A stretch of DNA of 64,000 nucleotides. Source: a virus. Taxonomy: Duplodnaviria > Heunggongvirae > Uroviricota > Caudoviricetes. This document shows positions 1 to 64,000 of the stretch, piece by piece; within the stretch, counting starts at the first letter, position 1, and each line of letters starts with the position of its first letter. The stretch is taken from IMG/VR virus record IMGVR_UViG_3300028422_001686; one strand, written 5' to 3'. Position numbers and translations under genes: made by a program. Below the pieces are notes generated by a model. It ran no database searches. It saw nothing but the letters and a program-made list of their open reading frames with translations, and was not told where the DNA came from.

Positions 1-2
1 GT

Positions 3-920
3 TTGGAAGGAGAAACAGTTACTATTAAAATGGGTAATGTTAAATTTCCATCTATTGATTGTGAAAATAGAGAAGTTAACTTAAATGATTTTGTTAATCA
101 TGATTTTACTCTTTTAGAACATAGAGCATTAACGGCAACTTGGGCCGGACATGATCCAGGTTATTATGGTTATTTTACGTGGAACACAGATTCATATTCA
201 TATGATGTTGTATTTAATGCTTATGAAAGACTGTATATGAAGATTGTACCTTTATATGCAGATCAAAGTAATATTGATGATGAAGTTCTTTTTGAATCTG
301 TACCATTGGAACGCTTGTTAATTGTTGATGATGCAAGAGAAACTGAGTTGAAAGCAGTGGGAGTTTCTGGAACATTAGGACAAGATCTTAGTTATCAGGA
401 TATTGTTGATCAAATTCCATTAAGTGCAGCTGAGTTATCATTTAATACTAATCGAAGTAGTTATTATCAATTCCTGTATCAATTTGCAGTAAATGGTTTA
501 TTGAATCTTAATGGTTCAGCAAATATTGATTTAATTGGAAATAATGCTAGTTGCGGCATTGGTGCAGATTTTAGTGTTACTGATGGTATTTATGATCACC
601 TAAATGTTTGGGTAACTGAAGGTGGTGTTGATTATAACTATGAAGATGTTACTGAAGATATGGTAAACATTGGAATTGTTGGTTCAAGAATGGTTTTGAA
701 TAATGGCGCAGCAGGTACTAGATATTTTAGTCTTAATGATGAAGATATTGATCCTGCATGTACTGCGGTAGGAATGGATACTCTGTTTATTGGTGTTATT
801 GCTTATACTTATGCTCTTAATTATAATGGCGTAGGTTTTTATGATGCGACTATTTGTTATAATCCAAGCACTAAGGAAACAAAGTATATTAGTTATTGCC
901 GTACAGGATTAAACTTTTAG
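3..920 (+). CDS. hypothetical protein (5' partial at window edge), Gly/Asn/Tyr-rich, possibly structural
   Basis: Long ORF running in from the window start. The composition (G/N/Y/V-rich) resembles phage fibre or structural proteins. Confidence 0.45.
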   Translation: MEGETVTIKMGNVKFPSIDCENREVNLNDFVNHDFTLLEHRALTATWAGHDPGYYGYFTWNTDSYSYDVVFNAYERLYMKIVPLYADQSNIDDEVLFESVPLERLLIVDDARETELKAVGVSGTLGQDLSYQDIVDQIPLSAAELSFNTNRSSYYQFLYQFAVNGLLNLNGSANIDLIGNNASCGIGADFSVTDGIYDHLNVWVTEGGVDYNYEDVTEDMVNIGIVGSRMVLNNGAAGTRYFSLNDEDIDPACTAVGMDTLFIGVIAYTYALNYNGVGFYDATICYNPSTKETKYISYCRTGLNF

Positions 921-1240
921 TATCACTTTTTTATTATGAAGTTTTTATGAAAAATGATATTGATATTAATGATGCAGAAAAAATGATTAAGAAGATTGAA
1001 GAACTTTTAAAAGATATGTCTGATGAAGAATTCTGTTTAAATGCTCTTTCAATTTTAGAAGATTATTTTTCAGATTTTATTGTTAATGATTTTATGTTGC
1101 CGTTTCCTGGTATTGAAATTTATACTAAATCTTCAAAATATGTATATTTTCTTCATCATAAAAAATGGTTAAATCTGAACTTTATTGTATTTGAAGTTTC
1201 TAATCATGGCATTTTTGTGGAATTACGCAAAAATGACTAA
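896..1240 (+). CDS. hypothetical protein
   Basis: 114-aa ORF in the co-directional gene array. Confidence 0.35.
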   Translation: MPYRIKLLVSLFYYEVFMKNDIDINDAEKMIKKIEELLKDMSDEEFCLNALSILEDYFSDFIVNDFMLPFPGIEIYTKSSKYVYFLHHKKWLNLNFIVFEVSNHGIFVELRKND

Positions 1241-1277
1241 AAAATTATTTTACCATTCCATTAAGAAGGAGGTTCTT

Positions 1278-1589
1278 ATGGATAATGGGAATAAGGAGGT
1301 GGGTCAAAATGTAGATCATCTTGAAATTGAAAGTCCGTTGGCTTTCTTAGTTGATCTATTTGAAGACTCATTGTTAATTGTTGCAATTGTTCTTATCGTT
1401 GAAGCTATTTTTCATGGTTGGTTTATGATGCCAGTTGGTATCATATTGCTTGGTGTTTATGTATTTATGAGACATAAGCGCCCTAGCTTTAAAAAGCTAA
1501 TTGAGAAAAGTGCTAAAAGTTTGAACATGCGCATTAATTCTTTGACACAAGATCTAAACCTTTTTAAAAGAGGAGGAGAGATTGGCTAA
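1278..1589 (+). CDS. hypothetical membrane protein
   Basis: ATG at 1278 preceded by the RBS AAGGAGG. A hydrophobic helix (LLIVAIVLIVEAIF) is present. Confidence 0.45.
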   Translation: MDNGNKEVGQNVDHLEIESPLAFLVDLFEDSLLIVAIVLIVEAIFHGWFMMPVGIILLGVYVFMRHKRPSFKKLIEKSAKSLNMRINSLTQDLNLFKRGGEIG

Positions 1590-1842
1590 TGAGAAAGATG
1601 AAAAGCTTTCTTCATTAATCAAAGAACAGTTTTGTCATCCAGATGAAGAGTTTAATCAGTTTCTTACTGAGAAGATTCTTCTTCTGGTTGATGAGCTGTC
1701 TATGTATGAAAATGGAGAAGGACAGTTGGTGCCTTTTGGATATATTCTTGAATTATCTCAAGACACTACAGAAGTTTTACGTTCTTACTTTCAACATTTA
1801 TCAGAAACTGTTGAAGTAGAGTATGAATTGGAGGCAGTATGA
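1582..1842 (+). CDS. hypothetical protein
   Basis: 86-aa ORF, translationally coupled to its neighbours. Confidence 0.4.
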   Translation: MANEKDEKLSSLIKEQFCHPDEEFNQFLTEKILLLVDELSMYENGEGQLVPFGYILELSQDTTEVLRSYFQHLSETVEVEYELEAV

Positions 1843-2447
1843 AATTGTTTATCATATTGTTAATGCTTATGTTTGTTTCTTGTAGTTCTATTTCAACAGT
1901 ACGAAATGAACAAATTGAAGCATCTAATGAAATTTTGTTACTTGAAGATCAATATACTTCAAGACCAAGTTGGGAAAGTGATAAAGGTTATATTGATAAT
2001 AATATTGTTGTAGTTGGATCAGCAGAAGGTCCTGTAGAACAGAGTGAGATGTATTTGCAAGATGCGGCTGATTTTAATGCAAAAGTAATGTTAACAGAAG
2101 AGTTTCCTGAAGACATAAGGATTGCAGTACAGTCTGCTGCTTCGTCTGTAAACACTGATGTTTATCAGGAACATTTTAAAACAAGTTTAAAAACAATTTT
2201 AGGATTTCATTCATCAAGAGTTGTTGATCGTCATTGTGCAAAAGTTTTAAGACATTATTCTATTCAAAGTTCATTGAAAAGAGTTTGTTGGTCTAAAACT
2301 CAAGTTCCTGTAGCTATTGTTAAAAAAGTACTTATGGATAATTTGGCAAGATTAGCTGGTGAAAATAAAAGTCAAATGTTTGCAAAACGGTTAGATTCAG
2401 AATTAAGTAAACTTGAAGAAAAAAGACAATTGGATATTGTTAAATAG
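1839..2447 (+). CDS. putative lipoprotein
   Basis: N-terminal signal peptide plus a lipobox-like FVSCSS. Confidence 0.5.
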   Translation: MKLFIILLMLMFVSCSSISTVRNEQIEASNEILLLEDQYTSRPSWESDKGYIDNNIVVVGSAEGPVEQSEMYLQDAADFNAKVMLTEEFPEDIRIAVQSAASSVNTDVYQEHFKTSLKTILGFHSSRVVDRHCAKVLRHYSIQSSLKRVCWSKTQVPVAIVKKVLMDNLARLAGENKSQMFAKRLDSELSKLEEKRQLDIVK

Positions 2448-2474
2448 TTTATTTTTGTATAAAAGGGAGGTCTT

Positions 2475-3212
2475 ATGAAATATTATATTTTAATGTTAAT
2501 ATTAAGTCTCCCTTTATGTCTTTTTGCTAATTCTAGTTTTAATGTTAAAGATCTTGATAATTATGAATTAATAGAAAAAGTTAGAATTGTTAATTATTCT
2601 TGTTTTTCTGATGATATGAAAAAATCATTGGGAGATGGATATTATATTACTATTGAAGCTGATTCTTATGAAGATGCTGTAAATGTTTTAAAATTAAGAG
2701 CTCCAATGTTATTAAATAATTTTAATGCAACTGTAGCTATTCGTTCTAAAAATCATATTGTAGATATTGATGCTTTGGAGGTATCTACAATAAATTTTCC
2801 ATCTGCAACATTGTTTGCTTGTGAAAATAAAAAAGCTGTTAGTGGCTTTTTTCCTTATAAGAAAAAAGAATTTGAATATAATTTGGATAGTAAAACTATT
2901 GAGAATATAAAATTAGCCAGATTAAAAGGGATATCTGTTTTAGTTTTAATTTATCCTATTGGATATACTTGTAATTCCTTATATGCAAATTTTATGAAAA
3001 GTATTTATCATAAAAAGCATAAAGGAGCAGTAGTTTCTATTGTTATTTCTAATGGTATTTATGATATTATTTGTACTAATTCAAATGAAAAAATGTTTAA
3101 ATTTGAATTACCTACTTATCTACGAAAAGGCTTACAAGCAATAAACTTTAATAATCTTTATAGACTTCCTTATATACAGACTTCCGAATTAATTAAGAAA
3201 GTATTCCCTTAA
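2475..3212 (+). CDS. putative secreted protein
   Basis: RBS GGGAGG. An N-terminal signal peptide ends in the cleavage-site-like ...FANSSF. Confidence 0.5.
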   Translation: MKYYILMLILSLPLCLFANSSFNVKDLDNYELIEKVRIVNYSCFSDDMKKSLGDGYYITIEADSYEDAVNVLKLRAPMLLNNFNATVAIRSKNHIVDIDALEVSTINFPSATLFACENKKAVSGFFPYKKKEFEYNLDSKTIENIKLARLKGISVLVLIYPIGYTCNSLYANFMKSIYHKKHKGAVVSIVISNGIYDIICTNSNEKMFKFELPTYLRKGLQAINFNNLYRLPYIQTSELIKKVFP

Positions 3213-3270
3213 AATAAATATTAAATAAAATATTTATGATTACTTTTTATTATACTACGGAGGGATAGCT

Positions 3271-3480
3271 ATGAAGGAAATCGTTATTTGTTGCAGAGAA
3301 TCCTCAGTTAAATCTGATCTTGATGCTAAAGTTAATGTAGAAAAGAAATTTGTATGTATCCAGAAAGATAGGATTGTTTTTCATGGTATACCTATTGATT
3401 TTACTACTAAACGAGAAATGACTAAATGTACACATTGCAACAATAGAGGTTTTCTTTGTAAAGAATGTCTTACTTCGTGA
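3271..3480 (+). CDS. small Cys-rich (Zn-ribbon-like) protein
   Basis: RBS GGAGGG. C-terminal CTHCNNRGFLCKEC motif. Confidence 0.4.
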   Translation: MKEIVICCRESSVKSDLDAKVNVEKKFVCIQKDRIVFHGIPIDFTTKREMTKCTHCNNRGFLCKECLTS

Positions 3481-3535
3481 CCTGTTTTATATTTTTATTT
3501 TGTATCATTATGGAAGATGAGAAAAAGGAGTTAGT

Positions 3536-3889
3536 ATGGAAGCTTTAAGGGAGGTGGTTATGCACAGCTTTAATCAAGTCGTTGTTGTAGGTGGAGATCA
3601 AGAAAAAGTTGCTAAAATCACACGTGCTTTTATGGATTTTTCTAATGTTGTTATTCAATTTCCTAGTTTAGGAGAAACTTTATCTTCACTGTTTTCACAC
3701 AGAGAAATGAGTAGATTTAATGTCATGGTTATTGCTGATCATGGCTTTAATAAAGAAGACATTGATTATGCTTTAGCTAATAATGTTAAAATTATTTCTT
3801 TTGTAAGGTTATCTTTTCTTGATGATAAAGATTATAAGTGTTTAGATAAACTTTCAATTGATGATATTTCTGAATTAAAGGTTGCTTAA
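3536..3889 (+). CDS. hypothetical protein
   Basis: RBS AAGGAG upstream of a 117-aa ORF. Confidence 0.45.
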   Translation: MEALREVVMHSFNQVVVVGGDQEKVAKITRAFMDFSNVVIQFPSLGETLSSLFSHREMSRFNVMVIADHGFNKEDIDYALANNVKIISFVRLSFLDDKDYKCLDKLSIDDISELKVA

Positions 3890-4040
3890 AAGAGATAATT
3901 TTCTTTTTAGACATTTTTTCAAGAATATAGTGGAGTTCGCAGTCTATTGGTTTTTTTAACTTCGACATTTAACCAGTAGATTATGAGCTCCATTATATTT
4001 TTATTCAATAAAATCCTTAACAATAACAAAAGGATATCGT

Positions 4041-5069
4041 ATGAATTTTCAAGCTAAATTTCAATTAATCGACGATACTTTTGAACATTTTATTTCTGAT
4101 CTTAAAGAAATTAGAAGAAATGATAACTTCTTTAATATCTATTGTAATTCAAGAGAAACTAATCAATATGTTGAAAATAAAGTATGTTCAGATATTCGTC
4201 CAGATTGTTATTATTTAGAATTTTATCATAACAATTCTGTTATAGGAAATCCTATTGATCTTTGTTATTCTAGTAACGATGAATTTAAAAGAGTGGGTGA
4301 ACCTGTTACTTTTTTATCTGAAACAGCTTTAGCTACTGCTGTTGCAGAAAAACATAATGGTAATTCTTTGGTTATTATTCATCGTTTTACTATGAGATAT
4401 ATGTTTTTTAAATGTATTTATGATCGTTTAAAACAAATTGCTTTTAAACGAAGTTCTTACAAAACTATATCAGGAATGAGACCAAATACTTATCTTATTA
4501 TTAGAGATTTAAGTAAATTGTTTCAAAGGTTTTTTCTACTTAATGCTAATAGAGAAAATTTTCTTAAAAAAATGTCTAATAGAATTCAATTTGTTCCTTT
4601 CAAATGTAGAATTAAAGATAATTCTTATTTTTTTAACAACATTGCTAATTTTTCTATTGATAATTCAATGTTATGGGGTTTTCGTGCTTCCTTTAAAAAG
4701 GGAGATCCTAATCCTCAATTTGAAGAACATGTTAATGATTCTGGTGTTCTTGCTGATTGTTTAGATTGGGATAACGTTATTTTGGATAAAGATCGTTTAC
4801 TTTGGTATTGTAATGAACTTAATTTAACTTTGGCACCTTCTGGAGCTGAATCTGTAAATAAAGGTTATGTTGTATTACAGGATGAAAGTAATTATGAATC
4901 TTTATTGTGCGGTAATTCTATTACTGATAAAGGAAGTCATTTACATTATACAATGTTTGATGATCCTTCTAAAACTGTTGCTAGGGAACAGACTCATCAA
5001 ACAACTGATGGTGCCTATCTTGATAATATTGATTTATCTTTTGATTTTGAAGTTTTAAATAAAAACTAG
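4041..5069 (+). CDS. hypothetical protein
   Basis: 342-aa ORF with RBS AAAAGGA. Confidence 0.5.
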   Translation: MNFQAKFQLIDDTFEHFISDLKEIRRNDNFFNIYCNSRETNQYVENKVCSDIRPDCYYLEFYHNNSVIGNPIDLCYSSNDEFKRVGEPVTFLSETALATAVAEKHNGNSLVIIHRFTMRYMFFKCIYDRLKQIAFKRSSYKTISGMRPNTYLIIRDLSKLFQRFFLLNANRENFLKKMSNRIQFVPFKCRIKDNSYFFNNIANFSIDNSMLWGFRASFKKGDPNPQFEEHVNDSGVLADCLDWDNVILDKDRLLWYCNELNLTLAPSGAESVNKGYVVLQDESNYESLLCGNSITDKGSHLHYTMFDDPSKTVAREQTHQTTDGAYLDNIDLSFDFEVLNKN

Positions 5070-5078
5070 GAGTATTTT

Positions 5079-7892
5079 ATGGATAATGCAAGAAAAATAG
5101 ATGTTTCTAGAAATTATTTAAGCTATGATTCTGGTAAAATCCATCAAAAAGATCCTAATGTTAACAACGCTGTAGTTGTGTATTATCAAAGTGGGGTTGA
5201 TGTTACTTATTCATTTGATGATTTTTTATCTTTAAATGATGAAGAAAAGATGAGTTTTGTTGAACAACTCCATGGTGTTGATTGTCATATTATGGGAAGG
5301 AATTCTTTTTGCAATAGAACTGTTGTTTTTAAAAGAAAAGAGGTTTTACCTATTTTTGCTGAATCATTGTTTAATTCTTTTGCTGAAAATTTAGCTGATA
5401 AAGATTTTGTTTGGCCTAAAAGTGAACCTGTTGGTGTTTATGCCAAGTGTGAATGTGGCTCATTGTCATATCCTGCAATTATAAATGGTGATATGGATGA
5501 AACCGTTGCACTTGATTATGATTTAAAACCAGATCATAGTCATTGGTATTGTCCTGCTTGTGATTCTTTTCATGATACTGAAGGTACATTGCAATATCTT
5601 GCTTCAAGATATAATTCAGTTAAAGAAGTTTTTGTTACAGCTATCCCTTTTGATATTAATGATCCTGGTATTACTCTTAATTTAGGCCTTAAGGTTAAAA
5701 TTCAAGTTTCTCGTGGTATTTCTGAATCTGGAGCGAAAGGAATTGTTGTTCCTTATAAAGACAGTATGTTGGGTAAAGTTAGAGGAACTGTTGAAAATTT
5801 TGAAATTGATGAAAAATTGGATATTAATTTACCTGTGCATTTAGCTGTACCTTATGGTGCTATGAAAGGAAAAGGTGCAGGTATTGCTTTAAATGCTATT
5901 CGTTTAAGTAATGCTGTGTTTGGTACATTTGTTTGTCCTAATGAAATATACAAAAGTAATGGCAACTTAGACGTATTAAATGTAAAAATGAATAAAATTC
6001 ATAAAGGAGTTTGGACGCGTCAAGTTGTAACTAAAACTGGTTTTCAAATTGTACAATCTGAAGTTTGGTTTGGTTTGGAAGATTTAATTGTTACTGAGTT
6101 TAATGATGAATTTAGTAGGGCTAAGACTGACTTAGAATCAGTTGATTTATCTCCAGTTCAAAGTTTATTTTATCAAGTTTATGGTCTATCTAAATTAGAT
6201 GATATGTTACGAAAATGTTCAATTAAAGGATATGAACAAAATGGTGATTTTTTTCACCATTTAATTAAAACGGCTATTGGTGGATTTTCAGATAATTATT
6301 CAAAGTATAATTTTGAAAATTTCTTTAAAAATCCTAGAATGCTGGAACTATTTAATGTTAAGCATCCAAATGCACGTTTTAATTATGCTTTGAATTTACC
6401 TTTACCTTCATGGCAAAATCTTATTAGATATCATCCGTATTTTTCTCATGATTTTTTTAAGAAGGGTGTTGTTTTTGAAGATGTTGAAAAAGGTAAACTA
6501 TATGTACTTCCACCTTCTGGGATAATTGTACACTTAGTTAGTCAAGGCCGTCTTAATGACATTTATATTGGTGAACTTATATTGAAAATTCTAGATCTTT
6601 TTACTGCTATTTGGGCTAAAAAGAAATTGATAAATTCACCATCCAATGTCAGATTTTTTATTGATGATATTAGAAAGTTTTTTGAGAATGGAATTCAACA
6701 GAAAAGTTCTGCTTTATTAAGAGGAAAGAAAGGTTATTTTACTCTTTCAATGAGACAGACATTGAATGGATTTCAAGCTAAGAGTTTTACTTCAAATTTA
6801 GTTCCACCTTATACAGCTGTTATAGTTAAAAAATCTTTTTGGTTTAAAAAGAATAAGTCTGTTTTAGGTGAATCTGAAATTTATGGACCTTTGCATCGTG
6901 ATCCTTGTTTGTTTCCTTCTCAAGGTGATAATATTCATCGATTGTGGTCAGTTGAAGATTTTGATAAATATCTTAAGGAAAGATATAATGTTTCTTTCAA
7001 AGAAATTTATGGAAATTTTACTGGTATTATTTTAAATCCGATAAATACTATTCTCCATCATCAAATGGATTCTGACGGAGATTTAGTTCGTGTAGCTGTA
7101 CCTTTTGATAAAGAGTCTCAAGATGAACTAAAAAGAATTTATGATTTACGAAAAGATTTTTCTTTCTTTAAAGGAACTGAAAGTTTAGTGGCTAAGTATT
7201 TTTCTGAAGTTAATAATAATTGGTTATGGGACTATTTTGTTGGTGAATGTCAAAAAGCTGATGAAAAATCTTATTTTCCAACTTTAAAAGTAAGTGCTCA
7301 AACTACTTCTTCTAGAAATTTAATGATTATTAAATCTGCAAATAAAAAAGAAGATATTGGTCCAATTACTAAAAGTATGTGGTCTATTCATGCTTTAGCA
7401 TTTTCTTTATTAGCTAGAAAAGTATTAACATTGCAAGAAGTTATTTATATTGTTGCTACTTATCAAGCAATTATTGTTCAACAAGGAACAGTTAGATCTT
7501 TAAAGGCTTCGCTTGATTTAACACAATGTAATTTGAGTCCTCTTGCTCAAAATGTAATTTCTAATACTGATGCTACTAAAACTGTTAGGGAGTTATTGAA
7601 AGAAGAATTAGATCATAGGAATTTAGGTTTTGTTTTTCCTGCAATGGAAAAACTATTGGATTATTGGAACAATTTATTAACTTTGAGAAAACAGTTAAGA
7701 GAAAATGATCCTAATGCTGAAATTCCTGAAATGAGATGGAATGATTTAATTGTTCAAGTTATCTATGGTGCAAAAAGTGATAAATTTACAATTTATGATT
7801 TAAAGAAATATGCACCAAGATTTGTTCATGAAAAAACTCCAGAACTTCATTTGATGAAAGATTTATTGAAAGAAATTGTTAGTATATCTTAG
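5079..7892 (+). CDS. large protein with a Zn-finger and a DxDGD motif; candidate YonO-like single-subunit (two-barrel) RNA polymerase
   Basis: 937 aa. The motif HHQMDSDGDLVRV matches DxDGD, the metal-binding motif of YonO/crAss-type and qRdRP-type two-barrel RNA polymerases. A CxxC...CxxC cluster lies near the N-terminus. No NTPase Walker motifs were seen. Confidence 0.35.
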   Translation: MDNARKIDVSRNYLSYDSGKIHQKDPNVNNAVVVYYQSGVDVTYSFDDFLSLNDEEKMSFVEQLHGVDCHIMGRNSFCNRTVVFKRKEVLPIFAESLFNSFAENLADKDFVWPKSEPVGVYAKCECGSLSYPAIINGDMDETVALDYDLKPDHSHWYCPACDSFHDTEGTLQYLASRYNSVKEVFVTAIPFDINDPGITLNLGLKVKIQVSRGISESGAKGIVVPYKDSMLGKVRGTVENFEIDEKLDINLPVHLAVPYGAMKGKGAGIALNAIRLSNAVFGTFVCPNEIYKSNGNLDVLNVKMNKIHKGVWTRQVVTKTGFQIVQSEVWFGLEDLIVTEFNDEFSRAKTDLESVDLSPVQSLFYQVYGLSKLDDMLRKCSIKGYEQNGDFFHHLIKTAIGGFSDNYSKYNFENFFKNPRMLELFNVKHPNARFNYALNLPLPSWQNLIRYHPYFSHDFFKKGVVFEDVEKGKLYVLPPSGIIVHLVSQGRLNDIYIGELILKILDLFTAIWAKKKLINSPSNVRFFIDDIRKFFENGIQQKSSALLRGKKGYFTLSMRQTLNGFQAKSFTSNLVPPYTAVIVKKSFWFKKNKSVLGESEIYGPLHRDPCLFPSQGDNIHRLWSVEDFDKYLKERYNVSFKEIYGNFTGIILNPINTILHHQMDSDGDLVRVAVPFDKESQDELKRIYDLRKDFSFFKGTESLVAKYFSEVNNNWLWDYFVGECQKADEKSYFPTLKVSAQTTSSRNLMIIKSANKKEDIGPITKSMWSIHALAFSLLARKVLTLQEVIYIVATYQAIIVQQGTVRSLKASLDLTQCNLSPLAQNVISNTDATKTVRELLKEELDHRNLGFVFPAMEKLLDYWNNLLTLRKQLRENDPNAEIPEMRWNDLIVQVIYGAKSDKFTIYDLKKYAPRFVHEKTPELHLMKDLLKEIVSIS

Positions 7893-8388
7893 TAAAAGTT
7901 GGCCCTTCCACTTTATTGTGGAGGGGCTAATACGTGAGGTTTTTATGGCTTGGTATCATACGAATAAATGTTCATGTCCAGTAGGAAATTGTGATTGTCA
8001 TGAAGAAACCACAATTAGATTGCCTTTTGAAAATGATTTGGATTCTTTAGAAAGGATTTACAATTCCTTGAAAAAAGATCATAAAATGATTATTGAAAAA
8101 ATTTCTAAAAAAGAAGAATTCTTGATAAAGGAAGAAAGGAGAATTAGGCAATTAAAGCCAAATGTTTTACAAAAGTTAATTGAAGATCTGAAAGTAAATA
8201 AGGCTATTTTAGGTAAAGAAGTAAAAGATTTAACAAAAAGTTATAATTCTGTTGTTAAAGCTTTAGTTTTTTTACTTAAAAGAAAATCGTTATCTGGAGA
8301 TGAATTAGCAATTTTACTTGAATGTTATGAAGAAGTTGATGATGAAGATTTGTATGTTACTTTTAAAGAGAATCTTAAGAAGAAATAA
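7876..8388 (+). CDS. hypothetical protein (Cys/His cluster, coiled-coil)
   Basis: 170-aa ORF. An internal ATG near 7945 (MAWYHTNKCSCPVGNCDCHEE) is the likelier start. Confidence 0.4.
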   Translation: MLVYLSKSWPFHFIVEGLIREVFMAWYHTNKCSCPVGNCDCHEETTIRLPFENDLDSLERIYNSLKKDHKMIIEKISKKEEFLIKEERRIRQLKPNVLQKLIEDLKVNKAILGKEVKDLTKSYNSVVKALVFLLKRKSLSGDELAILLECYEEVDDEDLYVTFKENLKKK

Positions 8389-8399
8389 CTGGAGAATTT

Positions 8400-8885
8400 A
8401 TGGTTATTGCATTTACTGGTCATAGACCTAACAGAATTCCTAGTGATATTGTTTGTAAAAGTGCTATTCTTCGTTCATTAAAGGAATATAATGTTAATTT
8501 TATGACTGATGTTTTTCATGTAGGTGGCTGTCCAGGATTTGATACTTATGTTCTTGAGGTACTTATTGAAAACAATGTTCCTTATAGTCATATTTGTCTC
8601 TTTGTTCCATTTCCTAATTTTGAAAAATATGCCACAAGAAATAATGATGAAAATATAAGAGCTAATAATCTTAATTTGAAGGTTATTTCTGAAGGTTGTC
8701 AATTTAATGTTTCAGGAGGAAATTCAGGAACATTTGGTCAAAAATGTTATAGAAGAAACATTGCTTTATGTGAAAATGCAGATGTTTTGTTTACTAATCT
8801 ATCATCAAATAAAGGTGGAACTGCTAATACTGTTAATTTAGCTAAAAATCATTTTAAAATTCCTGTTATTAACATTCATTGTTAA
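8400..8885 (+). CDS. hypothetical protein, possibly a SLOG-type (DUF2493-like) nucleotide-binding fold
   Basis: N-terminal IAFTGHRP motif is reminiscent of SLOG-family Rossmann proteins. This assignment is tentative. Confidence 0.3.
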   Translation: MVIAFTGHRPNRIPSDIVCKSAILRSLKEYNVNFMTDVFHVGGCPGFDTYVLEVLIENNVPYSHICLFVPFPNFEKYATRNNDENIRANNLNLKVISEGCQFNVSGGNSGTFGQKCYRRNIALCENADVLFTNLSSNKGGTANTVNLAKNHFKIPVINIHC

Positions 8886-8902
8886 TTTTTTAAGGAGGAT
8901 GT

Positions 8903-9397
8903 ATGTTATATGATTTGGAAAGAGGATGTGCTTTAATTGATCCTGATGATTTAAAAGATGAGAATGATCTTTGGGGCGCTTTTATTAGAGCCAATAGTCA
9001 TAAGGCTACTCAAGATGCTGTTTTTAGAAGGTTAAATAAATTTATTGATTCTCTTCAACCATCGGAATCTTCTAATTTAGTTTGGACTAGATTGGCTAAA
9101 GAAATAGGAGATATGAGTGATAACTCAAAATCTGATATTTCTATTGTTGAAGAAGCTATTGCTCGGGCAGTAGGTAGAAATGATAGTAATTTTTTAAAAT
9201 TAGCAGGTCTTTTGTTTATGATTACTATTGCTGAAAGAAAAGAAACTTGGCTATCAGCTAAAACAAAAGAAAATGAAAGATATGATCCTATTACTGGTAA
9301 GGAGATTGCTTGGCGATCATATTGGATCAATGAAAACTTTAAGAAAAATGTTGATTTATCTGGCTTAAGTAAAAAATTTAAAGTTAAAACTAAGTAG
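8903..9397 (+). CDS. hypothetical protein
   Basis: RBS AAGGAGGA upstream of a 164-aa ORF. Confidence 0.45.
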   Translation: MLYDLERGCALIDPDDLKDENDLWGAFIRANSHKATQDAVFRRLNKFIDSLQPSESSNLVWTRLAKEIGDMSDNSKSDISIVEEAIARAVGRNDSNFLKLAGLLFMITIAERKETWLSAKTKENERYDPITGKEIAWRSYWINENFKKNVDLSGLSKKFKVKTK

Positions 9398-9413
9398 TTT
9401 TAAGGAGGATTTT

Positions 9414-9809
9414 TTGTTTATGAAAGTATTATCTAAAGAAGAGGAGAGTTTTATGCCATCTGAAAAAAAAGGGAAAAAGAAAACAAAGTACTCTGATAGT
9501 AAGAGGCAAGCTGTTTTTAGAAAGTTAAAGAAAGGAATTTCTCTTAAACTTATTTCTAAGGAAATGAATATTCCTTATGGTACTTTGATTTCTTGGAATA
9601 AAAAGTATAGACAATCTGTACTTCAAAGAACAAAGTCAAAAGTTAAAACTAAGAAAAATGTTCAATCAACTCTTGTCGCTGAATCTAAGCCAAGAAGAAG
9701 TGCTGAAACTGTTGAATTAACTCTTAGAAATCGTGCTCTTGAAGAAGAAAATGCAATTTTAAGAAAATTGGTTATTGATCAAATTATTGAATTTAAAGCT
9801 ATTAAGTAA
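9414..9809 (+). CDS. HTH DNA-binding protein resembling an IS3-family transposase OrfA (N-terminal HTH plus leucine-zipper)
   Basis: RBS AAGGAGGA. The segment KKGISLKLISKEMNIPYGTLISWNKKYRQ and the C-terminal LRNRALEEENAILRKLV follow the IS3 OrfA/InsN pattern. No OrfB follows. Confidence 0.4.
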   Translation: MFMKVLSKEEESFMPSEKKGKKKTKYSDSKRQAVFRKLKKGISLKLISKEMNIPYGTLISWNKKYRQSVLQRTKSKVKTKKNVQSTLVAESKPRRSAETVELTLRNRALEEENAILRKLVIDQIIEFKAIK

Positions 9810-9814
9810 TATTC

Positions 9815-10165
9815 AATTATTTTGGGCCTGTCTTTTGATGGGCCCAATCAATAAAACCCTTACAATAAAATTAACTTCATATTTTATTTATAAATCAAGA
9901 TAGTTTTTAAATAAATTAGGAAAATATTTAACTGACAAGCTCTGTCTTAATAATACATTTTTAAATAAAATTTTTATGGCTTTTTACTCTTTTTTAAAAG
10001 AGTAATTGCTACAATAAATAAATAATCTTTTACTTAATTCGTAGGCTCTGTCTTACTTATTAAGTAAAACTTTATGCAAAAAACTTATAATTTAGTTTCT
10101 TCAGTAACGCCTCTGACTTTTGACTTCGACTAATTAGTCTCAAGTAACGCCTCTGACTTTTTCTA
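9815..10165 (+). repeat. AT-rich intergenic region with five copies of a G(C)CTCTG(T/A)CTT motif, iteron-like
   Basis: The five copies are GGGCCTGTCTT (9815), GCTCTGTCTTA (9930), GCTCTGTCTTA (10035) and two 21-nt direct repeats CAAGTAACGCCTCTGACTTTT (10092 and 10141). Confidence 0.4.
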
Positions 10166-10225
10166 TTAATCTTTAAATAAAATATTTATGACGCTTAAAC
10201 TTACAATTAACTTTAGGAGGTTTTT

Positions 10226-10669
10226 ATGCTTAAGCACCAACAAAAATGTGTATTCAATCTGTTTGTTAAAGACACAACAGTAGAGAAAGAGTTTGACAGA
10301 AAAGACGAAAAAGGTGAAGTCGTAGGAAAATCTACATCTTATTATTTAAGGGGATACATGATCCCTGAAGACGGAACAACAAATCATTCTGATCTAATTC
10401 AAACTGAAATGGCTCTAACTTTAAGTAGAAATTATGGCCTTAAAAACTTGCTTGATGTTCAAGGTCTTTTGATGGCAAATCTAAATGACCTACAAGAAGG
10501 CAAGAAGTTCTTGAAAGTTACTGCCTATATGGCACCACGTGTAACTAAAGATGGTAGCAATGTTTACTATTCAGCTTGGCTTCATGATGCAGAGATTATC
10601 ACCCCTGTAGATGAAGACGCTAAGCAGCTAGAAGAAATTGCTAAGAACTTTAAAGAAATTTTAGTCTAG
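10226..10669 (+). CDS. hypothetical protein
   Basis: RBS AGGAGG. 147-aa ORF followed by a terminator. Confidence 0.5.
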   Translation: MLKHQQKCVFNLFVKDTTVEKEFDRKDEKGEVVGKSTSYYLRGYMIPEDGTTNHSDLIQTEMALTLSRNYGLKNLLDVQGLLMANLNDLQEGKKFLKVTAYMAPRVTKDGSNVYYSAWLHDAEIITPVDEDAKQLEEIAKNFKEILV

Positions 10670-10678
10670 TTTTTTAAT

Positions 10679-10701
10679 GGCCCTCGTTGTGGGGGCCTTT
10701 T
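10679..10701 (+). terminator. intrinsic terminator
   Basis: GGCCCTCGTTGTGGGGGCC hairpin followed by TTTTAAG. Confidence 0.5.
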
Positions 10702-10717
10702 AAGCAAGGAGAGCTTT

Positions 10718-10939
10718 ATGAAGTCTGCGCGTTTTATTGAGATCTTAGGTGAACAGTTTAAGTCAAATGAAGAAGAAAGGCACAAGCTAAAGGTGGCTGG
10801 TGTGTCTAATAACAAAATTGAAATTGCGGCCGGTTTAAAAAGAGACCATCCAGTTCTCTCTAATTGGTCATTAAATGAAGTAGTTAACATTTATTCTGGG
10901 GAGGAATTCAATGTTCGTGTTAAAAAAAATAAAAAATAA
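10718..10939 (+). CDS. hypothetical protein
   Basis: 73-aa ORF with RBS AAGGAGAG. Confidence 0.4.
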   Translation: MKSARFIEILGEQFKSNEEERHKLKVAGVSNNKIEIAAGLKRDHPVLSNWSLNEVVNIYSGEEFNVRVKKNKK

Positions 10940-11309
10940 GAAAAATCCTGTATATCATAACTCATACCAAATTAGAGAAGGGTTAAGCAAATGTAACCCA
11001 GAGTGTTTTTTGTATTTGTTTCAAAGAGGCGAATATAGGAAGTCTCTTGACATAAACAGTATTACCCAGTTAGCCGAATTAATTAAAGCCAACACTAATG
11101 AGTTTTATGAATGTTGTGTTGGAGTTGGAGATATTATTACAGGTCTTCGTACAAGTAAGATTCTCAGTGTTAAAGAGTATGATCAAGTTGATGAGTTTGA
11201 TGATTTATCAAAAGATGAATTATTAATTCTGGATACTGTTGCAGCCAAGACTGGACTGTATCTTGAAACTTATAACTCTTACTACCATATTGACAGATAT
11301 GAGGTATAA
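10911..11309 (+). CDS. hypothetical protein
   Basis: 132-aa ORF. Confidence 0.4.
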   Translation: MFVLKKIKNKKNPVYHNSYQIREGLSKCNPECFLYLFQRGEYRKSLDINSITQLAELIKANTNEFYECCVGVGDIITGLRTSKILSVKEYDQVDEFDDLSKDELLILDTVAAKTGLYLETYNSYYHIDRYEV

Positions 11310-11310
11310 T

Positions 11311-11709
11311 ATGTTTCGTGTAATTTTAATTAGCTTAACTTTGTTCTTAGTATCTCAAAGTTCAATGGCGGCACTATTTAAATGTCGCCTTTTAAATCCA
11401 TGTGCAAATAATCATCCAATGGCTTTGAATGAATGTATTTTTGAGACAATGGATATTGTTGTTTCTAAAACAAACAAAAATCGAGCTTCTTTGTATGCTT
11501 ATAAGGAAAATGGAAATACTAGAAGATTTTGGGGAGATATTGATTTAGGTAACAAACCTTACTTTTCAACCGATGCTAGATTCACACCAATTCAAATCTA
11601 TGCTTATATCGTCAGAGGCGATATGTTCGCTGGATACATGGAATATAAAGATGCTGAATTTAAGATTTCTTGCAAGTATAAACGTGATGGAATTGATATT
11701 TCAATCTAA
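11311..11709 (+). CDS. putative secreted protein
   Basis: ATG at 11311 after GAGGTATAAT. Signal peptide MFRVILISLTLFLVSQSSMA. Confidence 0.5.
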   Translation: MFRVILISLTLFLVSQSSMAALFKCRLLNPCANNHPMALNECIFETMDIVVSKTNKNRASLYAYKENGNTRRFWGDIDLGNKPYFSTDARFTPIQIYAYIVRGDMFAGYMEYKDAEFKISCKYKRDGIDISI

Positions 11710-11740
11710 AGAGTAATTATAATCCCTCTAGGAGCAAGTT

Positions 11741-12547
11741 ATGAGAATTTTATGCTTAACTGATACTCATAGAGGGTACTCAAGCAGAACGTCTAGAGTT
11801 CACGATAAGTTCTTTAAACGTATTAGAGATAATGAGCAGTTTGATTTAATTGTTCATTCTGGTGACATTGGAAGCAACTCCCAAAAAAGCACTTATGCTG
11901 GCTTAAAGTCTTTAAGAAGGGCATTTCCTGATCATGTTATTCTAACAGTAAAAGGTAATCATGATTGGTGGGATTGGTATAGTTTTAAGTCTAAAAAGAA
12001 GAACCCTTATAAAACACGATATACTTTTGATTTAATGGAGAGCGAATTCCGGCGTGTTTGTAAAGAAAACAAGATTCACTATTTACAAGATGGGGAATAT
12101 GTCTCAGAAGATGTCGTGATTTTTGGTTTTGATAGTTGGTATGGGCTAGATCCCTATGAATTTACCAATGATTTAAGCTATATGCCAATTGGTATAGAAG
12201 GAAGTACACATCATTTTATGAGACTAAGGTCTGATAGGGCTTTAGCCAAAATTTTTGATTTGACTGAAAAGTATTCTCAATCAAAAGTTTTAGTTACACA
12301 TTTTCCCTCCTATTGTGATGAGGAGAAATACAAGAGACTTCAAGGGCCACAGTATTACCTTGAGCATATACTTGAAGTTTTTGATTATTATATTGTGGGA
12401 CACACTCACAGGTCAGTAGACAGAGTTGAGGGTAAGTGCCGCATTATAAATGCAGGAACTAATAACCCTGAGTTTTGGGACGGCGGCTATGATCGGCCTG
12501 CGTATAAAATTATTGATACAATGGAGGTGGTTAATGGCCATTCTTGA
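11741..12547 (+). CDS. calcineurin-like metallophosphoesterase
   Basis: The four metallophosphatase motifs are present in order: LTDTHRG, HSGDIG, GNHDWW and GHTHR. Confidence 0.7.
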   Translation: MRILCLTDTHRGYSSRTSRVHDKFFKRIRDNEQFDLIVHSGDIGSNSQKSTYAGLKSLRRAFPDHVILTVKGNHDWWDWYSFKSKKKNPYKTRYTFDLMESEFRRVCKENKIHYLQDGEYVSEDVVIFGFDSWYGLDPYEFTNDLSYMPIGIEGSTHHFMRLRSDRALAKIFDLTEKYSQSKVLVTHFPSYCDEEKYKRLQGPQYYLEHILEVFDYYIVGHTHRSVDRVEGKCRIINAGTNNPEFWDGGYDRPAYKIIDTMEVVNGHS

Positions 12548-12947
12548 TAAAAAACCTCGTTTTAAATTTAAACCTATTAGTGAACTCGACAAGTTGTATG
12601 AAAAAGAGGCTAGCGGCGAACTATACTTGGAGGAGGTTGATGTGGAAAGTTTGGATAAGAACTATTTATTCCGTAAATTTAAACAAAAAATCTGCTCATT
12701 TGAATGGATTTTTAGCTTGGTTATGATAGTTATAGTTACTGCTTTAATTATTATTGGCTTTAAGCTTATAAAAGATAGCAGTACAGATGTAGAGATTAAA
12801 GAGATTTTTGCTTGTACATCTTTAAGTTCAGAAATAATTGAGTCAGCTGAAAAGATGAGTGCTTTAGCAGTTGAAGCTACTGATAATTGGGAAAAATGTG
12901 AAATTGAGAAAAGTCAGCTGATTCTAAAAATAGAGAGTTTGAAATGA
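12534..12947 (+). CDS. hypothetical membrane protein
   Basis: ATG at 12534 with RBS GGAGGTGG. One transmembrane helix (IFSLVMIVIVTALIIIGF). Confidence 0.4.
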   Translation: MAILDKKPRFKFKPISELDKLYEKEASGELYLEEVDVESLDKNYLFRKFKQKICSFEWIFSLVMIVIVTALIIIGFKLIKDSSTDVEIKEIFACTSLSSEIIESAEKMSALAVEATDNWEKCEIEKSQLILKIESLK

Positions 12948-13444
12948 ATAATCAAATAATTAAATGTGGGTATTGTCACCCTGAAAACCCTGGTAAAAGC
13001 AGACTTGGCCCATTTAAAAGTTATGACCATAAAGGTAAACTTTTAGATGAGGGTTGGCAGAATTGCCATATTTGTGATGGCAAAGGTGAGTATCCAGACA
13101 CTCTTGAATTTAGAGAAGAACACAATATCTGGGAAACTGCGGCTGAGACTAGAGAGCTTCTTCAGTTTTTAATTGATATTGTTGATAAAAAAGAAAAGTG
13201 GAGATGGGTAGAAAACTCACAATGCAAGTATATTGATATTCGGATTGATATGAGATCTATCAACTCTCTGCTATTCGGTCGTGATGGAGAAAAACGGATT
13301 ACTTTAGATAGACTTAAATATCAAATATCTAATGAAAAAGATATGAGATATTGTTATAAGTGTGAGAAAGATACACCTACTGTAAATGAAGATTGTGTTT
13401 ATTGTGGACTTTCTAAAGTAACGCCAGATCATTTAACTAAATGA
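12944..13444 (+). CDS. Zn-finger protein
   Basis: CGYCHPEN...CHICDGKGE and CYKCEKD...CVYCG motifs. Confidence 0.45.
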   Translation: MNNQIIKCGYCHPENPGKSRLGPFKSYDHKGKLLDEGWQNCHICDGKGEYPDTLEFREEHNIWETAAETRELLQFLIDIVDKKEKWRWVENSQCKYIDIRIDMRSINSLLFGRDGEKRITLDRLKYQISNEKDMRYCYKCEKDTPTVNEDCVYCGLSKVTPDHLTK

Positions 13445-13481
13445 TATAGAAACTGAAAAAAAATAAAAAGAGGAGATTATT

Positions 13482-13685
13482 ATGGCTGCGAATAAAGCTG
13501 TTATTGAAGGTTGGATTGAAAGAGCAAAAGAAGAAGGTGCTACACATATTGTTTCAGTGTGTGATCGTTTTGACTATGATGATTATCCAGTTTTTGTTAT
13601 GCCTGGACAAGATCCTAACCAAGTTGCATATGAATATAATAATAAAAGTATGCAAAGCGTTAATGAAATAATTATTGTAAAATAA
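13482..13685 (+). CDS. hypothetical protein
   Basis: RBS AGAGGAG upstream of a 67-aa ORF. Confidence 0.4.
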   Translation: MAANKAVIEGWIERAKEEGATHIVSVCDRFDYDDYPVFVMPGQDPNQVAYEYNNKSMQSVNEIIIVK

Positions 13686-13691
13686 TAATAT

Positions 13692-14212
13692 GGGGGTGAA
13701 TTAGTTTCGACACGGTTACGAGGTTTGTATTTGCATGTCCCGGATGGTTCTTGGCCGGGTTATCAATGAACTAAATCATAATTGGCAACGATTATATCGA
13801 ACTTCAAGCTGCTGCTTAATTAGCATTCAGTTGAATGAGGGCCTTACACCAATAACAAAAAGTAAGGGACATACGGACAGGTCTAATAATCGTCTAAAAA
13901 GTTCCCACGGAACGTTGACTCTGTGGCGTTGTTTTCCTTGTGTACAGTAAACAAACAAGGTGGTGGAGGGAACCATGTGTTCCCCTATTGAGTATCTTGT
14001 GACCAGGATATTCAGGTTGTGTGATGAGAGCAACTTTAAAGATTTTGAAACATGAGGCATCTAGTCATCAATTATGTGAAGGAATGGCCCAACCTTGTTA
14101 AAAAATGGTTACTATTTGCTTGGATAGTATTGGCATCAAAAACAAGCTAAACATGTAGACGATATTTATTGAGTAGTTGTGGACGCGGGGGCAGGGCCCG
14201 CCACCTCCACCA
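13692..14212 (+). ncRNA. ssrA: tmRNA (ssrA-like), unusually long at ~520 nt
   Basis: The 5' end GGGGGTGAATTAGTTTCGACACGG matches the tmRNA consensus GGGGNUGAUUCUGGAUUCGACGGG. The 3' end has a T-arm-like stem GCGGG/CCCGC and an acceptor 3' strand CACCTCC followed by A and CCA, which pairs with the 5' GGGGGTG. A tag-like frame at 13784-13818 ends GCT GCT GCT TAA and reads (G)NDYIELQAAA*. The region is GC-richer than its flanks and has no credible ORF. Confidence 0.6.
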
Positions 14213-14312
14213 TTTATGGCCATGGTAGTGTAAATAACACACTAGACGCATAATCTAGAGACAGAAGGGAAGTACTTCTACTTGGCCTCATTTATCATTA
14301 AGGAAGTTATTT

Positions 14313-14765
14313 ATGGCGTATAATGAAATTAAAGTGATTGGAGCAAAATTTGTCAATCTTGATAAGACAAAAGAATGGGAAGAACTTTTCACTCATAGAA
14401 ACATAAATTATGCTTTAGACTATGCTAGAGAGTTTTTAGGAAAAGACTGGAGTAATTTTTTAAATGAAGAATGCGTCCATGAAGTTGTTTCGATTGAAGA
14501 TAGAGAGTCTCAGGTAGACCATGGAAGATGGATGAAATATAAGGAGATAACTACAGATAAAGGCGAGAGCTTTGTTGTTGAGTCTGAGTTTCCTTTTTAC
14601 TACGATATTGATTATAAAATTGTTAAAGTTCCAGATGAAAAGAGTGGTTTAGCAGTAATTAAACAGTCTAATTTATGGCTCCGTAAAGAGATATTAAATT
14701 TATTCAAAAATTCTAAGCTTGAGTTGGCAGAGTTATCTCGAATGGTAGATCAAACTATAATTTAA
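14313..14765 (+). CDS. hypothetical protein
   Basis: RBS AAGGAAG upstream of a 150-aa ORF. Confidence 0.5.
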   Translation: MAYNEIKVIGAKFVNLDKTKEWEELFTHRNINYALDYAREFLGKDWSNFLNEECVHEVVSIEDRESQVDHGRWMKYKEITTDKGESFVVESEFPFYYDIDYKIVKVPDEKSGLAVIKQSNLWLRKEILNLFKNSKLELAELSRMVDQTII

Positions 14766-14782
14766 TTTATTGAGGATTTTTT

Positions 14783-15007
14783 ATGAACTTAAAGAAAGTT
14801 AGGCCTATAGTTCAAGCAAGGAAGAAAAAAGAAAGAAGATTAATTATGCAAAAGCGCATAAAAGACTTTGATCGTAGAGTTCATGAAAATATAGAAATAA
14901 TTAAAGCTATAGTCAGGAAACTTCCTATGATTGGAAGTATTATGGGCGCTTTGCAGATGGATTCACATACTATAGCAACTGCAATGGAACTATCTAGGAT
15001 AGACTGA
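14783..15007 (+). CDS. hypothetical small basic protein
   Basis: RBS GAGGA upstream of a 74-aa ORF. Confidence 0.35.
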   Translation: MNLKKVRPIVQARKKKERRLIMQKRIKDFDRRVHENIEIIKAIVRKLPMIGSIMGALQMDSHTIATAMELSRID

Positions 15008-15017
15008 GGAGCTTTTT

Positions 15018-15260
15018 ATGTCTCAATGTAATTCAAGCAATATTGATATAAGTATAGAGCTTTGCAATAATTGTGATGGAGCAGGTATCGTTACAAAAAA
15101 AGAGCTGTATTGTTGGCATAACGGAGTCTATACATACACACAGGATGTCTGTGAAAGATGTAATGGAACTGGAAGAGTGAAGAAAACCACATCAATTAAG
15201 ATTGAAGTAGAGGCCTATGTCCCTAGTACAGAATTAAAAGAGTGGAAGGGGCCTTTGTGA
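15018..15260 (+). CDS. small protein with a DnaJ-type CxxCxGxG zinc finger
   Basis: CNNCDGAGIV and CERCNGTGRV repeats. Confidence 0.45.
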   Translation: MSQCNSSNIDISIELCNNCDGAGIVTKKELYCWHNGVYTYTQDVCERCNGTGRVKKTTSIKIEVEAYVPSTELKEWKGPL

Positions 15261-15422
15261 GAAAGATGTTTGCCCCATCACAGTCTAATCAGATAACCAA
15301 GGAGTACTATTACACTCTTAATGGGCACTCTTGGAGTAAACATAGAGTTCAAAAAGTAATGAGGCAGAATGGCTCCTATGTTTATTGGACCTATCATCTG
15401 GTTGATACAAGGTAGGTTAAAT

Positions 15423-15758
15423 ATGAAAAAATATTTCAGTAGAAAAATGAAAGATGAGAGAAAAAAAGAGAAAAAGAAGAAGTTAATAAAAGGTGAAAAG
15501 AATGGACTGTGTAATGTCACAGCTTGTCAGTCACCAACTGATGTAGTCTTTTTTAATAAAGGAACAAGCAAGTACTATTGTGCCTCTTGTGCTCAACGTA
15601 TTAATGATGCGAATAAAGAGTATCCTGATACTGAAAGACTATTTGATGATAAGTATCTCTGTAGAACCGATGAAGGATTATTGCCTAGAGAGTTCTGGAG
15701 AAAACAATTTGAAGAGGAGATGGCTTATGTTCGTGAAAATAAAACCAATGTTGACTAA
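15423..15758 (+). CDS. hypothetical Cys-rich protein
   Basis: ATG at 15423. Motif CNVTACQSP...CASCAQR. Confidence 0.4.
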   Translation: MKKYFSRKMKDERKKEKKKKLIKGEKNGLCNVTACQSPTDVVFFNKGTSKYYCASCAQRINDANKEYPDTERLFDDKYLCRTDEGLLPREFWRKQFEEEMAYVRENKTNVD

Positions 15759-15999
15759 CATTGAAGAAGAAGATGTAGAACATCCTTTTGCAAGTATCCA
15801 ACCAACAGAAATTATTGTTTTAAGAGATCGATTAACACTTCATAAAATACCTAAATCAATCAATAAGGTTGAGGAGGGTAAGGCAATTGCTAATTATGAG
15901 TATTTTGCTCATATAGCAGCTGGTCTTAGTAAAGAAGAAAATGTTTACAGGATCTCTGATGAAGAGTATACTAGGTTAGAAAAAATGTTTTTGTTTTAA
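15727..15999 (+). CDS. hypothetical protein
   Basis: ATG at 15727, overlapping the upstream stop codon. Confidence 0.35.
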   Translation: MFVKIKPMLTNIEEEDVEHPFASIQPTEIIVLRDRLTLHKIPKSINKVEEGKAIANYEYFAHIAAGLSKEENVYRISDEEYTRLEKMFLF

Positions 16000-16004
16000 T
16001 GTAA

Positions 16005-16128
16005 AATAGGTGGGCCGAAGGTTATTGGTTATCATTTTTTTTGGAAATAAAAGCCGAGGTGGTTCGATTCCACCATTAGCCCATTTGGTAAAGGAGGGCG
16101 TTCCCAATACCATATTTGCTCACCTATT
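16005..16128 (+). ncRNA. Y-RNA-like (YrlA-like) small RNA immediately upstream of the Ro60/rsr gene
   Basis: The terminal helix AATAGGTG...TTATTGG (5') pairs with CCAATAC...CACCTATT (3'), with an internal bulge, and is followed by TTTTTT. Inside is a canonical T-arm, GGTGG-TTCGATT-CCACC. There is no ORF. Position and strand match the rsr-yrlA arrangement. Confidence 0.5.
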
Positions 16129-16156
16129 TTTTCATTTTATAAGTTAAGTTTCAATA

Positions 16157-16233
16157 CGGCAGGGTCGATAGACTAAGGGTTATCTAGGTTGTGATTTTCC
16201 CCTTAATCATTTCATTTACCCTGCCTTTCTTTT
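16157..16233 (+). ncRNA. second small structured RNA or long-stem terminator upstream of rsr
   Basis: CGGCAGGG and CCCTGCC form a stem enclosing ~55 nt, followed by TTTCTTTTTTTT. The enclosed GGTCGATAGA-N-TAAGGGTTATC motif recurs at 26420. Confidence 0.35.
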
Positions 16234-16271
16234 TTTTAATAATAATATTTTAATACATTATGGAGGACGAC

Positions 16272-17948
16272 ATGTCTTATCGCTATTCTTCTTTAATTAA
16301 AGAAACCCCACAAACTAGTGCAATTCCTGGTAAACAAATGGTTAAGAACAATGCAGGTGGCTTTGTTTTTAAAATTGATAAATGGCAACGTCTTATGCGC
16401 TTCTTAATTCTTGGCGCAGAGAGTGGTACTTATTATGTAAATCAAAAAGCTTTTGCATTAGAAAATATTGATAGAGTCCTTGAGTGTATTAATGAAGATT
16501 CAAGAAAAGTTCTTACTACATTGCTTGATGTCTCTCTCAATGGAAGGGCCTTAAAGCAAGATGCAACAATATTTTTATTGGCTCTTGTTTCAAGTCAAAA
16601 TAAGGGGACTAAAGATGTTGAGCTTAATGAGCTAATTAAGTCGGCTGTTTTAAAAGTTTGTAGAACGCCTACAATGCTTTTTATGTACCTTAAGTTTGTT
16701 AGAGACTTAAGAGGGATGGGTCCTTCTGTAAGAAAATCTATTGCAAAATACTATACTGAAACAGACTTTAGTCGACTTGACCTGAGTGTTATTAAGTACC
16801 GTAATCGTGAAGGCTATACTCATAGAGATGCCTTGCGTTTATCTCATCCAAAGGCTAAAGATGAAAAACGTCAGCAGCTTTTTGCGTATCTTGTAGGAAA
16901 AGCAAATGCTCCTGAAGGTACAATGTGTGAGCTTTTTGAAAAGCTAAAAACAATTGATCTAAATACTAAAAAGGGTGTTAGTGAATTAATTGGCCTAATC
17001 ACTAAACATAATATTCCTCGGGAGCTATTGCCAACTGCAGCATTGAATAATGCAGATGTATGGAGAGCAATGCTTCCAGGAATGCCTATTATGGCATTAG
17101 TCAGAAACTTAGGTAAAATGTCTAGCCTTAATATTTTTGATAGTAATCTAAGAGATGAAACTATCATGGTTGTGAATAAGCTAGGAAATAAAGAGGTTAT
17201 TGAAAAATCCAGAATTCATCCTATGCAGCTTTATATTGCATCTAAGGTATATTCAGCAGGTAGAGGGGTCAAAGGATCTTTATCTTGGAGACCTAATGCT
17301 AAAATTAGATCAGCCCTAGATACTGCAATGACATTGGCTTTTAAAAATATTAAACCAACAGGAAAGAGATTTCTTATTGGTGCTGATATTTCCGGTTCTA
17401 TGACTTGTTCGGTCTTAGGTACTGATTTTGTTTCAGCATATGAAGCTTCAGCTTGTTTAGTTACAACTCTTGTTAGAACTGAAGAAAATGTTGATGCAGT
17501 TGCTTTTGGTAGTCCATCTAAAGGTGGGTATAGATCTTGGAATGAACCAAGAAACTATGGCTTTTCTATAGGGAATAATGGCGTTTCTGTTATGCCTGTA
17601 AACAAGAAAGAATCGGTAGACTCACTTGTTGGTCGTATGCAAAGCAACTACCATATGGGTAGTGGAACTGATTGTTCTCTTCCTATTAGTTATGCCTTAA
17701 ATAAAAAGATACCTGTTGATGTATTTGTCATTACTACTGACAATGAAACATGGGCCGGCAAGGAGCATGTATGTCAGATTTTAGACAAATATAGAAAAAC
17801 AATGGGTATTAATGCAAAATTATTTGTGATGGCAACATCATCTTCAGATTTTACTATTGCTGATCCTAATGATCCTGGAATGCTTGATTGCGCAGGATTT
17901 GATGCTTCAGTATTCAGTCTATTGTCGGAGTTTGCCTTACAAGAATAA
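16272..17948 (+). CDS. rsr: Ro60/Rsr ortholog (TROVE domain plus C-terminal vWA with a MIDAS site)
   Basis: The N-terminal NAGGFVFKIDKWQRLMRFLILGAESGTYYV matches the TROVE signature. A vWA MIDAS motif, FLIGADISGSMT, lies in the C-terminal half. The ATG at 16272 follows the RBS GGAGGA. Confidence 0.75.
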   Translation: MSYRYSSLIKETPQTSAIPGKQMVKNNAGGFVFKIDKWQRLMRFLILGAESGTYYVNQKAFALENIDRVLECINEDSRKVLTTLLDVSLNGRALKQDATIFLLALVSSQNKGTKDVELNELIKSAVLKVCRTPTMLFMYLKFVRDLRGMGPSVRKSIAKYYTETDFSRLDLSVIKYRNREGYTHRDALRLSHPKAKDEKRQQLFAYLVGKANAPEGTMCELFEKLKTIDLNTKKGVSELIGLITKHNIPRELLPTAALNNADVWRAMLPGMPIMALVRNLGKMSSLNIFDSNLRDETIMVVNKLGNKEVIEKSRIHPMQLYIASKVYSAGRGVKGSLSWRPNAKIRSALDTAMTLAFKNIKPTGKRFLIGADISGSMTCSVLGTDFVSAYEASACLVTTLVRTEENVDAVAFGSPSKGGYRSWNEPRNYGFSIGNNGVSVMPVNKKESVDSLVGRMQSNYHMGSGTDCSLPISYALNKKIPVDVFVITTDNETWAGKEHVCQILDKYRKTMGINAKLFVMATSSSDFTIADPNDPGMLDCAGFDASVFSLLSEFALQE

Positions 17949-17961
17949 ATGTGAGGTAGAC

Positions 17962-18441
17962 ATGAAAACTATTGATAGACTTGTTAAAGAAGTTCTTGAT
18001 GAACACAAGGAAGGTGAAAAGTTTTTTGAGAACTTGGATGAAAAAGTCAGAGATAAAAAGTGGTGCCAGGCACTATGGACCTCATATGTAAAATCTGGCT
18101 TACGTGACAATATGGATTTTATTGTTATGTCAGGTAGATTTGGTCAGCTATTCTATAACTTTCTAGTTTCTATTGGTGTGACTCGACCCATCTTTTTAGT
18201 TAGAGGTGGGTTAAGGCGCAATCCAGAACTGGATGACTTGAATAGCTTTGAGCTAAGTGGTACACGCTTTGTTTTCTTTGATGACAGCCTTTATGCTGGA
18301 AGAACAAGGGATGCAATTCATAGTCATTTAGTCGATCTGGGGAGTAAAGGAATCCAACATACATTTGTTATTTATGATGGATCTGAAGTAAAAGAAGAGT
18401 CTGTACACTCACTGTATAGGTACTGGGATAACGAGGAATAA
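17962..18441 (+). CDS. phosphoribosyltransferase-like protein (PRPP-binding-like motif)
   Basis: RFVFFDDSLYAGRTRD resembles the PRTase motif (hydrophobic)4-DD-x-x-T-G-x-T. RBS GAGGTAGA. Confidence 0.35.
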   Translation: MKTIDRLVKEVLDEHKEGEKFFENLDEKVRDKKWCQALWTSYVKSGLRDNMDFIVMSGRFGQLFYNFLVSIGVTRPIFLVRGGLRRNPELDDLNSFELSGTRFVFFDDSLYAGRTRDAIHSHLVDLGSKGIQHTFVIYDGSEVKEESVHSLYRYWDNEE

Positions 18442-18443
18442 TT

Positions 18444-19526
18444 ATGAGAAAATTAGCAAGTATTCAAGAAGTTTTGGCTGTTGAAGATATTGAGGGAGCT
18501 GACAGAATTCAACTTGCTTCTGTTTTAGGATGGAAGTGTATTGTTAAAAAAGGTGAATTTAAAGCTGGAGACTTAGCTGTATATATTGAAATTGATTCTA
18601 TTTTGCCTGAATGGCCAGAATTTGAATTTTTACGTGAAAAGAAATTCAGAATCAAAACATGGAAGTTAAATAAGTTTGGTGTTATTTCTCAAGGTATTTT
18701 ATTTCCTGTAGACATCTTGCCTGCTTATGACTCTAGAAATCCCCCAAAAGAAGATGACGATGTAACTAAGATTCTGGGTGTTACTAAATACGAACAACCT
18801 GATACTGTTATCATTGAACCAAAAAAGCACAAAGGTATTATTAAGTATCTTATGAAGTATAGTCTTTTTAGAAAGATGTATCTGTATTTACATGGAAATC
18901 GTAAAGCAGATTTTCCTTCTTTTATTGAAAAGACAGATGAAACAAGAGTTCAGAGCCTTAAAAAGATTTATAAAGTCTATAAAGAGAAAGGCTACTGGGT
19001 TCCTTCTGAAAAATTAGAAGGGTGTTCTGCTACATATTTTGCCAAGAAAGAAGGTAGAAAGATCATTTTTGGTGTTTGCAGTAGAAATCAATGGCTTAAA
19101 AAGAACGACGGATCCCATTATTGGAGCATCGCTATTAATTATGATCTTGAAAAGAAGCTTAAAGACTCTTTAAAAGAAATGAAAAATGTAGACTTGCTTG
19201 TTGTTCAAGGTGAAATTACTGGCCCAGGAATACAGGGAAATATTTATGGATTAGCTACTCATCAATTTAATATTTTTAATATTGTTATTGATAATAAAAG
19301 AGTTGCACTAAATAAGACATGCGCCTGGAAAGGCATTGATACAGTTCCTATTTTTCCAGCAAGAATTATTCCTGATGAAATTGATCAAATTATTGAATGG
19401 TCTAATGGAAAAAGTGAAATTAATCCTAATGTTATGAGAGAAGGTCTTGTGTTTAGGAACTTTGAAGACCCAAGTCTTTCATTTAAAGTCGTGTCTCCAG
19501 AGTATCTATTGAAAAATGGGAAATAA
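18444..19526 (+). CDS. ATP-dependent RNA ligase (Rnl-type nucleotidyltransferase with an N-terminal OB-like domain)
   Basis: Candidate nucleotidyltransferase motifs occur in the expected order: I (EKLEGCS, Kx[DE]G), Ia (VCSRNQ), III (LLVVQGEITG), IV (EGLVFRNFED) and V (SFKVVSPEYLLK). The N-terminal ~60-aa segment MRKLASIQEV...ADRIQL resembles the Rnl5/DraRnl N-domain. Confidence 0.5.
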   Translation: MRKLASIQEVLAVEDIEGADRIQLASVLGWKCIVKKGEFKAGDLAVYIEIDSILPEWPEFEFLREKKFRIKTWKLNKFGVISQGILFPVDILPAYDSRNPPKEDDDVTKILGVTKYEQPDTVIIEPKKHKGIIKYLMKYSLFRKMYLYLHGNRKADFPSFIEKTDETRVQSLKKIYKVYKEKGYWVPSEKLEGCSATYFAKKEGRKIIFGVCSRNQWLKKNDGSHYWSIAINYDLEKKLKDSLKEMKNVDLLVVQGEITGPGIQGNIYGLATHQFNIFNIVIDNKRVALNKTCAWKGIDTVPIFPARIIPDEIDQIIEWSNGKSEINPNVMREGLVFRNFEDPSLSFKVVSPEYLLKNGK

Positions 19527-19528
19527 CA

Positions 19529-20095
19529 ATGAGTAATTTAGGATTAAAATATAAAACAATTATCGGAATTGGGGATGAAATTCTTCGTCGTATAAATGAA
19601 GTTTATATCCCCGCCGTAGTTATTTTAACTGAGAACTCTTATTTTGCCATGGGAAATGATTACGAGTTTCAATTAAGTTCTACTAATTGTAGTATCTGTC
19701 ATTATGTTTTGTGGGATAAGGGTAATTCTCAGACAAAATGTTATTCTTGCCCTTTAAGAATGCGTGACCATGAAAGAAAGTTTGCTGGAATTAAAAAGAT
19801 AGACTACCATTGTATTCCTTATTCAAGGAAAACAAATATGTTAGATCAAGCTGGGAAGTATCATGATCTGGCAGAGAACATAGTAGAAAAAGCATGGAAT
19901 TTACAAAATAGTGAATTCCAATCTAAATGGCCATCTAAACCGAGGTCTATTTTTTCTAAAAACTTTAGAGATATAGAAACTAAAGATACCATTAAGCGAA
20001 TAAAGCGAAGGGTTTCTTGGCTAATTAAAAGAATTAATAAAGAATTAAAATCCATTGATGCCGAGACTATTCATGTAACTTGGGGAGGGTATTAG
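19529..20095 (+). CDS. hypothetical Cys-cluster protein
   Basis: Motif CSICHYVLWDKGNSQTKCYSCPL. Confidence 0.45.
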   Translation: MSNLGLKYKTIIGIGDEILRRINEVYIPAVVILTENSYFAMGNDYEFQLSSTNCSICHYVLWDKGNSQTKCYSCPLRMRDHERKFAGIKKIDYHCIPYSRKTNMLDQAGKYHDLAENIVEKAWNLQNSEFQSKWPSKPRSIFSKNFRDIETKDTIKRIKRRVSWLIKRINKELKSIDAETIHVTWGGY

Positions 20096-20322
20096 AAATG
20101 AAATATTTATTTTTTATTTTATTTGCAGTTTTCTTTGGTTGTTCTAATGATTATTATGTTGAGATACATCGTAAAGATGGTAAATGTCTTCAAAAAGAAG
20201 GTGAGGTAGTTTACTATTCATGTAAAGAGGAAGTCTGGGGTATGGATAATACAGTTGCATTATGTGATACAAAAGAAGAATGTAACAAGATATGTGAAGG
20301 GTATAGGGAGAAACAAAAATAA
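20080..20322 (+). CDS. small putative lipoprotein
   Basis: Signal peptide plus FFGCSNDY lipobox, and four further Cys. Confidence 0.4.
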   Translation: MGRVLEMKYLFFILFAVFFGCSNDYYVEIHRKDGKCLQKEGEVVYYSCKEEVWGMDNTVALCDTKEECNKICEGYREKQK

Positions 20323-20331
20323 AAAAAATAA

Positions 20332-20408
20332 GCGCTCTTAGCTCAGTCGGTTAGAGCTCCCGGCTCATAACCGGGTGGTCATGTGTTCAAGTCACATAGG
20401 GCGCACCA
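20332..20408 (+). tRNA. tRNA-Met/fMet (CAT)
   Basis: Acceptor GCGCTCT pairs with AGGGCGC. D-arm GCTC-AGTCGGTTA-GAGC. Anticodon stem CCCGG with loop CTCATAA. T-arm ATGTG-TTCAAGT-CACAT. The 3' end is ACCA. Confidence 0.8.
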
Positions 20409-20411
20409 TAA

Positions 20412-20568
20412 TTGCCCTTTTAGCATATATCAGGAAATGCACAGGAAGCCAAAAAGAGAAGCAAGAACAGCAAGTACGATCTTTAGATGTGTTTCTTGCC
20501 TATTCTGCTATGAAGCTAGTAGCTAGGTGAAATGGGAACTGGAGTTCAAATCTCTAGATTGGGCACCG
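20412..20568 (+). ncRNA. candidate ~155-nt ncRNA with a tRNA-like 3' end
   Basis: No ORF. It ends in a T-arm-like TGGAG-TTCAAAT-CTCTA followed by GATTGGG-C-ACC and TTTTTT. No matching 5' acceptor strand or D/anticodon arms could be found. Confidence 0.3.
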
Positions 20569-20593
20569 TTTTTTAAGTAGAGAGGTTGCTGCT

Positions 20594-20839
20594 ATGAATA
20601 AAGCAAAAGTTATTATTTATGATGCAGATAATAAAGAGGTTATGTCTTTAATATGTACTGATGTACGGTATACAATTGTTAATGACTTAAAAACACTTCC
20701 TGTTTTAAAGAATAAAATTGGAATGAAAAGCCCCCTGTATTCAACAGGAGCATTTATAGACTTTAATGGATATATTCCTAGAGATAAAGAGTCTATAAAC
20801 AAAGATGTTGATCAAATTTTAAAGGAAAGTTATGAGTGA
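20594..20839 (+). CDS. hypothetical protein
   Basis: RBS AGAGAGG upstream of an 81-aa ORF. Confidence 0.4.
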   Translation: MNKAKVIIYDADNKEVMSLICTDVRYTIVNDLKTLPVLKNKIGMKSPLYSTGAFIDFNGYIPRDKESINKDVDQILKESYE

Positions 20840-21434
20840 TGACAATAAGGTTTTAGTTATTGTTGATATGCAATATGATTTTATTAACAAAGATGGAGCT
20901 CTTTATGTTGGAGAAAAAGCTGAAAGCATTATTGAGAACATAGTAGCTTTTAAAAAACTTTTTAAAAAAGTTGTATTTACTCGAGACATTCATCCTTGCT
21001 TGAATGGAACAGATACTCAAGATGAGATAAATGAGTTTACTCAGTTTGGTAAGCATTGTCATGATGTGAAGACAAGTGCAATTGATTCTCGATTGATAGA
21101 TCAAAATGATTTCACTGGGAAAGAAGAGGTTATTTTTAAAAGCTCATTTGCAACATCTATGGCTGAAAGATTTTTTACTAGAGTAGATCCTCGAAAAGCC
21201 GAGTTTCATGTGACAGGTGTCTGTACCCATATTTGTGTTCATGATGTGATTGCTGAAATTGTCAATTACTCTAAAAACATATATAACAGATTACCTAAAA
21301 TCTATTTATATAAAAATATGATTGGTGACTTTGATGCTGAAATGGAAGCATTTGCAATTAAACGTCTCCAAAAATTATATGGAGTTCAAATGGTTGAATT
21401 TGCTCATGTAGGAACTATGGGGATAGAAAAATGA
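20832..21434 (+). CDS. pncA: nicotinamidase / isochorismatase-family cysteine hydrolase
   Basis: VLVIVDMQYDF is the N-terminal nicotinamidase motif. A catalytic Cys lies in VTGVCTHICVHD. Confidence 0.7.
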   Translation: MSDDNKVLVIVDMQYDFINKDGALYVGEKAESIIENIVAFKKLFKKVVFTRDIHPCLNGTDTQDEINEFTQFGKHCHDVKTSAIDSRLIDQNDFTGKEEVIFKSSFATSMAERFFTRVDPRKAEFHVTGVCTHICVHDVIAEIVNYSKNIYNRLPKIYLYKNMIGDFDAEMEAFAIKRLQKLYGVQMVEFAHVGTMGIEK

Positions 21435-22213
21435 AAGAGATAAGATACAAAAAATTTTCTAATGGACAGGTGTTTGCCCTTAAAACAAGTGACGGATATC
21501 CAATAGAAGTAACTGAAACTTTTCTTCCTTTTTATACAAAAGACGCAATAGGTAGGAAACAGAATTTTTTAGATTCAGAAGCTTTAGGTGATCGATCTGA
21601 AAGATGGATGATTGGTGTTTCTTGTATGTCTGGCTGCCCTGTTAGATGTAAGTTCTGCGCTACTGGAAATCTTCCTAAATATAGAAATCTAACTGGTCAG
21701 GAAATTTTTGATCAAGTTGAATTTGCTATTGAAAAAGGTGGAGCGAATCCGCTTGAAGCAAAAGAATTTAAGATTAATTATACAAGAATGGGTGAGCCTT
21801 TTCTTAATATCGAAGCGATTAAAGAGGCTATTACGTTAATTGATGCCAAGTATCCTAATACTCATCATTATGTTTCTACTATTGGAATTAAGGGGTCTGA
21901 CTTTAGTTGGATCAAAGACAATGTTACGCTTCAATTATCTCTTCACTCTTTAGACGAAGATAGAAGAAACGATTTAATTCCTTTTAAAAACAAGATGTCT
22001 ATCAAAGAACTTGGCGAGGTTGTTACTCAGAGTAATCTTAAAACAACCTTAAATCTTACTTTAGTTGATGAAAAAGATTTTAATATTGATTTATTGAAAG
22101 AGTATTTTGACCCCAATAAGTTTTTTGTGAAGCTCAGTCCTATTAATGTGAATGATGTTTCAGAGAAAAACAATATGGGTGAAGGTATTATAAAAGGTGT
22201 TAATCTTCTATAG
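21431..22213 (+). CDS. radical SAM enzyme
   Basis: The motif CMSGCPVRCKFCATG contains CxxxCxxC. Confidence 0.55.
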   Translation: MKEIRYKKFSNGQVFALKTSDGYPIEVTETFLPFYTKDAIGRKQNFLDSEALGDRSERWMIGVSCMSGCPVRCKFCATGNLPKYRNLTGQEIFDQVEFAIEKGGANPLEAKEFKINYTRMGEPFLNIEAIKEAITLIDAKYPNTHHYVSTIGIKGSDFSWIKDNVTLQLSLHSLDEDRRNDLIPFKNKMSIKELGEVVTQSNLKTTLNLTLVDEKDFNIDLLKEYFDPNKFFVKLSPINVNDVSEKNNMGEGIIKGVNLL

Positions 22214-22223
22214 GAGGTATTCT

Positions 22224-22346
22224 ATGATTGAGATTAAAAACCAACTAGAATCAGCAGGATATGACTATGCCGTAGCTGTTGCTACTCAATCTGAGATTGA
22301 AAACGGCGCAGCTTGTGGACAATTGTCTATCATTACTGAGGATTAG
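22224..22346 (+). CDS. 40-aa small peptide (MIEIKNQLESAGYDYAVAVATQSEIENGAACGQLSIITED)
   Basis: RBS AGGAGGT lies 7 nt upstream of the ATG. The gene sits directly downstream of the radical-SAM gene and directly upstream of a strong terminator. It is too short to appear in the ORF track. Confidence 0.35.
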   Translation: MIEIKNQLESAGYDYAVAVATQSEIENGAACGQLSIITED

Positions 22347-22352
22347 TTAAAG

Positions 22353-22376
22353 GAGCTTCGGCTCCTTTTTTATTTA
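22353..22376 (+). terminator. intrinsic terminator
   Basis: GGAGCTTCGGCTCC hairpin followed by TTTTTTATTT. Confidence 0.65.
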
Positions 22377-22387
22377 AGGAAAAAGAA

Positions 22388-22741
22388 ATGAATAAAGTTA
22401 AATCGTTTTTAAAAGATGTCTATATGGTGGTAGTATTTTCTCTTCTTTCATTTGTACTAGGAGTCTTAATAGTTCGTCCTGATGCTGAGAGGTATAAGAG
22501 GATATATGATCTTTATAATAGTTGCTATGTGGAAAAGCCTACTGTTACAAAGTATAAGGCCGAAGATTTAGTTCAATATGAAACAGGTTATCTTCCCGTA
22601 AAAAATGCATTTGGAAAAATCGACAAAATTAATGTTGAATTTGACAATCAAAGAAAAGAGATCAGTTATTTTATTAATGGACTTCTTGTTCCTGAAAAAT
22701 GGATTCTAAATAAGGTTGTAATAGTTAAAGAAAAGGAATAG
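22388..22741 (+). CDS. hypothetical membrane-anchored protein
   Basis: N-terminal transmembrane helix (VVVFSLLSFVLGVLIV). Confidence 0.45.
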   Translation: MNKVKSFLKDVYMVVVFSLLSFVLGVLIVRPDAERYKRIYDLYNSCYVEKPTVTKYKAEDLVQYETGYLPVKNAFGKIDKINVEFDNQRKEISYFINGLLVPEKWILNKVVIVKEKE

Positions 22742-22744
22742 TTC

Positions 22745-23650
22745 ATGAGTGAATTATTAAAAGTAGATGAAGATCTTAAGTCGTTTGCAAACTTTCTTTA
22801 CTTTTTAGGTGGAGATCTTTCTTCCTATAATTTTTCAGAGTATACCCTTCTAAAGAAAGAAGCTAATAGTCTTTTAACGGATATTGACAATGACAATATT
22901 GAACATGGTTGTGATATCTTATGTTCACTTAAAGCTTATAAAAAAGCTTTAAGTAAAGTGCTTAGAGAGTATAAAAAAAGAGGTTGGGACACTCTGCTTT
23001 CAGATAAATATTTTTTTAAAAGTAAAAAATGGTTTGAGGATTTCGTTAAAAGAGCCTATCGTTTTGGTGACATGGATGATGATGAAAGAGATGATATAAA
23101 CCAGTTGGTTGAAGAAATCTATAGAAACAGTAAAAGAGAGAAAATGAATGCTGATCTAAAAGGTGAGATTAAAGAGGCTAGCAAGCATATGGATGCTGTA
23201 GGTAAAGCACAAACAACTCTTTCTGATCTAAACTCTTTAACTATGATTGATGATTACAGCTTTCAGTCTGGTACTGTTGAGTATGATATGAGTCATGTAA
23301 AATTTGAATGTAATTTAGATGGGGTTGTACCCCTAAAAGATAATGAGGAGAAAAAGATGAGTGCAAATTTAATTAATAAAATGAACGGCTTAAAGAAAGG
23401 TGAAGAGCATGTTGTTGATTTAGTTCAAGAAACTGAAGAGATCAAAACCGTCTCAATTAGTCTTGAGAAAATCCTAAGTAACTACTCTAAAGTTAAGCAA
23501 ATGAAGCTTGGAGAGAAAGCACTTCTCAGAAAACTTTCTGTTAATGATGACAAAGTTACCCTAGAAATCTCTGTAGGAGATGTAGAAAGAGAAGAAAATG
23601 CTGTTGTATTAGCAAATTTGAACTCTATTCTAACTCAAGAAAAGAAATAA
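22745..23650 (+). CDS. hypothetical protein
   Basis: 301-aa acidic coiled-coil ORF. Confidence 0.5.
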   Translation: MSELLKVDEDLKSFANFLYFLGGDLSSYNFSEYTLLKKEANSLLTDIDNDNIEHGCDILCSLKAYKKALSKVLREYKKRGWDTLLSDKYFFKSKKWFEDFVKRAYRFGDMDDDERDDINQLVEEIYRNSKREKMNADLKGEIKEASKHMDAVGKAQTTLSDLNSLTMIDDYSFQSGTVEYDMSHVKFECNLDGVVPLKDNEEKKMSANLINKMNGLKKGEEHVVDLVQETEEIKTVSISLEKILSNYSKVKQMKLGEKALLRKLSVNDDKVTLEISVGDVEREENAVVLANLNSILTQEKK

Positions 23651-23805
23651 TATGGGTTTCTTAAAAGACAATTACCATAAAATTGCTATAGGTTTTGCTT
23701 TAATGGTAGCCCTTTATTCTGGGGCCTTAATTTATTCTGCGTATAAATTCGGCTCTTTTATGGAAGGGCTGAATTCTTATTACATGAAGCATTCAGAGGT
23801 TGTTA

Positions 23806-24948
23806 ATGAAAAATTATATGATTGAACCAATTATAACAAGCTTATTAGATAATGATCTTTATAAGTTTACTATGCAGTACGCAAGTAGACATATAGGGCA
23901 TGCTTATATGCCACGTAGAGGCATTGTAAAGTATAAGCTGTACAATAGAAGCAAAAACAGTCTTTTAGGAATAAAAGATTTGCTGGAAGCTCAGATTGAT
24001 ATGTTATGTCAATTGAGATTTACAAATGAAGAGATTAACTATCTTCGTACATTAAATCTTTTTGATGAGGACTATCTGTGCAAGCTCAAAAATTTTACTT
24101 TTTTTCGTGAAAACATTATAGTTGATACACGTGAAGGTGACCTTGCTCTTGAGATAAAAGGTGCATGGTATAGTACAATTCTTTTAGAAGTACCATTACT
24201 GGCAATTATTAGTGAACTTGTTTCTCATAAAAGTTACGCTTCAAATCCAACCCCACAAATGGGTGCATTTGATGGAAGTTATTCTATTTATGATTTTGGA
24301 ACAAGAAGACGACATAGTTTTGCTCATCAAAAAGAAGTTTTAACTGGACTTAAAGGAATGCCAGCATTTAAGGGCACTTCTAACGTCTATTTTGCACGAT
24401 TGTTAAACCTTCCAGTGTTTGGATCTATGGCACATGAATGGATGCAATATCATCAAATTTTTGGTATAGAGCAATTCCAAGAATTTGCGCTTAACGGTTG
24501 GTCTGACACTTTTAAAGGAAAATGTGGGATAGCTTTAACTGACACTATTAACATGGATTCTTTTTTAAAAGAGTTTGATGGAAAACTAGCTCGTATTTAT
24601 GATGGCTGTCGCCATGATTCAGGCGATCCTTTTATTTGGGGAGAAAAACTACTGTCTCACTATATGGAATTAGGTATTGATCCAAGATTTAAAACGTTAG
24701 TTTTTTCTGATGGTTTAGACTTTAATACCATAAAGGATATTCAAGAAGCTTTTGCTCATAGAGTAAGAGTCTCATTTGGAATTGGAACTAAGCTAATGAA
24801 TAGATCCATTGACCCTCCATCGATTGTAATTAAAATGGTTTCTGCAGAAGGACAGCCTGTGGCGAAGATTTCTGATGAACCATTTAAGACAGTTTGTGAA
24901 GACTTGAATTACTTAAAAGAAGTAAAAGAAAGACTAAATGTTATTTAA
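23806..24948 (+). CDS. pncB: nicotinate phosphoribosyltransferase
   Basis: The N-terminus MIEPIITSLLDNDLYKFTMQ matches the NAPRTase signature (LLDTDLYKLTM). Length is ~380 aa. The ATG at 23806 follows GAGG. Confidence 0.7.
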   Translation: MKNYMIEPIITSLLDNDLYKFTMQYASRHIGHAYMPRRGIVKYKLYNRSKNSLLGIKDLLEAQIDMLCQLRFTNEEINYLRTLNLFDEDYLCKLKNFTFFRENIIVDTREGDLALEIKGAWYSTILLEVPLLAIISELVSHKSYASNPTPQMGAFDGSYSIYDFGTRRRHSFAHQKEVLTGLKGMPAFKGTSNVYFARLLNLPVFGSMAHEWMQYHQIFGIEQFQEFALNGWSDTFKGKCGIALTDTINMDSFLKEFDGKLARIYDGCRHDSGDPFIWGEKLLSHYMELGIDPRFKTLVFSDGLDFNTIKDIQEAFAHRVRVSFGIGTKLMNRSIDPPSIVIKMVSAEGQPVAKISDEPFKTVCEDLNYLKEVKERLNVI

Positions 24949-25164
24949 GGAGATAGTTAGGTGAATACATTTTAAGCAAAAAAGTATTTGACAATAATAT
25001 CTTATGTATTTTATAATACGTGTATGAATATGAATACAAAACCATCCATTAATAATTATTGGAATACTGACTCAGAGGAGACAGTATAGGGTTTAGTTTT
25101 ATATTATATTCATAAATAAAGCTAAAACCCTAACCTTAAAACAGTTAGGGTTTTTTGTTTTTGC

Positions 25165-25241
25165 GGGGGTGTAGTTAAGTTGGTTATAACGCTACCCTGT
25201 CACGGTAGAGGCCACGGGTTCGAGCCCCGTTACTCCCGCCA
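25165..25241 (+). tRNA. tRNA-Asp (GTC)
   Basis: Acceptor GGGGGTG pairs with TACTCCC. D-arm GTTA...TAAC. Anticodon stem CTACC with loop CTGTCAC. T-arm ACGGG-TTCGAGC-CCCGT. The 3' end is GCCA. Confidence 0.75.
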
Positions 25242-25254
25242 TATTTTTAATAGT

Positions 25255-25331
25255 GTCCTCTTAGCTCAGTTGGTGGTAGCAGCTGACTGTTAATCAGCAG
25301 GCCTTTGGTTCAAATCCAAAAGGGGACGCCA
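25255..25331 (+). tRNA. tRNA-Asn (GTT)
   Basis: Acceptor GTCCTCT pairs with AGGGGAC. Anticodon stem GCTGA with loop CTGTTAA. T-arm TTTGG-TTCAAAT-CCAAA. The 3' end is GCCA. Confidence 0.75.
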
Positions 25332-25335
25332 TTTT

Positions 25336-25421
25336 GCGTAGGTGGCCGAGTGGTTAAAGGCAGCAGACTGTAAATCTGCCCTCTTCGGAGTACGGTGGTT
25401 CAAATCCACCCCTGCGCACCA
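25336..25421 (+). tRNA. tRNA-Tyr (GTA), with long variable arm
   Basis: Acceptor GCGTAGG pairs with CCTGCGC. D-arm GCCGAGTGGTTAAAGGC. Anticodon stem GCAGA with loop CTGTAAA. T-arm GGTGG-TTCAAAT-CCACC. The 3' end is ACCA. Confidence 0.75.
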
Positions 25422-25424
25422 TTT

Positions 25425-25550
25425 AAAGTTGTTATAGGTGAGAACGGACAAAGCCAAGCAACCCGCACCTGAGAAAAGAATGCAACGGCTAGGGAGCCAT
25501 CCTGAAGGCACGGATCATCCGTGAAAAGCTGACAGCCAGGAAAGTACTGG
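25425..25550 (+). ncRNA. candidate structured small RNA between tRNA-Tyr and tRNA-Glu
   Basis: ~130 nt with no ORF. It contains the hairpins AGGTG...CACCT, GGCTAGGGAGCC and CACGGATCATCCGTG. Confidence 0.3.
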
Positions 25551-25556
25551 CAATAT

Positions 25557-25634
25557 GCACCCATCGTCTAATCAGGTTCAGGACACTACCTTTTCACGGT
25601 AGGTATCCGGGTTCAAATCCCGGTGGGTGTACCA
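25557..25634 (+). tRNA. tRNA-Glu (TTC)
   Basis: The sequence aligns arm-for-arm with E. coli tRNA-Glu. Acceptor GCACCCA pairs with TGGGTGT. Anticodon stem CTACC with loop TTTTCAC. T-arm CCGGG-TTCAAAT-CCCGG. The 3' end is ACCA. Confidence 0.75.
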
Positions 25635-25655
25635 TTTTAAATAGAAGATTAGTAT

Positions 25656-25731
25656 CTCCGTATAGCGCAGCTGGTAGCGCACAATTTTTGGGAAGTTGGG
25701 GTCGTAGGTTCAAATCCTACTACGGAGACCA
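25656..25731 (+). tRNA. tRNA-Pro (TGG)
   Basis: Acceptor CTCCGTA pairs with TACGGAG. D-arm GCGC-AGCTGGTA-GCGC. Anticodon stem CAATT with loop TTTGGGA. T-arm GTAGG-TTCAAAT-CCTAC. The 3' end is ACCA. Confidence 0.7.
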
Positions 25732-25740
25732 AATAAAAAA

Positions 25741-25817
25741 GGTAGCTTAACTCAGTTGGTTAGAGTGCTAACCTGATAAGTTAGAAGTCCCAAGTTCAAA
25801 TCTTGGAGTTACCACCA
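25741..25817 (+). tRNA. tRNA-Ile (GAT)
   Basis: Acceptor GGTAGCT pairs with AGTTACC. D-arm ACTC-AGTTGGTTA-GAGT. Anticodon stem CTAAC with loop CTGATAA. T-arm CCAAG-TTCAAAT-CTTGG. The 3' end is ACCA. Confidence 0.75.
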
Positions 25818-25838
25818 TAAATTTTGTAAACAAGTTTT

Positions 25839-25914
25839 GCCTTTACTTGGTAGAGTGACTCAACGGAGCACTGATAAAGCTCAGAGGTTAGGTTAAAATC
25901 CTACAGTAGAGGCA
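25839..25914 (+). tRNA. degenerate tRNA-like element (possible pseudo-tRNA, anticodon-loop-like CTGATAA)
   Basis: Acceptor-like GCCTTTA pairs with TAGAGGC. An anticodon-like hairpin GAGC-(A)CTGATAA-(A)GCTC is present. The T-arm is weak (TAGG-TTAAAAT-CCTA) and there is no regular D-arm or encoded CCA. Confidence 0.3.
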
Positions 25915-26318
25915 ATTTAAGGGTTTCCCTTGCTCAGGAAGCGCGCGAAAACGCACTTAAATAATGAGCTAAAATATAGTGTCACCTACAACGAACTAGA
26001 TAGCGCTAGTCGTGCTTAGTGGTGAGGTTGATAGGCTGCTATCTTCTAATAGATAAAAAGGAGAAAAAATGATAATTATTCATTTTTTAGGGATAATGTG
26101 CATTCTTGTTCTTGTATCTATTTTAATTATGTCATTAGTTGATTTTATAAGGAGGCTTGTATTTGCGGACTATACCAAAAAGAAAACTCCTGTTATTGGT
26201 CGTTCATTTGATCAATTAAAAATTCTGAAAGATCTTGAAGAAACTTATAATAATCATAACCCTAAAACTTGTAGGGTTGATTGTTGTATATTATGTTATT
26301 CAGAGAGAAATGAAAAAA

Positions 26319-26393
26319 GGGCATCTAGCATAACTGGTAGTGCAGCGGAGTCCAAATCCGCGTGTTTGGGTTCAAGTCCTGGGGTGCCCGCCA
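26319..26393 (+). tRNA. tRNA-Trp (CCA)
   Basis: Acceptor GGGCATC pairs with GGTGCCC. D-arm GCAT-AACTGGTA-GTGC. Anticodon stem GCGGA/TCCGC with loop GTCCAAA. T-loop TTCAAGT on a weak, GU-rich T-stem. The 3' end is GCCA. Its layout aligns with E. coli tRNA-Trp. Confidence 0.6.
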
Positions 26394-26412
26394 TTTAAAA
26401 AATAATTAAAAT

Positions 26413-26556
26413 TTATAGTAGGTCGATAGAGATAGGTTATCGCATTTTAAGCCGTAGGTTATAGGTTCAAATCCTATCCTTGCAGCCATTTTATTGCAAG
26501 GTAGCTCAATTGGCAGAGCAACGTAAACGTCTATTTCAACTTTTTTACTTACTATT
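26413..26556 (+). ncRNA. circularly permuted tRNA-like RNA, YrlA-like (copy A)
   Basis: The order along the strand is a T-arm ATAGG-TTCAAAT-CCTAT, then the acceptor 3' strand CCTTGCA, then G-CCA, then the linker TTTTAT. After that come the complementary acceptor 5' strand TGCAAGG and a canonical D-arm GCTC-AATTGGCA-GAGC. The outer helix ATAGTAG...CTTACTAT is followed by TTTTTT. Confidence 0.45.
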
Positions 26557-26573
26557 TTTTATAAGAGGTTTTT

Positions 26574-26849
26574 ATGTCTGAAGTCAGAGTATTATTAGCT
26601 GATGTAAAGATTAAGCATAATTATGAATGCGGGAATTGTGGTGCTTTAAGAGAGGGAAGCAGTAGCTATACTACAACTATAATTGCGTCAGATACTACTG
26701 AGCTGAAAGAGGTAATGGACTCAATTTTGCCACACCCAAATAATATGCCCATAGGCTGGGCTTCTTTCTTTTCTCCAAAAGGAACTATATATTTGTGTTC
26801 AGAATGTAAAGATGAGGGCTATAAAGATGGCAAAGAAAAAAACACCTAA
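26574..26849 (+). CDS. small Zn-ribbon protein
   Basis: CGNCGAL...CSECKDEG motif. RBS AAGAGG. Confidence 0.45.
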   Translation: MSEVRVLLADVKIKHNYECGNCGALREGSSSYTTTIIASDTTELKEVMDSILPHPNNMPIGWASFFSPKGTIYLCSECKDEGYKDGKEKNT

Positions 26850-27093
26850 AAAGTCAGAGGGTACTCGAAGAGGTAAGATGTTAATTTCATCTGAGCTTTT
26901 ATCTCAATTTATTTTTGGTAGATCTTTGCAGCATATTGAAATAGTTAAAGATAATGATACTGATTTGTTTACTATTTTCATGAAAGACCCAAGCCTTGAT
27001 ATTGTGCCAGAAGGAGTTTGTACTCCTAGATACATACTTGATGAAGATAAAGATTTAACTAGAATTATAGGAGAATACCATGGGACTATTTGA
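26827..27093 (+). CDS. hypothetical protein with a basic N-terminus
   Basis: ATG at 26827 (MAKKKTPKK). Confidence 0.4.
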   Translation: MAKKKTPKKSEGTRRGKMLISSELLSQFIFGRSLQHIEIVKDNDTDLFTIFMKDPSLDIVPEGVCTPRYILDEDKDLTRIIGEYHGTI

Positions 27094-27694
27094 TTTAGTA
27101 GCACATAAGCCCGATAAGGATCTAAGGATCTTAAGTAAAAGGGTTAGTGATATTAGACATGATGCTGAGACATTAAGAAATGCGCTAGTATCTATAACTG
27201 ATGTAAACTCTTCTTTAGTACATGTCGTTGAAAAGATTGAGGGAGCTCAATTCACTACGCAGAAAGAAAAAATCAGTAAATTAAAAGTTGATGATGACTA
27301 CAAAAAAGAACTGATTGAGTCAATTGATAACTGTAAAAAAATGGCCCTAGATACGCTTAAGCCATTAATGGAGCATTCTTCTAAATTAGAAGGAAATATG
27401 GTTGCTGCAGAGATTAAGGGTAAGACAATGCTCGTTATCTTAGAGGCTCAAAAGAAAGTAGTTGAGTCTGGTCATATGCAACTTAAGCTTATTAAGCAAA
27501 TTGAGGCTGAAGGAAATAAAAATTCTGCTAAGATTAAAGAGTTAGTTTCTGAAGCAGAAAAAATCAACAATATCACTAGAAATGCTGTTGAGACTTTTAG
27601 TACAAGTGGAGCGGAAATTGATAGTGTTATCAATACTTTTGGTGAAAAGAATGGTTCTATTTCAGATATGTTAAAAAGTAACTGGATGAATTAA
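27080..27694 (+). CDS. hypothetical coiled-coil protein
   Basis: 204-aa ORF. Confidence 0.5.
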   Translation: MGLFDLVAHKPDKDLRILSKRVSDIRHDAETLRNALVSITDVNSSLVHVVEKIEGAQFTTQKEKISKLKVDDDYKKELIESIDNCKKMALDTLKPLMEHSSKLEGNMVAAEIKGKTMLVILEAQKKVVESGHMQLKLIKQIEAEGNKNSAKIKELVSEAEKINNITRNAVETFSTSGAEIDSVINTFGEKNGSISDMLKSNWMN

Positions 27695-27695
27695 A

Positions 27696-28256
27696 ATGAG
27701 CTTGCCATATACTGAGAAAAATTTTAAGCTGTATCAATCTTTTTGTTCTCACTTAACAAAGAACGATATATTTGGCCATTATGCTTCAACTGCCGTTGAA
27801 ACATTTATCTTTCAGGCTATTTTTGATAGATGTAAGCATGCTAGATTTAGATTTGGTGAATGCAATGAGCATTCTTTCAATAAAGAGTATTGTGAATGTC
27901 CGAGTAACTGGTGTCCATTAAAATCAAGTGTTAGCGAAAGAAAGAGATCTATTTCTTCTAATTTTTGGAGAAATAAATATCTCGAAATGGTAAATTTCTT
28001 AAAATGTAATGAGCTTCCTCTACGAAAAGCTTTTACTTTGGCAGACATTAACTATATATTGGAAGTTTTCTATCAGAGGGCCTTAAAAGAAAGAGAAGAG
28101 ATAAAGAAAAATAAAAGCCATGTTTCTAGCTTTTGTAAATTCGAGCCGATCTATAAGAAGATCGAAACTAAATTTATTTTAAAAGAAAATATGTGGCAAA
28201 AATTTAAGTCAGGTAACATGAAGGAGGATTTATGTTCTATTGTATCGGACTTTTAA
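27696..28256 (+). CDS. hypothetical Cys-rich protein
   Basis: 186-aa ORF. Confidence 0.5.
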   Translation: MSLPYTEKNFKLYQSFCSHLTKNDIFGHYASTAVETFIFQAIFDRCKHARFRFGECNEHSFNKEYCECPSNWCPLKSSVSERKRSISSNFWRNKYLEMVNFLKCNELPLRKAFTLADINYILEVFYQRALKEREEIKKNKSHVSSFCKFEPIYKKIETKFILKENMWQKFKSGNMKEDLCSIVSDF

Positions 28257-28473
28257 CTGTAGGATCTATTTGTTATTTTGGATATCAAGGCTGGAAAGCT
28301 ATCAAAAATAATGATTCCTATGAAAAGAGTTTTAAAGTTTTTAGCAAACCTTTTGTCCTTACGATTAATGAAGAAGGCGTAGGTATCACTAGAGACGAAA
28401 AGTAGTTAGTTATGGCTAGCATCTTTTGGGAGAAGCTTGTGTTTCAATAAGTAATTTTACTTAGGAGAAACAC

Positions 28474-29046
28474 ATGTATGACATTAATTTTAAAAGAAAA
28501 ATTCTTTCACAATTAGATAGTGAATTTAATTCTATCCCTCAAGAAGAGTATGAGTCTTATAGTTTGTTCTATAATAGCTGGGTAGTTAAAGTAAGAGTTA
28601 GTAATAAAGGATGGGATTTTTTACATAGAGCTTATTATTTATGTAAAAATGTTTATGAAATTATAGATATTCCATTTATTGATTTTGCTAATCACTTTAT
28701 ATATCGAAGAGGCTGGAGAAATAGCCTTATCCCCTATTCATGGACACACAAAAGAACATGGTGTCGTTTTGGTCGTGAGCGACATAAGTATCAAAAAAAA
28801 TCACACCATAAAAAGAAAGTTCTTACTGAGCATGAAAAAGCAAAGAAAGAATGGAGAGTAAAAACAAAGGATCCTAGAGATCAAGGTGAAAGATACTCTA
28901 ACAACAGTATGTATACATATGCTCGTCGTCGGGCTAATAGAGATGTAAGAAGAAAGGTTAAGCAATTGATTTATCATTGTGGTGACTGGGACGCTTATGT
29001 CCATCCTGACAAGAATGAGTTTCTTGACCCATGGGATTATAGTTAA
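28474..29046 (+). CDS. hypothetical basic protein
   Basis: RBS AGGAGAAA. The C-terminal half is Lys/Arg-rich. Confidence 0.5.
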   Translation: MYDINFKRKILSQLDSEFNSIPQEEYESYSLFYNSWVVKVRVSNKGWDFLHRAYYLCKNVYEIIDIPFIDFANHFIYRRGWRNSLIPYSWTHKRTWCRFGRERHKYQKKSHHKKKVLTEHEKAKKEWRVKTKDPRDQGERYSNNSMYTYARRRANRDVRRKVKQLIYHCGDWDAYVHPDKNEFLDPWDYS

Positions 29047-29471
29047 AAGTTTTAATAGGTCGACAAATAATGGTTATCAATGATGTTGTAGTAGTGTTTT
29101 TTTAATTTTTCGCTAGTTGTTTTCCTATTTCTCTTGAGGCATAATTAATTGCTTTTGAAGAGGGAAGTAGATTGGTTTTAAAAAATTAACCGTAGAGGGT
29201 ACTTCTCGTGGTGTCAGCCACGTAAATAATATGACAGAGTGAACTGTAAACTCCACCTCCACTAGAAGGTGTGCACTAGTGGAAAACAAGGGAGTAACGC
29301 GTAAGATCTTATGATACGAGAAGCGGCCGATTTGTGGATTTTTATTCCATTATTTAACTATTTACCTATTTTTTAGGCTAAAACACAATGCGGATTAACC
29401 TTAAGGTCGTGTGACGGATCGACTATAAAAATAACGCTACCAGTGTGTGGATACTGAGGCATGTGTTTTCA

Positions 29472-29501
29472 GGGCTCACTATTTTAGTGGGCCCTTTTTA
29501 T
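29472..29501 (+). terminator. intrinsic terminator closing the 29050-29500 non-coding region
   Basis: GGGCTCACT-ATTTT-AGTGGGCCC followed by TTTTTATTTTT. Confidence 0.6.
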
Positions 29502-29520
29502 TTTTAAGGATGTATTTTTT

Positions 29521-29778
29521 ATGAGTATAACATTGATAAAAAAAGAGAAGGTTATTAAGGAAGTAAAATACCTTAATGTATGTGCTAAATGTTCAGATTG
29601 TTTTTCTGGTGATCTGTTAGATTCACAAGGCAATATCGTCCATGACTATGATGGATATGTTCCATCTGGGCTAGGTATTGGTCGTGGAGACTATGTAGAA
29701 TTTAAGGTTGACTTAGAAACTGGTCAGATCTTAAATTGGAAAAAACCAGAAGACATTATTATTGAAGATAATGATTAG
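29521..29778 (+). CDS. hypothetical protein
   Basis: 85-aa ORF. Confidence 0.45.
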   Translation: MSITLIKKEKVIKEVKYLNVCAKCSDCFSGDLLDSQGNIVHDYDGYVPSGLGIGRGDYVEFKVDLETGQILNWKKPEDIIIEDND

Positions 29779-29780
29779 TA

Positions 29781-29925
29781 AATAGTGTATGCCGAAAGAA
29801 TTTGATTACCATATCAAGGAGTAGGTCGTAGGTTCGAGTCCTGCTCTCCTCCCCATTTTATGGAGGAGATAGCTCAGTGGGTAGAGCAACTAAAGCTCAA
29901 ATTCACCCTTTTGCTTACACTATTT
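29781..29925 (+). ncRNA. circularly permuted tRNA-like RNA, YrlA-like (copy B)
   Basis: The outer helix AATAGTGTATGC pairs with GCTTACACTATT and is followed by TTTTATTTT. Inside are a T-arm GTAGG-TTCGAGT-CCTGC, the acceptor 3' strand TCTCCTC, C-CCA and the linker TTTTATG. These are followed by the complementary acceptor 5' strand GAGGAGA and the D-arm GCTC-AGTGGGTA-GAGC. Confidence 0.45.
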
Positions 29926-30037
29926 TTATTTTAAATATTCTTTAGCTAGGTCGAATGACATTCCGTTATCATTTGTTTTGGGTATAAATAGACCGGAGTC
30001 AATTTTATTACTTAGCTTTATATTAAAAGGAGGGAAG

Positions 30038-30664
30038 ATGAAAGAACGAATCTTTCTTGCACTTGCTATCTTTTTAACTATTTTTATTATCGGTAACGCT
30101 GAAGCCACTTCTCCTAAAGATGTAGATAAATGGTGTAAGTATTATCAATATGATAATTGTGAGTTAGTTCATGCAATTATAAAAAGTGAATCAGGATATA
30201 ATCCAACATCTTTTGTTGATGAAAAATCAGGAAGTTATGGGTTAATGATGGTTCAGTGTGATACCGCTAAGGATCCTCGTCTTGAAGCCCCACTTAAATA
30301 TGGCTGTGATCAACTGTTTAATCCTCAGCTAAATGTAAGATATGGAATTATGTATCTTAAGATGATTCAGAAACTACTTATAATAGCTGATTCTGAAGAA
30401 GAGTTTATTAAAGACTTAATTGCTGTATACAATGCAGGGTTTGATAAGACTAAAATAAGCAAAGAAATAACTGTTGCTGGAGACATTATTGTCGCTACTG
30501 GATATAAACCACGTAAATGTAAACACTATAATAAGTTTAGATATGATGGTTTTCCTCCACAAGAATGCTATCCCGGTGAATACATTAATGAAGAACATGT
30601 TTGGAAAGTTTATAGACGATACAAGTTTTTAAAGGAGAAGTCTAATGAAATGGTTAAAAAGTGA
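30038..30664 (+). CDS. lytic transglycosylase (SLT domain), secreted
   Basis: Signal peptide. The catalytic-region signature ESGYNPTS...GSYGLMMVQ matches the SLT pattern E-S-x-x-N-P ... G-x-x-G-L-M-Q. RBS AAGGAGGG. Confidence 0.65.
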   Translation: MKERIFLALAIFLTIFIIGNAEATSPKDVDKWCKYYQYDNCELVHAIIKSESGYNPTSFVDEKSGSYGLMMVQCDTAKDPRLEAPLKYGCDQLFNPQLNVRYGIMYLKMIQKLLIIADSEEEFIKDLIAVYNAGFDKTKISKEITVAGDIIVATGYKPRKCKHYNKFRYDGFPPQECYPGEYINEEHVWKVYRRYKFLKEKSNEMVKK

Positions 30665-31121
30665 AGTAAACCAAAAACGTTTTAATTGGCTTGTTGTGGT
30701 CAATATTTTTTTGATCTATTTATTAATTGCACTATCTAATAGCGCCAAGGCTCAAGATCAAATTGGATCAGTTAATACTAAAGGACTTATCTTTAAAGAT
30801 AAGATTAATGTCGTTGCATTTGATGATCCCGGTATTTCAGGAGTTACATGTTATACAACTCAACATAAAAAAGCTTTAAGTCTTGTTGATAGCTCTAGTG
30901 TTTCTTTGGCTTGTAGGCAGACCGGTGCAATTAACTTAAGTAATACTAATAATGCTTCAAATGTTTTTTCTACAATGAAAGGACTCTTTTTTAAAGAGAC
31001 AGTTATTGATAGATTTATTGACAATAAAAGAGGTGTTATTGTTTATTTAGCTTATACAAAAGCTCTTGGTGGTAAAAATGCTAGTCATAGTATTTCTACT
31101 GTAGTTGTAAGGCCCTGGTAG
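30645..31121 (+). CDS. putative secreted protein
   Basis: Signal peptide ending in SNSAKA. Confidence 0.45.
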   Translation: MKWLKSEVNQKRFNWLVVVNIFLIYLLIALSNSAKAQDQIGSVNTKGLIFKDKINVVAFDDPGISGVTCYTTQHKKALSLVDSSSVSLACRQTGAINLSNTNNASNVFSTMKGLFFKETVIDRFIDNKRGVIVYLAYTKALGGKNASHSISTVVVRPW

Positions 31122-31130
31122 GAGAAAATT

Positions 31131-31376
31131 ATGTTTTTAGCGTATATTGCATTTTGGATGATTATAGTTGGGCTCGTTACTTACTGTGCTTTATATATTT
31201 TTGAAAAGATTGAAATTAAAGCAACTCAAAGTGCTATTAGAAGGCAGATTGAGGAAAAAATTGATGATACTCTTTTTCATGATAATCAAGCCCAAGTAAT
31301 TAAAGAGTTTAGAGAGTTTTCAAATGAGCATGGTCTTAATGGTAAAGATGATGTTAAAAATTTTATAAATAGCTAA
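31131..31376 (+). CDS. small membrane protein
   Basis: N-terminal transmembrane helix. Confidence 0.4.
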   Translation: MFLAYIAFWMIIVGLVTYCALYIFEKIEIKATQSAIRRQIEEKIDDTLFHDNQAQVIKEFREFSNEHGLNGKDDVKNFINS

Positions 31377-31391
31377 GGAGGATTTTAAGCT

Positions 31392-32615
31392 ATGAAAGCA
31401 AGTAAAAAAATTGTTATTGTAATGATTGTTGCAGCTTCAATTTTGTTTTTATCACTGTTGGGTAACATTGTAGAGACAAATATGGCTGGACAGTTCCAGA
31501 TTAAACAGGCAGCTATTAGCGGTGAAATGTCAGTCAGGTTTGAACCAGGAATGTATTGGCAAACTTTTGGTACGATTCACCCTTATAAGAATGTTGCTAC
31601 CGTAGGTTTTGGAAAAGAAAATGATGGAGATGGTTCTGCAGATATTGATGCAATTCCTGTAATTTTTAATGATGGATCTAAGGCCAATATTTCTGGATTG
31701 ATCAGAGTAAAATTGCCTGCAACAATAGAAGGTGCAAAAAACCTTAAAAAGGAATATGCTGGTGGGTTTGATCATTTTATTAAATCAGGTATTGTTCCCA
31801 TTGTAAGAAATGCTGTAAGGTTGAGCGCAAACTTAAGAAGTGCACAGGAAGCATATACTACTCTTGCACTTTTTCAACAAGCAGTTGAAGATCAACTTAG
31901 AAACGGCCCCTATGTAACTAAATCTGATACAGTTAGAATTAGCAAGAGTACAGGTGATGTTGAAGAACAAAAAGTTACTGTTATTGTAAGAGATGAGAAG
32001 ACAGGTGAACCACTTCGTCTTAATAATAGATTTCAAGAGCTTGGTTGTGAAGTTCTTGAAGCTGTAATTGATGTTCCAAATTTTGATAAGAAAGTTGAAG
32101 ATATGATTGCTAAGCGTAAAGATGAAGCAATGTTGACTGAACTTTCAAAACAATCGGCCTTAAGAGCAAAACAAGATGCTATTACTGCTATTGAACAAGG
32201 TAAAGCTGATGTAGCAAAAGCTGAAGCAGATGCTTTGGTTGAGAAGAAAAAGGCTGTCGTTGAAGCACAAAAAGAAAAAGAAGTAGCAGAAACACAAGCT
32301 CGCAAGAAATATGAAGTTGAAAAGCTTGCAGCGCTAGAGGCCTTAGAGAAAGCTAAGAAAATTAAGGCTGAAGGTATGGCTGAAGCTGCTGCTGCTGCTG
32401 CAAAAGTTAAAGCTGGTTTGACACCACTTGAAGCTGCAACTATTCGTAAAGACACAATGATTGGTATGATGGAAGCTTGGGCTAAAAGAGCTGTTCCTAC
32501 AACAATCTTTGGTGGTAGTGATAGTAAAGGTGGATCCAATACTGTAATGGAAATTTTAGGGGCTGATTCTGCATTTAATTTAGTTGACAGAATGGCTGCT
32601 AGAAGTAAACAATAG
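31392..32615 (+). CDS. SPFH/band-7 domain protein with an Ala/Lys/Glu-rich coiled-coil tail
   Basis: N-terminal transmembrane helix, then an SPFH-like core, then a long AKAE-repeat coiled coil. RBS AAGGAGGA. Confidence 0.55.
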   Translation: MKASKKIVIVMIVAASILFLSLLGNIVETNMAGQFQIKQAAISGEMSVRFEPGMYWQTFGTIHPYKNVATVGFGKENDGDGSADIDAIPVIFNDGSKANISGLIRVKLPATIEGAKNLKKEYAGGFDHFIKSGIVPIVRNAVRLSANLRSAQEAYTTLALFQQAVEDQLRNGPYVTKSDTVRISKSTGDVEEQKVTVIVRDEKTGEPLRLNNRFQELGCEVLEAVIDVPNFDKKVEDMIAKRKDEAMLTELSKQSALRAKQDAITAIEQGKADVAKAEADALVEKKKAVVEAQKEKEVAETQARKKYEVEKLAALEALEKAKKIKAEGMAEAAAAAAKVKAGLTPLEAATIRKDTMIGMMEAWAKRAVPTTIFGGSDSKGGSNTVMEILGADSAFNLVDRMAARSKQ

Positions 32616-32638
32616 AAACCCGTAACAAAGGAAAAGTT

Positions 32639-32857
32639 ATGTCAGAGGGAACAAACAACTTGCTTGAAAAAGCAGTTCAAGAAATGAATGAAACTGATGC
32701 AAAAGGTGCAGTTGGTCAAATCAAAAATTTGATCAGAGGCATTAATGCAAACGATGAAAAAATCGCTGTGCTTGTAAAGCACAATGATGACCTTAAGAAA
32801 CAAATCAACAAGCTTGTTTCTAAGGGTGGATTGACTGCAGATAAATTTGCAGCTTAA
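32639..32857 (+). CDS. hypothetical protein
   Basis: 72-aa ORF. Confidence 0.4.
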   Translation: MSEGTNNLLEKAVQEMNETDAKGAVGQIKNLIRGINANDEKIAVLVKHNDDLKKQINKLVSKGGLTADKFAA

Positions 32858-32898
32858 TTTAAATTAAGTGCTTCCTCCTTTTGGAGGAGGCACTCATT

Positions 32899-33375
32899 AT
32901 GAGGTGTGTTATGTCTGTTACTCCAAGTATTAGTGAATGTCCATTTTGTGGTCACAACTCCACTTCCTTTTCTACTGTATCTTATGATAGTGGTGAGCTC
33001 GACTATATTATTACGTGTGATAATGAAGAGTGTGGAGCATCAATGTCGTTAGATGCAAAGCCTGAATTGGTTAGTAGAAGTGAATTAGAGGCCTTAGAAG
33101 AACTAACTAATAAGTGGAATAAGAGATATAATCCATATGATAATGTTATTAAGTTTCCTATAGAAAGGCCTATCCCTTTAAAAGAAGCCCAAGAAAACTA
33201 TAATGAACAAGAGAGCATTAAGGGAAAAAGAAATCAGATATATAATGATATTCTTTCAGTTAAAGGAATGTATCCACGATTTGCAAATGCTAAAATGCAA
33301 CAAGATGCTAAATCATTTTTTAGATCTTTATGGCAAGTTCATTCAGGAGGTAAAGATGAGGGGTCGAATCAATAA
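32899..33375 (+). CDS. Zn-ribbon protein
   Basis: CPFCGH...CDNEECG motif. RBS GGAGGAGG. Confidence 0.4.
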   Translation: MRCVMSVTPSISECPFCGHNSTSFSTVSYDSGELDYIITCDNEECGASMSLDAKPELVSRSELEALEELTNKWNKRYNPYDNVIKFPIERPIPLKEAQENYNEQESIKGKRNQIYNDILSVKGMYPRFANAKMQQDAKSFFRSLWQVHSGGKDEGSNQ

Positions 33376-33625
33376 AATACCTAATTTCTTAGATCCTAGA
33401 GGGGTCTGTTGCTCAAGTGCTGTAGTTTTAGATCGTTGGTTAAAGTCATGTACAAATTTAGATCAAGTTAAAACTGTAGAAGGCTTTATTCAAAGACATG
33501 GAAAAGAGTTTCGTTTGTGTAGGTGGTGTGAAATCTACATAGAGGCCTTGCTTTTAGAGTATATGCAAAAATATAATGTAGATCCAGAACACATTAAGCA
33601 TCTGGAGGAGGAATGGAAAGACTAG
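33356..33625 (+). CDS. hypothetical Cys-rich protein
   Basis: ATG at 33356 after CAGGAGGTAAAG. Confidence 0.4.
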   Translation: MRGRINKIPNFLDPRGVCCSSAVVLDRWLKSCTNLDQVKTVEGFIQRHGKEFRLCRWCEIYIEALLLEYMQKYNVDPEHIKHLEEEWKD

Positions 33626-33891
33626 ACCTTAAAGAAATTGCTCAGTTTATTTCTGATTTTATAAAAATGAATGAAATGGATCCAGAATATATTGGGTATA
33701 TAAAAAAATTAGTGGACTTAGGTCCAAGACTATCTTTGGTTTCTTGTAAAAATTGTAGCTATTCATCTAATTTTTCTGGTTTAGATAATACTAACTTCTA
33801 TTGCATGAAGTCACATGCTCCGTGGTATGGCAAGGGTGTAAAAGCAGATTATTACTGTAATTTTTATAAAGAGAAGACTAATGAAGACTGA
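33613..33891 (+). CDS. hypothetical Cys-rich protein
   Basis: 92-aa ORF. Confidence 0.4.
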   Translation: MERLDLKEIAQFISDFIKMNEMDPEYIGYIKKLVDLGPRLSLVSCKNCSYSSNFSGLDNTNFYCMKSHAPWYGKGVKADYYCNFYKEKTNED

Positions 33892-34195
33892 CATGGAATA
33901 CTTAAATAGAATGTTACTCGCTATTATAGATAGTGATATAGATAATAAGGATAGTATTGACAAAGAAGAGATAGAGGAAGATAATACTTTAAGTTTTTAT
34001 AAAAAGGACTAGTTATGGCTGACATTGATTATCAAGATTTTGTTGATGAATACTGTAGTGAAAATGAATTAAATGAAGATGAATTAACTGATTTAGATAA
34101 AAAAGCAATCAGACTAATCCTTATAAAAGAGCTTTTAAAAAGAAAGACTAGCAAAGGCAGTGTTTCTATTATTAACACATTTAAAAAGGATTAAA

Positions 34196-35788
34196 ATGAA
34201 GAAATTATTACAAATTTGTTCTTTTTTGATTTTTCTATCACTGATGTCTATTAATACACATGCGGCATTGGGAGCAAAATCATACAAGAAAAACTATGTT
34301 CCTGGTGAATATATAGTTAAAGTTGAAAATGCAAGCGTCTTAAAGAACTTAAAAAGAACTTGTACAAAAGTTCAGTTTATTAATAAAGAATATGTAAAAG
34401 CGAATTGTTCTGTTGTAAATATGAGAGGTTTCTATAAAGCCTTTAGTACAGATGTTCATATTGAGCCAAATTATATTTGGACTATTGATGATTACACTGT
34501 GACTGATCCTGGTTTTTCTAAGACCTGGGGGCTTTACAATAAGACAAATGGTGTAGATATTAATGCTTTAAAAGCCTGGAATTTAACACGTGGCTCTGAA
34601 GATATCAAAATTGCTGTAATTGATACAGGCATTGATTACAATCATCCTGATCTTGCTGCCAATATTTGGACTAATGAAGCAGAAGCAAATGGTCAACCAG
34701 GTGTTGACGATGATGGAAATGGTTATGTTGACGATATTCATGGATATGATTTTGCTAATAATGATAGTGATCCTATGGATGGTAATGGCCATGGTACTCA
34801 TTGTGCCGGTACTATTGGCGCTGTTCATAATAATATTGGTGTTCCTGGTGTCATGGCTAATGTCAGCCTTGTTCCAGTAAAATTTCTTACTGATGAAGGT
34901 TCAGGTTCCACTGAAGGTGCTATTAAAGCTATCGAGTATGCAATTAAAGTTGGTGTTAATGTCATGAGTAACTCTTGGGGCGGTGGCGGATACTCTGAAG
35001 CCCTTAAAGACGTTATTGAAAAAGCAAAAAATGCCGGAATTGTATTTGTTGCTGCTGCAGGTAACTCAAGTACAAATAATGATACTTCTCCACATTATCC
35101 TTCTAGTTATGATGTAGACAATGTTATTGCTGTTGCTTCCATTGATTCTGACGGTGGTATTTCTGATTTTTCATGTTATGGAAAACAATCAGTTGATGTT
35201 GCTGCTCCTGGTAGAGATATTTACTCTACATGGCCAGGTGGTGGATATAAGTCTATCTCTGGTACATCTATGGCAACTCCACATGTTTCTGGTGTTATGG
35301 GCCTATATTTGTCAATGTATAACTTTGATAGTTTTGTTGAACTAAAAAAGAAGTTAATGGAAACGGCTGTCTACTCTTCTGCTTATAAAAATAAAATTTT
35401 AAGTCAAGGTAGAGTGGATGCTTTTAATTTCCTTACAAATACAAAGCCAGCAAGACCCGTGTCTCCTCCAGAAAGTAACTGGAAGACTAAAAGAATTAAT
35501 GCTGTTCAAAGCGACCATCCATATGTAGATAACTTTTATAAAATTTATGAAATAAAAGTTCCTGAAGCTAAATACATTAGGGTTAAAGTAAAGAAATATG
35601 ATCTTGAAACTAACTACGATAAGCTCTTCATTACTGATGCTAAAAATGGATTGGCTGATACAATTACTGGAGCTGGTGAAAACTATGTTTCAGAATATGT
35701 AGAAGGTGATACAGTAAAGGTTACTTTAAAAACTGATAGAAGCGAGACTCGCTGGGGCTTCTATATTAATGAGATTGAATATCAATAA
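34196..35788 (+). CDS. subtilisin-like serine protease (peptidase S8), secreted
   Basis: The Asp, His and Ser catalytic-triad motifs are all present: AVIDTGIDYNHPDL, HGTHCAGTIGA and GTSMATPHVSGV. Signal peptide MKKLLQICSFLIFLSLMSINTHA. Confidence 0.75.
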   Translation: MKKLLQICSFLIFLSLMSINTHAALGAKSYKKNYVPGEYIVKVENASVLKNLKRTCTKVQFINKEYVKANCSVVNMRGFYKAFSTDVHIEPNYIWTIDDYTVTDPGFSKTWGLYNKTNGVDINALKAWNLTRGSEDIKIAVIDTGIDYNHPDLAANIWTNEAEANGQPGVDDDGNGYVDDIHGYDFANNDSDPMDGNGHGTHCAGTIGAVHNNIGVPGVMANVSLVPVKFLTDEGSGSTEGAIKAIEYAIKVGVNVMSNSWGGGGYSEALKDVIEKAKNAGIVFVAAAGNSSTNNDTSPHYPSSYDVDNVIAVASIDSDGGISDFSCYGKQSVDVAAPGRDIYSTWPGGGYKSISGTSMATPHVSGVMGLYLSMYNFDSFVELKKKLMETAVYSSAYKNKILSQGRVDAFNFLTNTKPARPVSPPESNWKTKRINAVQSDHPYVDNFYKIYEIKVPEAKYIRVKVKKYDLETNYDKLFITDAKNGLADTITGAGENYVSEYVEGDTVKVTLKTDRSETRWGFYINEIEYQ

Positions 35789-35881
35789 AGTTTTATGCCC
35801 GTTTGGGTTCATAAAAACCTCCGTCTCTTGGTTACGAAGGGAGGGGCTTAGGCCTCTCCCTTTTTTATTTTAAGGAAGAAT

Positions 35882-36184
35882 ATGTTTATGAATAGTTGTG
35901 TAGAATATTTATATCTTGTATATGATAAAAAGGAAGATTGTCTTGTTTTAGTTGAGAAGGATATTAGCCTAGATACTTTTATGACTCAGTTTAAAATTCT
36001 TTCATCTACATATATAGATAAAGAGGGTGATCTTCTAAGTACGCTATATGTTCCAAAAGAATTAGTTTCAGATTATCATATGGCTGGAAAACATGTAATT
36101 CCTCATGTTATCAGAATGTTTAATTTAGATATGATTTTTTCTTCAAAAAGCGGTATCTATTATAGGTCTAGAAAAATTAAATAG
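35882..36184 (+). CDS. hypothetical protein
   Basis: 100-aa ORF. Confidence 0.4.
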   Translation: MFMNSCVEYLYLVYDKKEDCLVLVEKDISLDTFMTQFKILSSTYIDKEGDLLSTLYVPKELVSDYHMAGKHVIPHVIRMFNLDMIFSSKSGIYYRSRKIK

Positions 36185-36204
36185 TTAGCCATAAAGGAGA
36201 ATAG

Positions 36205-36789
36205 ATGAAATGCTCTATATGTGGTAGTCAAACGTATTACAGTGGTGGCTGTATGGGTGAATGGGAATGTGACAATCCTAGGTGTGGAGAGTCTGATAAT
36301 TGCAACAGAGAAACAATAAGAGAAGGGATGGAAAAAGAAAGAGGGAGTAAAATGAGTAATAAACCTTTTGACTATGAGCAACTTAAGGAGTTAAAACCGA
36401 GTGATGATAATCCAGTTGTTTTGGAAAGAGTACAGAAATGCGGAAATTATGAAGATGTACTTATTGTGAAAACAGCCCATATTTGCAGAGAGGGATTTAT
36501 CCACTATTTCTATGCCGATGGAAATGGAAAGGGGGTTATGACGCCACTAACACTAAAGCGATTCTACTGCCTCAAAAAGAAAGAGAAGATCGTAGAGTTT
36601 TATGAGCATTTTTATATCGTATCGGGAGATACTAAATTCTTGGACGAGAACTTAAGATTGTATAATCTAGTGACTGGCAAGATTAGTGACACTCCGTATA
36701 AGTCAGATAGTGTCATAAAAATCCCAAACGGTCGCACTCTTCTGATTGATGTTGAAAATAACAAGATGATTGGGTTTAAGGTTGAGTGA
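36205..36789 (+). CDS. hypothetical protein (N-terminal Cys cluster plus a domain shared with the 37305 gene)
   Basis: CSICGS...CDNPRCGESDNC cluster. The segment FDYEQLKELKPSDDNPVVLERVQK is paralogous to the start of the 37305 ORF. Confidence 0.45.
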   Translation: MKCSICGSQTYYSGGCMGEWECDNPRCGESDNCNRETIREGMEKERGSKMSNKPFDYEQLKELKPSDDNPVVLERVQKCGNYEDVLIVKTAHICREGFIHYFYADGNGKGVMTPLTLKRFYCLKKKEKIVEFYEHFYIVSGDTKFLDENLRLYNLVTGKISDTPYKSDSVIKIPNGRTLLIDVENNKMIGFKVE

Positions 36790-37022
36790 TGTATACAAGA
36801 AGGAGAATGGATGAATGTGAAACATTCACTGAGTTCTGTGCAAGCCATACATGTAATATATATGGTGAAGTAGAGTCATCATGTCCCCTTGCTAAGTTTC
36901 AGCAACCAAATAAAAGGCCGAGTGAAAATGCGAGAGCGTATCAGAAACCTAGTGAATACTTAAGTCGGGTTAATTTAGAGTGTGAAAAAGAGTTTAATAG
37001 GCTTAAGAGAGAAAGGGAATAA
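36786..37022 (+). CDS. hypothetical protein
   Basis: 78-aa ORF. Confidence 0.35.
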   Translation: MMYTRRRMDECETFTEFCASHTCNIYGEVESSCPLAKFQQPNKRPSENARAYQKPSEYLSRVNLECEKEFNRLKRERE

Positions 37023-37024
37023 CT

Positions 37025-37303
37025 ATGTTAGTCGATAGTGTGGGAAATGAGTATAGGGTTGGTGCTATTGTTAGAATGAAGCACTTTGATACAAATAGAA
37101 AAAAGTACTACATGTATAAACAAGTATTTTCTATAGATAATGAAAAAGGAAGAGTTGGCTTTTCTCATTTGCCTGCAAGTGAAAAAGAGTTTAGGCTTCA
37201 TTTTTATTTAGGGGACACTGAATTAAGAAGAGATACAGTAATAGTAGAATGCTATTATGAAGATTATAGAGAATTAAAAAGAAATAGAGCAATGAGGGAT
37301 TAA
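37025..37303 (+). CDS. hypothetical protein
   Basis: 92-aa ORF. Confidence 0.35.
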   Translation: MLVDSVGNEYRVGAIVRMKHFDTNRKKYYMYKQVFSIDNEKGRVGFSHLPASEKEFRLHFYLGDTELRRDTVIVECYYEDYRELKRNRAMRD

Positions 37304-37304
37304 T

Positions 37305-37733
37305 ATGGACACTAATATGTTTGTATATGAAGAGCTAAAGTCATTAAAACCAAGTGATGACAATCCGGTAGTATTGGAGAGAATAAAAAAACTTGGTGAC
37401 CCTAAAGATATAATCATTTTTTACTCTTCAAACATGTCTCAGTTTGGAGATATTGTTGGTTTTGATCTTGATAACTCTTGGATTAACTTAGCAAGAAGTG
37501 ATTTAAAACTATACAGAGTAAGAAATGACACTACTGTTGAGATGAGAATGTATGGGTGGTTAGCTAGAGATACAGAGTCCCAAACATGGGAATTTCTTCT
37601 TGAGTCTACGGACAATATTAAAGATCTAGAAGATACTTATGGAGACATAAATGATAGATATGTTAGGGTTCCAGAGAAAGACGAAGTCCTTACTGTCGAT
37701 ATGAATAAACAATATAAAGTTGAGTTTGAATAA
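37305..37733 (+). CDS. hypothetical protein (paralogous domain to the 36205 gene)
   Basis: YEELKSLKPSDDNPVVLERIKK matches the 36205 protein. Confidence 0.45.
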   Translation: MDTNMFVYEELKSLKPSDDNPVVLERIKKLGDPKDIIIFYSSNMSQFGDIVGFDLDNSWINLARSDLKLYRVRNDTTVEMRMYGWLARDTESQTWEFLLESTDNIKDLEDTYGDINDRYVRVPEKDEVLTVDMNKQYKVEFE

Positions 37734-38881
37734 TGAATAATGAATCAGTAAATAGTAAATATGGTGTTTATACCATAAAAGAGTCAGATGATGTAAAAGT
37801 TTTTATTTCAGAAAACTATAAGTATCATTTAGATAAAAATAATGGCCATTTTATAAGAACAGGAAAAACTCTAGCAGATGACCCTTCTATGAGTGTTTTC
37901 GGGCCTGAAATTGCAGATATTGAAATTTCAACAATTTGTCATGGGATTCCGCCTGTAGGTATGGATAAACCTGTGCCATGTAAATTTTGTTATAAATCAA
38001 ATAGTGGTCGTGGCGAAAATATGAGCCTCGACACTTTCAAGCAGATTTTTCATAAATTTCCAAGGTCATTGACTCAGATTGCTTTTGGTATTGGCGATAT
38101 TGACTCTAATCCTGATCTTTGGAATATTATGCGTTATTGCAGGGATAATAACTATCAGTTTATTGTCCCTAACGTAACTGTAAATGGATATAATTTAAAA
38201 GATGAATATGTTCAAAACCTAAAAGAGCTGTGTGGCGCGGTAGCTGTGTCTAGATATAAAAACTATGACGTATGCTATGACGCAGTTAAAAAGCTTACTG
38301 ATGCGGGAATGGATCAAGTAAATATTCATATGCTTGTATCAGAAGAGACATTTGAAGACTGTTTACAAGTCGTTAAAGATAAAGCGAGTGACCCTAGATT
38401 AGAAAAGCTTAATGCTATTGTCTTTTTGTCTTTAAAGCCAGTAGGAAAGACTAATACTTATAAGAGCTTAGATTCTAAGAGGTATCGTGAAATCATCGAT
38501 CTTGCTTTGGATTTGAAAGTAGGTATTGGCTTTGATTCTTGTTCTGCACCTAAGTTTTTAAAGGCAGTAGAAGACTGTGAAGCATTTGAAGCCTATAAAG
38601 TCTTAGCTGAGCCTTGTGAATCATTTTCTTTCTCTATCTATGTTAATCAGAGAGGAGAAGTTACTCCCTGTTCATTTTTAGAACACAGTGACAAATACAA
38701 GCCCATTAATCTGCTAGAGGTTAATGACTTTATGGATGAGGTTTGGCATTCTGATTTAGCCAATACTTTTAGAAGCCATTTGGCCGAAACAGAGTCAAAG
38801 TGCTCTATGGATTGTCGAATGTGTCCAGCATTTGATATTTATGGGCCAGAGCTATATAAGAAGGCTAATGATGTCGAATAA
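37733..38881 (+). CDS. putative radical-SAM-like enzyme with a non-canonical Cys motif
   Basis: ISTICHGIPPVGMDKPVPCKFCY gives a CX14CX2C spacing of the kind seen in QueE-type radical-SAM enzymes. A C-terminal Cys cluster CSMDCRMCP is present. This assignment is tentative. Confidence 0.3.
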   Translation: MNNESVNSKYGVYTIKESDDVKVFISENYKYHLDKNNGHFIRTGKTLADDPSMSVFGPEIADIEISTICHGIPPVGMDKPVPCKFCYKSNSGRGENMSLDTFKQIFHKFPRSLTQIAFGIGDIDSNPDLWNIMRYCRDNNYQFIVPNVTVNGYNLKDEYVQNLKELCGAVAVSRYKNYDVCYDAVKKLTDAGMDQVNIHMLVSEETFEDCLQVVKDKASDPRLEKLNAIVFLSLKPVGKTNTYKSLDSKRYREIIDLALDLKVGIGFDSCSAPKFLKAVEDCEAFEAYKVLAEPCESFSFSIYVNQRGEVTPCSFLEHSDKYKPINLLEVNDFMDEVWHSDLANTFRSHLAETESKCSMDCRMCPAFDIYGPELYKKANDVE

Positions 38882-39062
38882 AACTCTTGTAGAAAAATTG
38901 ACTGAGATTGCATCTGCTGCATTAGTAGAAACGTTGTCTGAAATGGCGAATGAAAGCATAAAACATTTAAAAAATAAAACAAGTAAGGGCCGTAAAGATG
39001 GCTCATCACGTAAAGTGACACCTAGAAGTACGAAGGGTGGAAAAAGTACGAAGACTTCTTGA
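38868..39062 (+). CDS. hypothetical basic protein
   Basis: ATG at 38868. Confidence 0.35.
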   Translation: MMSNKTLVEKLTEIASAALVETLSEMANESIKHLKNKTSKGRKDGSSRKVTPRSTKGGKSTKTS

Positions 39063-39165
39063 AATCAGAGGTCAAAACAGGATAAAACCGCAGGACTAGC
39101 GGTATATAAGTAGAGCAAAGTTTGCACATTACTAAAATATGTGATTAATCTGAAGGGAGAGGCCT

Positions 39166-39402
39166 ATGTCTCTCCCTTTTAATTTAAGAGAGAGTGGTAT
39201 GGTTTATAAGGATATGACATTTTGCGGACTTAGAATGTGTACAAAGTTTGATAAATGCGAAAGAGCTTTAACTGAAAAAGTTATTGAAGGTGCTAACTAC
39301 TGGTGGATGGACATGCTAGGAGACCCGCCAATATCTATTTTTGCAGAACCACCAGAGTGTTATAGTTTAAATGAAAAAGATATGAATAAGGATTTAAAAT
39401 GA
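39166..39402 (+). CDS. hypothetical protein
   Basis: 78-aa ORF. Confidence 0.4.
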   Translation: MSLPFNLRESGMVYKDMTFCGLRMCTKFDKCERALTEKVIEGANYWWMDMLGDPPISIFAEPPECYSLNEKDMNKDLK

Positions 39403-39785
39403 ATTTAAAAATAGATTTATCAGCAACTGACGTAGGTAAAGAGATTCAAAGATCTATCCTTGAGTTAGTTAGAGATGCTGTTAAAAATGAAGTAAGAGAT
39501 CAATTTAATGATATTATAAAAATGACCGTTAAAGAGGTTGTTGATAGAAAACTTGGGGCTGTAGCCGGTTATACTTGGGCAAATCTTTATCAAAATGTCG
39601 CTAGAGAACAAATCAAGCACTCATTATGGCGTACTGATCTTAAAGATATGCTAGTTGCTAAAGTCCAAGATGAGATTAATTCTTCATCAGATATGGTTAA
39701 AAAAGAATATAAAGATATTGCTAAAAGACTATTGAGTCAAATTGATCTAGACAAGCTGATTGCTTTAACTAAGGTAAACTCTTAA
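39399..39785 (+). CDS. hypothetical protein
   Basis: 128-aa ORF. Confidence 0.4.
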   Translation: MNLKIDLSATDVGKEIQRSILELVRDAVKNEVRDQFNDIIKMTVKEVVDRKLGAVAGYTWANLYQNVAREQIKHSLWRTDLKDMLVAKVQDEINSSSDMVKKEYKDIAKRLLSQIDLDKLIALTKVNS

Positions 39786-40036
39786 GGCTATAGTGCACCA
39801 CCTTTTTAAAGGAGATTTTTATGGAAAATATTACGGTAAAAAGATATAAAAATCCTAAAAAAGTTGGATGGAAAGGTTTTATTGAACCTAAGGATGGTTC
39901 TTGGATTGCGTTTATTCGGTTAGATGGGGTGCCTGTTTTTTATCTTAAAAGAGATAGCTCAGGTAGGGTTTTAGACTAGATTTGTGTGGTGCACTGACTG
40001 TGTGGATGGCACAGTCTTTTTTTTAAGGAAAGCTTT

Positions 40037-40237
40037 ATGATGCGTTCAGAAGATGAAGATTATTATAGATCTATAGAAGAAAGTGACATGTATTCTCGTC
40101 TTCAAGAAGAGAATCAAAAGCTTCAAGCTGCGATAGATACTATTGAAATTATCATTAAACCTATAATTGATGACCCATATAGCAATAGCGTGTCTGCAGT
40201 GAAAAGAATTAGGAATGTTATTAACTCCATAAAGTAA
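40037..40237 (+). CDS. hypothetical protein
   Basis: 66-aa ORF. Confidence 0.35.
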   Translation: MMRSEDEDYYRSIEESDMYSRLQEENQKLQAAIDTIEIIIKPIIDDPYSNSVSAVKRIRNVINSIK

Positions 40238-40246
40238 GAGGTCACT

Positions 40247-40612
40247 ATGGATAAAATTGATTATGAAAATAGTGAGCTGTTGGCTATCTTAAAAAGAGAG
40301 TCTCCTAGGCTTTTTGATCGAATTGCTATAATGTATAAAACTAAGAAAAAATATGAAAATTCTTTAGAAAAATTAGTTGGGAAAAAAGTTAGGACTTTGA
40401 GGTCTGGTTTTTGTGGCGGAGAAGGAGCTATTAGACTGATCAAAGAAGTCTCGTGGGCTGATACAGAAAAGACAATTCCCTGCTTTCTATTAATTGATCC
40501 TGCAGATGTAGAAAATAAGCATGAAAGTTTAAGTATTATTAATTGGACAAATCCACGAACGGGCGACTGTTATGACTGGTATAGAGATTTTATAGTTATT
40601 GAGGAAGAATAA
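40247..40612 (+). CDS. hypothetical protein
   Basis: 121-aa ORF. Confidence 0.4.
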   Translation: MDKIDYENSELLAILKRESPRLFDRIAIMYKTKKKYENSLEKLVGKKVRTLRSGFCGGEGAIRLIKEVSWADTEKTIPCFLLIDPADVENKHESLSIINWTNPRTGDCYDWYRDFIVIEEE

Positions 40613-40613
40613 T

Positions 40614-41042
40614 ATGAAAATAAGAAATGGTTTTGTTAGCAATTCGAGTTCAAGTTCTTTTCTTGTTATAGGAGAAGAAAATCTAAGAAAACTTGGGGCT
40701 GAATATGTTAGGTTAACCCCCAATCAAGCAAAAGTTGCAATAGAGGATTATTTAGAAGGTTATTCTTGGAGAAAAAATGACAAGAACTTCTTTAATGATT
40801 GTAATATTAATGATATTTATTTAACTGAATTTATTAGCGATTGCTCAGACACCTATGACAAGGTTAATGATTTAGATGAAGCTGTTCATTGGGAAGAAGG
40901 TGGTCATGGTTCACCATATGACCATGATGATTATATCTCTTTAAACGGCCTTCCTGTTGATAGCTATGATTGTGTTCACTTTCCTAAATATCTTCAAGAT
41001 AAAGTCATTGAAATGGAGTATAAACTGCAAAAGGAAAGTTAA
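40614..41042 (+). CDS. MK[IV]RxGFVSNSSSSSF-family protein (paralog 1)
   Basis: N-terminus MKIRNGFVSNSSSSSFLVIG. Confidence 0.5.
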   Translation: MKIRNGFVSNSSSSSFLVIGEENLRKLGAEYVRLTPNQAKVAIEDYLEGYSWRKNDKNFFNDCNINDIYLTEFISDCSDTYDKVNDLDEAVHWEEGGHGSPYDHDDYISLNGLPVDSYDCVHFPKYLQDKVIEMEYKLQKES

Positions 41043-41314
41043 TGAAAATTAGAAATGGTTTTGTTTCAAACTCAAGTAGTTCTAGCTTTATGATACCAAG
41101 GATTTTTGTTTCTAGATATCAGTTAGAGCAAATAGAGAACCATATTGAAGTAGCTGAAAGCTTAGATATGTATCCAGATATTTCTGATGCTTGGCATATT
41201 GATAGTGACGACTATAAAGTAGAGGGTTGGACATCAATGGACAATTTTGATATGCATAAATTTTTAAACTTAATAGGCGTTCCTGCAGAAGCAGTTAAAT
41301 GGGAGTATGAATGA
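41042..41314 (+). CDS. MK[IV]RxGFVSNSSSSSF-family protein (paralog 2)
   Basis: N-terminus MKIRNGFVSNSSSSSFMIPR. Confidence 0.5.
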   Translation: MKIRNGFVSNSSSSSFMIPRIFVSRYQLEQIENHIEVAESLDMYPDISDAWHIDSDDYKVEGWTSMDNFDMHKFLNLIGVPAEAVKWEYE

Positions 41315-41799
41315 AAGTAAGAAAAGGCTTTGTAAGCAATAGTAGCAGTTCATCTTTTATTATTGGCATTGGGAAAGTAAAAGATATCCAAAAATTTAGA
41401 GGGTGGATAAAAGATAATTCCATAAAAGAGAATAATTGGAATGGCCTTCAAGTAAAGTCTACAACTGAAGTTTTAGAAACTAACTTTAATTATTCTAATG
41501 GATATCGTTTAAGAGATATGAAAGAACTTGTAACTGAAGGATGTGTTAATTCTGAGCCAGAAGTCAGCACCCCATTTGATCCGTCTAAAGAAGAGTATTA
41601 CTGTATTGTAAATATTGGAAATGATGAAGGTGATTGTGCTTTTGCAGATCCCAATAATGGCTTTTGGGCTGAACCTGACTATGATCAAGTAGATGAAAAT
41701 TGGTTTGAGGGCGAACAAAAAGCTATTTTAGATATGCTTATGGATGGTCAATTATTAGCAAAAGGTAATTGGCAGTTTGGTGCCGATAGGAACGGTTAA
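41311..41799 (+). CDS. MK[IV]RxGFVSNSSSSSF-family protein (paralog 3)
   Basis: N-terminus MKVRKGFVSNSSSSSFIIGIG. Confidence 0.5.
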   Translation: MKVRKGFVSNSSSSSFIIGIGKVKDIQKFRGWIKDNSIKENNWNGLQVKSTTEVLETNFNYSNGYRLRDMKELVTEGCVNSEPEVSTPFDPSKEEYYCIVNIGNDEGDCAFADPNNGFWAEPDYDQVDENWFEGEQKAILDMLMDGQLLAKGNWQFGADRNG

Positions 41800-41800
41800 T

Positions 41801-41980
41801 ATGGAAGATTTAATGTACAAACTTTTATTGGATAGAATAGACGTTTTGGTAGTCGAAAATGCGTTAATGGACTACAGAACGATTGTTAAAAATAGCATGA
41901 CTCTAACTAGAGAAGAAAAAGAAGTTTTATTGTTTAGGTTGAATCGTGTTATTGATAGGCTTAAAGCAGAAAATAATTAA
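41801..41980 (+). CDS. hypothetical protein
   Basis: ATG at 41801. Confidence 0.35.
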   Translation: MEDLMYKLLLDRIDVLVVENALMDYRTIVKNSMTLTREEKEVLLFRLNRVIDRLKAENN

Positions 41981-42134
41981 GGAGTAGTTATGCCCATTTT
42001 TATAAAAGCTTTAATTGCCCTATTGTTAGTTCATGTTTTATGCGTTTTTATTATTTCAATTAAAAAATTTGATAAAACGGCAAAAAAAAGGACTAAAAAA
42101 GGAAACTTTAAAAGATTTCTTTTTGGAGAATAAG

Positions 42135-42443
42135 ATGAAGATTCGACTAAGTAAGGAGTATTGGAATTTCTGTAAAAGTTCATGGACAATTAAGTGTCGT
42201 AATTGTGAAACAAAACTCTCTTTTACTTCTCATGAAATTGCAGATCTTAATAATAGGTTCTATATCTGTCCTGTCTGTAAAAACTCAGTTCTTATTCGTT
42301 TTGAAGAAACTATTCATAACACTTATCTTAAGCTGATAAAAATGAGAAAAGCGAAGTGGATTAAATGGTATAAAAAGCAAAAAAATAAAAATAATTTTTT
42401 TATTAACTTAAAGGATGCTTTTATTGACTGGTTAAATAGCTAA
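42135..42443 (+). CDS. Zn-ribbon protein
   Basis: CRNCETK...CPVCKNS motif. ATG at 42135. Confidence 0.4.
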   Translation: MKIRLSKEYWNFCKSSWTIKCRNCETKLSFTSHEIADLNNRFYICPVCKNSVLIRFEETIHNTYLKLIKMRKAKWIKWYKKQKNKNNFFINLKDAFIDWLNS

Positions 42444-42452
42444 GAGGTTATT

Positions 42453-42968
42453 ATGTCTAATGTCTTTACAGAGAGGTTTTTAGCTAGAATAAAAGGGTCT
42501 AAATTTGAAGACTTAATTCTTAAATATCCAGAACTATATGGTGATCCAGACCCAGAGGGTGGCTGTAAATATGCTGTTCAAAGATACGGCATTCAAACCC
42601 CCATAGGATGGAAGAAAGTTATTGAGGATTTTTCTCAAGAACTATCTACTTATATTAAAGAAAACCCTGTCAAAGACTTCTGTGTTCATCAGGTTAAGAG
42701 CAAGTTCGGCTCTTTGTGTATTTATTTAAGTTATTATGATGATGCTATTAGAAGTATGATAGATAAGGCGGAAGATAAAGCTTCTAATCATTGTCCAGAC
42801 TGCGGTAGTACAAGAAGGTTTAAAGAAAATCTTGGTGGTGGATACTGGTGTTATGCTTGTGTAGATTGTGCGGAGGAAGAAGATGGAAAAACCTTGTGGA
42901 CTATTGCCCCTGACAGAGATAGAAGTGAAATTAGACCAATGGGCGAGGCACTTAGAGAGTCAAAATAA
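42453..42968 (+). CDS. hypothetical Cys-rich protein
   Basis: CPDCGS...CYACVDC motif. Confidence 0.45.
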   Translation: MSNVFTERFLARIKGSKFEDLILKYPELYGDPDPEGGCKYAVQRYGIQTPIGWKKVIEDFSQELSTYIKENPVKDFCVHQVKSKFGSLCIYLSYYDDAIRSMIDKAEDKASNHCPDCGSTRRFKENLGGGYWCYACVDCAEEEDGKTLWTIAPDRDRSEIRPMGEALRESK

Positions 42969-42969
42969 A

Positions 42970-43122
42970 ATGTTATTAGATGCCATTTATAGTGCGAGAA
43001 AGATTAATGGATGTAAGGATAATGAGTGTAACGATAAATATCACAGAATCTCTGATCCTTGGACAGAGTATGATTGCCCTTTATGCGAAGTGACCGCCAA
43101 AATAAAAAGGACTACTAAATGA
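42970..43122 (+). CDS. hypothetical small Cys protein
   Basis: ATG at 42970. Confidence 0.3.
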   Translation: MLLDAIYSARKINGCKDNECNDKYHRISDPWTEYDCPLCEVTAKIKRTTK

Positions 43123-43592
43123 AAATTAGAGAAGGATTTGTTTCAAATTCAAGTTCAAGTAGCTTTGTAGTTATAGGAACTTCTGGAGTAAAACAAGAGA
43201 TTAATTTAGAGGAAGATAGTACATGGTATATTATTGGTGAGCAAGGCGAAACAGAGTTTGGCTGGGGTCCTTATAAAATTAAGGACATTCATAGCAGAAT
43301 TAATTTTGCCTATATTCAAGCTACAGCGATAGAGCATCAAGGGTGGCAAGATATGCTAGAAGAAGTTTTAAGAGAGAATCTTAACCTTCGTATTGATTGC
43401 TGTATCACAAGTGATTGGTCTAAGTCAGCTTCATCTAATTCAAGTAAATATGTTAAAGAGTATGGTTATATTGACCACCAATCTTCTGCCACGGAGGGAG
43501 AGAATATTGAGATCTTTGATTCAAAAGAAAATTTATATAATTTTATTTTTGATAAAGATTCATATATTCAATTAGATCACGATAATCATTAG
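43119..43592 (+). CDS. MK[IV]RxGFVSNSSSSSF-family protein (paralog 4)
   Basis: N-terminus MKIREGFVSNSSSSSFVVIG. Confidence 0.5.
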   Translation: MKIREGFVSNSSSSSFVVIGTSGVKQEINLEEDSTWYIIGEQGETEFGWGPYKIKDIHSRINFAYIQATAIEHQGWQDMLEEVLRENLNLRIDCCITSDWSKSASSNSSKYVKEYGYIDHQSSATEGENIEIFDSKENLYNFIFDKDSYIQLDHDNH

Positions 43593-43600
43593 GAGATATT

Positions 43601-44182
43601 ATGAAAGTAAGGTCTGGCTTTGTCTCAAATTCAAGTTCAGCAAGTTTTATCGTTGAAGTTAAGACCCCAACCCGGGATGATATGAAAAAGCTTTGCTATG
43701 CTTTATATGACAATATCCCTTGTTTTTCGGATGATGGATGTAAAGATCTACTAGAAAAAAGGCTTAATTTTTACGAGACATATAAGAAGCCAAAAGATGA
43801 TGCCCCTGATAATGTAAAAAGGTCCTACCAAAGAGAGATTGATCATATACAAAAGGAGCTAGACTATTTAAGGAACTATGTAAGAGAAGAATACAAGTTT
43901 AGTAATGAAAAGTTAGCAATTGAGAATAATAAAATCATCTCTATAAGAGAAAATAAACATAAAGAAAAAGTTGTGGAGATTGCAGTAGATGCATTGCACT
44001 GGAATTTTTCTTTGGATACAATTAATGGCATTAATTACACTGTGATTGATGCAGGTGGACCTATTATTTATAATGACTGGCATGATGTTAGGGTTAGAAA
44101 AAACTATATGGAGCTAATAGCTTTCTTAAAGTTTTATAATTATGACATAAATATAAGGGTTTCTGGAGATTGGAGTTTATAA
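43601..44182 (+). CDS. MK[IV]RxGFVSNSSSSSF-family protein (paralog 5)
   Basis: N-terminus MKVRSGFVSNSSSASFIVEV. Confidence 0.5.
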   Translation: MKVRSGFVSNSSSASFIVEVKTPTRDDMKKLCYALYDNIPCFSDDGCKDLLEKRLNFYETYKKPKDDAPDNVKRSYQREIDHIQKELDYLRNYVREEYKFSNEKLAIENNKIISIRENKHKEKVVEIAVDALHWNFSLDTINGINYTVIDAGGPIIYNDWHDVRVRKNYMELIAFLKFYNYDINIRVSGDWSL

Positions 44183-44481
44183 TGGTATATGAAAATGCAA
44201 TTAATGCTATTAAGGCACTGGATAGTTCTAGTCCAGACTATGAAGATATGATGGGCTGTATTATTAAGAAAACGGTCCATGAAGAGAAGCATCATGTTTA
44301 TCGGAAGATTGCTTATGATTTAAAATATGGGCCAAAAAAAGCAAGAGCCTATAAGAGATATACTCATAGCTTAATTGATACTTTTCTTAAACTTAAGATT
44401 GAGACTCATAAAAAGTTTTCAAGTAAACCATATGATATGCAGATATATGGAAAGTTCAACTGGAAAAGAAAAAATGTGTAG
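44182..44481 (+). CDS. hypothetical protein
   Basis: ATG at 44182 overlaps the upstream stop codon. Confidence 0.4.
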   Translation: MVYENAINAIKALDSSSPDYEDMMGCIIKKTVHEEKHHVYRKIAYDLKYGPKKARAYKRYTHSLIDTFLKLKIETHKKFSSKPYDMQIYGKFNWKRKNV

Positions 44482-44719
44482 ATCAAGTTACAAGGCTCAA
44501 GTTGCAGCTATGAGATATCTAGCTATAAAAAAGCCTAAAGAATACTATATGGAGTTTAAAAAAACAGATGCTTTTCTTAAAATGCAGGAGAGAAGAAATC
44601 TTTCTTGTTTTGTTCTTTATGAAAAAAGAAAAGAGTATTATGGGTCAATTATAATTACAGAATATGACCCATTCCATATAGTCTATTTAGCGGATAAGGA
44701 GTACGAAGGTGCAAAATAA
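44474..44719 (+). CDS. hypothetical protein
   Basis: ATG at 44474. Confidence 0.35.
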   Translation: MCRSSYKAQVAAMRYLAIKKPKEYYMEFKKTDAFLKMQERRNLSCFVLYEKRKEYYGSIIITEYDPFHIVYLADKEYEGAK

Positions 44720-45602
44720 CATTACTGTTTTTCATCACAATGACCCAGATGGTTATTGTGCAAAGTTTTGGTTTCACTTCTTTCATTTTATGGAACCTTA
44801 TTGTGCAAAAGTAGTAAATGTGTCTTATTTTGAGTATGCTTATGGTTCAATTGAAAATATTGAATTAATAAAGGATAATACTGTTTATTTTCTTGATTGT
44901 TCACCTGCCAATATAGCTGATGTGGAGAGTTTGAAAGCGCAAGGAAATAAGATCATTATTATTGACCATCATGCTACAGCTTATGACCGATACAAAGAAG
45001 ATTCAGAGATTGAGCTATACTATGATGTAAAACATTCTGGATGTGAATTAACAAGGCTTTATTTTCAAAACAAATACACTGATGGCGAAGCTCTTTATCC
45101 AACACTTTTTTCTAAGCTCATAGAAGATTGGGATATTTGGAAATTTGAATTAGACAACACAGAAGAATTTATCTTTGGATTACAGTCTCAAGACATTAAA
45201 GATATGAAAGTGTGGGAAGAGCTACTTTATGAAGGGACAGATGAAATAAGCAAGTATATATCTATCGGAAAGCACTTAATTGCTTTTAGAAAGAATATGG
45301 CTGAAATTATTATTAAAAACACTGGTCAAGAAATTTATTTTCATGGTTTTAGTTGTTATGCGATTAATAATTGTCTTCCTTCATCAAAATGGTTTCTAGA
45401 TAAAGCTAAAGAGTATGATTGTATATTGAACTGGGCTATTCAATCTGATGGAAAAGTGAAGATTTCTCTGTACAGTGAATTTCCAGAGAAAGTTCAGGCT
45501 GGCAAGCTTTTAGAAAAATACTATGGTGGCGGTGGTCATGCTGGTGCTGCTGGTGCCATAATTGAAAGAGACAGATTCTTTAAAAATATATTTGGTTGGT
45601 AG
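44709..45602 (+). CDS. DHH-family phosphoesterase (NrnA/RecJ-like, DHH plus DHHA1)
   Basis: Three conserved motifs are present: VFHHNDPDGYC (motif I), IIIIDHHAT (DHH) and GGGGHAGAAGA (DHHA1 GGGH). Confidence 0.6.
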   Translation: MQNNITVFHHNDPDGYCAKFWFHFFHFMEPYCAKVVNVSYFEYAYGSIENIELIKDNTVYFLDCSPANIADVESLKAQGNKIIIIDHHATAYDRYKEDSEIELYYDVKHSGCELTRLYFQNKYTDGEALYPTLFSKLIEDWDIWKFELDNTEEFIFGLQSQDIKDMKVWEELLYEGTDEISKYISIGKHLIAFRKNMAEIIIKNTGQEIYFHGFSCYAINNCLPSSKWFLDKAKEYDCILNWAIQSDGKVKISLYSEFPEKVQAGKLLEKYYGGGGHAGAAGAIIERDRFFKNIFGW

Positions 45603-45605
45603 TTT

Positions 45606-45827
45606 ATGCTTGATAAAATTGTTAGTTTAATTGAGTCTACATCTAGGCTTGTTGATTCATTGAGTGAGTACTCAAAGGAAAGAGAAAGAGAAAGGCTTGA
45701 AGTGCTATATCAAGAGGCTAAGAAAAAAATTCTTAAGAAAAAAGTAATTAATTCTAAAGATTATTTAAAGTGTGAAGAGTTAGATAGCGCTTTGTTTTTC
45801 TTAAAAGAAGGGAAAGATGATGACTGA
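45606..45827 (+). CDS. hypothetical protein
   Basis: 73-aa ORF. Confidence 0.35.
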   Translation: MLDKIVSLIESTSRLVDSLSEYSKERERERLEVLYQEAKKKILKKKVINSKDYLKCEELDSALFFLKEGKDDD

Positions 45828-46005
45828 AGAAAAGATGAAACGATTATTTAGAGAGATATTTCATATGTTAAAATCTTCAGAGTATTCAGATGACTTAAAT
45901 ACTATCTTATTTGAAGTAGGGTCGAATAGAAAAGAGCTGGATGAAGCATTAGTCTATTTAAGTTGGACTGGAGAAGAAGATAGAATGGGGCAATAAGGAG
46001 ATTTT

Positions 46006-46521
46006 ATGATTTTGTCTTATGTAATTTGTTTTATTGCTATGCTGATAGCTCATTATATTGGGGATTATTTTCTTCAATCAAGAGAGGTCGCTGTAAATAA
46101 AAGTACAAGTACCAAACACATGTTTAGTCATTTTACTGATTTGTACTGTTCTTTCACATTGGCTTTTATTATTCTTGTAAGCATTGGTTTTCTTTTTAAT
46201 AGTCCTTGCTTTCTTAAAGCAGCAGATATAATGTTTTATATTGATCTTTTGTATTGTATTGTTCATGTTATTCAAGATACTTATATTTGGCGATTCTATA
46301 AAAAAGTAGTGATTAAAAGAGTTGAAAGAGGTTTAAGGTATGAGCCGGTAATTGGTTTAACAACCTTTGAAAAGAAAAGAACTGAAGCTTTGTCAGCTTT
46401 TTATTCAGATAAGTTGTATGCTGAAGATAAATTATTCTATGATTTTATTGGTCTAGATAATTTACTGCACATATTGACGTTAACTGGTTTAATTGGGGGT
46501 TTTTATGCATTGTTTAACTGA
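46006..46521 (+). CDS. hypothetical multi-pass membrane protein
   Basis: At least four hydrophobic segments. Confidence 0.45.
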   Translation: MILSYVICFIAMLIAHYIGDYFLQSREVAVNKSTSTKHMFSHFTDLYCSFTLAFIILVSIGFLFNSPCFLKAADIMFYIDLLYCIVHVIQDTYIWRFYKKVVIKRVERGLRYEPVIGLTTFEKKRTEALSAFYSDKLYAEDKLFYDFIGLDNLLHILTLTGLIGGFYALFN

Positions 46522-46670
46522 GGCTTTTGATGCAATATGTGAATCATTTGTAGGGCCATTTAGGGTGATGCATGACTTTGTAGATAAGTTCTATCACATT
46601 GTTACCTGTAAAGGGTTGACTTTAATTGAATCGTGACTATAATACCTTTTTAACATAAAGAGGAGAATTA

Positions 46671-46922
46671 ATGGATATTTTAATGAACCATAATATAGCA
46701 TACCCTTGCTATGTTTTAATTAAAGAAGAGGAAAACACTCTTATAGCAAATAGCGATGGTGTTGGTAAAGTTGCCTTACATCATCCAGATTCCTTTTTAA
46801 AGAAGGGGATGAAGGTTTACTTTAATAATTTAAAAAAAAGTTGTGTTGTCATAAATGGTGAATCATTTTTTGTGTTAAAGCAAGAAGACATCTATTTATA
46901 CGAAGAGGCTGGACATGAGTAA
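46671..46922 (+). CDS. putative co-chaperonin (GroES-like)
   Basis: 83 aa, directly upstream of and overlapping the GroEL-like gene. The segment VLIKEEENTLIANSDGVGKVALHHPD fits a GroES-type beta layout. The assignment rests on position and size. Confidence 0.3.
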   Translation: MDILMNHNIAYPCYVLIKEEENTLIANSDGVGKVALHHPDSFLKKGMKVYFNNLKKSCVVINGESFFVLKQEDIYLYEEAGHE

Positions 46923-48603
46923 GAAAAATGTAAGAACCGCTGAAACAAAAAGTGTTGTATCTCAGGGGCTATGTCTTCTAGAAGATATTGTCTGTGGAAC
47001 AATGGGGCCTGGTGGACGAAATGTTATTCTTGAAAATTCATCTGGCGCACCAGTGATTACAAAAGATGGTGTAACTGTTGCACAATCAGTACCTGACCTT
47101 GAAGACAATGAGTTGAATTTAATTGTTAGAATCATTAAAGAGTCAGCTGAAAAAACAAATAGAGAAGCTGGTGATGGAACTACTACTAGTATTTGTTTAA
47201 CACATGCAATTTATAATGCTGGTGTGGACATTATTGAGTCAAACAAAATAAAAAATGTTAATAAGCTAAAGAAAGAAATCAAGGATGGTGTTGATCTAAT
47301 TATTCAGAGTATTGATAAATACTTTAAAGTCGACATCGCAAACTTGCCTGATGAAGAAAAGAAAAAGTATCTTTATAGCATTGCAAATATCTCTTTAAAC
47401 GGAGATAAAAAGTATGCTTCATTAATTTCAGATGTAGTAGCAAAAGCTGGACTAACCTCAATGATTGCAGTTGAGGACGGTAAAGGGTACACAGATGAGT
47501 TAATTAAGATTGAAGGGATGCAGTTTAATAAAGGTTGGGTTTCACCTTACTTTAAACAGACTGAACAACAAAAAGAGATTTCATTAGATAATCCATATAT
47601 TTTTATGACAACTTTTGATCTCACAAGTACTGGGCAGTTGGGCCTTTTAGAAAAAGCACTTAACCCATTAATTGCTGGTGGCAAACAACTTTTAATCATT
47701 GCTCCAAATGTGAGTGGTGGACTTCTTAATAGTCTGATTGCAAACAATAAACAAAAGAATTTAGTAAACTGTGCTGTATTTGCTCCTTATTATGGGAACG
47801 TAAGAAAAGAGTTTATGCAAGATTTGGCAATTAGTACAGGTGCTACAATTATTGATCAAGCTGAAGGACACTCTCTTTCTAAGGTTGAAGTTAGCCATTT
47901 TGGTAAATGTGAAAGGGCAATTGTAACTGCTACTGGAACGTCAATTATTGGTGGAGCTGGAGATACTTCAAAGGTTAAAGCTAGAATTAACTTCTTAAAA
48001 GAGGAAGCTAAAAAAGTTAACCCCCATAATGACTTAGATAAGGTTCACGAAAGATTGGCTAAAATTGAAGGTGGAGCTTATGTTATACAGCTTGCTAATC
48101 AATCGTATATTGAAGGGTTAGAGCTTAAGCATAGAATTGAGGATGCTGTAAATGCATGTAAAGGTGCTCTTGAGGGTGGTATTGTTGCAGGTGGAGGAGC
48201 TACTTTGTTCGCCGCAGCTAAAACATCATTAGATTGTTCAATTCCTGGTCACCTTATTTTATCTAAAGCTTGTGAAGCCCCGATGGAAAAGATACTCTAT
48301 AATATTGGTGTTGATTTTTCAGATAGAAATGAGTTGTTACAATTCTTTTTAGATAAGCGCATTAGGTCATGGGAAAAAGAAAAAGAGTCTAAGCCTTTTT
48401 CAAGTACTTATACAATTTCCGAAAAGAACGATAAAGGTGTTAAGTTAAATGATGACTGTTTTGCTACAGGTGTTGTAGATCCAGCAAAAGTAACTAAACA
48501 TGCTCTTTCTAATGCAGCTTCAGTTTCAGCTACTTTATTAACTACTAATGGTATTATTTCCTCTATTCCTGAGGTAAATCCAATGCCATTTTCAATGTAT
48601 TAG
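46915..48603 (+). CDS. groL: GroEL-like chaperonin (Cpn60)
   Basis: The N-terminal LLEDIVCGTMGPGGRNVILENSSGAPVITKDGVTVAQSV matches the GroEL signature TLGPKGRNVVL...ITKDGVSVA. Length is 562 aa and the C-terminus ends in MY. Confidence 0.75.
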   Translation: MSKKNVRTAETKSVVSQGLCLLEDIVCGTMGPGGRNVILENSSGAPVITKDGVTVAQSVPDLEDNELNLIVRIIKESAEKTNREAGDGTTTSICLTHAIYNAGVDIIESNKIKNVNKLKKEIKDGVDLIIQSIDKYFKVDIANLPDEEKKKYLYSIANISLNGDKKYASLISDVVAKAGLTSMIAVEDGKGYTDELIKIEGMQFNKGWVSPYFKQTEQQKEISLDNPYIFMTTFDLTSTGQLGLLEKALNPLIAGGKQLLIIAPNVSGGLLNSLIANNKQKNLVNCAVFAPYYGNVRKEFMQDLAISTGATIIDQAEGHSLSKVEVSHFGKCERAIVTATGTSIIGGAGDTSKVKARINFLKEEAKKVNPHNDLDKVHERLAKIEGGAYVIQLANQSYIEGLELKHRIEDAVNACKGALEGGIVAGGGATLFAAAKTSLDCSIPGHLILSKACEAPMEKILYNIGVDFSDRNELLQFFLDKRIRSWEKEKESKPFSSTYTISEKNDKGVKLNDDCFATGVVDPAKVTKHALSNAASVSATLLTTNGIISSIPEVNPMPFSMY

Positions 48604-48610
48604 GTGATAT

Positions 48611-48841
48611 ATGATGACAGGTATTAGTGGGCTAATTTTATTAATAACTTTATATTCTCTTATTCTTGTTTTATATAAGATGCTTTCTACAAATCACTGG
48701 ACAACTGGAAAGAAAGTTCTTATTTCTTTTGTTGCTTCTGTGCTATGGTTACTACTTTTTCTAGATAGTACTGTAGTTATTGCGATGTCTCCGTTGTGTG
48801 TTACGTCGTTAGGCTTATGTATTCTTACCTTTAGGAGGTAG
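48611..48841 (+). CDS. small membrane protein
   Basis: Two transmembrane helices. Confidence 0.4.
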   Translation: MMTGISGLILLITLYSLILVLYKMLSTNHWTTGKKVLISFVASVLWLLLFLDSTVVIAMSPLCVTSLGLCILTFRR

Positions 48842-48843
48842 TA

Positions 48844-49098
48844 ATGGGATCACAAGTTACTGAACTCCTTGGCGTTTACGGTCAAGGAGGACTCACTGTT
48901 TTGTTAGCAGTTATTATTTATTTATTAGTTCGATTTTTCTGGATTGAATTAAAAAAGATAACTGATAAGCATGAAGAAGCCTATAAGAGTTTGGTTGGGC
49001 AGATGTTTGATGTTGTTAATAAAAACACTCAGTCGTCAACCCATTTAGCATCTACTATAGAGGGCTTGAAATCTTTTATAGAGTACAGGGAGAAGTAG
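48844..49098 (+). CDS. small membrane protein
   Basis: One transmembrane helix. Confidence 0.4.
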   Translation: MGSQVTELLGVYGQGGLTVLLAVIIYLLVRFFWIELKKITDKHEEAYKSLVGQMFDVVNKNTQSSTHLASTIEGLKSFIEYREK

Positions 49099-49344
49099 GT
49101 GGTTGAAACATTTCTTCAAAGTGTAGATAAGCGTCTTATAAGAAAGTATGGGAAAAAGTATTTAGAAACAAGCTTTGGCTTCTTTTCAGATAGTTTTAAA
49201 AACAACGATAGCACTACAGAGTTAATCGAAAGTATCGTAGGGTTAGAGTCATGCTTAACGTTGTTTAAAGCAAGAAATAATCTTACTAGTATTATTGCTG
49301 ATAAGATGAAAGTCGAATTAGAGGACTTTAAAAAGATACTTTAA
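49099..49344 (+). CDS. hypothetical protein
   Basis: 81-aa ORF. Confidence 0.35.
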   Translation: MVETFLQSVDKRLIRKYGKKYLETSFGFFSDSFKNNDSTTELIESIVGLESCLTLFKARNNLTSIIADKMKVELEDFKKIL

Positions 49345-49357
49345 CAAGGAGAATTTA

Positions 49358-49564
49358 GTGTATAAAATTATTATTCAACATTCAGATGATGATATTAAAG
49401 AGGTTCAATGGGGAAAGGAAGACTTAAAAACTGCTTCTATCCTAATTAGCTTTTATGGATTGAGAATAGATTATTTATTAACACTAGACTCTCATAGATT
49501 AAAAAAAGAGTTAGAGGACAAGGAGCTTCATCATGTCAAATCAATCTCAGGATTTCATATGTAG
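49358..49564 (+). CDS. hypothetical protein
   Basis: 68-aa ORF. Confidence 0.35.
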   Translation: MYKIIIQHSDDDIKEVQWGKEDLKTASILISFYGLRIDYLLTLDSHRLKKELEDKELHHVKSISGFHM

Positions 49565-49751
49565 CTGCTGTAAAAAAGAAGTAGGTGAACTTTATTCAGC
49601 AAGTGAATATAAGGATTTTGAACCTAAAAATACGCCTGAAGAAGAAAAATTAAGACTAAAAAGGAATATTTTTGCTTTAAAAAATGTAGATAAGTGGTTT
49701 TGTCTAACATGTTTTGAAAGTGGAATATCACATACTAGAGTAAAATTTTAG
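49533..49751 (+). CDS. hypothetical Zn-ribbon protein
   Basis: CSCC...CLTC motif. Confidence 0.35.
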   Translation: MSNQSQDFICSCCKKEVGELYSASEYKDFEPKNTPEEEKLRLKRNIFALKNVDKWFCLTCFESGISHTRVKF

Positions 49752-49791
49752 GATAAATGTAAACATTTAGATATTTTTTACTTTTTAGTAT

Positions 49792-50025
49792 TATGTAAAT
49801 TACATTCCCCTGAAACAGGGTAAGTGATTCCTTCAGGAATGCTTGTACGGGTATCACTAATCGATCACCCTCCCCAGCATTCCACCAGGAATCACATCCC
49901 CTCCCGTCTATAGACGGGAAGGTTTCAGGGGATAGTAATTTACCAGGTGGCCAGATCCAAAACCGGTACCCGAGACGGATACCTGCTGGCCGCCTGACCC
50001 TTTTAGGGTTAATAGAAACTGGAGT
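49792..50025 (+). ncRNA. GC-rich, highly structured non-coding element (candidate ncRNA or cis-regulatory leader)
   Basis: A 10-bp long-range helix CCCCTGAAAC...GTTTCAGGGG encloses two ATTCC-N4-GGAAT hairpins and a CCCGTC-TATA-GACGGG hairpin. An 11-bp helix CAGGTGGCCAG/CTGGCCGCCTG follows. There is no ORF and GC content is well above the flanks. Confidence 0.4.
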
Positions 50026-50030
50026 TTTTT

Positions 50031-50228
50031 ATGATAAGGATGTTTAATATTCTTCTTGGAAAAGTATTCAATAAGTATTGTGATTCTAACATGATAGGGC
50101 TATGTCATGAGTGTTTTGCTATACTTAAAGACAACAATGTTGCATATTGTAATTTATGTAAAAAACACGTTTATAAATATCGTCTTATAGTTAAAACTAT
50201 TATTAAGGGAATCTTTTATGACAAATAA
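50031..50228 (+). CDS. hypothetical Cys-rich protein
   Basis: 65-aa ORF. Confidence 0.35.
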   Translation: MIRMFNILLGKVFNKYCDSNMIGLCHECFAILKDNNVAYCNLCKKHVYKYRLIVKTIIKGIFYDK

Positions 50229-50469
50229 AATTTCTGTTTGTGCAGATGGGGTAAAAGTAAAATATGAAATAATCGGCGGGAAAGAAGTTCCTGTTTTTAT
50301 TATTCCTCCTGGAATGTCTAGTTTGAGTCCAGAGCAATTAAAAGAGATGGAAGAAATAGATAACCGAGTTATTAAGAAAAAAGAAAAAGAAGAGGAAAGA
50401 ACTATTCCTGATGAAGATGATTTTGAAGGTTGGCAAGATTATGAGCCAGAGGATTATCAATGGGACTAA
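50218..50469 (+). CDS. hypothetical acidic protein
   Basis: 83-aa ORF. Confidence 0.4.
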   Translation: MTNKISVCADGVKVKYEIIGGKEVPVFIIPPGMSSLSPEQLKEMEEIDNRVIKKKEKEEERTIPDEDDFEGWQDYEPEDYQWD

Positions 50470-51104
50470 AGCATTTAGACATTTTTGTAATTGGTGATTG
50501 TCATTTTGGACATGAAGCCATTATCGATTATGCAAATAGACCCTTTATTAACCTAAAAGAAATGCATGATGTTTTAATTTATCAGTGGAATAAAAAGGTA
50601 AAGAAAGATGATATTGTTTTTATTTTAGGTGATCACGCTTTTTCTTATTTAAAGAAAACGGAAATAAAAGAAATTAATAGCAAATTAAATGGTAAAAAGA
50701 TCCTTGTAAAGGGGAATCATGACAAAGTGAGCGGCATAGTTAATGCTATTAATCAAGGATATGATTTAGTGGTAAATGAAGTATGCCTAGCTTATGGTGG
50801 AATTAATTTTAGATTGTCTCACTTCCCTAAAAGGTCGTTTTGGTATCAAATTAAGACTTCCATTAAATCCCTGTTATTTCCTAAAAAATTTAGAAGAGAG
50901 TATTATCTAGCAGATAAATTTCATGATAAAAGACCTCAATATTGGGACGGCAATAAGTGGGTTATTCATGCACATACACATTCTAAAAATAAAATTAATG
51001 TAGACTTAAGATCTGTATGTGTTTCAGTGGAAGCATGGGACTATTCGCCAACTAATATGAATGAAGTTGTTAGTTTAATAAAAGAAAATAGTAAGTCAAA
51101 ATAG
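50460..51104 (+). CDS. metallophosphoesterase (second copy)
   Basis: The four metallophosphatase motifs are present: VIGDCHFGH, ILGDHAF, GNHDK and AHTHS. Confidence 0.65.
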   Translation: MGLKHLDIFVIGDCHFGHEAIIDYANRPFINLKEMHDVLIYQWNKKVKKDDIVFILGDHAFSYLKKTEIKEINSKLNGKKILVKGNHDKVSGIVNAINQGYDLVVNEVCLAYGGINFRLSHFPKRSFWYQIKTSIKSLLFPKKFRREYYLADKFHDKRPQYWDGNKWVIHAHTHSKNKINVDLRSVCVSVEAWDYSPTNMNEVVSLIKENSKSK

Positions 51105-51142
51105 AGGGTGACTTACTAGTTTTATATATCAAAGGAGAATTT

Positions 51143-51511
51143 ATGGAAAGTAGAAGTAAAATTAAAACAGGCGATGTTTATCAAATTCGCAAAAGCGGAA
51201 GAAACTACATTGCTATCGGTAAAGCAAAAGACAATGCAGGAAATGTTTACATTTGTTCTGTGTTAAATGGAAATGTTAATCCAGATGGAACTATGAAAGT
51301 TTATACAAACAGAAAGCCATCTATTCATTTTCATAAAGCACGTAATGTGTATCGTGTTCATTCTACACGTGAAGTTGATTACGGGACTTTTGTAAGTGCA
51401 AATCCAAAGATGGTTAAGTTGGTACGTCCTATGGCTCAAAATACTGGCGTAGAGATTGTTTCACCAAACATTCCATATCAATTGAAAAATCTATTTAAAA
51501 TTGTAAGCTAG
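51143..51511 (+). CDS. hypothetical protein
   Basis: RBS AAGGAGAA upstream of a 122-aa ORF. Confidence 0.45.
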   Translation: MESRSKIKTGDVYQIRKSGRNYIAIGKAKDNAGNVYICSVLNGNVNPDGTMKVYTNRKPSIHFHKARNVYRVHSTREVDYGTFVSANPKMVKLVRPMAQNTGVEIVSPNIPYQLKNLFKIVS

Positions 51512-51553
51512 TTGTTTCAACTATCTATAATTAAGTAGATTTTATTATTTCTT

Positions 51554-51900
51554 TTACCAGCTAACTTTCAGGGACCAGGAATCCTTTCAGATCATGATTG
51601 TGAACAATCTCTCCTGAATGAATCCCAGGACCCTTCAGTAGCTGGTAAAAATTGTAAACTTGGTCAGGAGGAGGTAACTCCTCCTGAAAAAGTTTTTTTC
51701 TATTTTAAAAAAAATCTGTAGTTATATTTAATGACAGTAAGAAGTATCTTCTTATTTTTAAATACTTACTACTGTCAAACATGTTAACGTAAACATCTCA
51801 TCCTTCACTAATCGTTCGGAAGGAGATGTTAACGTTTACATGTTTGGATCCTTCAGGATGTCTTCAGTCATCCTGGAGGATCACCCCTTGGGGTGATTAT
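51554..51900 (+). other. ~350-bp non-coding region packed with long inverted repeats and hairpins
   Basis: Five elements are present. First, a perfect 10-bp outer stem TTACCAGCTA/TAGCTGGTAA (51554 and 51639) enclosing repeated GGACC-N-TTCAG units. Second, the hairpin CAGGAGGA-GGTAAC-TCCTCCTG (51665-51686). Third, an imperfect hairpin at 51735-51774. Fourth, a 22-bp inverted repeat (20 of 22 paired) AACATGTTAACGTAAACATCTC...GAGATGTTAACGTTTACATGTT (51778-51844). Fifth, the hairpins GGATCCTTCAGGATG...CATCCTGGAGGATC and ATCACCCC/GGGGTGAT (51846-51899). Confidence 0.5.
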
Positions 51901-51958
51901 AATTAGTTATTTTATGACACAATGTTGTGTCTATATTTGTTGCTATAAGGAGGAAACT

Positions 51959-52132
51959 ATGGCACGTGTACTTTATTTTGAAGGTCAAGAACTTCCACTA
52001 CAAGACGGTATGACTATTGATGAAGCTAAAGAATGGGCTCAGGTAGTATTTCCAGGTCTTGAATCTGCTGAAGGCTATGAAGATGAAGACGGAAACTACG
52101 TCTTCACAAAGAAAGCCGGAACTAAAGGGTAG
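51959..52132 (+). CDS. small protein ending in Gly; candidate ubiquitin-like (beta-grasp) protein
   Basis: 57 aa, ending in the C-terminal residues ...KKAGTKG. The strong RBS AAGGAGGAAACT lies just upstream of the ATG. It is the first gene downstream of the structured region and upstream of the E2/JAB/E1 genes. It is absent from the ORF track at this start. Confidence 0.35.
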   Translation: MARVLYFEGQELPLQDGMTIDEAKEWAQVVFPGLESAEGYEDEDGNYVFTKKAGTKG

Positions 52133-52207
52133 TTAATACCCTTAGACATTTATTTACTTTATAGCCTTTTGTATTAAAGGATTTTAAATTATTAATTAGG
52201 AGGGACT

Positions 52208-52483
52208 ATGTCATTAGGTCTAACTTTATTTAATTCATTAAAAGAGAGTAAGGAGCTAGAAAACATTATCCCTCTAGAGTACTCAAAAGTAGTGGCAGAT
52301 CTGGCCGATGTGTCAGACTGCCAACAACTAGAAAAATTAATGGGTGAAATAACCCTATTCGATATAATCGATAAATATAAAGATAGTGAATCATCTCTAG
52401 TCTTTCAAAAGAAAAGAATGAGAGACATCTATCATAGGCTGCTAAGGCTTGAAGCCGTTCCAGGAATCTGTAATTTTATATAA
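52208..52483 (+). CDS. hypothetical protein
   Basis: RBS AGGAGGGA upstream of a 91-aa ORF. Confidence 0.45.
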   Translation: MSLGLTLFNSLKESKELENIIPLEYSKVVADLADVSDCQQLEKLMGEITLFDIIDKYKDSESSLVFQKKRMRDIYHRLLRLEAVPGICNFI

Positions 52484-52495
52484 TAGGAGAATAAT

Positions 52496-53278
52496 ATGTT
52501 AAATAACGTTTTGAGTAAAGATGTACAAAATAAATTGTTAATCTCTTATTATTATTCATTTGGAAGATCGCTAGGTTTGTTATCTGCAAAAAGAGGAATA
52601 AAAAGCGATGCTTTATGGAAAATCATTAAAGCTTTAATGAATAAAGCTTTGCCCTTTATTCCTGTATCTAAAGAAAGAAACTCTGATTGTATGTTAATAT
52701 CCATACAGAAAGGTCTAACTGGATACATGGTCTCATTAAGAGCTATGATAAGAAATTTAATTTCACAAAGAGATCCTACTTATTGGAGGAGTGAGGATAG
52801 AACTCTACCAAATAAAAGCCACATGATTACTGGCCCAGATAAGCTTCATGTATTAAGTAAAAAACTTCTTAAGTTCATGTATGGTGATGATTACAAGAAA
52901 CATTTTCCAACTCTTATCATCCCTAACTTTTTAACTCAGACGGAGACATGGACTTCTGCTCTTCGAGCTGATTTTGTAAATGTATATAAGGTTCTTAATG
53001 AACCATGCATTAAGGGCTTACAAAAGATAAATACAGATGAAATGAAACAAAATCTGAATGTAGGAATAAAAAAAGCCTATATTTCAATGATTCGGCATTC
53101 GTTACTTCAAGCATTAAGGCATGATACTCATGCAGTAATAAAGGATGCTAATAATAATTTTAAAAATGTTACTGAAACTACAGCTGAATTAGCAGAGGAT
53201 GGTGAAGGAAAGGTTAGTGCTTTTCCCAATCAACTAAGATCTAGCTATTACCTATATACAGACAGGAGTACAACATGA
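52496..53278 (+). CDS. hypothetical protein (upstream member of the E2-JAB-E1 operon)
   Basis: 260-aa ORF, translationally coupled to the E2-like gene. Confidence 0.45.
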   Translation: MLNNVLSKDVQNKLLISYYYSFGRSLGLLSAKRGIKSDALWKIIKALMNKALPFIPVSKERNSDCMLISIQKGLTGYMVSLRAMIRNLISQRDPTYWRSEDRTLPNKSHMITGPDKLHVLSKKLLKFMYGDDYKKHFPTLIIPNFLTQTETWTSALRADFVNVYKVLNEPCIKGLQKINTDEMKQNLNVGIKKAYISMIRHSLLQALRHDTHAVIKDANNNFKNVTETTAELAEDGEGKVSAFPNQLRSSYYLYTDRSTT

Positions 53279-54009
53279 GTTTATGCAATATTGAAATAAA
53301 TGAAAGCTCAGCAATCTTAACATATAAAGAGCACCATAGAATGGCTGCTGTAACTTCTAAGTCAATTGACATTGCTGATTTAGGTAAGGTTCTGGCGGCT
53401 AATGTTGAGATGGATAGTGGACTTATTTATACTCCTCCAACCATGCAAATTAAGAGGTATATGAAGAAAGGTTCTTCAGAAATGGTTTTAATTGAAGAAG
53501 CTCCAAGAAAACGAAAAATAAAGCATTACGACTGTGGCGAGCTTGAAATTATGCTTCCTAGACTAGTCTATGGAATCCTACATAACTCTCAATTGTCTGG
53601 AAGATCTGCCTTGAACATGAGAATTGGAACGGTTAAGGGTCCTATAATAACTGGTAAAGAGCCAATTTACCGGTTCTTTTTTCCAAATGTATATGATACT
53701 GGAACTATTTGTTGGGGTTATTCAAGAGATAGAAATGAGGATTCCTTAAATTCTATTACTTATGCTTTAGCTTTGATTGAATCTTTTTGGGGTGGGGTAT
53801 CTAATAATGATTTATATAGATCTCCATTGGCAGATACAGATAGAATAAAAAGTGACAAGTTAGGTCTTGATTATTGTGACAAGTATTTAAAATATATTGC
53901 GACACTAGATCAGTATCCAGAGGAGTTTATTCATTCTCCTCTAAGTTCAAAAGTTGGATTTTCAGTAAACAATTTCTGTAGCCTAGTGTTAGGAAACTCG
54001 GGAGAATAG
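53275..54009 (+). CDS. E2-like (UBC-fold) ubiquitin-conjugating-enzyme homolog
   Basis: FFPNVYDTGTICWGY resembles the UBC active-site motif HPN-x(5-8)-G-x-IC, with a candidate catalytic Cys. Gene order matches Bil-like operons. Confidence 0.5.
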   Translation: MSLCNIEINESSAILTYKEHHRMAAVTSKSIDIADLGKVLAANVEMDSGLIYTPPTMQIKRYMKKGSSEMVLIEEAPRKRKIKHYDCGELEIMLPRLVYGILHNSQLSGRSALNMRIGTVKGPIITGKEPIYRFFFPNVYDTGTICWGYSRDRNEDSLNSITYALALIESFWGGVSNNDLYRSPLADTDRIKSDKLGLDYCDKYLKYIATLDQYPEEFIHSPLSSKVGFSVNNFCSLVLGNSGE

Positions 54010-54011
54010 TC

Positions 54012-55064
54012 ATGGGAAAAAAAGAAGATTTTTTAAAGTCAGTTATAAACTACCATTGTGGTGAATCAAAAGATACAGTTATTAATCCATTCTTTAATTA
54101 TATAGTTCAATCTGACGGTGACTACTATGTAGAAAAGAATTCAATTGGAACTTTTGTTGCGAAAGTTCTTGAAGTAAAAGATGGTGAAAAATTACGCCCA
54201 GGCCTTCCTGTAGAATACAAGGGGTCCTTTGTAGATTTTTCTCTTCCTAAAATTCCTGAAGATATTTTTTATCAAATTTTAGGCTTTTTTCAAGCTATTG
54301 CTCACGATATGGGTGATTCAGAAGCCTTTATACAAATTTATTATGACAAAACTAATAATGAATATCAGGTTGTAGTACCCAAGCAAACAGTATCTAAAGC
54401 TTCTGTAAACTATGATAGAGACAAGGATTTACATATTTTATATCCTTCTCGATATATTCTAGTTATGGATATCCACAGCCATAATAGTATGCCTGCTTTC
54501 TTTTCTGGAACTGATAATAGAGATGAAAAGTGTACAAGGTTTTATGGTGTTTTAGGTAAGGTTTGCAGTGATCAAATTGAAGAAAAATATAGATTTGTTT
54601 TAAAAGGAAGAGAAGTTCTTTTAAATAGATCTGACATTTTTGATGTTAAAGAAAAAACTGCTGTATTTCCCACTAATTGGAAAGATTCAATAAGTAAGTA
54701 TACCCAGCCCGCTGTGACAGCTGGTCCAACTCGTTATCCAGGAACATACAACTTTCCTACTACAGGAAGAGAAACATTTGACGACCTTAATGATTATTGG
54801 CCAAATGACAGTCTAGTTAACCCTAATACTGGGGAGCTAAGTTCGTATGATGGATATAATGATAGTTATGATTCATCGAATATGAAGTATTATGAAGGTA
54901 GTGATCAAATTGTAGACATGATCAAATATACAAATAACGATAATTGGACAGATCGTGATTATAGAAAAGTAATTTCAAATATCTTCTCATATTATTATGA
55001 GGAAGCCCCTGATGTTTTTCACGAATATATGGAAGTTTATTGTGAAGAACCTGACGGAGAATAG
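54012..55064 (+). CDS. JAB/MPN (JAMM) metallopeptidase, deubiquitinase-like
   Basis: HSHNSMPAFFSGTD matches the JAMM motif H-x-H-x7-S-x2-D exactly. Confidence 0.65.
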   Translation: MGKKEDFLKSVINYHCGESKDTVINPFFNYIVQSDGDYYVEKNSIGTFVAKVLEVKDGEKLRPGLPVEYKGSFVDFSLPKIPEDIFYQILGFFQAIAHDMGDSEAFIQIYYDKTNNEYQVVVPKQTVSKASVNYDRDKDLHILYPSRYILVMDIHSHNSMPAFFSGTDNRDEKCTRFYGVLGKVCSDQIEEKYRFVLKGREVLLNRSDIFDVKEKTAVFPTNWKDSISKYTQPAVTAGPTRYPGTYNFPTTGRETFDDLNDYWPNDSLVNPNTGELSSYDGYNDSYDSSNMKYYEGSDQIVDMIKYTNNDNWTDRDYRKVISNIFSYYYEEAPDVFHEYMEVYCEEPDGE

Positions 55065-55076
55065 AAAGAGGTAAAA

Positions 55077-55943
55077 ATGCAAGAGTTAAGTTCAAAAATA
55101 GAGGTAACTGTGGCTAGACCCGTTGCTCCTGAAGTTAAAATACCTGTTAAACCTTCTACTTCTACTGTTGCTGTGGCTCCTATAAGAACAAAACTAGGAG
55201 AGTCTTTAGGCTATGATAGAGAAGAAGATGGGATGCCTGCTCTAACAGTTTTTGTTGTTGGTTTAGGCGGGACAGGGGGATATGTTTTACGAGATCTGGC
55301 TCGATATGCTTACTATCTTAGAGTAAGTAAGAAAGCCGAACTCAATATCGTTCTTTATGATGGTGATACAGTAGAAGAAAAGAATCTTTTAAGACAGAAC
55401 TTTATCACTAGCGATCAAGGCAAGTATAAGGCTGAGGTTTTAGCAAAAAGATATTCTGCAGCTTTTGGTGTAGATATAAAGTTTGTAAATGAATACTTGT
55501 CTACTAAAAATATGGTTTCTCTTAATTATGGTAGATCCATTATAATTTCTTGTACTGACAGTAATGATGCTAGAAGGTTAATTCATAATGAAATTCTCCG
55601 CTCTAGAGTTGGACTTGTCTCTTGGATAGATTCTGGAAATGAAAAACGTAGTGGTCAAGTTATTCTTGGGGAAAAGAATAGAGGTTATTCTGGCTTCCAG
55701 ACATTTAAGTCTTGTATCGAGCTCTTTCCTGAACTAGCTGATCCTGCTAACGATCCGGTAGATACTCGTTCTTGTGCAGATGTTGGAATTGATGAATCAC
55801 AGAATTTATTTATCAATTCTATGGCAGCCATGATGGTAATGAATTTTGTTAGAGTTTTAGTTGAGAATGAATGGACCAATTTAAATGGTGTTTCTTTTGG
55901 GATTAATGGTGTTTCAACGCCAATTTTTATAGATAATAAGTAA
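55077..55943 (+). CDS. E1-like ubiquitin-activating enzyme homolog (ThiF/MoeB family)
   Basis: VVGLGGTGGYV is the GxGxxG nucleotide loop. YDGDTVEEKNLLRQNF is the D-x-D...NL-x-RQ motif. SCTDSNDARRL is the E1/MoeB C-x-D-N...R active-site region. Confidence 0.7.
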   Translation: MQELSSKIEVTVARPVAPEVKIPVKPSTSTVAVAPIRTKLGESLGYDREEDGMPALTVFVVGLGGTGGYVLRDLARYAYYLRVSKKAELNIVLYDGDTVEEKNLLRQNFITSDQGKYKAEVLAKRYSAAFGVDIKFVNEYLSTKNMVSLNYGRSIIISCTDSNDARRLIHNEILRSRVGLVSWIDSGNEKRSGQVILGEKNRGYSGFQTFKSCIELFPELADPANDPVDTRSCADVGIDESQNLFINSMAAMMVMNFVRVLVENEWTNLNGVSFGINGVSTPIFIDNK

Positions 55944-55956
55944 GGTGGAGTTTCGT

Positions 55957-56535
55957 ATGTCATATATAAGGCCTTTAGTTTTTGAAGACCCTTTAGAGTC
56001 TGAGACAAGAAATGATATTTCTATCCTAGAAAATCTTGGTGATGAATCATTTCTTTATGATATTTTTTATGACAGTAGGATTGGCGGGGTATGTCATCAC
56101 TATGCCTTTAATGGATTTAATGTTGGAATCTATTTTAGATCTAATGGAGTTATATGGACAAATGCAGTTTGTTTTTTTGATAGAAATTATTATTATCTAG
56201 GAATGAATGCGGATGGGACACTGAATACTTCACCAGTTAGTCGTTATGGAATACCATCAAGATTACATCTGACTTTACTTGTAGATGGAGATCCAGTAGA
56301 GTTTTTTCAAAATCAAAACTGTACTGTTCACTTCTTGCCTGGATCCTATAATTTAGATTTTTTAAAAAATTATACAGAAGAAACTGACCTAGACCTTGAA
56401 GAAGAGGATAGAGTTTCAGCAGAAAAGAAACTTCAATCATCTCTCTTGGCTTATTTTTTAAATATAGCTGAATATTTTGGTGGAGTTATCGATGGGCAAG
56501 ATGTATCGGATTCAGACAACCTCACAGAGTTTTAA
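55957..56535 (+). CDS. hypothetical protein between the E1-like gene and the RT
   Basis: ATG at 55957 preceded by AAGGTGGAG. About 192 aa. Its end overlaps the RT start. Confidence 0.45.
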   Translation: MSYIRPLVFEDPLESETRNDISILENLGDESFLYDIFYDSRIGGVCHHYAFNGFNVGIYFRSNGVIWTNAVCFFDRNYYYLGMNADGTLNTSPVSRYGIPSRLHLTLLVDGDPVEFFQNQNCTVHFLPGSYNLDFLKNYTEETDLDLEEEDRVSAEKKLQSSLLAYFLNIAEYFGGVIDGQDVSDSDNLTEF

Positions 56536-57367
56536 TAATTGTTTTTATATTAAAAGTACTGTTTTAAAAAAGAATGGTAAAAATAGAGTTATCTATGCCC
56601 CTTCTGATAAATTAAAAGAGTATCAAAAAGAAATTTCTAACATTCTTGAAAGTGGTTTTTCTGACATCTTAAATAGTAGTCATATAATGGGATTTGTTAA
56701 ACAAAAATCTATTGTCGATAATGCAACTAAGCATTTAGGTAAAGATTGGGTCATTAATATCGATATTAAAGATTTTTTTCCTAATATAAAAGGTCAGTAT
56801 GTTTATGATCTTATCTCTAAGAGGTCTATTATCTTTTCAGACTTTATATCTAAGTATAATAGCAGCTTGATAGATGTAGTAAGACTTTTAACATTAAAGG
56901 ACAAATTAATTCAGGGAAGCCCAGCTAGTCCTATAGTGGCAAATTTAATCGGTGCTGCGATGATTGACAATAAGGTTAAAGACTTTTTAGATTGCTATGC
57001 GCTTGATGATTTAGATTATACTCGTTATGCGGATGATCTTACAATCTCTTTCAATTCTGAGTTGAAAAAGCATGAACTAAAAGATATAATACACTCTTTA
57101 AAAAAAAGTTTAGACCCTTTTCAGTTCACAAAGAAAAAGACGATTATAAGTTCTAGATACGATAGACAAGAGGTGACTGGTATTACAGTAAATAATACTA
57201 GATGCAATCTTGGAAGAGAAAAAAGAAATTCTTTAAGAGGTTGGATTCATTCGGTTATTCAGAGTGGTAGATCAATTAAAGATGATCAAAGATTAATGGG
57301 ACACTTGTCTTATTTAAGATATGTTAATCCCGAAAGTTATAATAGATTAATAAAGAAATACAGTTAA
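56492..57367 (+). CDS. reverse transcriptase, retron-type (RT domain only)
   Basis: RT motifs occur in order: RVIYAPSDKLKEYQK (1), DIKDFFPNI (2/A), LIQGSPASPIVANL (4/B'), YTRYADDLTISF (5/C, YADD) and RQEVTGITVNN (the VTG motif typical of retron RTs). There is no maturase or endonuclease domain. Confidence 0.65.
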   Translation: MGKMYRIQTTSQSFNNCFYIKSTVLKKNGKNRVIYAPSDKLKEYQKEISNILESGFSDILNSSHIMGFVKQKSIVDNATKHLGKDWVINIDIKDFFPNIKGQYVYDLISKRSIIFSDFISKYNSSLIDVVRLLTLKDKLIQGSPASPIVANLIGAAMIDNKVKDFLDCYALDDLDYTRYADDLTISFNSELKKHELKDIIHSLKKSLDPFQFTKKKTIISSRYDRQEVTGITVNNTRCNLGREKRNSLRGWIHSVIQSGRSIKDDQRLMGHLSYLRYVNPESYNRLIKKYS

Positions 57368-57377
57368 GGAGTATTTT

Positions 57378-57704
57378 ATGCAAGTTACAGATGCAAGTTT
57401 TTTTCCAGTTAATAATGGCCCAACAGTTGCTTTGGGGCAAGTTATTTTAGATAAAGTCTTGAAGCTTAATGTAAAGATCATGAATGGTAAAAATGGTCTC
57501 TGGGTTGCTTTCCCTTCAAAATTAAGTCAAAAAGATAATAAATATTATTCGGATTTTAATTTTATTGATAAAGATGCACATGCTGATTTTTCTACAGCTG
57601 TTCTATCTGCTTATCATACAACTAATTCTCAAGGAAATGGTAGTCCTTTAAGTAGAAACAGTAACTCTGAAGCAGAGATTATGCAGGATGACTTACCATT
57701 TTAA
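57378..57704 (+). CDS. spoVG: SpoVG-like nucleic-acid-binding protein
   Basis: MQVTDASFFPVNNGPTVALGQVILDKVLKLNVKIMNGKNGLWVAFPSKLSQKDNKYYSDFNFIDKDAHADFSTAVLSAYH is collinear with B. subtilis SpoVG ([33 protein letters not shown].EY). Confidence 0.6.
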   Translation: MQVTDASFFPVNNGPTVALGQVILDKVLKLNVKIMNGKNGLWVAFPSKLSQKDNKYYSDFNFIDKDAHADFSTAVLSAYHTTNSQGNGSPLSRNSNSEAEIMQDDLPF

Positions 57705-57724
57705 GCTTCACTTTTTAGAGACCT

Positions 57725-57860
57725 AGTAGAACATTATAAAAACTACTAGATGTTCGCTTTAATGTAACCGCCAAAACCGAAAGGCTTTGGCGTTCCGTTT
57801 GATCTGAAGGCATTACAGTCAAAGCAGGATTCCTGCCTACTCTATTTTGGGTAGGCAGGA
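57725..57860 (+). other. hairpin-rich non-coding segment downstream of the RT/SpoVG genes
   Basis: The helices are CTAGTAG...CTACTAG, CGCCAAA-N10-TTTGGCG and a perfect 9-bp CCTGCCTAC...GTAGGCAGG. Confidence 0.35.
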
Positions 57861-58020
57861 CAAATGGAAGAATGAAGGGGTGATAAGATGACAATAGAAA
57901 AAAAGTTTAAAGAACCTGAACAATTAGTTTTATGGGACTTTAAAAATAACGATGATAAAGATAGAATTAGAGGTCTTAATACTAATGGCATTCTTTATGA
58001 TGACCAATGGTTAGGAACTA

Positions 58021-58341
58021 ATGATGACAAAGAAAAAGACAGGGCCGAAGAAGTTTACAGTTAATGATAAGCGTTTAAGGCATGGGGCAGAGATTAAGGA
58101 TATGCTTTATTACTGCTCAAATTATAAGTGTGTTGCAGAATTAATTAAATGGGATCCTGTCTCTGAGTTTTTTACTTTAAGACCAATTCCTTTAAGTATG
58201 GAAGAAGAAAAGTCTTTACCTAAGTTAATAAAGACTAGAGATGAATTTACATTTAGGCCTTGGTGTATAAAAAATAAAGAAAGAAAAAGATATAAAGAGT
58301 TTATACGTCTAAGAAATATTCTGAAGAGATGCGTCGCTTAG
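58021..58341 (+). CDS. hypothetical basic protein
   Basis: 106-aa ORF. An overlapping 59-aa ORF starting at 57888 has a better RBS (GAAGGGGTG) and may be the real gene instead. Confidence 0.35.
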   Translation: MMTKKKTGPKKFTVNDKRLRHGAEIKDMLYYCSNYKCVAELIKWDPVSEFFTLRPIPLSMEEEKSLPKLIKTRDEFTFRPWCIKNKERKRYKEFIRLRNILKRCVA

Positions 58342-58870
58342 CTTCAGCCTTTATATCCTTTGCTCCACTTTTAGTAATTCTACCATGATCTAGAATATGT
58401 CTGAGAGATAATCTCATTAACTCTATGTCATAGTAAAAAGATTTCAGTGGTAAGCTTAGACCAAGATAGTCTGCTAATTCAATAGAGTATTTTATGGCCT
58501 GTTCTTCTACATAGATAATAACGTCTTTACATACAGAAGGACATGGTTCACTTAAATTATCTTCGGGATAGTACTCATAAGCAGCCGTTTCTATTTCTGG
58601 CTCGCCCCGTTTAATAAAGTCTATATGATGTCCAAGCTCATGTAGTAGGGCAAAAATTGTTTTTAATGTAGAAAGGTTTTTAGCCACTCTGATAATAGGA
58701 CTTGATACGACGTTTTTACTTAGATAGTATGCTTCAAAATTATCTTCAGGAGTAACATTAATAAACTGAATATCAATGTTGAGAATTTCTTCTCCATATT
58801 TAATAATTTTTAGTAATTGATTGAGTTGTTTCTTAGGGTATCTTTCAAGGTCCTTTTTTGTTAAATTCAT
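58301..58870 (-). CDS. ImmA/IrrE-family HExxH metallopeptidase (the only minus-strand gene)
   Basis: FALLHELGHHIDF contains the HExxH motif in an ImmA/IrrE-like context. It lies on the minus strand, convergent with the upstream operon. The RBS GGAGGGAGG is visible in the reverse complement. Confidence 0.55.
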   Translation of the reverse strand: MNLTKKDLERYPKKQLNQLLKIIKYGEEILNIDIQFINVTPEDNFEAYYLSKNVVSSPIIRVAKNLSTLKTIFALLHELGHHIDFIKRGEPEIETAAYEYYPEDNLSEPCPSVCKDVIIYVEEQAIKYSIELADYLGLSLPLKSFYYDIELMRLSLRHILDHGRITKSGAKDIKAEAKRRISSEYFLDV

Positions 58871-58974
58871 TATATCCTCCCTCCTCTGACACCTATATAA
58901 TATCCTATTTTTTAGAAAATAAGTACTATGCTTTTCAGTAAAAGATTGATAATATAGTTCGATTAAAAGGGGAG

Positions 58975-59364
58975 TTGTCTATGTTGCACACATCTCAAAT
59001 GTCTGAAATTATTAAAGAATCAGTTTCTGCTATTATGACAAATAGCCGAAATAACTTTGATGCTATCTTGATGTTAAGTCAGCTTCTAATGAAGGTTGGA
59101 CAACGCATAAGTAAGATAAAAATAGATTTAGACACAGCAGATTATAAAGAATTAAATAAAATATATTATTTAGGTGATGGTTCTGATGCCGGACTTGGAC
59201 TTATTCTTAATGGAGTAAGTTTAATGTCTGCCTTACCAGATACCTATTTAGATTCAATAGAAGGAGAACAAAATGCTTTATCCATGTCCAGTAAGATTTC
59301 ACAAGAGAACAGTACAGCTTCAGTTGTCACTAAGTCTTCCAAGGCTAGAAGACGGAAGAACTAA
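58975..59364 (+). CDS. hypothetical protein
   Basis: RBS AAGGGGAG upstream of a 129-aa ORF. Confidence 0.45.
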   Translation: MSMLHTSQMSEIIKESVSAIMTNSRNNFDAILMLSQLLMKVGQRISKIKIDLDTADYKELNKIYYLGDGSDAGLGLILNGVSLMSALPDTYLDSIEGEQNALSMSSKISQENSTASVVTKSSKARRRKN

Positions 59365-59419
59365 AGAAGGCTGCGTCTTTCTTGAAATCGCAAAAGCCCT
59401 TGACGAAGAAGGGAAAAGA

Positions 59420-59725
59420 ATGGATTGGGACAATAAACTAGTTATGAAGCTAGGTTTGCCTGATCTAGTAGAGATTTTAGTTAAATTAAAAACTAAAGCT
59501 TTTCCAGCTAAGCTATTTCACAAAATTGATAATGGCCCATCCTCTACGTTGGAAGTTTCTGAAGGAAACAAAGCTGGAACTTATAGATGGTTCGTATCAA
59601 AAGACGGATCTTCTATGCCAATTTTCTTAGATGCAAAAGATATGTATCTAATTAGTGTATTACTTGAAAATGCTATTTCAGTAACTCAAGCTTGGGTTCC
59701 GGTAGCAAAGCCAAGGAATGCATAA
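59420..59725 (+). CDS. hypothetical protein
   Basis: Internal ATG (MDWDNK...) of the 59273 ORF. The start is uncertain. Confidence 0.35.
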   Translation: MDWDNKLVMKLGLPDLVEILVKLKTKAFPAKLFHKIDNGPSSTLEVSEGNKAGTYRWFVSKDGSSMPIFLDAKDMYLISVLLENAISVTQAWVPVAKPRNA

Positions 59726-59741
59726 AATGAAAGGAGAACAA

Positions 59742-60356
59742 ATGGAAGAGATTGCTGCGGCTGCGGAAGGAATGTTGCCTGCAAACTACCTACAAGGGTT
59801 TGACTTGTTTGGTGGTGGAACAGAGACAAAAACACGAAGCCTTATTGTTACTGGTGAGGTTGGAGAGTCTTTGGTGTCTAGCATAACTAAGAATTTATTA
59901 TCTCTTAGTGCTGAAGACCCTGAGATTCCAATTACTATGTACATCAACACCTATGGTGGATCTGCTTATGACATGTTTGCGATTTATGATGTAATGAATT
60001 TTGTAGAAACTCCAATTTATACAGTTGGATATGGTAAGGTAATGTCTGCCGGAGTTCTCCTTTTAGCTGCTGGAGAGCCAGGCCATAGATTTTTAACCCC
60101 CAATGCTAGTGTAATGATACACAGAATGAAGGGTGGAGTTTATGGTGGTGTCGCAGATTGGGAGTCAGAAAAAGAACATTTTGCTGACTTAGAAAAAAGA
60201 ATGGCCGCTCTCTTAAAAAGTCATTCTAAGCTTACTCAAGCGCAACTTAAAAGCTATTTAGATAATCAAAACATTTATTTAAATGCTAAAGATGCTAAAA
60301 AGTATGGTATTGTTGACCACGTTAAAGGTACAATGCCAAAGATCCTTAAAGGATAA
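59742..60356 (+). CDS. ClpP-like serine protease (S14 fold), possible prohead protease
   Basis: YINTYGGSAYDMFAIYDVMNFVETPIYTVGYGKVMSAGVLLLAAGEPGHRFLTPNASVMIHR aligns with the ClpP core (INSPGG...GxAASMG...R...P...MIHQ), including the active-site Ser. RBS AAAGGAG. Confidence 0.6.
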   Translation: MEEIAAAAEGMLPANYLQGFDLFGGGTETKTRSLIVTGEVGESLVSSITKNLLSLSAEDPEIPITMYINTYGGSAYDMFAIYDVMNFVETPIYTVGYGKVMSAGVLLLAAGEPGHRFLTPNASVMIHRMKGGVYGGVADWESEKEHFADLEKRMAALLKSHSKLTQAQLKSYLDNQNIYLNAKDAKKYGIVDHVKGTMPKILKG

Positions 60357-60380
60357 TTAATATAAGATGTTGAGGGACAG

Positions 60381-60869
60381 ATGAATAATAAAGAAAAACA
60401 GATGTTATCTATTTTAGATGAAGTAAAAATGAAGCTTAAAGAAATTGAAAAACTTGTTTCTACTTCTTTTGTTGAAGATTTATCTATCCCTCACATTTTG
60501 TATTATGAATTTAATAAAGACGGTGATACCCATATTTATTGCTCATACTTTGTCTATGGTGAAGAAGTCGTAATTCTTAATACTCCTTTATTTTTAAAAG
60601 AGGCAAAAAGTAGTGATGATAAAGAGCTTGTAGTTCATAGTGCTAATAGTATCATTAGGCGTGGACTAAGGAGGCTTCCTTTAAATTTTGAAGTTGAAGG
60701 GTATCTTGGTAGGGCTGTATTGATAACAAACACAGATGAGGCTATACCGATAGACCTACCAGAAGCTATTTCTGAATTATCTAAAACATATCAAACTACA
60801 ATCTATTATGCTGATTCTGATTTATCTAAAAAAGCTTACTCTTATGTGAGCGGAAATATTTCATCTTAA
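60381..60869 (+). CDS. hypothetical protein
   Basis: 162-aa ORF. Confidence 0.45.
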   Translation: MNNKEKQMLSILDEVKMKLKEIEKLVSTSFVEDLSIPHILYYEFNKDGDTHIYCSYFVYGEEVVILNTPLFLKEAKSSDDKELVVHSANSIIRRGLRRLPLNFEVEGYLGRAVLITNTDEAIPIDLPEAISELSKTYQTTIYYADSDLSKKAYSYVSGNISS

Positions 60870-60874
60870 TTTTT

Positions 60875-61417
60875 TTGGAGATAAACATGTTAACTTTTAT
60901 CGTAAATGACTCAGGTGAGGCATCTGAAATCATACGCAAATGTTGCTCTTCTTTAGGGTTTAGTTCTTATACAATTCTTGATCCAAAAAGTAACACTATT
61001 CCTAAGAAAATTTATTATGTTTTAGAGGTTGGTGAGACCGGATTAAAGCCCGCGTCTTACTTTGCTAAAATTAAAGGGCAGGTAATTTCTCCAACATTAT
61101 CTATGACACCTGAAAATAAAAGAACCTTCTTTGATCAATTAAAAGAAAATGTTGATCGCTATAGGATGATGGCAGAAAATGACACAGTAAAAAAGGGTGA
61201 CCTTCCGCCATTAAAAACGCTAAAAGAGATGCTGAACGAAATGTATGGTCAGGTAGTAGAGGTTAGACTTCCTGATAGAAGAAAAGTTGGTATTTATCCA
61301 GACTCTGAAAAAAAGAAGGGTCTTTATGATTTAGAATATCATGCTTCATATGTTTATAATATGGCTTTAATTTCAGAGTTATTTGGTGCAAATGAACTGA
61401 TTATTAAAGACTTATAG
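60875..61417 (+). CDS. hypothetical protein
   Basis: 180-aa ORF. Confidence 0.45.
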   Translation: MEINMLTFIVNDSGEASEIIRKCCSSLGFSSYTILDPKSNTIPKKIYYVLEVGETGLKPASYFAKIKGQVISPTLSMTPENKRTFFDQLKENVDRYRMMAENDTVKKGDLPPLKTLKEMLNEMYGQVVEVRLPDRRKVGIYPDSEKKKGLYDLEYHASYVYNMALISELFGANELIIKDL

Positions 61418-61426
61418 GAGATAATT

Positions 61427-61675
61427 ATGAGTAAGAGTAATAGCGGATTTTATAAAAAATACCATGTATCTAAAATATCTAATCCAGATAAAAAGATAGA
61501 TGCTCTTGTTTTAGAATTTGATGATCCTGTCGGCGTGGCGATTGCTTCTATCTGGGCAACCTTAATGTTAAAGCTAGGTTATACTGAGGCTTATGAAGGA
61601 ATTAGTAGAAAGATGAGCTCTCTTGAGCCTGAAGTTATTGCTAAGGCTACTACGATTTTATCTAAATATTTTTAA
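61427..61675 (+). CDS. hypothetical protein
   Basis: 82-aa ORF. Confidence 0.4.
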   Translation: MSKSNSGFYKKYHVSKISNPDKKIDALVLEFDDPVGVAIASIWATLMLKLGYTEAYEGISRKMSSLEPEVIAKATTILSKYF

Positions 61676-61687
61676 TAGGGAAACAAA

Positions 61688-62074
61688 ATGAATAATGAAT
61701 TTGAATTTCAGGTTGGTGATATTGTAGAATGTTACCTTTTAAATGGTGAACATATTTTGCAAAAGAGTGAGAATTGTTTTTATCCACTTTGTATTAAAAG
61801 AGATTCATTTAGTAAAACTTTTACTAAAGATGGAAAGCTTTGTACTAGTCATGACAAGCCTATACTTAAACTATTAAGAAGACCAAAGGAAGTCAGAAAA
61901 GTTAAATTATGGCAATTTGTTGATACATATTGTGTTGCAATAAAACAATTTCATACAGAAGACAAGAATGAAATTTTGATAGATGGAAAATTGCGTAATA
62001 CTTCTTATCTAAAAACCTCTAGAGATACATGGATTAAAACAAATTGTTTTATTGAGGCAGAGGTTGAAGAATAG
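61688..62074 (+). CDS. hypothetical protein
   Basis: 128-aa ORF. Confidence 0.4.
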   Translation: MNNEFEFQVGDIVECYLLNGEHILQKSENCFYPLCIKRDSFSKTFTKDGKLCTSHDKPILKLLRRPKEVRKVKLWQFVDTYCVAIKQFHTEDKNEILIDGKLRNTSYLKTSRDTWIKTNCFIEAEVEE

Positions 62075-62077
62075 TTT

Positions 62078-62451
62078 ATGAAAAGAGTAATGCAAGACAA
62101 ATTTGGGTATCCTGATGGAAATTGTTTTCAGGCATGTTTAGCTACTTTTTTAATAAAAATCTTTGTGATGTCCCAGACTTTAAAGGGAATGAGTGGTTTG
62201 AGAATTTTCAAAAATGGCTAGGACCCATGGGGTTTTATGCTTTATTTTATGAATGTCCTAATGGTTTGCCTGATTGGTTTGTTGAGACTGGTATAACTGC
62301 TATCTGTGGTATTGACTCTCCAAGAGGAGATTTTATGCATGCTGTTATTGCACAAGGAAAAGAGGTCTTGCATGATCCTCATCCAGACCAAGATGGATAT
62401 GATAAATTAATTAAAGACTTTATTATTATTGCTAGAAAAATATGCTTTTAA
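62078..62451 (+). CDS. OTU-like (papain-fold) cysteine peptidase, apparently split by a +1 frameshift in a T6 run
   Basis: Frame A (from 62078) encodes MKRVMQDKFGYPDGNCFQACLATFL, with an OTU-type D-G-N-C-F Cys motif. The ORF continues in frame B (62122-62451) after TTTTTT at 62146-62151 and contains GDFMHAVIA, a candidate catalytic His. Neither frame alone encodes a full domain. Confidence 0.35.
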
Positions 62452-62460
62452 TTTAAGCGG

Positions 62461-62754
62461 GTGATTATGGGTGGATTATTAGGTTCTTTTACAAAAGCTT
62501 TTATGAATTATGTTGTTTTTCATTATTCAAAGAAGTTAGCTAACTCCATAATATATTATGGCCATAATACCCATAGAAAATATATGCTACATAGATGCTG
62601 TACATGTTTCTCTTTATATTCTGGCTATACTGAGTATTGTCCAAAGTGCTGTGGATCTGTAATTCAGAGACTCTACTTGGATTTAGATTCAGAAGAAAAT
62701 GAAAATAATTTTATTGAGACCTATGAAAAAGGTCTTGGTATATTTAGAACCTAG
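62461..62754 (+). CDS. hypothetical Cys-rich protein
   Basis: 97-aa ORF. Confidence 0.4.
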   Translation: MIMGGLLGSFTKAFMNYVVFHYSKKLANSIIYYGHNTHRKYMLHRCCTCFSLYSGYTEYCPKCCGSVIQRLYLDLDSEENENNFIETYEKGLGIFRT

Positions 62755-62764
62755 GAGGTTTTTT

Positions 62765-62914
62765 ATGTATATTTGCCCTAGATGTTCGAGTACCAATACT
62801 AAAACAGAAAGAAGGCCTGATGGCTTTACTGAATGTCTAGATTGTGGATATGTCGAACTAAGCTCTAAATTTCCTCATGAAGATAAGAAGGTAGAAGATG
62901 ACTCAGAACAGTAA
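62765..62914 (+). CDS. small Zn-ribbon protein
   Basis: CPRCSS...CLDCG motif. RBS TAGGAGG. Confidence 0.4.
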   Translation: MYICPRCSSTNTKTERRPDGFTECLDCGYVELSSKFPHEDKKVEDDSEQ

Positions 62915-63440
62915 TCCTCAAGCTACAATGGTTCAAGAAGAAGCTAGACAACTAATTGAGTCTGCAGATCAAATTAGAACCTCTTTAACAAATGTTGTTA
63001 GAGCCTATACTTCTTTTGAGAAGACATATGATGATTGGCACAAAGAGTTGGTTGTAAAAATTGATCCAGCTGCAGATCCTGCTAGAGTTGTTAGGTATTG
63101 TAGTGACCTATCCAATAGTGTCAACATAGCATATCGATTATTATCTAGATCAAAACTGCTTTTAACCTCATATATTATGACTCATGATAAATCTGTTAAT
63201 GATAAAATTCAATTTATGGCAAATAATAGTACAAGAAAAGTCTTGCCTTCGGCCGATACATTGGATAAAATAGCTAATAGTTCAATGGGTGATAGAGTTG
63301 CAGCAAAAGCATTGCTTGAAGCTCAAGTTACTTTTTGGACAGATATGGTCTTTAAAATTAAAGAGCAGATCAGACTTGTGAATATGATAGCGATGTCAAA
63401 TGGAACGTTATATAAGATTGGTGAACCAACAAATTTATAG
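62898..63440 (+). CDS. hypothetical protein
   Basis: 180-aa ORF. Confidence 0.45.
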   Translation: MTQNSNPQATMVQEEARQLIESADQIRTSLTNVVRAYTSFEKTYDDWHKELVVKIDPAADPARVVRYCSDLSNSVNIAYRLLSRSKLLLTSYIMTHDKSVNDKIQFMANNSTRKVLPSADTLDKIANSSMGDRVAAKALLEAQVTFWTDMVFKIKEQIRLVNMIAMSNGTLYKIGEPTNL

Positions 63441-63451
63441 GAGTTACAATA

Positions 63452-63865
63452 ATGGAAAATCAAGAAATTAAAAATATTTTGAAAAGCAGACGTGATGGGA
63501 TTCAAAATGTTAAAAAAGTGGATGAGGATGCTGTATTTGAAGGTACAGAACAAAAAAGAATTTCTAAGAAAAAAGCTGTGACTAAAAAGAAAACTATCTC
63601 TCAGCCAATTGCTAGTGAGCCTGCTCCTGCTCCAGTTCAAGAAACTAAAGATGAGCAACAAAAAATTGACATTAATTTGGTAAAAGGTATTACTGTAGGG
63701 ATTGACGATAAAGGATCTGTTTATTTCTCTAATTTTGGAAATCCAAACTATATGGAAATGGCAGGTTTTAGTCAGTTCTTAAAATTGAAAATTGATGAAA
63801 TTTTAAACGTGGTAGGAAATACTATCGTTTATAAAACTTTCACAAAATTGAATAAAGAATCTTAA
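63452..63865 (+). CDS. hypothetical protein
   Basis: 137-aa ORF. Confidence 0.45.
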   Translation: MENQEIKNILKSRRDGIQNVKKVDEDAVFEGTEQKRISKKKAVTKKKTISQPIASEPAPAPVQETKDEQQKIDINLVKGITVGIDDKGSVYFSNFGNPNYMEMAGFSQFLKLKIDEILNVVGNTIVYKTFTKLNKES

Positions 63866-63866
63866 T

Positions 63867-64000
63867 ATGATCTCGCCAGAACAAGAACTGCTATTAGCGA
63901 TTTTAAGACAAGCAATTAAAGATTACTTAAACTTGGATCCTGATTCAGATACTTGTGCGGCAGATTATTATATAAGTGAAGGGGAAGACTATAAGACTGC
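63867..64000 (+). CDS. hypothetical protein (3' partial at window end)
   Basis: ATG at 63867. The ORF runs off the window. Confidence 0.35.
   Translation, partial: MISPEQELLLAILRQAIKDYLNLDPDSDTCAADYYISEGEDYKT

Follow-up and report, generated by a model that had tools for sequence, protein, structure and literature searches.

PRTRC systems are little-studied ParB-related, ThiF-related cassettes of plasmids and ICEs, arranged on plasmids in the order C-F-B-A-ThiF. The BilABCD operons of bacteria reportedly combine four enzyme classes of ubiquitin-like conjugation, and retrons are known defence systems that are often borne by prophages. Here we describe nine tightly packed genes on the plus strand of an uncultured huge phage (positions 51959-57704 of a stretch of 64,000 nucleotides, hereafter the window). 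They encode, in this order, a ubiquitin-like protein (Ubl), protein X, protein Y, an E2-like enzyme, a JAMM metallopeptidase, an E1-like enzyme, protein Z, a retron-type reverse transcriptase (RT) and a SpoVG-fold protein. The block shares the order C..B-A-ThiF with PRTRC, and its Ubl ends in AGTKG just as PRTRC protein C does, but ParB and proteins E and F are absent from it. With BilABCD it shares both the enzyme classes and their order.

The open reading frames had been predicted in an earlier note made from the letters alone; their coordinates were all verified, and the same genes were predicted independently on a Logan contig of identical sequence. The stop codon of protein Y and the start of E2 overlap by 4 nt (gap -4), and the gaps that follow are +2 nt (E2-JAMM), +12 nt (JAMM-E1) and +1 or +13 nt (E1-Z, with Z starting at GTG or ATG, respectively). 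The RT gene begins inside Z, with 44 nt in common, and is followed by a 10-nt spacer before the SpoVG-like gene. We posit that the nine genes may be co-transcribed, and that the PRTRC-type Ubl cassette, protein Z, the intact retron-type RT and the SpoVG-fold binder serve one process, most likely host takeover or counter-defence during infection. We assign this reading a probability of about 0.54. The earlier note took a Ubl-conjugation triad next to an RT for an apparently undescribed combination, and no description of it was found in the searchable literature.

The ubiquitin-like conjugation genes

The first gene (51959..52132, plus strand) encodes a beta-grasp Ubl of the PRTRC type with 57 aa, homologous to PRTRC protein C and Prok_Ub. 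Across aligned relatives the C-terminal F-x-K-[KR]-A-G-x-K-G does not vary and is followed by 0-1 extra residue, and residues 5-57 of the Ubl align with PRTRC protein C; both observations bear out the guess that this small ORF is the Ubl. Alignment by hhalign to PRTRC_C of an Aromatoleum plasmid gave a probability of 79% (E = 1.6e-5). The NCBIfam model TIGR03738 matched weakly (E = 0.04, residues 2-57 covered), and the Ubl family profile matches poly-Prok_Ub proteins of other jumbo phages (PF14454, 7.9e-30). A single-sequence AF2 model (pLDDT 83) shows a beta-beta-alpha-beta-beta fold with a flexible tail, but its best PDB match (8tz0_E, the Ubl in a bacterial E1-E2-Ubl complex; TM 0.52) is not significant.

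The E2, JAMM and E1 signatures reported for the three enzyme genes were upheld by profile matches and invariant motifs, which were assessed over six divergent loci; the full Ubl/E2/JAMM/E1 set is present. The E2-like conjugating enzyme (53275..54009, plus strand) is of the Prok-E2_D type. Its own match to this Pfam family (1.8e-4) lies under the cutoff, which the orthologs in loci L006 and L018 exceed; the match to NCBIfam PRTRC_B is 0.21, and a profile of the clade's E2 proteins matches canonical PRTRC_B at 2e-4. Cys146 in TICWG is the candidate catalytic residue, as had been claimed, and is invariant in 6/6 sequences together with N138, W147 and G148. The single-sequence AF2 model of E2 (pLDDT 32) gives the fold no structural confirmation. 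The JAMM/JAB metallopeptidase (54012..55064, plus strand) is of the PRTRC_A type and carries a long variable C-terminal extension. It matches NCBIfam PRTRC_A (4.7e-14) and Pfam Prok-JAB (1.3e-4), and tblastn with the Aromatoleum PRTRC_A retrieved the gene at 5.6e-11. The motif HSH-x7-S-x2-D had been read correctly: E104, H155, S156, H157, S165 and D168 are invariant across loci.

The third enzyme (55077..55943, plus strand) is a ThiF-family, E1-like Ubl-activating enzyme of the PRTRC type. It matches NCBIfam PRTRC_ThiF at 7.6e-41 (140.0 bits, cutoff 144.75) and Pfam ThiF at 7.7e-21, and a canonical plasmid PRTRC ThiF found it by BLAST at 1.5e-29. The closest solved relatives by sequence are the NEDD8, UBA6 and UBA5 E1 enzymes. 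Invariant are GxGGxGG, D95xD97, K102-N-L-x-R-Q-N-F, D161 and S232-C233-A234. The first motifs named in the earlier note (GxGxxG, DxD and NLxRQ) were thus confirmed, but its 'CTDSNDAR' belongs to GCVDNNxARR, a conserved nucleotide-site motif whose Cys is not invariant, Bacillus phage KLEB27-3 having Ala in its place. The Cys that does not vary, and hence the candidate catalytic residue, is C233 in 'SCA'.

Divergent proteins, reverse transcriptase and SpoVG-like protein

Between loci the enzymes are 22-53% identical and their catalytic residues are nevertheless invariant, whereas proteins X, Y and Z share 12-23% identity. A conflict system would be expected to combine conserved enzymes with divergent companions in this way. 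Protein X (52208..52483, plus strand; 91 aa) is fast-evolving with a conserved C-terminal D-F-I; relatives share its position at 16-23% identity, with the initiator Met as the sole invariant column. It had no match in Pfam, PHROGs or PADLOC and two non-significant ones in NCBIfam. An ORF of ~96 aa is also found at the position of protein X in a Clostridium baratii plasmid cassette. The likewise fast-evolving protein Y (52496..53278, plus strand; 260 aa; 13-19% identity among relatives) occupies the position of PRTRC protein F in the plasmid cassette. It showed no profile-profile similarity to PRTRC_F and no meaningful family match in Pfam, PHROGs, NCBIfam or PADLOC. Protein Z (55957..56535, plus strand) is an orphan of 192 aa, or 196 aa from a GTG start at 55945. 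The clade's ORFs at this position are 106-146 aa long and 12-22% identical, with zero invariant columns among six aligned, and phmmer against 1.84 billion representatives returned, besides the protein itself, just two matches, both weak and partial. Z is missing in some lineages, and L021 has an HNH endonuclease gene instead.

The continuation of the block into the 192-aa protein, a retron-type RT and a SpoVG homolog on the same strand is as the earlier note described it. The RT (56492..57367, plus strand; 291 aa) has intact catalytic residues, and its NAxxH, QGSPxSP, YADD and VTG motifs are all invariant. It matches Pfam RVT_1 (8.9e-19), retron_St85_RT of NCBIfam (1.8e-55; 188 bits, cutoff 235), RT_XIII (2.6e-53) and RT_II-A (1.2e-52) in PADLOC, and phrog_2825 (2.4e-48). 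No RNA of the msr/msd type was found beside the RT and Rfam gave no match; the Z region has no structure peak, and the non-coding flanks of the block are not conserved in relatives. Lineages in which RT and E1 overlap offer scant non-coding room for such an RNA.

The last gene (57378..57704, plus strand) encodes a SpoVG-fold nucleic-acid-binding protein (Pfam SpoVG, 1.1e-9; 38.7 bits, over the cutoff of 29.6). A low-complexity linker leads to the tip DDLPF, which resembles that of bacterial SSB, and the terminal P-F is invariant within the clade. Of the SpoVG homologs found close to PRTRC-like cassettes in phages, 25 of 25 have such a linker and a terminal P-F or P-W. A Whirly homolog lies 1.6 kb downstream in the window, and in L032 and L074 Whirly proteins adjoin either the RT or the cassette; a theme of ssDNA binding thus recurs around these genes. 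Separately, an SSB encoded on locus L010 carries DDDLPF.

Could the block be a Ubl system for defence, Bil-like or of another type, that excludes superinfecting phages by tagging competitor virion proteins, with the RT as a second defence gene? The four enzyme classes in BilABCD order, the strong matches of the RT to PADLOC retron models and the role of retrons in defence would fit. However, the 'Bil-type' label of the earlier note did not hold. PADLOC has no defence-system match for Ubl, E2 or JAMM and a weak one to BilD for E1 (E = 0.0022), and PRTRC models fit much better; as judged from curated families, genes 1-6 appear to be PRTRC-type rather than Bil. Nor was a recognisable retron effector or an msr/msd found. 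The block is also a fixed-position lineage feature of huge, apparently lytic-type genomes and not a variable defence islet. We consider this explanation unlikely.

Conservation of the block and its association with the reverse transcriptase

All nine genes are present in one order in ten distinct huge-phage loci, namely the window and nine relatives (L002, L004, L005, L006, L008, L014, L015, L016 and L019), three of the ten having been found via the RT and not via E1. E1 identity within the aligned set of these loci is ~35-40%. GroEL lies upstream in the window and in 8/9 relatives, and ClpP and/or RecA downstream in 3/9. Given the same genes and order in this shared context, the block is a conserved lineage block that is inherited as a unit. 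The earlier note had set against its proposal the case of ordinary conserved core genes; conservation in the lineage is indeed what we see, but the association with RT and Ubl is kept.

The pairing of RT and cassette recurs in several deep jumbo-phage lineages beyond the window's clade. An unbiased scan of IMG/VR with the E1 profile yielded 36 informative non-redundant viral clusters (60% identity). An RT lies within 2.5 kb downstream of E1 in ten of these and within 8.5 kb in five more; in seven of the ten it directly adjoins the E1 stop codon or overlaps it. These seven clusters form about four deep groups, with E1 proteins 26-38% identical to that of the window. Pfam confirmed RVT_1 in the divergent loci tested (L073, L082 and L074). 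As a control, an RT was directly downstream in 3/80 PRTRC-like E1 loci from bacterial and archaeal assemblies, two of the three being on short MAG contigs of 4-9 kb. Only 47 of 50,697 deposited phage records match this RT at E <= 1e-5. The RT is thus statistically associated with phage-borne PRTRC-like cassettes. Crude neighbour-joining trees of E1 and RT recover the same groups, with RT-less E1 proteins interspersed, and this congruence means that the association could partly reflect shared ancestry rather than repeated selection.

Two unrelated modules would account for part of these data: a PRTRC-like Ubl cassette beside a stand-alone retron-like RT with its SpoVG-type DNA-binding protein, neighbours in a conserved, dense region and with no common function. 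PRTRC cassettes on plasmids lack an RT, as do about half of those in phages within 7-8 kb (cultured Bacillus and Vibrio jumbo phages included), which shows that the Ubl machinery is not RT-dependent. Retron-type RTs occur commonly in small prophages that have no E1, cassette components are not nearby in 74 of the 80 best IMG/VR RT loci, and the SpoVG-like gene of some lineages is away from any RT, at 5-6 kb upstream of the cassette. The surrounding GroEL to ClpP/RecA region is likewise wholly syntenic in the clade, so synteny by itself does not prove a functional link. Against this stand the seven clusters in which RT meets the E1 stop codon, and the rates of 15/36 viral clusters versus 3/80 cellular loci. 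E1-RT adjacency moreover persists while the presence of Z, the HNH insert and the replacement of SpoVG by a zinc ribbon or Whirly protein vary. We regard two independent modules as possible, though doubtful.

Beta-grasp and JAB domains are reportedly also found in phage tail assembly proteins. By analogy with lambda-like tail assembly, the Ubl cassette might modify virion or assembly proteins of the phage itself as a step in their maturation, with the RT unrelated; conservation across the lineage is what a structural function would show. The neighbours of the block, however, are GroEL, RNA-repair, ClpP, RecA and nucleic-acid-binding genes, and those profiled had no match to a structural (virion) family. 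Furthermore, this cassette type is widespread among plasmids, and plasmids lack virions. A role in virion maturation is very improbable.

Under the favoured reading of one shared process, and following the E1/E2/JAMM paradigm, E1 would adenylate the terminal Gly of the Ubl and load the Ubl onto Cys233, from where it would pass to Cys146 of E2 and be ligated to lysines of target proteins. JAMM may trim the 1-residue Ubl extension seen in relatives or cut poly-Ubl precursors, and may also remove the tag from targets. The product of the RT would be single-stranded DNA or cDNA, bound by the SpoVG-like protein and possibly by the Whirly homolog. The disordered tail with its SSB-like tip could link this product to the network of host SSB partners, while the Ubl cassette would modify host or phage proteins in the same process.

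Flanking features

The earlier note had suggested that the block is a mobile accessory island, bounded by a structured leader and a reverse-strand ImmA-like gene. Such edges do exist in the window, and only there, as a leader of ~450 nt and a minus-strand M78-like gene, and the cassette type is mobile between plasmids and ICEs. The nine relatives, by contrast, carry the block in order without leader and without ImmA gene, eight of them with GroEL upstream. GC content and GC skew are constant across the block, and neither flanking direct repeats nor an integrase were seen at it. The island is already contradicted by these data, and we give it next to no credence.

None of the outlying features that had been counted towards the system is conserved in relatives. 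The hairpin-rich non-coding leader (51512..51958, plus strand), with a terminator-like hairpin and T-run at 51664-51687, is as highly structured as was claimed (MFE -157 kcal/mol; z = -11.4 versus shuffles), but relatives have just 33-96 nt at its position. No sequence similarity elsewhere and no Rfam family were found for it, and the system probably does not include it as a conserved part. The ImmA/IrrE assignment has a Peptidase_M78 match in its favour, though at 5.4e-4 and under the cutoff. The OTU-like peptidase received no profile support, and its ORF is split between two reading frames. Downstream of the SpoVG-like gene, the intergenic region 57705..57887 (plus strand) is structured as well (MFE -61.6 kcal/mol; z = -4.9): four hairpins are enclosed by a closing stem. 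No sequence or architecture shared with relatives could be demonstrated for it, nor did Rfam give a match. Relatives have 126-390 hairpin-rich nt after the SpoVG-like gene, and the region could mark the end of the operon or be a candidate non-coding RNA.

A conserved nine-gene block in huge phages

The nine same-strand genes at 51959-57704 encode a ubiquitin-like protein (Ubl), protein X, protein Y, an E2, a JAMM protease, an E1, protein Z, a retron-type reverse transcriptase (RT) and a SpoVG-like protein. We posit that jumbo phages may carry with them an unrecognised composite system, in which a Ubl conjugation machine and a retron-type RT work together, and we put the probability of this reading at roughly one in three. 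The reading frames proposed in an earlier note on this DNA were all recovered at their coordinates, and an independent gene call concurs. The same nine genes in the same order were observed in five loci retrieved as neighbourhoods of E1 homologs (L002, L004, L005, L006 and L008; 35-40% identical), in one locus from a scan of IMG/VR (L019), and likewise in three loci that were chosen independently via their RT (L014, L015 and L016), showing that the parts, in this order, are inherited jointly. Eight of these nine relatives have GroEL upstream of the block; on the downstream side, L006, L014 and L015 carry ClpP and/or RecA, and L014-L016 a Whirly gene.

The earlier note had placed these genes in a mobile accessory island. 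The gene order is, however, kept across the relatives, and GC content and skew run unchanged across the block, which is a conserved block and not an island. The relatives' loci lack three further elements that had been counted as parts of the system: the non-coding leader of about 450 nt (51512-51958), the 'OTU' ORF and the M78-like gene on the minus strand. The M78/ImmA-like gene (58301-58870, minus strand) is the only convincing minus-strand gene in that part of the window. For its proposed assignment as an ImmA/IrrE HExxH peptidase, the match to Peptidase_M78, at 5.4e-4, stays below the Pfam cutoff. As no related locus carries it, the gene probably inserted recently and is probably not a component of the system. 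The 'OTU-like' ORF extends over two reading frames (62078-62221 and 62122-62451), the break falling at a T6/A5 run (about 62144-62158). ...DGNCFQAC... lies in the N-terminal piece and the His-containing part in the C-terminal one; the break may reflect a programmed frameshift, an error in the assembly or a pseudogene. An OTU deubiquitinase at 62122-62451 was rejected, as even the 124-aa protein obtained by merging both frames had zero Pfam matches.

Identity among orthologs is 22-53% for the enzymes and the Ubl of the block, and for the fast-evolving proteins X (52208-52483), Y (52496-53278) and Z (55957-56535) only 12-23%, with the initiator Met as their sole invariant position (invariance refers here and below to alignments of each protein with orthologs from five divergent loci). 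A phmmer search of Z against 1.84 billion representative proteins returned Z itself and two spurious partial matches. Because the gaps between the genes from X to SpoVG range from -44 to +13 nt, and because the stretch from Ubl to SpoVG contains only two weak terminator-like hairpins, both within coding sequence, we infer co-transcription. Of nine loci that were folded, most have a small hairpin across the Ubl stop codon (52122-52145 in the window), which is clear in the window and in five relatives. Eight of the nine relatives (L002, L004, L005, L006, L008, L014, L015 and L019) have a GC-rich hairpin followed by a T-run between the Ubl and X genes. It resembles a terminator or attenuator and suggests attenuation by which more Ubl than enzyme would be made. 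The window itself has no strong GC-rich hairpin at this position.

A ubiquitin-like conjugation cassette of the PRTRC type

The E1 call (55077-55943) was confirmed by matches to ThiF (7.7e-21) and to PRTRC_ThiF of NCBIfam (TIGR03736; E 7.6e-41), by far its best family. With 140.0 bits versus a curated cutoff of 144.75, its sequence marks it as a clear PRTRC_ThiF homolog just short of the equivalog level. Invariant in this protein are GxGGxGG, DxD, KNLxRQNF and D161. The only invariant cysteine, C233 within 'SCA', is likely the catalytic Cys. The segment CTDSNDAR, previously taken for an E1 signature, corresponds to the conserved nucleotide-site motif GCVDNNxARR, the Cys of which is replaced in a Bacillus phage. 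The JAMM protein (54012-55064) was likewise recognized by Prok-JAB (1.3e-4) and by PRTRC protein A (TIGR03735; E 4.7e-14, 52.4 bits versus a cutoff of 101.8), and its residues E104, H155-S-H157, S165 and D168 are invariant. It is a PRTRC_A homolog below the cutoff that has a long extra C-terminal region, comprising 350 aa versus about 220 aa in PRTRC.

For the E2 (53275-54009), the candidate catalytic residue is Cys146 within ICWG, which is invariant, and the family assignment of the single protein fell short, with Pfam Prok-E2_D at 1.8e-4 below the cutoff and TIGR03737 (PRTRC protein B) at an E of only 0.21. Its orthologs clear the Prok-E2_D cutoff, and the clade profile matches canonical PRTRC_B at 2e-4. 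Single-sequence AF2 prediction of the E2 gave no usable model (pLDDT 32), and a PDB sequence search with the E2 and JAMM profiles retrieved nothing meaningful. A sulfur-carrier pathway of the ThiS/MoaD kind was considered and rejected, since E2 and JAMM are present and cofactor-biosynthesis genes are absent.

The 57-aa ORF at 51959-52132 had been suggested as the Ubl, and its Gly-terminal end in orthologs and its alignment with PRTRC protein C agree with this. The orthologs are 39-53% identical and share the C-terminus F-x-K-[KR]-A-G-x-K-G, with at most one further residue, a Cys or a Leu. This is what marks a Gly-terminal Ubl, which in some phages has a precursor form. PRTRC protein C from the plasmid of Aromatoleum, which likewise ends in AGTKG, aligns with residues 5-57 of 57 (hhalign probability 79%, E 1.6e-5). 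The single-sequence AF2 model (pLDDT 83) displays a beta-beta-alpha-beta-beta fold with a floppy tail, a predicted beta-grasp-like topology. Its top PDB match, the Ubl chain of a bacterial E1-E2-Ubl complex, is non-significant (TM 0.52, E 0.26) and is consistent with a Ubl. Taken by hhalign, profile and AF2 topology, the protein corresponds to the small Gly-terminal Ubl (Prok_Ub) of PRTRC. The homolog search with the Ubl returned no sequence but the Ubl itself. The family profile matches jumbo-phage proteins with four tandem Prok_Ub repeats (PF14454, 7.9e-30 and 5e-27), encoded at 1722-2840 of locus L025 and at 1718-2425 of locus L012 (Bacillus phage vB_BauM_KLEB27-3 gp199). Such a protein would be a polyubiquitin-like precursor that requires cleavage by the JAMM protease. 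One of its carriers is a cultured phage.

The canonical PRTRC cassette on plasmid 1 of Aromatoleum aromaticum EbN1 has the order ParB-E-C-F-B-A-ThiF, and the window has Ubl(C)-X-Y-E2(B)-JAMM(A)-E1(ThiF) on a single strand, which retains the order C-(F)-B-A-ThiF. The plasmid proteins detect the window's JAMM (5.6e-11) and E1 (1.5e-29) by tblastn. PRTRC (ParB-Related, ThiF-Related Cassette; TIGR03734-03742; plasmids and ICEs) shares a homologous E1, JAMM and Ubl with the window, and an E2 that is likewise of the Prok-E2_D type, but the window scores stay below the NCBI equivalog cutoffs, and homologs of ParB and of proteins E and F were not detected. Canonical ParB gave a best tblastn E of 0.82 in the whole window, no block protein matched the ParB family at the sensitivity of BLAST and HMM searches (Pfam and NCBIfam profiles), and E and F had no tblastn match in the window. 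X, Y and Z had zero NCBIfam matches to PRTRC E, F or D, and Y showed no similarity to PRTRC_F (hhalign probability 0.06%). X, Y, Z, the RT and the SpoVG-like gene are extras of the window, which moreover differs from the plasmid-borne PRTRC in having its cassette in a huge phage. A plasmid variant from Clostridium baratii, with ORFs of 67, 96 and 314 aa followed by E2, a 140-aa ORF and ThiF, contains an X-sized ORF.

The earlier note had instead proposed a Bil-type operon. BilABCD shares with the window the Ubl, E2, JAB deubiquitinase and E1 activities, their order, and the chemistry that would be expected of both (C-terminal Gly, thioester relay, lysine conjugation). However, the Bil models of PADLOC matched only the E1 (BilD, E 0.0022) and none of Ubl, E2 and JAMM, whereas the PRTRC families match far more closely. 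BilABCD is also host-encoded and anti-phage, attaching its Ubl to phage tail proteins, while the window system is phage-encoded and RT-linked and its Ubl is a single 57-aa beta-grasp domain. CBASS Cap2/Cap3 resembles the window in pairing conjugation with deconjugation through domains of the E1, E2 and JAB types, but there E1 and E2 are fused, whereas in the window they are separate genes accompanied by a dedicated Ubl. The PADLOC 'E1-E2' models match the window E1 weakly (best 3.6e-8), and profile searches found no CD-NTase or CBASS effector family in the block. Based on gene order, tblastn, PADLOC and the missing ParB, E and F, we classify the cassette as a PRTRC-type core that is neither a Bil system nor a full canonical PRTRC.

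Related cassettes are present in two cultured phages, in which GenBank annotates the genes as 'PRTRC_A domain' and 'ThiF family'. Bacillus phage vB_BauM_KLEB27-3 (gp194-199) shares the E2-JAMM-E1 order with the window, and its E1 is 29% identical to the window E1 in the alignment and matches the clade E1 profile at 2e-100. In Vibrio phage D69, JAMM and E1 were detected. Unlike in the window, no RT or SpoVG-like gene adjoins either cassette, and the Ubl of KLEB27-3 is the four-repeat poly-Prok_Ub protein rather than a single domain.

The reverse transcriptase and its SpoVG-like neighbor

The gene at 56492-57367 was correctly called as a retron-type RT, with matches to RVT_1 (8.9e-19), to the retron St85 RT (1.8e-55; 188 versus a cutoff of 235 bits) and to the PADLOC models RT_XIII and RT_II-A (about 1e-53). 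NAxxH (NATKH in the window), QGSPxSP, YADD and VTG are invariant in six orthologs, and the hallmarks NAxxH, VTG and YADD are common to the window RT and to retrons (St85/Sen2-like type II-A and type XIII models). A diversity-generating retroelement was rejected on account of QGSPxSP and the retron motifs, the best models being retron RTs. The RT clade of the window is specific to huge phages. In contrast to retrons, no msr/msd RNA and no known effector domain were found in the window, and the partners of its RT are the E1/E2/JAMM cassette and an SSB-tailed SpoVG protein. Known retron effector domains (NDT, TIR, Toprim, protease, 2TM etc.) were detected neither in the flanking genes nor in Z or the SpoVG-like protein.

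The search for a retron RNA covered the surroundings of the RT. An Rfam scan of 51400-58400 gave no match at E <= 5, only generic hairpin noise. The sliding z-score reached -10.6 in the leader and -5.3 after SpoVG, and the Z region just before the RT showed no peak of structure. The leader at 51512-51958 (z = -11.4) forms some seven long hairpins, one of them with a 24-bp stem (51776-51846). As a retron RNA it was rejected owing to its absence from all relatives, and it has no Rfam match. The region after SpoVG (57705-57887) is structured and is hairpin-rich in the relatives too, with no shared sequence or architecture demonstrable across them. Comparing the leader and this region with all loci by blastn-short retrieved nothing, and inverted-repeat arms of the a1/a2 type near the RT were limited to AT-rich matches at chance level. 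Lineages in which the RT overlaps the E1 have almost no non-coding room. This RT may use a classical msr/msd, a template concealed within coding sequence or something else.

The association between E1 and RT was assessed across IMG/VR. A scan with a single-sequence E1 pattern yielded nothing, but an E1 profile found 80 loci, all ORFs of which were then searched with clade-built profiles. After clustering of the E1s at 60% identity, 36 clusters had enough flanking sequence. A retron-type RT is located at most 2.5 kb downstream in 10 of these 36 clusters and at most 8.5 kb downstream in five more; 21 have none. In seven clusters (L024, L032, L035, L058, L073, L074 and L082) the RT gene either overlaps the stop codon of E1 or directly adjoins it, and Pfam confirmed RVT_1 for three of the most divergent (L073, L082 and L074; RTs of 450-630 aa). 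The genes between E1 and RT vary, with a Z-like ORF in some loci only and an HNH gene in L021 (9342-9986 of that locus, 5e-10). The gene after the RT varies as well: it is SpoVG-like, or it encodes a Lar-like zinc ribbon and precedes Whirly. In L024, a PrkA-type AAA/serine kinase (9742-11763, 2.8e-94) is encoded immediately after the RT.

As a cellular control, PRTRC-like E1 loci from bacterial and archaeal assemblies were inspected, and 3 of 80 had an RT directly downstream. Two of the three are on short MAG contigs (4-9 kb), and in one of these two E1, RT and SpoVG are arranged as in phages. The three are L203 (Thorarchaeota MAG, 4.1 kb; E1-RT-SpoVG), L206 (Thermoplasmata MAG, 9.3 kb) and L248 (Saccharimonadales MAG), which may be mis-binned viral contigs or viruses of archaeal or CPR hosts. 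The cassettes of plasmids and cultured phages lack an RT, only 47 of 50,697 deposited phage records contain a match to this RT, and 74 of the best 80 RT loci in IMG/VR have no cassette component nearby. In crude neighbour-joining trees, which are too weak to tell multiple gains from multiple losses, E1 and RT form the same groups, RT-less E1s are scattered among the others, and the St85-type RTs of bacteria are placed among the groups of phage RTs. We read the E1-RT pairing as an old association that was repeatedly kept or re-formed, specifically in jumbo phages.

The last gene of the block (57378-57704) is a SpoVG homolog, as had been proposed, covering positions 1-81 of 82 of Pfam PF04026 above the cutoff (38.7 versus 29.6 bits, E 1.1e-9). 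A low-complexity linker joins its SpoVG domain to the terminal ...DDLPF, and orthologs end in DDIPF, DLPF, PPF and similar. A terminal P-F or P-W occurs in all 25 of 25 SpoVG-like homologs near phage PRTRC-like cassettes. This architecture of nucleic-acid-binding core, low-complexity linker and acidic-Pro-Phe end is that of bacterial SSB, the C-terminal DDDIPF/DDDLPF tip of which is a partner hub that recruits genome-maintenance proteins. The SpoVG-like protein is nevertheless not a member of the SSB family, because its core has the SpoVG fold and not the OB fold. An SSB encoded on locus L010 carries DDDLPF, and L032 and L074 encode Whirly-family ssDNA-binding proteins next to the RT or the cassette. 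Some RT-less lineages have their SpoVG-like gene 5-6 kb upstream of the cassette, so that the protein may serve phages as a general factor for binding ssDNA/RNA rather than as a dedicated RT partner.

Possible function and genomic setting

By analogy with the E1/E2/JAMM paradigm, Gly57 of the Ubl would be adenylated by the E1, passed on by a thioester relay from E1 C233 to E2 C146 and conjugated to lysines, with the JAMM protease trimming the Ubl and reversing the conjugation. We hypothesize that the system might serve host takeover or counter-defence, because it is phage-encoded, because X, Y and Z evolve fast and because the RT is tied to SSB-mimicking and ssDNA-binding proteins. Targets of Ubl attachment or control could be the RT, the SSB-tailed ssDNA-binding protein that partners it, or the DNA product of the two. 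Alternatively, RT-made ssDNA bound by the SSB mimic could recruit host genome-maintenance factors, which the cassette would then tag. If the two parts do form a composite system, it would be a new kind of phage device for host takeover or counter-defence, it would provide the first functional context for the uncharacterised PRTRC family, and it may represent a new use of reverse transcription by lytic phages. Should cassette and RT be independent, the data still define a Ubl cassette that is conserved in huge phages, together with its catalytic residues and a natural set of variants.

To our knowledge, bacterial Ubl conjugation (Bil, CBASS Cap2/Cap3) has been given a function only recently and so far only as a host defence, and the window places a full Ubl machinery, of the PRTRC type, on the phage side. 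Annotations of PRTRC go back to the TIGRFAMs era and cover hundreds of plasmids. This long-standing 'hypothetical system' becomes testable in that its phage versions are repeatedly joined to a retron-type RT and to nucleic-acid-binding proteins with SSB-like tips, and in that cultured jumbo phages of Bacillus and Vibrio carry RT-less relatives with a precursor resembling polyubiquitin. We found no experimental work on PRTRC or known function for it in the papers open to search; mobile Ubl/E1/E2/JAB operons have been discussed as possible protein-level selfish elements (Aravind and colleagues, PMC3417536). The cassette family and the RT family are already known, and PRTRC-like genes are annotated in a few cultured jumbo phages. 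New are the conserved nine-gene architecture, the recurrent coupling of E1 and RT in jumbo phages and the SSB-tipped SpoVG partner, and there is a substantial chance that the composite is functionally new as well. The literature searched contained no description of a PRTRC-like or Ubl cassette combined with a retron-type RT and SpoVG in a phage; a 2021 comparative review of jumbo phages does not mention JAB, ThiF or retrons, and a preprint on Asgard viruses reports viral ThiF/E1-like genes but no such operon.

The tRNAs, tmRNA and phage gene content of the window indicate that the system is phage-encoded. The window, 64 kb long, is AT-rich (GC about 0.33), nearly all coding is on the plus strand, and its gene repertoire is that of a huge phage. 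It includes eight tRNA genes, six of them clustered at 25165-25817, and a phage-borne tmRNA (Rfam 94 bits, E 2.4e-35), which together occupy 13692-14212 and 20332-26393. A Ro-like RNA-binding protein (16260-17948), an RNA ligase (18444-19526), a NAMPT-like protein (23800-24948) and GroEL (46915-48603) make up a huge-phage RNA-repair, NAD and chaperone repertoire. A blastn search of the block against 50,697 phage records gave zero matches and hence no cultured relative in this collection, in which the best match to GroEL is 35% identical. An E1 of identical sequence was found on a 51.9-kb Logan contig, and the Ubl is also present on a 188-kb contig. The intergenic region at 49752-50030 is structured, with an inverted repeat of 36-nt arms that is not conserved among the relatives and has no Rfam match. 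Downstream of the block, a Whirly-family ssDNA-binding homolog (59273-59725; 35% identical to the Pfam-positive Whirly of L014, E 1e-29) is directly followed by a ClpP protease (59718-60356), and this Whirly-ClpP pair is seen again 3' of the block in related loci.

Follow-up and report, generated by a model that had tools for sequence, protein, structure and literature searches.

T7-like phages carry RNase III processing hairpins between their genes, and in St85-type retrons the ncRNA precedes an accessory gene and the RT. Retron ncRNAs are composed of paired terminal repeats, a1 and a2, which enclose one to three msr hairpins and an msd stem of 10-50 bp (PMC7736814). A conserved branching G is found immediately 3' of a1, and the ncRNA co-evolves with an RT that bears the motifs NAXXH and VTG (Mestre et al. 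2020, PMC7736814). Among regulatory sites on DNA, the CcpA cre element has the consensus TGWNANCGNTNWCA (PMC8091064).

The locus studied here is a 447-nt spacer (51512-51958) between a 122-aa gene and a 57-aa gene in a 64-kb phage window (i.e., the whole stretch of DNA that was analysed). It holds seven successive stem-loops, H1-H7, and in addition a weak one, H0. As in the intrinsic terminators and structured 5' leaders of phages and Firmicutes, H2 has a GC stem with a GNRA cap and a trailing U-run, the spacer lies between co-oriented gene groups, a single hairpin occupies the same junction in relatives, and H7 stands directly before a ribosome-binding site; unlike them, it has seven stem-loops over 350 nt rather than one or two, and it occurs in this phage only. 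Its long imperfect intergenic hairpins of 20-30 bp, on what would be a long co-directional transcript, are analogous to the RNase III hairpins of T7-like phages, although there is no sequence or family relationship between the two. The spacer is best described as an element of an ordinary kind that is unusually elaborate. We read it as a lineage-specific, enlarged operon boundary, i.e., a terminator followed by a structured and possibly operator-bearing leader, and assign this reading, whose functional part we infer, a probability of about one half. The spacer is probably not a component of the RT system.

The window has ~33% G+C, carries its genes on the plus strand, and contains a tmRNA, eight tRNAs and a GroEL gene, which fits a large phage. 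A TTGACT-17-TATAAT promoter is located upstream of GroES/GroEL. The operon that begins after the spacer encodes, in order, the 57-aa Ubl, proteins of 91 aa and 260 aa (no known family for either), an E2-like protein, a JAB protein, an E1, a 196-aa ORF, the RT and a SpoVG-like protein. The label "Ubl/RT operon", which the first-pass annotation of this DNA had given to it, is thus appropriate, with a beta-grasp Ubl, E2-like, JAB, E1 and retron-type RT all encoded downstream. The AlphaFold2 model of the 57-aa Ubl (pLDDT 83) presents the beta-beta-alpha-beta-beta order, and its top PDB match, weak at E = 0.26, is 8tz0_E, the Ubl from a bacterial complex of E1, E2 and Ubl. The E2-like and JAB proteins each have weak Pfam matches, and the ThiF-type E1 is matched with E = 7.7e-21. 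SpoVG is assigned as SpoVG-like here and by Pfam SpoVG in relatives. The RT, 4.5 kb downstream of the spacer in the same operon, matches the PADLOC retron RT models with E = 1e-53 to 1e-36, and its motifs NATKH, YADD and VTG are retron hallmarks (criteria of PMC7736814). A literature search returned no work that connects retron RTs to SpoVG or to the Ubl/E1/E2/JAB modules of phages, and no mention of the ENA project PRJEB22775, in which this phage is also present.

The plus strand of the spacer folds with an energy of -157 kcal/mol, versus -94 ± 5.5 kcal/mol in dinucleotide shuffles. This yields z = -11.39 for the plus strand and z = -14.52 for the minus strand, no shuffle having equalled either fold, so the folding check proposed in the first-pass annotation gives a spacer far more stable than its shuffles. 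Considered separately, the sub-blocks 51552-51700 and 51732-51898 present z = -7.0 and z = -9.3. When 100-nt windows were scanned over the entire 64 kb with correction for G+C, the spacer was the largest outlier cluster (12 windows), followed by 49801-50020 (7 windows) and 32761-32960 (6 windows). An ordinary spacer of this phage consists of one GC hairpin with a T-run and then a ribosome-binding site. The window has 36 gaps of at least 35 nt, with a median of ~100 nt; the earlier remark that spacers elsewhere are short holds roughly for that median, but not for six gaps, the tRNA cluster among them, which are about as long as the present spacer or longer. Other long hairpins are also present in the 64 kb, for instance at 3901-4020, and 49752-50030 is a second orphan structured-RNA candidate.

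The spacer is non-coding, as had been proposed, given that all of its ORFs of at least 20 aa are without a credible ribosome-binding site. A type I toxin-antitoxin locus was considered and rejected, since it would need a small hydrophobic ORF with its own ribosome-binding site, of which the spacer has no credible example. A decayed gene was likewise rejected, as the small ORFs of relatives match only the flanking genes by tblastn. The Rfam check suggested in the first-pass annotation produced no family match in the leader: with Rfam 15 at the gathering score over the full 64 kb no family matches it, and with E <= 10 the leader has only chance miRNA-type hairpin matches far under threshold. At the E-value threshold, 49700-50080 and 57650-57950 have no relevant family either.

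The features of the locus are presented in Table 1. The five structures that the first-pass annotation had located within 51554-51900 are all present, to which H3 and H7 are additions, and the next gene does start 59 nt after 51900. Some of its measurements change slightly. The outer helix of H1 is perfect and encloses 75 nt, in which the motifs GGACC and TTCAG occur, but it has 12 bp (51552-51563 / 51639-51650, TTTTACCAGCTA / TAGCTGGTAAAA) by recount instead of 10 bp. The inverted repeat described with 22-bp arms, 20 of 22 paired, exists as H4; by the present count each arm has 24 nt (51776-51799 / 51823-51846), of which 22 are paired, and further pairs form inside. Both arms contain GTTAACGT. 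The arms of H5 are themselves near-palindromic (ATCCTTCAGGAT / ATCCTGGAGGAT, self-palindrome ATCCTNNAGGAT), and H6 shares 4 nt with the 3' arm of H5. H0, whose folding energy is -15.5 kcal/mol for the plus and -9.8 kcal/mol for the minus strand, is the least certain element.

Table 1. Features of the spacer and its flanking genes, from left to right (window coordinates).
Feature	Position	Strand	Basis or remark
Upstream flanking gene, 122 aa	51143-51511	+	Left edge of junction; no Pfam or PHROG match
H0, weak AT-rich stem-loop over the stop codon of the 122-aa gene	51486-51543	+	Inverted repeat
H1, 99-nt imperfect hairpin	51552-51650	undecided	Inverted repeat and fold
H2, intrinsic terminator (predicted)	51656-51699	+	Terminator scan; fold of -24.4 kcal/mol
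AT-rich spacer, 32 nt, ~80% A+T, separating the hairpin blocks	51700-51731	+	Composition
H3, stem-loop, 16-nt arms, 88% complementary	51732-51777	+	Inverted repeat, fold
H4, 71-nt hairpin	51776-51846	not assigned	Inverted repeat, fold
H5, 14-bp stem including one G-U pair, 8-nt loop	51847-51882	+	Inverted repeat, fold
H6, short GC stem, CUUG tetraloop	51879-51898	+	8-bp palindrome around CACCCCTTGGGGTG
H7, 6-bp stem-loop GACACA AUGU UGUGUC, directly before the ribosome-binding site	51916-51931	+	
Shine-Dalgarno AAGGAGG and ATG of the Ubl gene	51947-51961	+	Read from sequence
Downstream flanking gene, 57-aa ubiquitin-like (beta-grasp) protein, first gene of the operon	51959-52132	+	

H2 carries a terminator signature. 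Its core (51664-51687) is a stem of 10 pairs, six of which are G-C (CAGGAGGAGG / CCTCCTCCTG), closed by the 4-nt loop GUAA, a GNRA tetraloop, and the helix extends over 51656-51695 through AAACTT / AAGTTT. The tail reads AAAAGTTTTT after the core and TTTTCTATTTT after the extended helix (i.e., after 51695). H2 therefore has the GC-rich stem-loop and the U-run directly after it by which an intrinsic terminator is recognised. On these signals it is an intrinsic terminator, and a transcript 3' end would be expected there.

Tetraloops add information on the strand. Unusually stable ones cap 3 of the 44 GC-containing tetraloop hairpins on the plus strand of the 64 kb, and 0 of the 31 on the minus strand; the three are H2 (GUAA), H6 (CUUG) and a UUCG terminator at 22349. 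The stable tetraloops of H2 and H6, together with the U-run of H2, point to a function as plus-strand RNA, at least for these two hairpins, and thus support such a role for them. A strand call from G-U pairs was also attempted, and was discarded as mixed (H1 and H3 minus, H0 and H5 plus) and not significant. For H1 the minus strand gives the more stable fold (-49.0 versus -36.6 kcal/mol on the plus strand, a gap of 12 kcal/mol), which includes 4 G-U pairs. H3 also favours the minus strand, though slightly, whereas H5 is better on the plus strand by 4.5 kcal/mol (-23.3 versus -18.8 kcal/mol, with one plus-strand G-U pair).

The spacer could instead encode free-standing sRNAs that act in trans on targets in the host or the phage, independently of the operon, one spanning ~51540-51705 (H1 and H2) and the other ~51732-51915 (H3-H6). 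Both blocks are very stable individually (z = -7.0 and -9.3, as above), each ends in a tetraloop-capped GC stem, and the first has the classic sRNA layout of structure and then intrinsic terminator; the orphan candidate at 49752-50030 would provide another structured RNA in the same 64 kb. However, a proper U-run is missing after H6, H1 is better folded on the opposite strand, no promoter was found, no Rfam family matches, and there is no homolog in related phages or public collections. We consider trans-acting sRNAs possible, but unlikely.

The closest RT homologs are only 33-41% identical and come from metagenomic contigs as long as 205 kb, from which ten loci, representing eight distinct related metagenomic phages, were taken as the comparison set. 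The relatives have a common gene order of GroEL, small ORFs, a ~120-aa gene, Ubl, E2, JAB, E1, a variable ORF, RT and SpoVG. Orthologs of the 122-aa gene (31-41% identity) occupy the same position in loci L002, L004 and L006-L010, and Ubl orthologs (42-54% identity) are found in all relatives. Six loci have an orthologous junction of 29-143 nt. The junction of L007 and of L010 is longer, ~300 nt, and contains a real small ORF that is conserved between both, with unremarkable structure (z = -2.4 and -1.7). The hairpin array is present at the junction in none of the eight related phages, and neither nhmmer nor blastn detected a homolog of the leader in the ten loci. By contrast, six of the eight relatives have one hairpin at the junction, which is followed by a canonical T-run in L002, L007 and L010, and a hairpin like H7 precedes the Ubl gene in L002. 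These single hairpins, three of them with a T-run, suggest the junction is a conserved transcription-unit boundary, and the array, by this sequence comparison, looks like an expansion that this phage alone has among the relatives sampled.

There are no further copies of the leader within the 64 kb, and the sole other copy found, by a search with the 122-aa protein, is on a loxP-linker chimeric contig which is 100% identical to the 64 kb. Viral contigs contain no match to the exact H4 arm, and the 18 matches to the H1 stem pattern in them are all attributable to chance, mostly lying inside coding sequence. Locus searches of viral contigs with the 260-aa protein and with the RT as single proteins returned nothing. 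Annotated phages include no relatives at the DNA level, and all of their protein matches to the RT and GroEL are below 35% identity. The structured gaps that follow GroEL in relatives were also considered as possible homologs of one another, which was rejected for want of blastn support; these gaps have no tRNA genes.

Given its restriction to one phage, the array could be non-functional palindromic DNA, such as an insertion remnant or the product of a template-switch mutation, tolerated in a non-coding gap. This explanation requires no function, and it agrees both with the uniqueness of the array among the sampled family members and with the other long hairpins in the 64 kb (3901-4020). Nonetheless, seven abutting hairpins, two optimal tetraloops and one terminator tail are more ordered than would be expected from decay or mutation alone, and we consider this explanation improbable. 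A dispersed repeat or MITE can be set aside, since a second copy is absent from the 64 kb, and the absence of any other copy in the 64 kb or in public collections indicates the array is not a dispersed mobile element.

The comparison with relatives bears on the proposal, made in the first-pass annotation, that the region is a retron msr/msd-like RNA. As the template RNA of the operon's RT, it would have H4 as the msd stem and be primed from a branching G. The RT is of retron type according to the PADLOC models and its NATKH, YADD and VTG motifs, there is no ncRNA directly upstream of it, and the spacer is 5' of all the operon's genes, as is the ncRNA in St85-type retrons. Yet the array is missing from all eight relatives, which keep the RT, its neighbours and the orthologs of both flanking genes. 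A junction of 29-143 nt, or one occupied by a small ORF, leaves no room for any msr/msd. The array thus does not travel with the RT, whereas a retron ncRNA co-occurs with its RT.

The structure of the spacer leads in the same direction. It shares with retron ncRNAs a long stem accompanied by shorter hairpins, and H4, a long and stable stem, falls inside the 10-50 bp range of msd stems. H3 and H4 could be read as an msr hairpin and an msd stem, but H5-H7 follow them with no closing helix, and the intrinsic terminator H2 precedes them, within the putative template RNA. Enclosing a1/a2 repeats were searched as helices of at least 8 bp spanning 90-340 nt, and a single strong one emerged, the 12 bp of H1, which encloses one 75-nt hairpin; the other long-range helices in the spacer are low-complexity AT or purine/pyrimidine matches. 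The helix of H1 is followed by ACT and not by a branching G, and Rfam returned no match beyond the chance miRNA-like hairpins (E <= 10). With no enclosing a1/a2, no branching G, no Rfam match and co-occurrence with the RT in 0 of 8 relatives, the msr/msd proposal is not supported, and we regard it as highly improbable. Two further sources of an RT-associated element were rejected: an ncRNA hidden in the ORF between E1 and RT, which occupies the usual ncRNA position directly before the RT but is coding and has no unusual structure (z from +0.2 to -1.1 in seven of nine loci), and a diversity-generating retroelement, as there is no TR/VR-type repeat near the RT.

A broader version would make the array a lineage-specific RNA partner of the RT/Ubl-conjugation module, whether as an unconventional template or primer, as an msr/msd analogue with no canonical a1/a2, or as a scaffold. 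We hold this to be very unlikely. The equivalent in relatives would then have to be elsewhere, with the gap downstream of SpoVG, which is present in every locus, as the candidate. If it were true, this phage would have acquired, at the 5' end of the operon, an RNA partner for a module that joins a retron-type RT with Ubl conjugation.

The second component of the boundary reading, an operator function, rests on H4. Each of its arms is a 16-bp near-palindrome, ATGTTAACGTWWACAT, with a central CG; the two are located at 51781-51796 and 51826-51841, 45 bp apart, and read ATGTTAACGTAAACAT and ATGTTAACGTTTACAT. In the 64 kb, ATGTTAACGTWWACAT has two copies only, both of which are the H4 arms. The right arm (51827-51840, TGTTAACGTTTACA) fits the cre consensus exactly, and the left arm (51782-51795) deviates from it at one position. 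The consensus has 2 matches in the 64 kb against 0.08 expected, one of which is the right arm of H4. A search of public collections for the palindrome pair led to tandem arrays of the same palindrome, which adjoin LacI-family genes in both bacterial genomes among the matches, an association only. In Halalkalibacter (L032), the array has a LacI-family gene next to it and precedes a Gfo/Idh/MocA oxidoreductase gene; in an Atopobiaceae genome (L033), it lies between divergent PTS EIIC and LacI-family genes. These similarities suggest H4 may double as a pair of candidate LacI/CcpA-type operators.

A Firmicute-like host, in which cre sites operate, would fit the strong Shine-Dalgarnos, the GroES/GroEL promoter and the St85-family RT homologs, Firmicute RTs which are the next-nearest to this one and belong to its nearest named family. 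A LacI-type gene was not found in the 64 kb. Unlike the cre/LacI operators described, the H4 pair is located in a phage and forms one extended inverted repeat with complementary flanks: beyond the palindromes, complementarity continues over 8 of 8 bases. Given that two independent operators would not need pairing between their flanks, this extra complementarity, like the lack of a LacI gene in the 64 kb, counts against H4 being purely a set of operators.

A purely DNA-level element, in which cruciform DNA or clustered palindromic sites for proteins of host or phage are the functional entity and the RNA hairpins are incidental, must face the extension of H4 pairing past the operator cores. Such an element would explain why the arms of both H4 and H5 are self-palindromic, paired at spacings of 45 bp and 22 bp, and why G-U pairs have no consistent strand bias, and the palindrome of H4 is a credible candidate for an operator of the LacI family. 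On the other hand, the arms of H1, H2, H3, H6 and H7 are not self-palindromic, and the strand-specific stable tetraloops of H2 and H6 and the U-run after H2 are signals of RNA. An exclusively DNA-level role is quite unlikely in our assessment.

Another role at the DNA level, that of a replication origin, had been suggested in the first-pass annotation, and a packaging signal may be considered with it. The region is large, AT-flanked, structured and non-coding, as an origin could be. It has, however, no iterons, as its repeated 9-mers are only two overlapping ones within the H4 palindromes, and no DnaA boxes; the cumulative GC skew is monotonic through it, with no turn, and no replication or terminase genes adjoin it. 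The origin suggestion has no support, and this role as a whole is extremely improbable. Among the options initially offered, a multi-operator regulatory region is the best supported, in the modified form of the predicted H2 terminator plus the putative LacI/cre-type palindromes of H4.

The enlarged operon boundary would operate as two blocks. In block A, H1 is followed by H2, which would end transcription arriving from the upstream genes; standing ahead of H2, H1 may protect the 3' end, or else H1 and H2 may be released as a terminator-capped RNA of ~150 nt. Past the 32-nt AT-rich spacer, block B would consist of H3-H6, abutting with no spacers between them over 167 nt, and lead through H7 and the Shine-Dalgarno to the Ubl start. 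It would represent a long structured 5' leader of the Ubl-E2-JAB-E1-RT-SpoVG operon, gating the amount of transcription or translation that enters the operon. In addition, a host LacI-family repressor on the H4 palindromes could act on the DNA to stop or adjust read-through into the operon.

Some observations do not favour this model. One terminator suffices at a boundary, and the model gives no reason for seven hairpins or for their confinement to this phage. The minus strand gives the better folds of H1 and H3, leaving no consistent strand signal, the 64 kb have no LacI-type gene, and the flank pairing of H4 is needless for operators. Furthermore, no convincing sigma-70 promoter is found between H2 and the Ubl gene, where only -10-like hexamers occur, as expected by chance in DNA of 75-80% A+T. 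Within 51700-51731, no sigma-70-type promoter scores at least 10/12, and we infer only that a promoter may lie inside this stretch.

With respect to the phage family, the weightier by-product of this analysis is a negative one, namely that its retron-type RT has no recognisable adjacent msr/msd. The more interesting problem is what the conserved Ubl-E1-E2-JAB-RT-SpoVG module copies, and why. The spacer itself is mainly of value as a way into the control of an unusual operon by this phage. If a host regulator of the LacI/CcpA type binds H4, the expression of the Ubl-conjugation and RT genes would be tied to the carbon status of the host, and this would provide a testable case of a phage reading the physiology of its host.

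The genes downstream of the leader, the non-coding spacer that precedes the Ubl gene, form a conserved phage module, whose position is listed in the table below with those of the other features. Its first gene encodes a beta-grasp Ubl of 57 aa. Two proteins of 91 aa and 260 aa follow, then an E2-like protein, a JAB protein and an E1 of the ThiF type; after an ORF with poor conservation come an RT of retron type (motifs NATKH, YADD and VTG) and a SpoVG-like protein. This order is identical across eight distinct metagenomic phage contigs, up to 205 kb long, and GroEL lies upstream of the module in every case. A literature search yielded no paper connecting retron RTs with Ubl/E1/E2/JAB, nor with SpoVG.

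Features of the window, with strand and basis where given
Feature	Position	Strand	Basis or setting
tmRNA and eight tRNA genes	13692-14212 and 20332-26393		
Near-perfect hairpin, ~31 bp	3921-4002	+	folding, z = -7.5
Near-consensus sigma-70 promoter, TTGACT-17-TATAAT	about 46620-46650	+	spacer upstream of GroES/GroEL region
Second orphan structured element	49752-50030	+	folding
Conserved phage module	51959-57704	+	counterparts in ten related loci (L001-L010)
ORF between E1 and RT	55945-56535	+	counterparts in L001-L010
Non-coding gap 3' of SpoVG-like gene	57705-57887		equivalent gaps in L001-L010

The only non-coding gap found in all family loci is the one downstream of the SpoVG-like gene, which spans 97-358 nt. 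In the window this gap has 42% G+C and is structured (z = -5.8, where negative values denote better folding than in shuffled sequence); no sequence homology was detected when the gaps were compared between loci, and an Rfam search returned no match. It is the best remaining candidate site for an RT-associated ncRNA. The ORF between E1 and RT, which encodes 105-196 aa across the window and the related loci, has hardly any detectable similarity among them; the neighbouring genes are 30-40% identical. Its RNA folding revealed no unusual structure, and the ORF may encode a fast-evolving specificity or sensor subunit.

Structure is also found elsewhere in the window. The second orphan element (43% G+C, z = -8.7) folds into a Y shape with a closing helix of about 19 bp (GTAAATTAC...CCCCTGAAAC / GTTTCAGGGG...GTAATTTAC) and shares the motif TCCTTCAGGA with the leader hairpin H5; it had no match in Rfam, and no homolog was found in the related phage loci. 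Given the hairpin of about 31 bp, which sits within a 151-nt spacer, the leader is not the sole place with very long hairpins. By eye, several leader stems appear to be composed of tracts similar to SD (GGAGG) and anti-SD (CCTCC, CCTTC) sequences, and TGGAGGATCACCCCTTGG (51874-51891), at the junction of H5 with the overlapping GC stem-loop H6, appears to resemble the 16S rRNA 3' end GGAUCACCUCCUU with one base missing.

Part of the leader region recurs in L034 (ENA ERZ926216), a chimeric contig of 1311 nt containing window segments 51233-51723 and 45706-46244, both at 100% identity. The two pieces are linked by ATAACTTCGTATAGCATACATTATACGAAGTTAT, which we take to be loxP, and are accompanied by an unrelated GC-rich end. 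The chimera looks like a mate-pair library artefact; judged by sequence, the contig shows that the same phage occurs in project PRJEB22775.

The phage also carries a tmRNA, matched by Rfam at 94 bits, and its eight tRNA genes in the window are those for Met, Asp, Asn, Tyr, Glu, Pro, Ile and Trp. The near-consensus promoter suggests that some genes of the phage, at least, are expressed from host sigma-70-type promoters.

Follow-up and report, generated by a model that had tools for sequence, protein, structure and literature searches.

We analysed a 64-kb stretch of viral DNA (the window), in which the gene for a reverse transcriptase (RT) is followed by a gene for a SpoVG-fold protein. The RT is not an orphan, and forms a 3' addition to a PRTRC-like operon encoding a ubiquitin-like protein (Ubl), two proteins that we call pA and pB, and E2-, JAB- and E1-like proteins. 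The features of the locus are as follows:

51552-51896, plus strand: hyper-structured leader upstream of Ubl, rival template candidate (z-score -11.4, inverted repeats)
51959-52132, plus strand: Ubl, 57 amino acids, C-terminus AGTKG (homologs in cassettes)
52208-52483, plus strand: pA, small conserved cassette protein of 91 amino acids ending in NFI (same position in 12 cassettes)
52496-53278, plus strand: pB, cassette protein of 260 amino acids (position conserved; 196-420 amino acids in relatives)
53275-54009, plus strand: E2-like protein, Prok-E2_D/PRTRC_B-like (Pfam Prok-E2_D, 1.8e-4, below cutoff)
54012-55064, plus strand: JAB/JAMM peptidase with an N-terminal domain, PRTRC protein A-like (TIGR03735, 4.7e-14; Pfam Prok-JAB, 1.3e-4)
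55077-55943, plus strand: E1-like ThiF-family adenylyltransferase, PRTRC ThiF-like (Pfam ThiF, 7.7e-21)
55957-56535, plus strand: pC, 192-amino-acid ORFan between E1 and RT (ribosome-binding site AAGGTGGAG, then ATG at 55957)
56492-57367, plus strand: retron-clade RT, RT domain only, 291 amino acids (Pfam, PADLOC, NCBIfam, PDB alignment)
57378-57704, plus strand: SpoVG-fold protein, 108 amino acids, with a low-complexity linker and an SSB-type C-terminal tip, DDLPF (Pfam SpoVG, 1.1e-9)
57708-57883, plus strand: candidate RT template RNA (fold z-score, inverted repeats, same slot in related lineages)

The reverse transcriptase and its neighbours

The best start of the RT is the ATG at 56492, preceded by a ribosome-binding site (GGTGGAG, 56479-56485), and the stop codon lies at 57365-57367; the RT-domain-only protein of about 290 residues given in the preliminary description is therefore a real open reading frame. 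It matched Pfam RVT_1 (8.9e-19), and all 25 PADLOC matches listed for it were to models of retron RTs, led by RT_XIII (2.6e-53) and RT_II-A (1.2e-52). No single retron type stood out, since nine models from seven types (XIII, II-A, XI, III-A, XII, X and I-C) scored the protein near-equally, at 180 to 164 bits. The NCBIfam profile retron_St85_RT gave 186.9 bits, below its family cutoff of 235 bits. The closest solved structure was the RT of retron Ec86 (E = 3.6e-34), aligned over residues 23-288, that is, over the full length, with NATKHLG paired with NATPHIG, TRYADDLT with TRYADDLT, and RQEVTGITV with QRKVTGLVI. The last of these pairings had been singled out beforehand as one of the points on which the assignment to retron RTs turned, and the retron-type motifs reported earlier, YADD and VTG among them, are borne out by both the profiles and the Ec86 alignment. 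N77, H81, YADD and VTG are invariant in the 42 members of the RT family, and the protein carries motifs 1-7 with YxDD along with the retron-specific NAxxH and VTG regions, which are characteristic of retron RTs (PMC7736814).

Other classes of RT fitted poorly. A degenerate group II maturase was rejected (TIGR04416, 57 bits versus a cutoff of 300), as was a group II RT more generally, PDB structures of that class matching at E = 1e-5 over residues 79-205 only; no Rfam intron match was found around the RT. The UG/DRT-like lineage that had been offered as an alternative is unsupported, because retron profiles and the Ec86 sequence outscore models of Abi, DRT and group II RTs by over 100 bits (NCBIfam: group II 57, AbiA 26 and Drt3a 23.5, versus 187 for the retron profile). 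An inactive RT was likewise rejected because the catalytic YADD is invariant. Judged by these profiles and alignments, ORF 56492-57367 is a bona fide retron-clade RT; the enzyme looks active, and would belong to a distinct lineage encountered here only on large phage-like contigs.

No non-coding spacer lies directly 5' of the RT, the region being filled by pC, which begins 13 nt past the E1 stop and overlaps the RT start by 44 nt. The earlier account of these 580 bp or so as protein-coding, overlapping the RT and leaving no spacer after E1, was thus accurate. Its statement that the ncRNA of a retron normally stands directly before the RT went too far, since several retron types have the ncRNA in front of an effector gene. 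The sole database match to pC was pC itself (P0121, an identical protein from a 188-kb contig), and the chance of so long an open frame in DNA of 32% GC is about 2e-7 by a base-composition estimate. A gene occupies the pC slot in nearly all cassettes. Profile-profile comparison by hhalign detected no homology between pC and the proteins in this slot of other cassettes (probability 3.7%), and at two loci, L021 and L146, the slot is occupied by an ORF whose sequence, read by eye, has an HNH-nuclease-like pattern.

The SpoVG-like gene is the fixed partner of the RT and lies immediately downstream of it. Its product scored 38.7 bits against Pfam PF04026 over residues 1-80, above the cutoff of 29.6 and hence within the family, and 34.5 bits against the NCBIfam SpoVG model, below the cutoff of 108. 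The cassette copies all end in PF (17 of 17 aligned orthologs), most of them in D-D-[IL]-P-F, and the SpoVG-like protein was the sole ORF with such an ending in all 13 RT-bearing loci scanned. The tailed form occurs only in RT-bearing cassettes. Bacterial SSB has a conserved docking motif, the hexapeptide DDDIPF (SSB-Ct; PMC5872125, PMC3632105), and the SpoVG-like protein resembles SSB in joining a nucleic-acid-binding fold to a low-complexity linker and an acidic [IL]PF tip (PMC5872125). It differs from SSB, an OB-fold protein, in its SpoVG fold, and its binding to SSB partners is predicted from the tail sequence.

The Ubl operon and its conservation in large phages

Homologs of Ubl end in AGxKG in 12 of 12 cassettes, some with an additional L, at tblastn identities of 43-60%. 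The orthologs of pA have a hydrophobic C-terminus, mostly DF[ILF] (12 cassettes); no family match was found for pA in Pfam, NCBIfam and further profile searches, nor for pB in profile searches. The remaining proteins resemble those of the PRTRC system (TIGR03735/03736/03737) and of Prok-E2_D Ubl operons, which are likewise borne on mobile elements. The JAB protein, in which the motif HSHN...S..D..DE is invariant (n = 13 sequences), scored 52 bits against TIGR03735 (cutoff 101.8) and E1 140 bits against TIGR03736 (cutoff 144.75), and the E2 ortholog of contig L185 matched TIGR03737 (PRTRC_B) at 7e-6, with 25.5 bits versus a cutoff of 131. PRTRC denotes a ParB-related, ThiF-related cassette, and we know of no function for it. 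Unlike PRTRC, the phage cassette scores below the curated cutoffs throughout, and no ParB-related protein was seen among its nine proteins in Pfam and NCBIfam; it also adds pA and pB and, in one lineage, pC, the RT and the SpoVG-like gene. By these protein matches, the phage cassette is probably related to the PRTRC system but diverged from it.

The same block was present in at least about 20 large-phage contigs, between Cpn60 and ClpP, in the order Ubl, two small proteins, E2, JAB, E1 (PRTRC-like), a variable protein, RT and SpoVG-fold protein (the window and L001-L008, L021, L057, L146, L168-L174 and L184-L187). In a rough neighbour-joining tree, 18 of the 19 cassette-linked RTs formed one clade, and no RT from outside a cassette fell within it. 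This conserved synteny, together with the largely monophyletic RT clade, upholds the earlier suggestion that the RT was recruited into the Ubl operon. The RT is dispensable for the Ubl cassette, because the cassette occurs without it in 61 cases, comprising four phage contigs (L175 and L178-L180) and 57 bacterial-genome loci. Scanning metagenomes with the RT alignment yielded mostly bacterial retrons among the matches listed, L090 and L146 being informative. No close relative of the window phage was found among 50,697 phage records (nucleotide search with 51000-59000) or, by single-protein scans, in IMG/VR or GTDB genomes.

The RT is of the same family as that of retron Ec86 (Retron-Eco1) and other bacterial retrons, and shares with them the small RT-only protein and a tightly linked accessory gene. 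Unlike them, it lies on a large phage-like genome rather than in a defence island and has no msr/msd upstream. Retron types have an associated effector and form tripartite toxin-antitoxin defence systems. No effector of any of the 13 described types accompanies this RT, whose partners are instead the SSB-tailed SpoVG-fold protein and the Ubl/E2/JAB/E1 operon. Retron-like RTs of cultured jumbo phages (Listeria LPJP1, Staphylococcus Madawaska and vB_SauM-UFV_DC4) are also phage-borne, at 27-30% identity, but are larger (about 450-500 amino acids), have a non-coding gap of 0.5-1.2 kb upstream and fall outside the cassette clade; these three records gave no JAB match, and their RT neighbours carry no Ubl, E1 or SpoVG annotation. 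Bil, CBASS Cap2/Cap3 and other bacterial Ubl defence systems follow the same E1, E2, JAB and Ubl logic, and the cassette gave weak partial PADLOC matches to E1-E2 fusion and BilD models (E = 3.6e-8 or worse). Unlike Bil and CBASS, it is phage-encoded, keeps E1 and E2 separate and has no CD-NTase. The combination of RT, Ubl operon and SSB-tailed SpoVG protein is conserved in related phages and apparently undescribed: we found no published retron with ubiquitin-like, ThiF, JAB, SpoVG or Prok-E2 genes, and neither 'ThiF' nor 'ubiquitin' occurs in the retron classification of PMC7736814.

Structured non-coding elements as candidate templates

In a complete retron, the msr-msd ncRNA is contiguous, is flanked by a1/a2 inverted repeats, includes a branching G and is normally encoded 5' of either the RT or its accessory gene. 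Two non-coding elements near the operon had been proposed as displaced templates, and both exist and are unusually structured (51512-51960, z = -11.4; 57700-57895, z = -4.6 to -4.9). Rfam, including msr, matched neither; searches at the gathering score and at permissive E-values over 49500-58300 gave only chance-level miRNA and sRNA matches.

The element 3' of the SpoVG gene (57708-57883) is 176 nt long, the size of a retron ncRNA, and folds into a closed multi-hairpin shape with a closing stem (57708-57716/57875-57883) and hairpins at 57723-57749, 57769-57792 and 57793-57868, the last with an inner stem at 57831-57860. No T-run terminator follows it, both strands fold equally well, and three of the nine pairs of the closing stem are G-U. 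By duplex energy, a1/a2-type pairing between the 5' and 3' ends of the gaps after the SpoVG gene was no better than in shuffles at most loci, including the window. The check for flanking repeats proposed at the outset gave nothing for the leader and a closing stem within chance for this element.

In the window and at 13 distinct related loci, the SpoVG gene is followed by 96-359 nt of non-coding sequence. In most relatives this slot is occupied by structured non-coding DNA, and the structure covaries in two sister lineages. In group 1 the element is 85 nt long, with three helices and 93% of cells paired; seven of its 15 pairs show double changes, and none of 500 shuffles was as good. It has no long msd-like hairpin. 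In group 2 a hairpin has 98% of cells paired and double changes at six of 12 pairs. No motif common to the lineages was found, a k-mer search returning only AT-rich words. A covariance model of the group 1 element (R1), run with filters off, recovered only its five training sequences and L170, which is identical to one of them, and is thus too narrow to be informative. Since the window phage has no close relative in the collections searched, the window element itself stands without comparative support. Because the slot is structured in most relatives and covaries in two lineages, we regard the element 3' of the SpoVG gene as the better of the two putative template candidates.

The leader upstream of Ubl comprises a long hairpin (51552-51650), a terminator-like hairpin with a T-run (51664-51687) and further hairpins at 51732-51777, 51776-51846, 51847-51882 and 51884-51896. 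Scored by mononucleotide shuffles (z = -8.3), it is the second most structured non-coding stretch of the window, after 49752-50030. A separate conserved ncRNA of 170 nt lies upstream of the Ubl block in group 1; its model (R2) also matched L004 (E = 3e-9) and had no match in the window, and this RNA is therefore not a general partner of the RT.

A possible mechanism and its alternatives

As a whole, the locus is best explained, if tentatively, as a retron-clade RT with an SSB-tailed SpoVG partner and the 3' element as its template in cis. The operon transcript would run through the RT and SpoVG-like genes into the structured element 57708-57883, where the RT may find its primer-template in cis, in the way that msr/msd serves retron RTs. 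The closing stem would correspond to a1/a2, the two short hairpins to msr and the long hairpin to msd. The RT would then make a small RT-DNA from this element. The SpoVG-like protein could bind the single-stranded product, its SSB-type tip, borne on a disordered linker, engaging or sequestering host SSB-docking proteins, and RT-DNA and protein together may serve host takeover or counter-defence by the phage alongside the Ubl conjugation module.

The 3' element could also be a regulatory or processing signal rather than a template: it might stabilise the 3' end, be cut by RNase III, mediate SpoVG autoregulation or form the 5' UTR of the gene that follows. Like many UTR elements, it is rich in AT and specific to its lineage. 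Structure is also present in other intergenic regions of the window (3890-4040, z = -7.1; 16000-16259, z = -5.2), and the 3' arm of the closing stem overlaps the ribosome-binding site of ORF 57888-58064. The group 1 element, however, stays with the SpoVG gene though the next gene differs, precedes a separate terminator-like hairpin with a T-run in L008, and is 74-81% identical with compensatory changes; we consider a purely regulatory role somewhat unlikely. That the template is instead the leader, transcribed at the head of the operon with its hairpin 51776-51846 as msd, seems improbable to us. The leader is among the two most structured non-coding stretches of the window, has a long hairpin with 24-nt arms that are 92% complementary, and lies directly 5' of the RT-containing operon, as in retrons whose ncRNA precedes accessory genes and RT. 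Its position, however, is not conserved, the spacer before Ubl in related cassettes being only 30-144 nt; it contains the terminator-like hairpin, has no a1/a2-type flanking repeat and is matched by neither Rfam nor our covariance models. Moreover, a hairpin with the same 12-nt apical loop recurs at 49817-49902, outside the operon and 2 kb further upstream, which points to a repeated hairpin family with another role.

An RT with no dedicated msr/msd, copying RNAs with tRNA-like 3' ends (tmRNA, tRNA-like elements or mRNA 3' ends) or making DNA without a fixed template, would suit L021 and L146, where the SpoVG gene is followed at 50-73 nt by the start of a tmRNA, and the HNH-like ORF and RT are closely preceded by a tRNA-like 3' end (GGTTCGATTCC...ACCA). 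It would also suit L057, where non-coding gaps are absent both behind the SpoVG gene and around the RT, and the finding that no ncRNA is conserved across lineages. Yet the RT retains the NAxxH and VTG regions, which contact msr/msd in retron structures, the tmRNA of the window is 43 kb away (13692-14212), and Rfam did not recognise the tRNA-like ends of L021 and L146 as tRNA, leaving this reading highly doubtful. Whether the RT and the Ubl operon cooperate is a separate matter. The RT, SpoVG-like gene and pC might form a self-contained retron-like module that lies beside the operon through phage synteny; the RT-free cassettes of phages and bacteria agree with this, as does the gap of 240-350 nt that parts E1 from the pC(HNH-like)-RT-SpoVG block in L021 and L146. 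Against it, every RT of the clade for which context was obtained adjoins a cassette, including L090, where the RT is linked to E2 and JAB in another gene order, with the RT upstream, and L057, which lacks a separate pC gene between the RT and an E1 ORF that is longer there (388 amino acids); in the window, moreover, the genes from E1 through SpoVG overlap or abut. Mere adjacency appears rather unlikely to us.

Returning to the reading with the 3' element as template, a bolder form of it, which we put forward as speculation and think unlikely, is that large lytic phages use a retron-clade RT offensively. Structured RNA from the 3' end of the operon would be copied in an inverted retron layout, and the SpoVG-fold SSB mimic would coat the RT-DNA and hijack the host SSB interactome, with coupling to Ubl conjugation as signal, scaffold or target. 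If true, reverse transcription and ubiquitin-like modification would here be linked for the first time.

Retrons are bacterial anti-phage systems and have also become genome-editing tools. Here, a retron-clade RT lineage appears to be confined to large phages, always beside a Ubl operon and paired with a mimic of the SSB tail. If the template truly lies 3' of the operon, the rules for finding retron ncRNAs would widen, and compact new RT/ncRNA pairs for making DNA in cells might be obtained. The SpoVG-fold protein with its SSB-type tip offers a simple, testable prediction of host-factor hijacking. PRTRC-like Ubl cassettes, for which we know of no function, occur widely on plasmids, conjugative elements and phages; if confirmed, the association described here would give a first functional handle on them, and would bring reverse transcription into the arms race on the side of the phage.

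Identity and setting of the reverse transcriptase

The reverse transcriptase (RT) lies in an AT-rich window (GC ~32%) with almost every gene on the + strand, and no nucleotide match to the window was found among 50,697 deposited phage genomes. Two of the neighbouring proteins, pC (P0121) and the SpoVG-like protein (P0129), have database entries at 100% identity, which come from a 188-kb metagenomic contig. A tmRNA and eight tRNA genes, as are typical of very large phages, are present elsewhere in the window.

Features of the window around the RT gene
13692-14212; 20332-20408; 25165-26393: tmRNA (94 bits) plus eight tRNA genes, of which seven form a cluster
46915-48603: Cpn60 chaperonin, 5' boundary of the region with the RT cassette
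55957-56535, + strand: pC, a 192-aa ORF
56492-57367, + strand: RT ORF, 291 aa; best start ATG 56492, with RBS GGTGGAG ahead
57378-57704, + strand: SpoVG-like gene, directly after the RT; SpoVG fold in residues 1-80
59718-60356: ClpP, 3' boundary of the region with the RT cassette

The sole minus-strand gene of this region (58301-58870) encodes a 189-aa protein that contains the motif HELGHH and matches IrrE/Peptidase_M78 weakly (E 5e-4), recalling ImmA/IrrE-type regulators. Unusually stable structure was predicted, relative to mononucleotide shuffles, in the intergenic stretches 3890-4040 (z -7.1) and 16000-16259 (z -5.2).

The RT matched Pfam RVT_1 (8.9e-19), and all 25 PADLOC matches shown were to retron RT models (top E 2.6e-53). 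NCBIfam scores were highest for the retron St85 (186.9 bits), Ec67 (159) and retron-TIR (146) families, against 57 for group II RT/maturase. Among all solved structures the top match was the retron Ec86 RT (E 3.6e-34, residues 23-288); group II RTs reached only E 1e-5, over the palm. In the Ec86 alignment NATKHLG faced NATPHIG, RQEVTGITV faced QRKVTGLVI, and TRYADDLT was identical, while N77, H81, Y179-A-D-D182 and V228-T-G230 were invariant in 42 members of the closest family. The preliminary description of a retron-type RT with YADD and VTG motifs is thus borne out, as the protein falls among the retron RTs and its VTG region aligns. The alternative offered there, a UG/DRT-like lineage, is excluded by the lead of the retron profiles and Ec86 (Drt3a 23.5 and AbiA 26 bits). 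The earlier interpretation stands in part, for a retron RT in a Ubl cassette. We are highly confident of the RT family and the cassette taken together.

The closest RT homologs were 35-41% identical. Unlike pC and the SpoVG-like protein, the window's own RT was absent from the matches of a large protein search; a self entry may thus be missing behind the figure of 41% for the best match, which leaves the conclusion of no close relatives unchanged.

The Ubl cassette and the SpoVG-like partner

Contigs carrying the closest RT homologs were phage-like, 10-205 kb in length, and shared the gene order of the window: Cpn60, a few small genes, Ubl, pA, pB, E2, JAB, E1, pC, RT and the SpoVG-like gene (pA, pB and pC are further cassette proteins).

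Proteins of the related cassettes
Ubl: 56-74 aa, C-terminus AGxKG
pA: ~90 aa
pB: 196-420 aa
E2: Prok-E2_D
JAB: ~350-510 aa
E1: ThiF
pC slot: 107-146 aa, or an HNH-like protein

The nearest family for E1, JAB and E2 was the PRTRC system. The score with the PRTRC ThiF profile (TIGR03736) was 140 bits (cutoff 144.75); PRTRC protein A (TIGR03735) matched at 4.7e-14 and protein B (TIGR03737), in an ortholog, at 7e-6.

In a rough neighbour-joining tree, without support values, of 156 retron-type RTs from all loci compared, a single clade free of other RTs held 18 of the 19 cassette-linked RTs; the one outside it was from a high-GC contig (L045). Every clade RT with readable context adjoined a Ubl cassette, including that of locus L090, where the position is reversed and the RT lies upstream of the cassette. 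Conversely, four other large phage contigs and 57 bacterial-genome loci, mostly Clostridia MAGs, had the cassette without any RT. This asymmetry makes the RT look like a lineage-specific accessory which needs the Ubl module, or is at any rate carried along with it, the converse being untrue.

Two further arrangements were seen near cassettes. Directly upstream of the RT in L090 (400-4365) are split Ro60/TROVE-vWA genes and ~1.4 kb of non-coding DNA packed with tRNA-like 3' halves, the Ubl cassette following the RT. A 316-kb phage contig with an RT-less cassette (L175) has a GHKL/MutL-like ATPase gene (3336-4724) directly upstream of Ubl.

SpoVG proteins bind both DNA and RNA. The partner of the RT scored 38.7 bits with the Pfam SpoVG model (cutoff 29.6), and its fold is followed by a low-complexity linker and the C-terminus ...EIMQDDLPF. 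The terminal PF was present in 17 of 17 aligned orthologs and in further database members, mostly as DD[IL]PF, and in each of 13 RT-bearing loci scanned the SpoVG-like gene was the sole ORF with that ending. Among 244 loci the protein was confined to neighbours of cassette RTs. Bacterial SSB has the same architecture and terminal motif; many proteins of DNA metabolism dock on its C-terminal hexapeptide DDDIPF (PMC5872125, PMC3632105). Of the functional clues at the locus, the strongest is that an RT is paired with a predicted nucleic-acid binder bearing such a tip. No paper treating SpoVG together with retrons was found in the literature searched.

Candidate templates for the reverse transcriptase

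E1 ends at 55943. The start codon of pC, ATG 55957, is preceded by the RBS AAGGTGGAG, and the ORF overlaps the RT by 44 nt, in agreement with the earlier remark that a coding ORF overlaps the RT start and that no spacer separates it from E1. Because pC fills the region and leaves no space between E1 and the RT for an ncRNA, a template directly upstream of the RT is excluded.

Structured non-coding elements
51552-51896: leader before Ubl, z -11.4
57708-57883: 3' element after the SpoVG-like gene, z ~-4.9; closing stem UCACUUUUU/AAGGGGUGA around two short hairpins and a third of 76 nt

The leader could be the template, being extremely structured: its hairpins comprise one of 98 nt, a terminator-like one followed by a T-run (51664-51687), a long one (51776-51846; 24-nt arms, complementarity 92%) and three shorter ones. 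However, the spacer before Ubl in related cassettes is only 30-144 nt, and the long hairpin shares its 12-nt apical loop, CACTAATCG[AT]TC, with a hairpin at 49817-49902 whose stem is unrelated. Only two exact copies of this loop occur in 64 kb, and between the hairpins carrying them lies the block of three genes that immediately precedes the Ubl operon; no copy was found in 181 loci searched, and neither hairpin matched Rfam. A common loop on unrelated stems points to a recurrent hairpin for protein binding or processing, and less to an msd. We therefore favour the leader less than the 3' element. A non-coding gap of 96-359 nt follows the SpoVG gene in the window and 13 distinct related loci. 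In group 1 of these (L002, L008, L168-L174) it holds an 85-nt element, 74-81% conserved, with three helices: 93% of cells were paired, 7 of 15 pairs were changed on both sides and none of 500 shuffles was as good, pairing falling to 35-47% when partners were slid 1-3 columns. The element keeps with the SpoVG gene although the following gene varies, and in L008 it is followed by a separate hairpin and T-run that reads as a terminator. A conserved hairpin, GGGAAYACC...GGTGACC, in group 2 (L005, L184-L187) was paired in 98% of cells, with 6 of 12 pairs doubly changed. The window 3' element resembles retron ncRNA in size and outline, and no T-run terminator follows it.

Several points stand against the 3' element as the template. 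No motif or covariance-model homology of the 3' elements was found across lineages, end-to-end pairing of the gaps was no better than chance, and both strands of the window element fold alike. Locus L057 has zero gap after the SpoVG gene, and in L021 (9412-9817) and L146 (9519-9972) a tmRNA directly follows it. These two loci also carry a tRNA-like 3' end, GGTTCGATTCC...ACCA (L021 ~7300-7345, L146 ~7310-7345), upstream of an HNH-like ORF and the RT, within the 240-350 nt gap from E1 to the HNH-like pC gene; neither ARAGORN nor Rfam called it a tRNA. On balance the 3' element comes first among the candidate templates, though at odds below even; the assignment is tentative and not a finding.

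Other structured DNA was noted. Among the window's intergenic regions, structure is strongest at 49752-50030 (z ~-9 to -11), where a 22-bp outer stem around a three-way junction is followed by a second hairpin (49944-49996) and a small hairpin before the ORF at 50031. A conserved ncRNA of ~170 nt, which does not occur in the window and has no Rfam match, lies a few genes upstream of Ubl in two phage sub-lineages (L002 2208-2378, L008 2114-2279, L169 1400-1569, L171 1013-1178, L004 1851-2008); its hairpins covary, long blocks of it, among them CACTAGAGAGATTGCTCCCCGCCAGAGAGAACTC, are invariant, and in the four group 1 loci a terminator follows.

Relation to known systems and proposed function

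Although its RT is in the retron family, the system fits none of the 13 described retron types, and the RT score was spread near-evenly over many PADLOC retron type models. The terms ThiF and ubiquitin are both absent from the paper classifying retrons (PMC7736814). Retron-like RTs that are more distant, and set among other genes, occur in cultured jumbo phages (Listeria LPJP1, Staphylococcus Madawaska and relatives), so a phage-borne retron-like RT is not in itself new. What appears new is the combination of an RT clade that is phage-borne and largely monophyletic with a Ubl operon resembling PRTRC, an SSB-tip SpoVG protein and no upstream ncRNA; we found no description of this combination in the literature searched. 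A different retron-like RT system without the Ubl cassette occurs on six large phage contigs (L012, L029, L030, L049, L051, L052; RT at ~8000-8800); the first three have ORFs of ~380 aa and 425-513 aa upstream of the RT and an overlapping 150-180 aa ORF after it.

Starting from the observed family assignments, synteny, tail motif and sister-lineage covariation, we infer the remaining mechanism as follows. The operon transcript would continue into the 3' element, on which the RT, by analogy with retron RTs, would prime and copy in cis; the SpoVG-like protein could then coat the single-stranded product and offer its SSB tips to host proteins. This functional model is speculative, and we think it unlikely to be right. 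The exclusive co-occurrence suggests that the RT module is coupled to Ubl conjugation.
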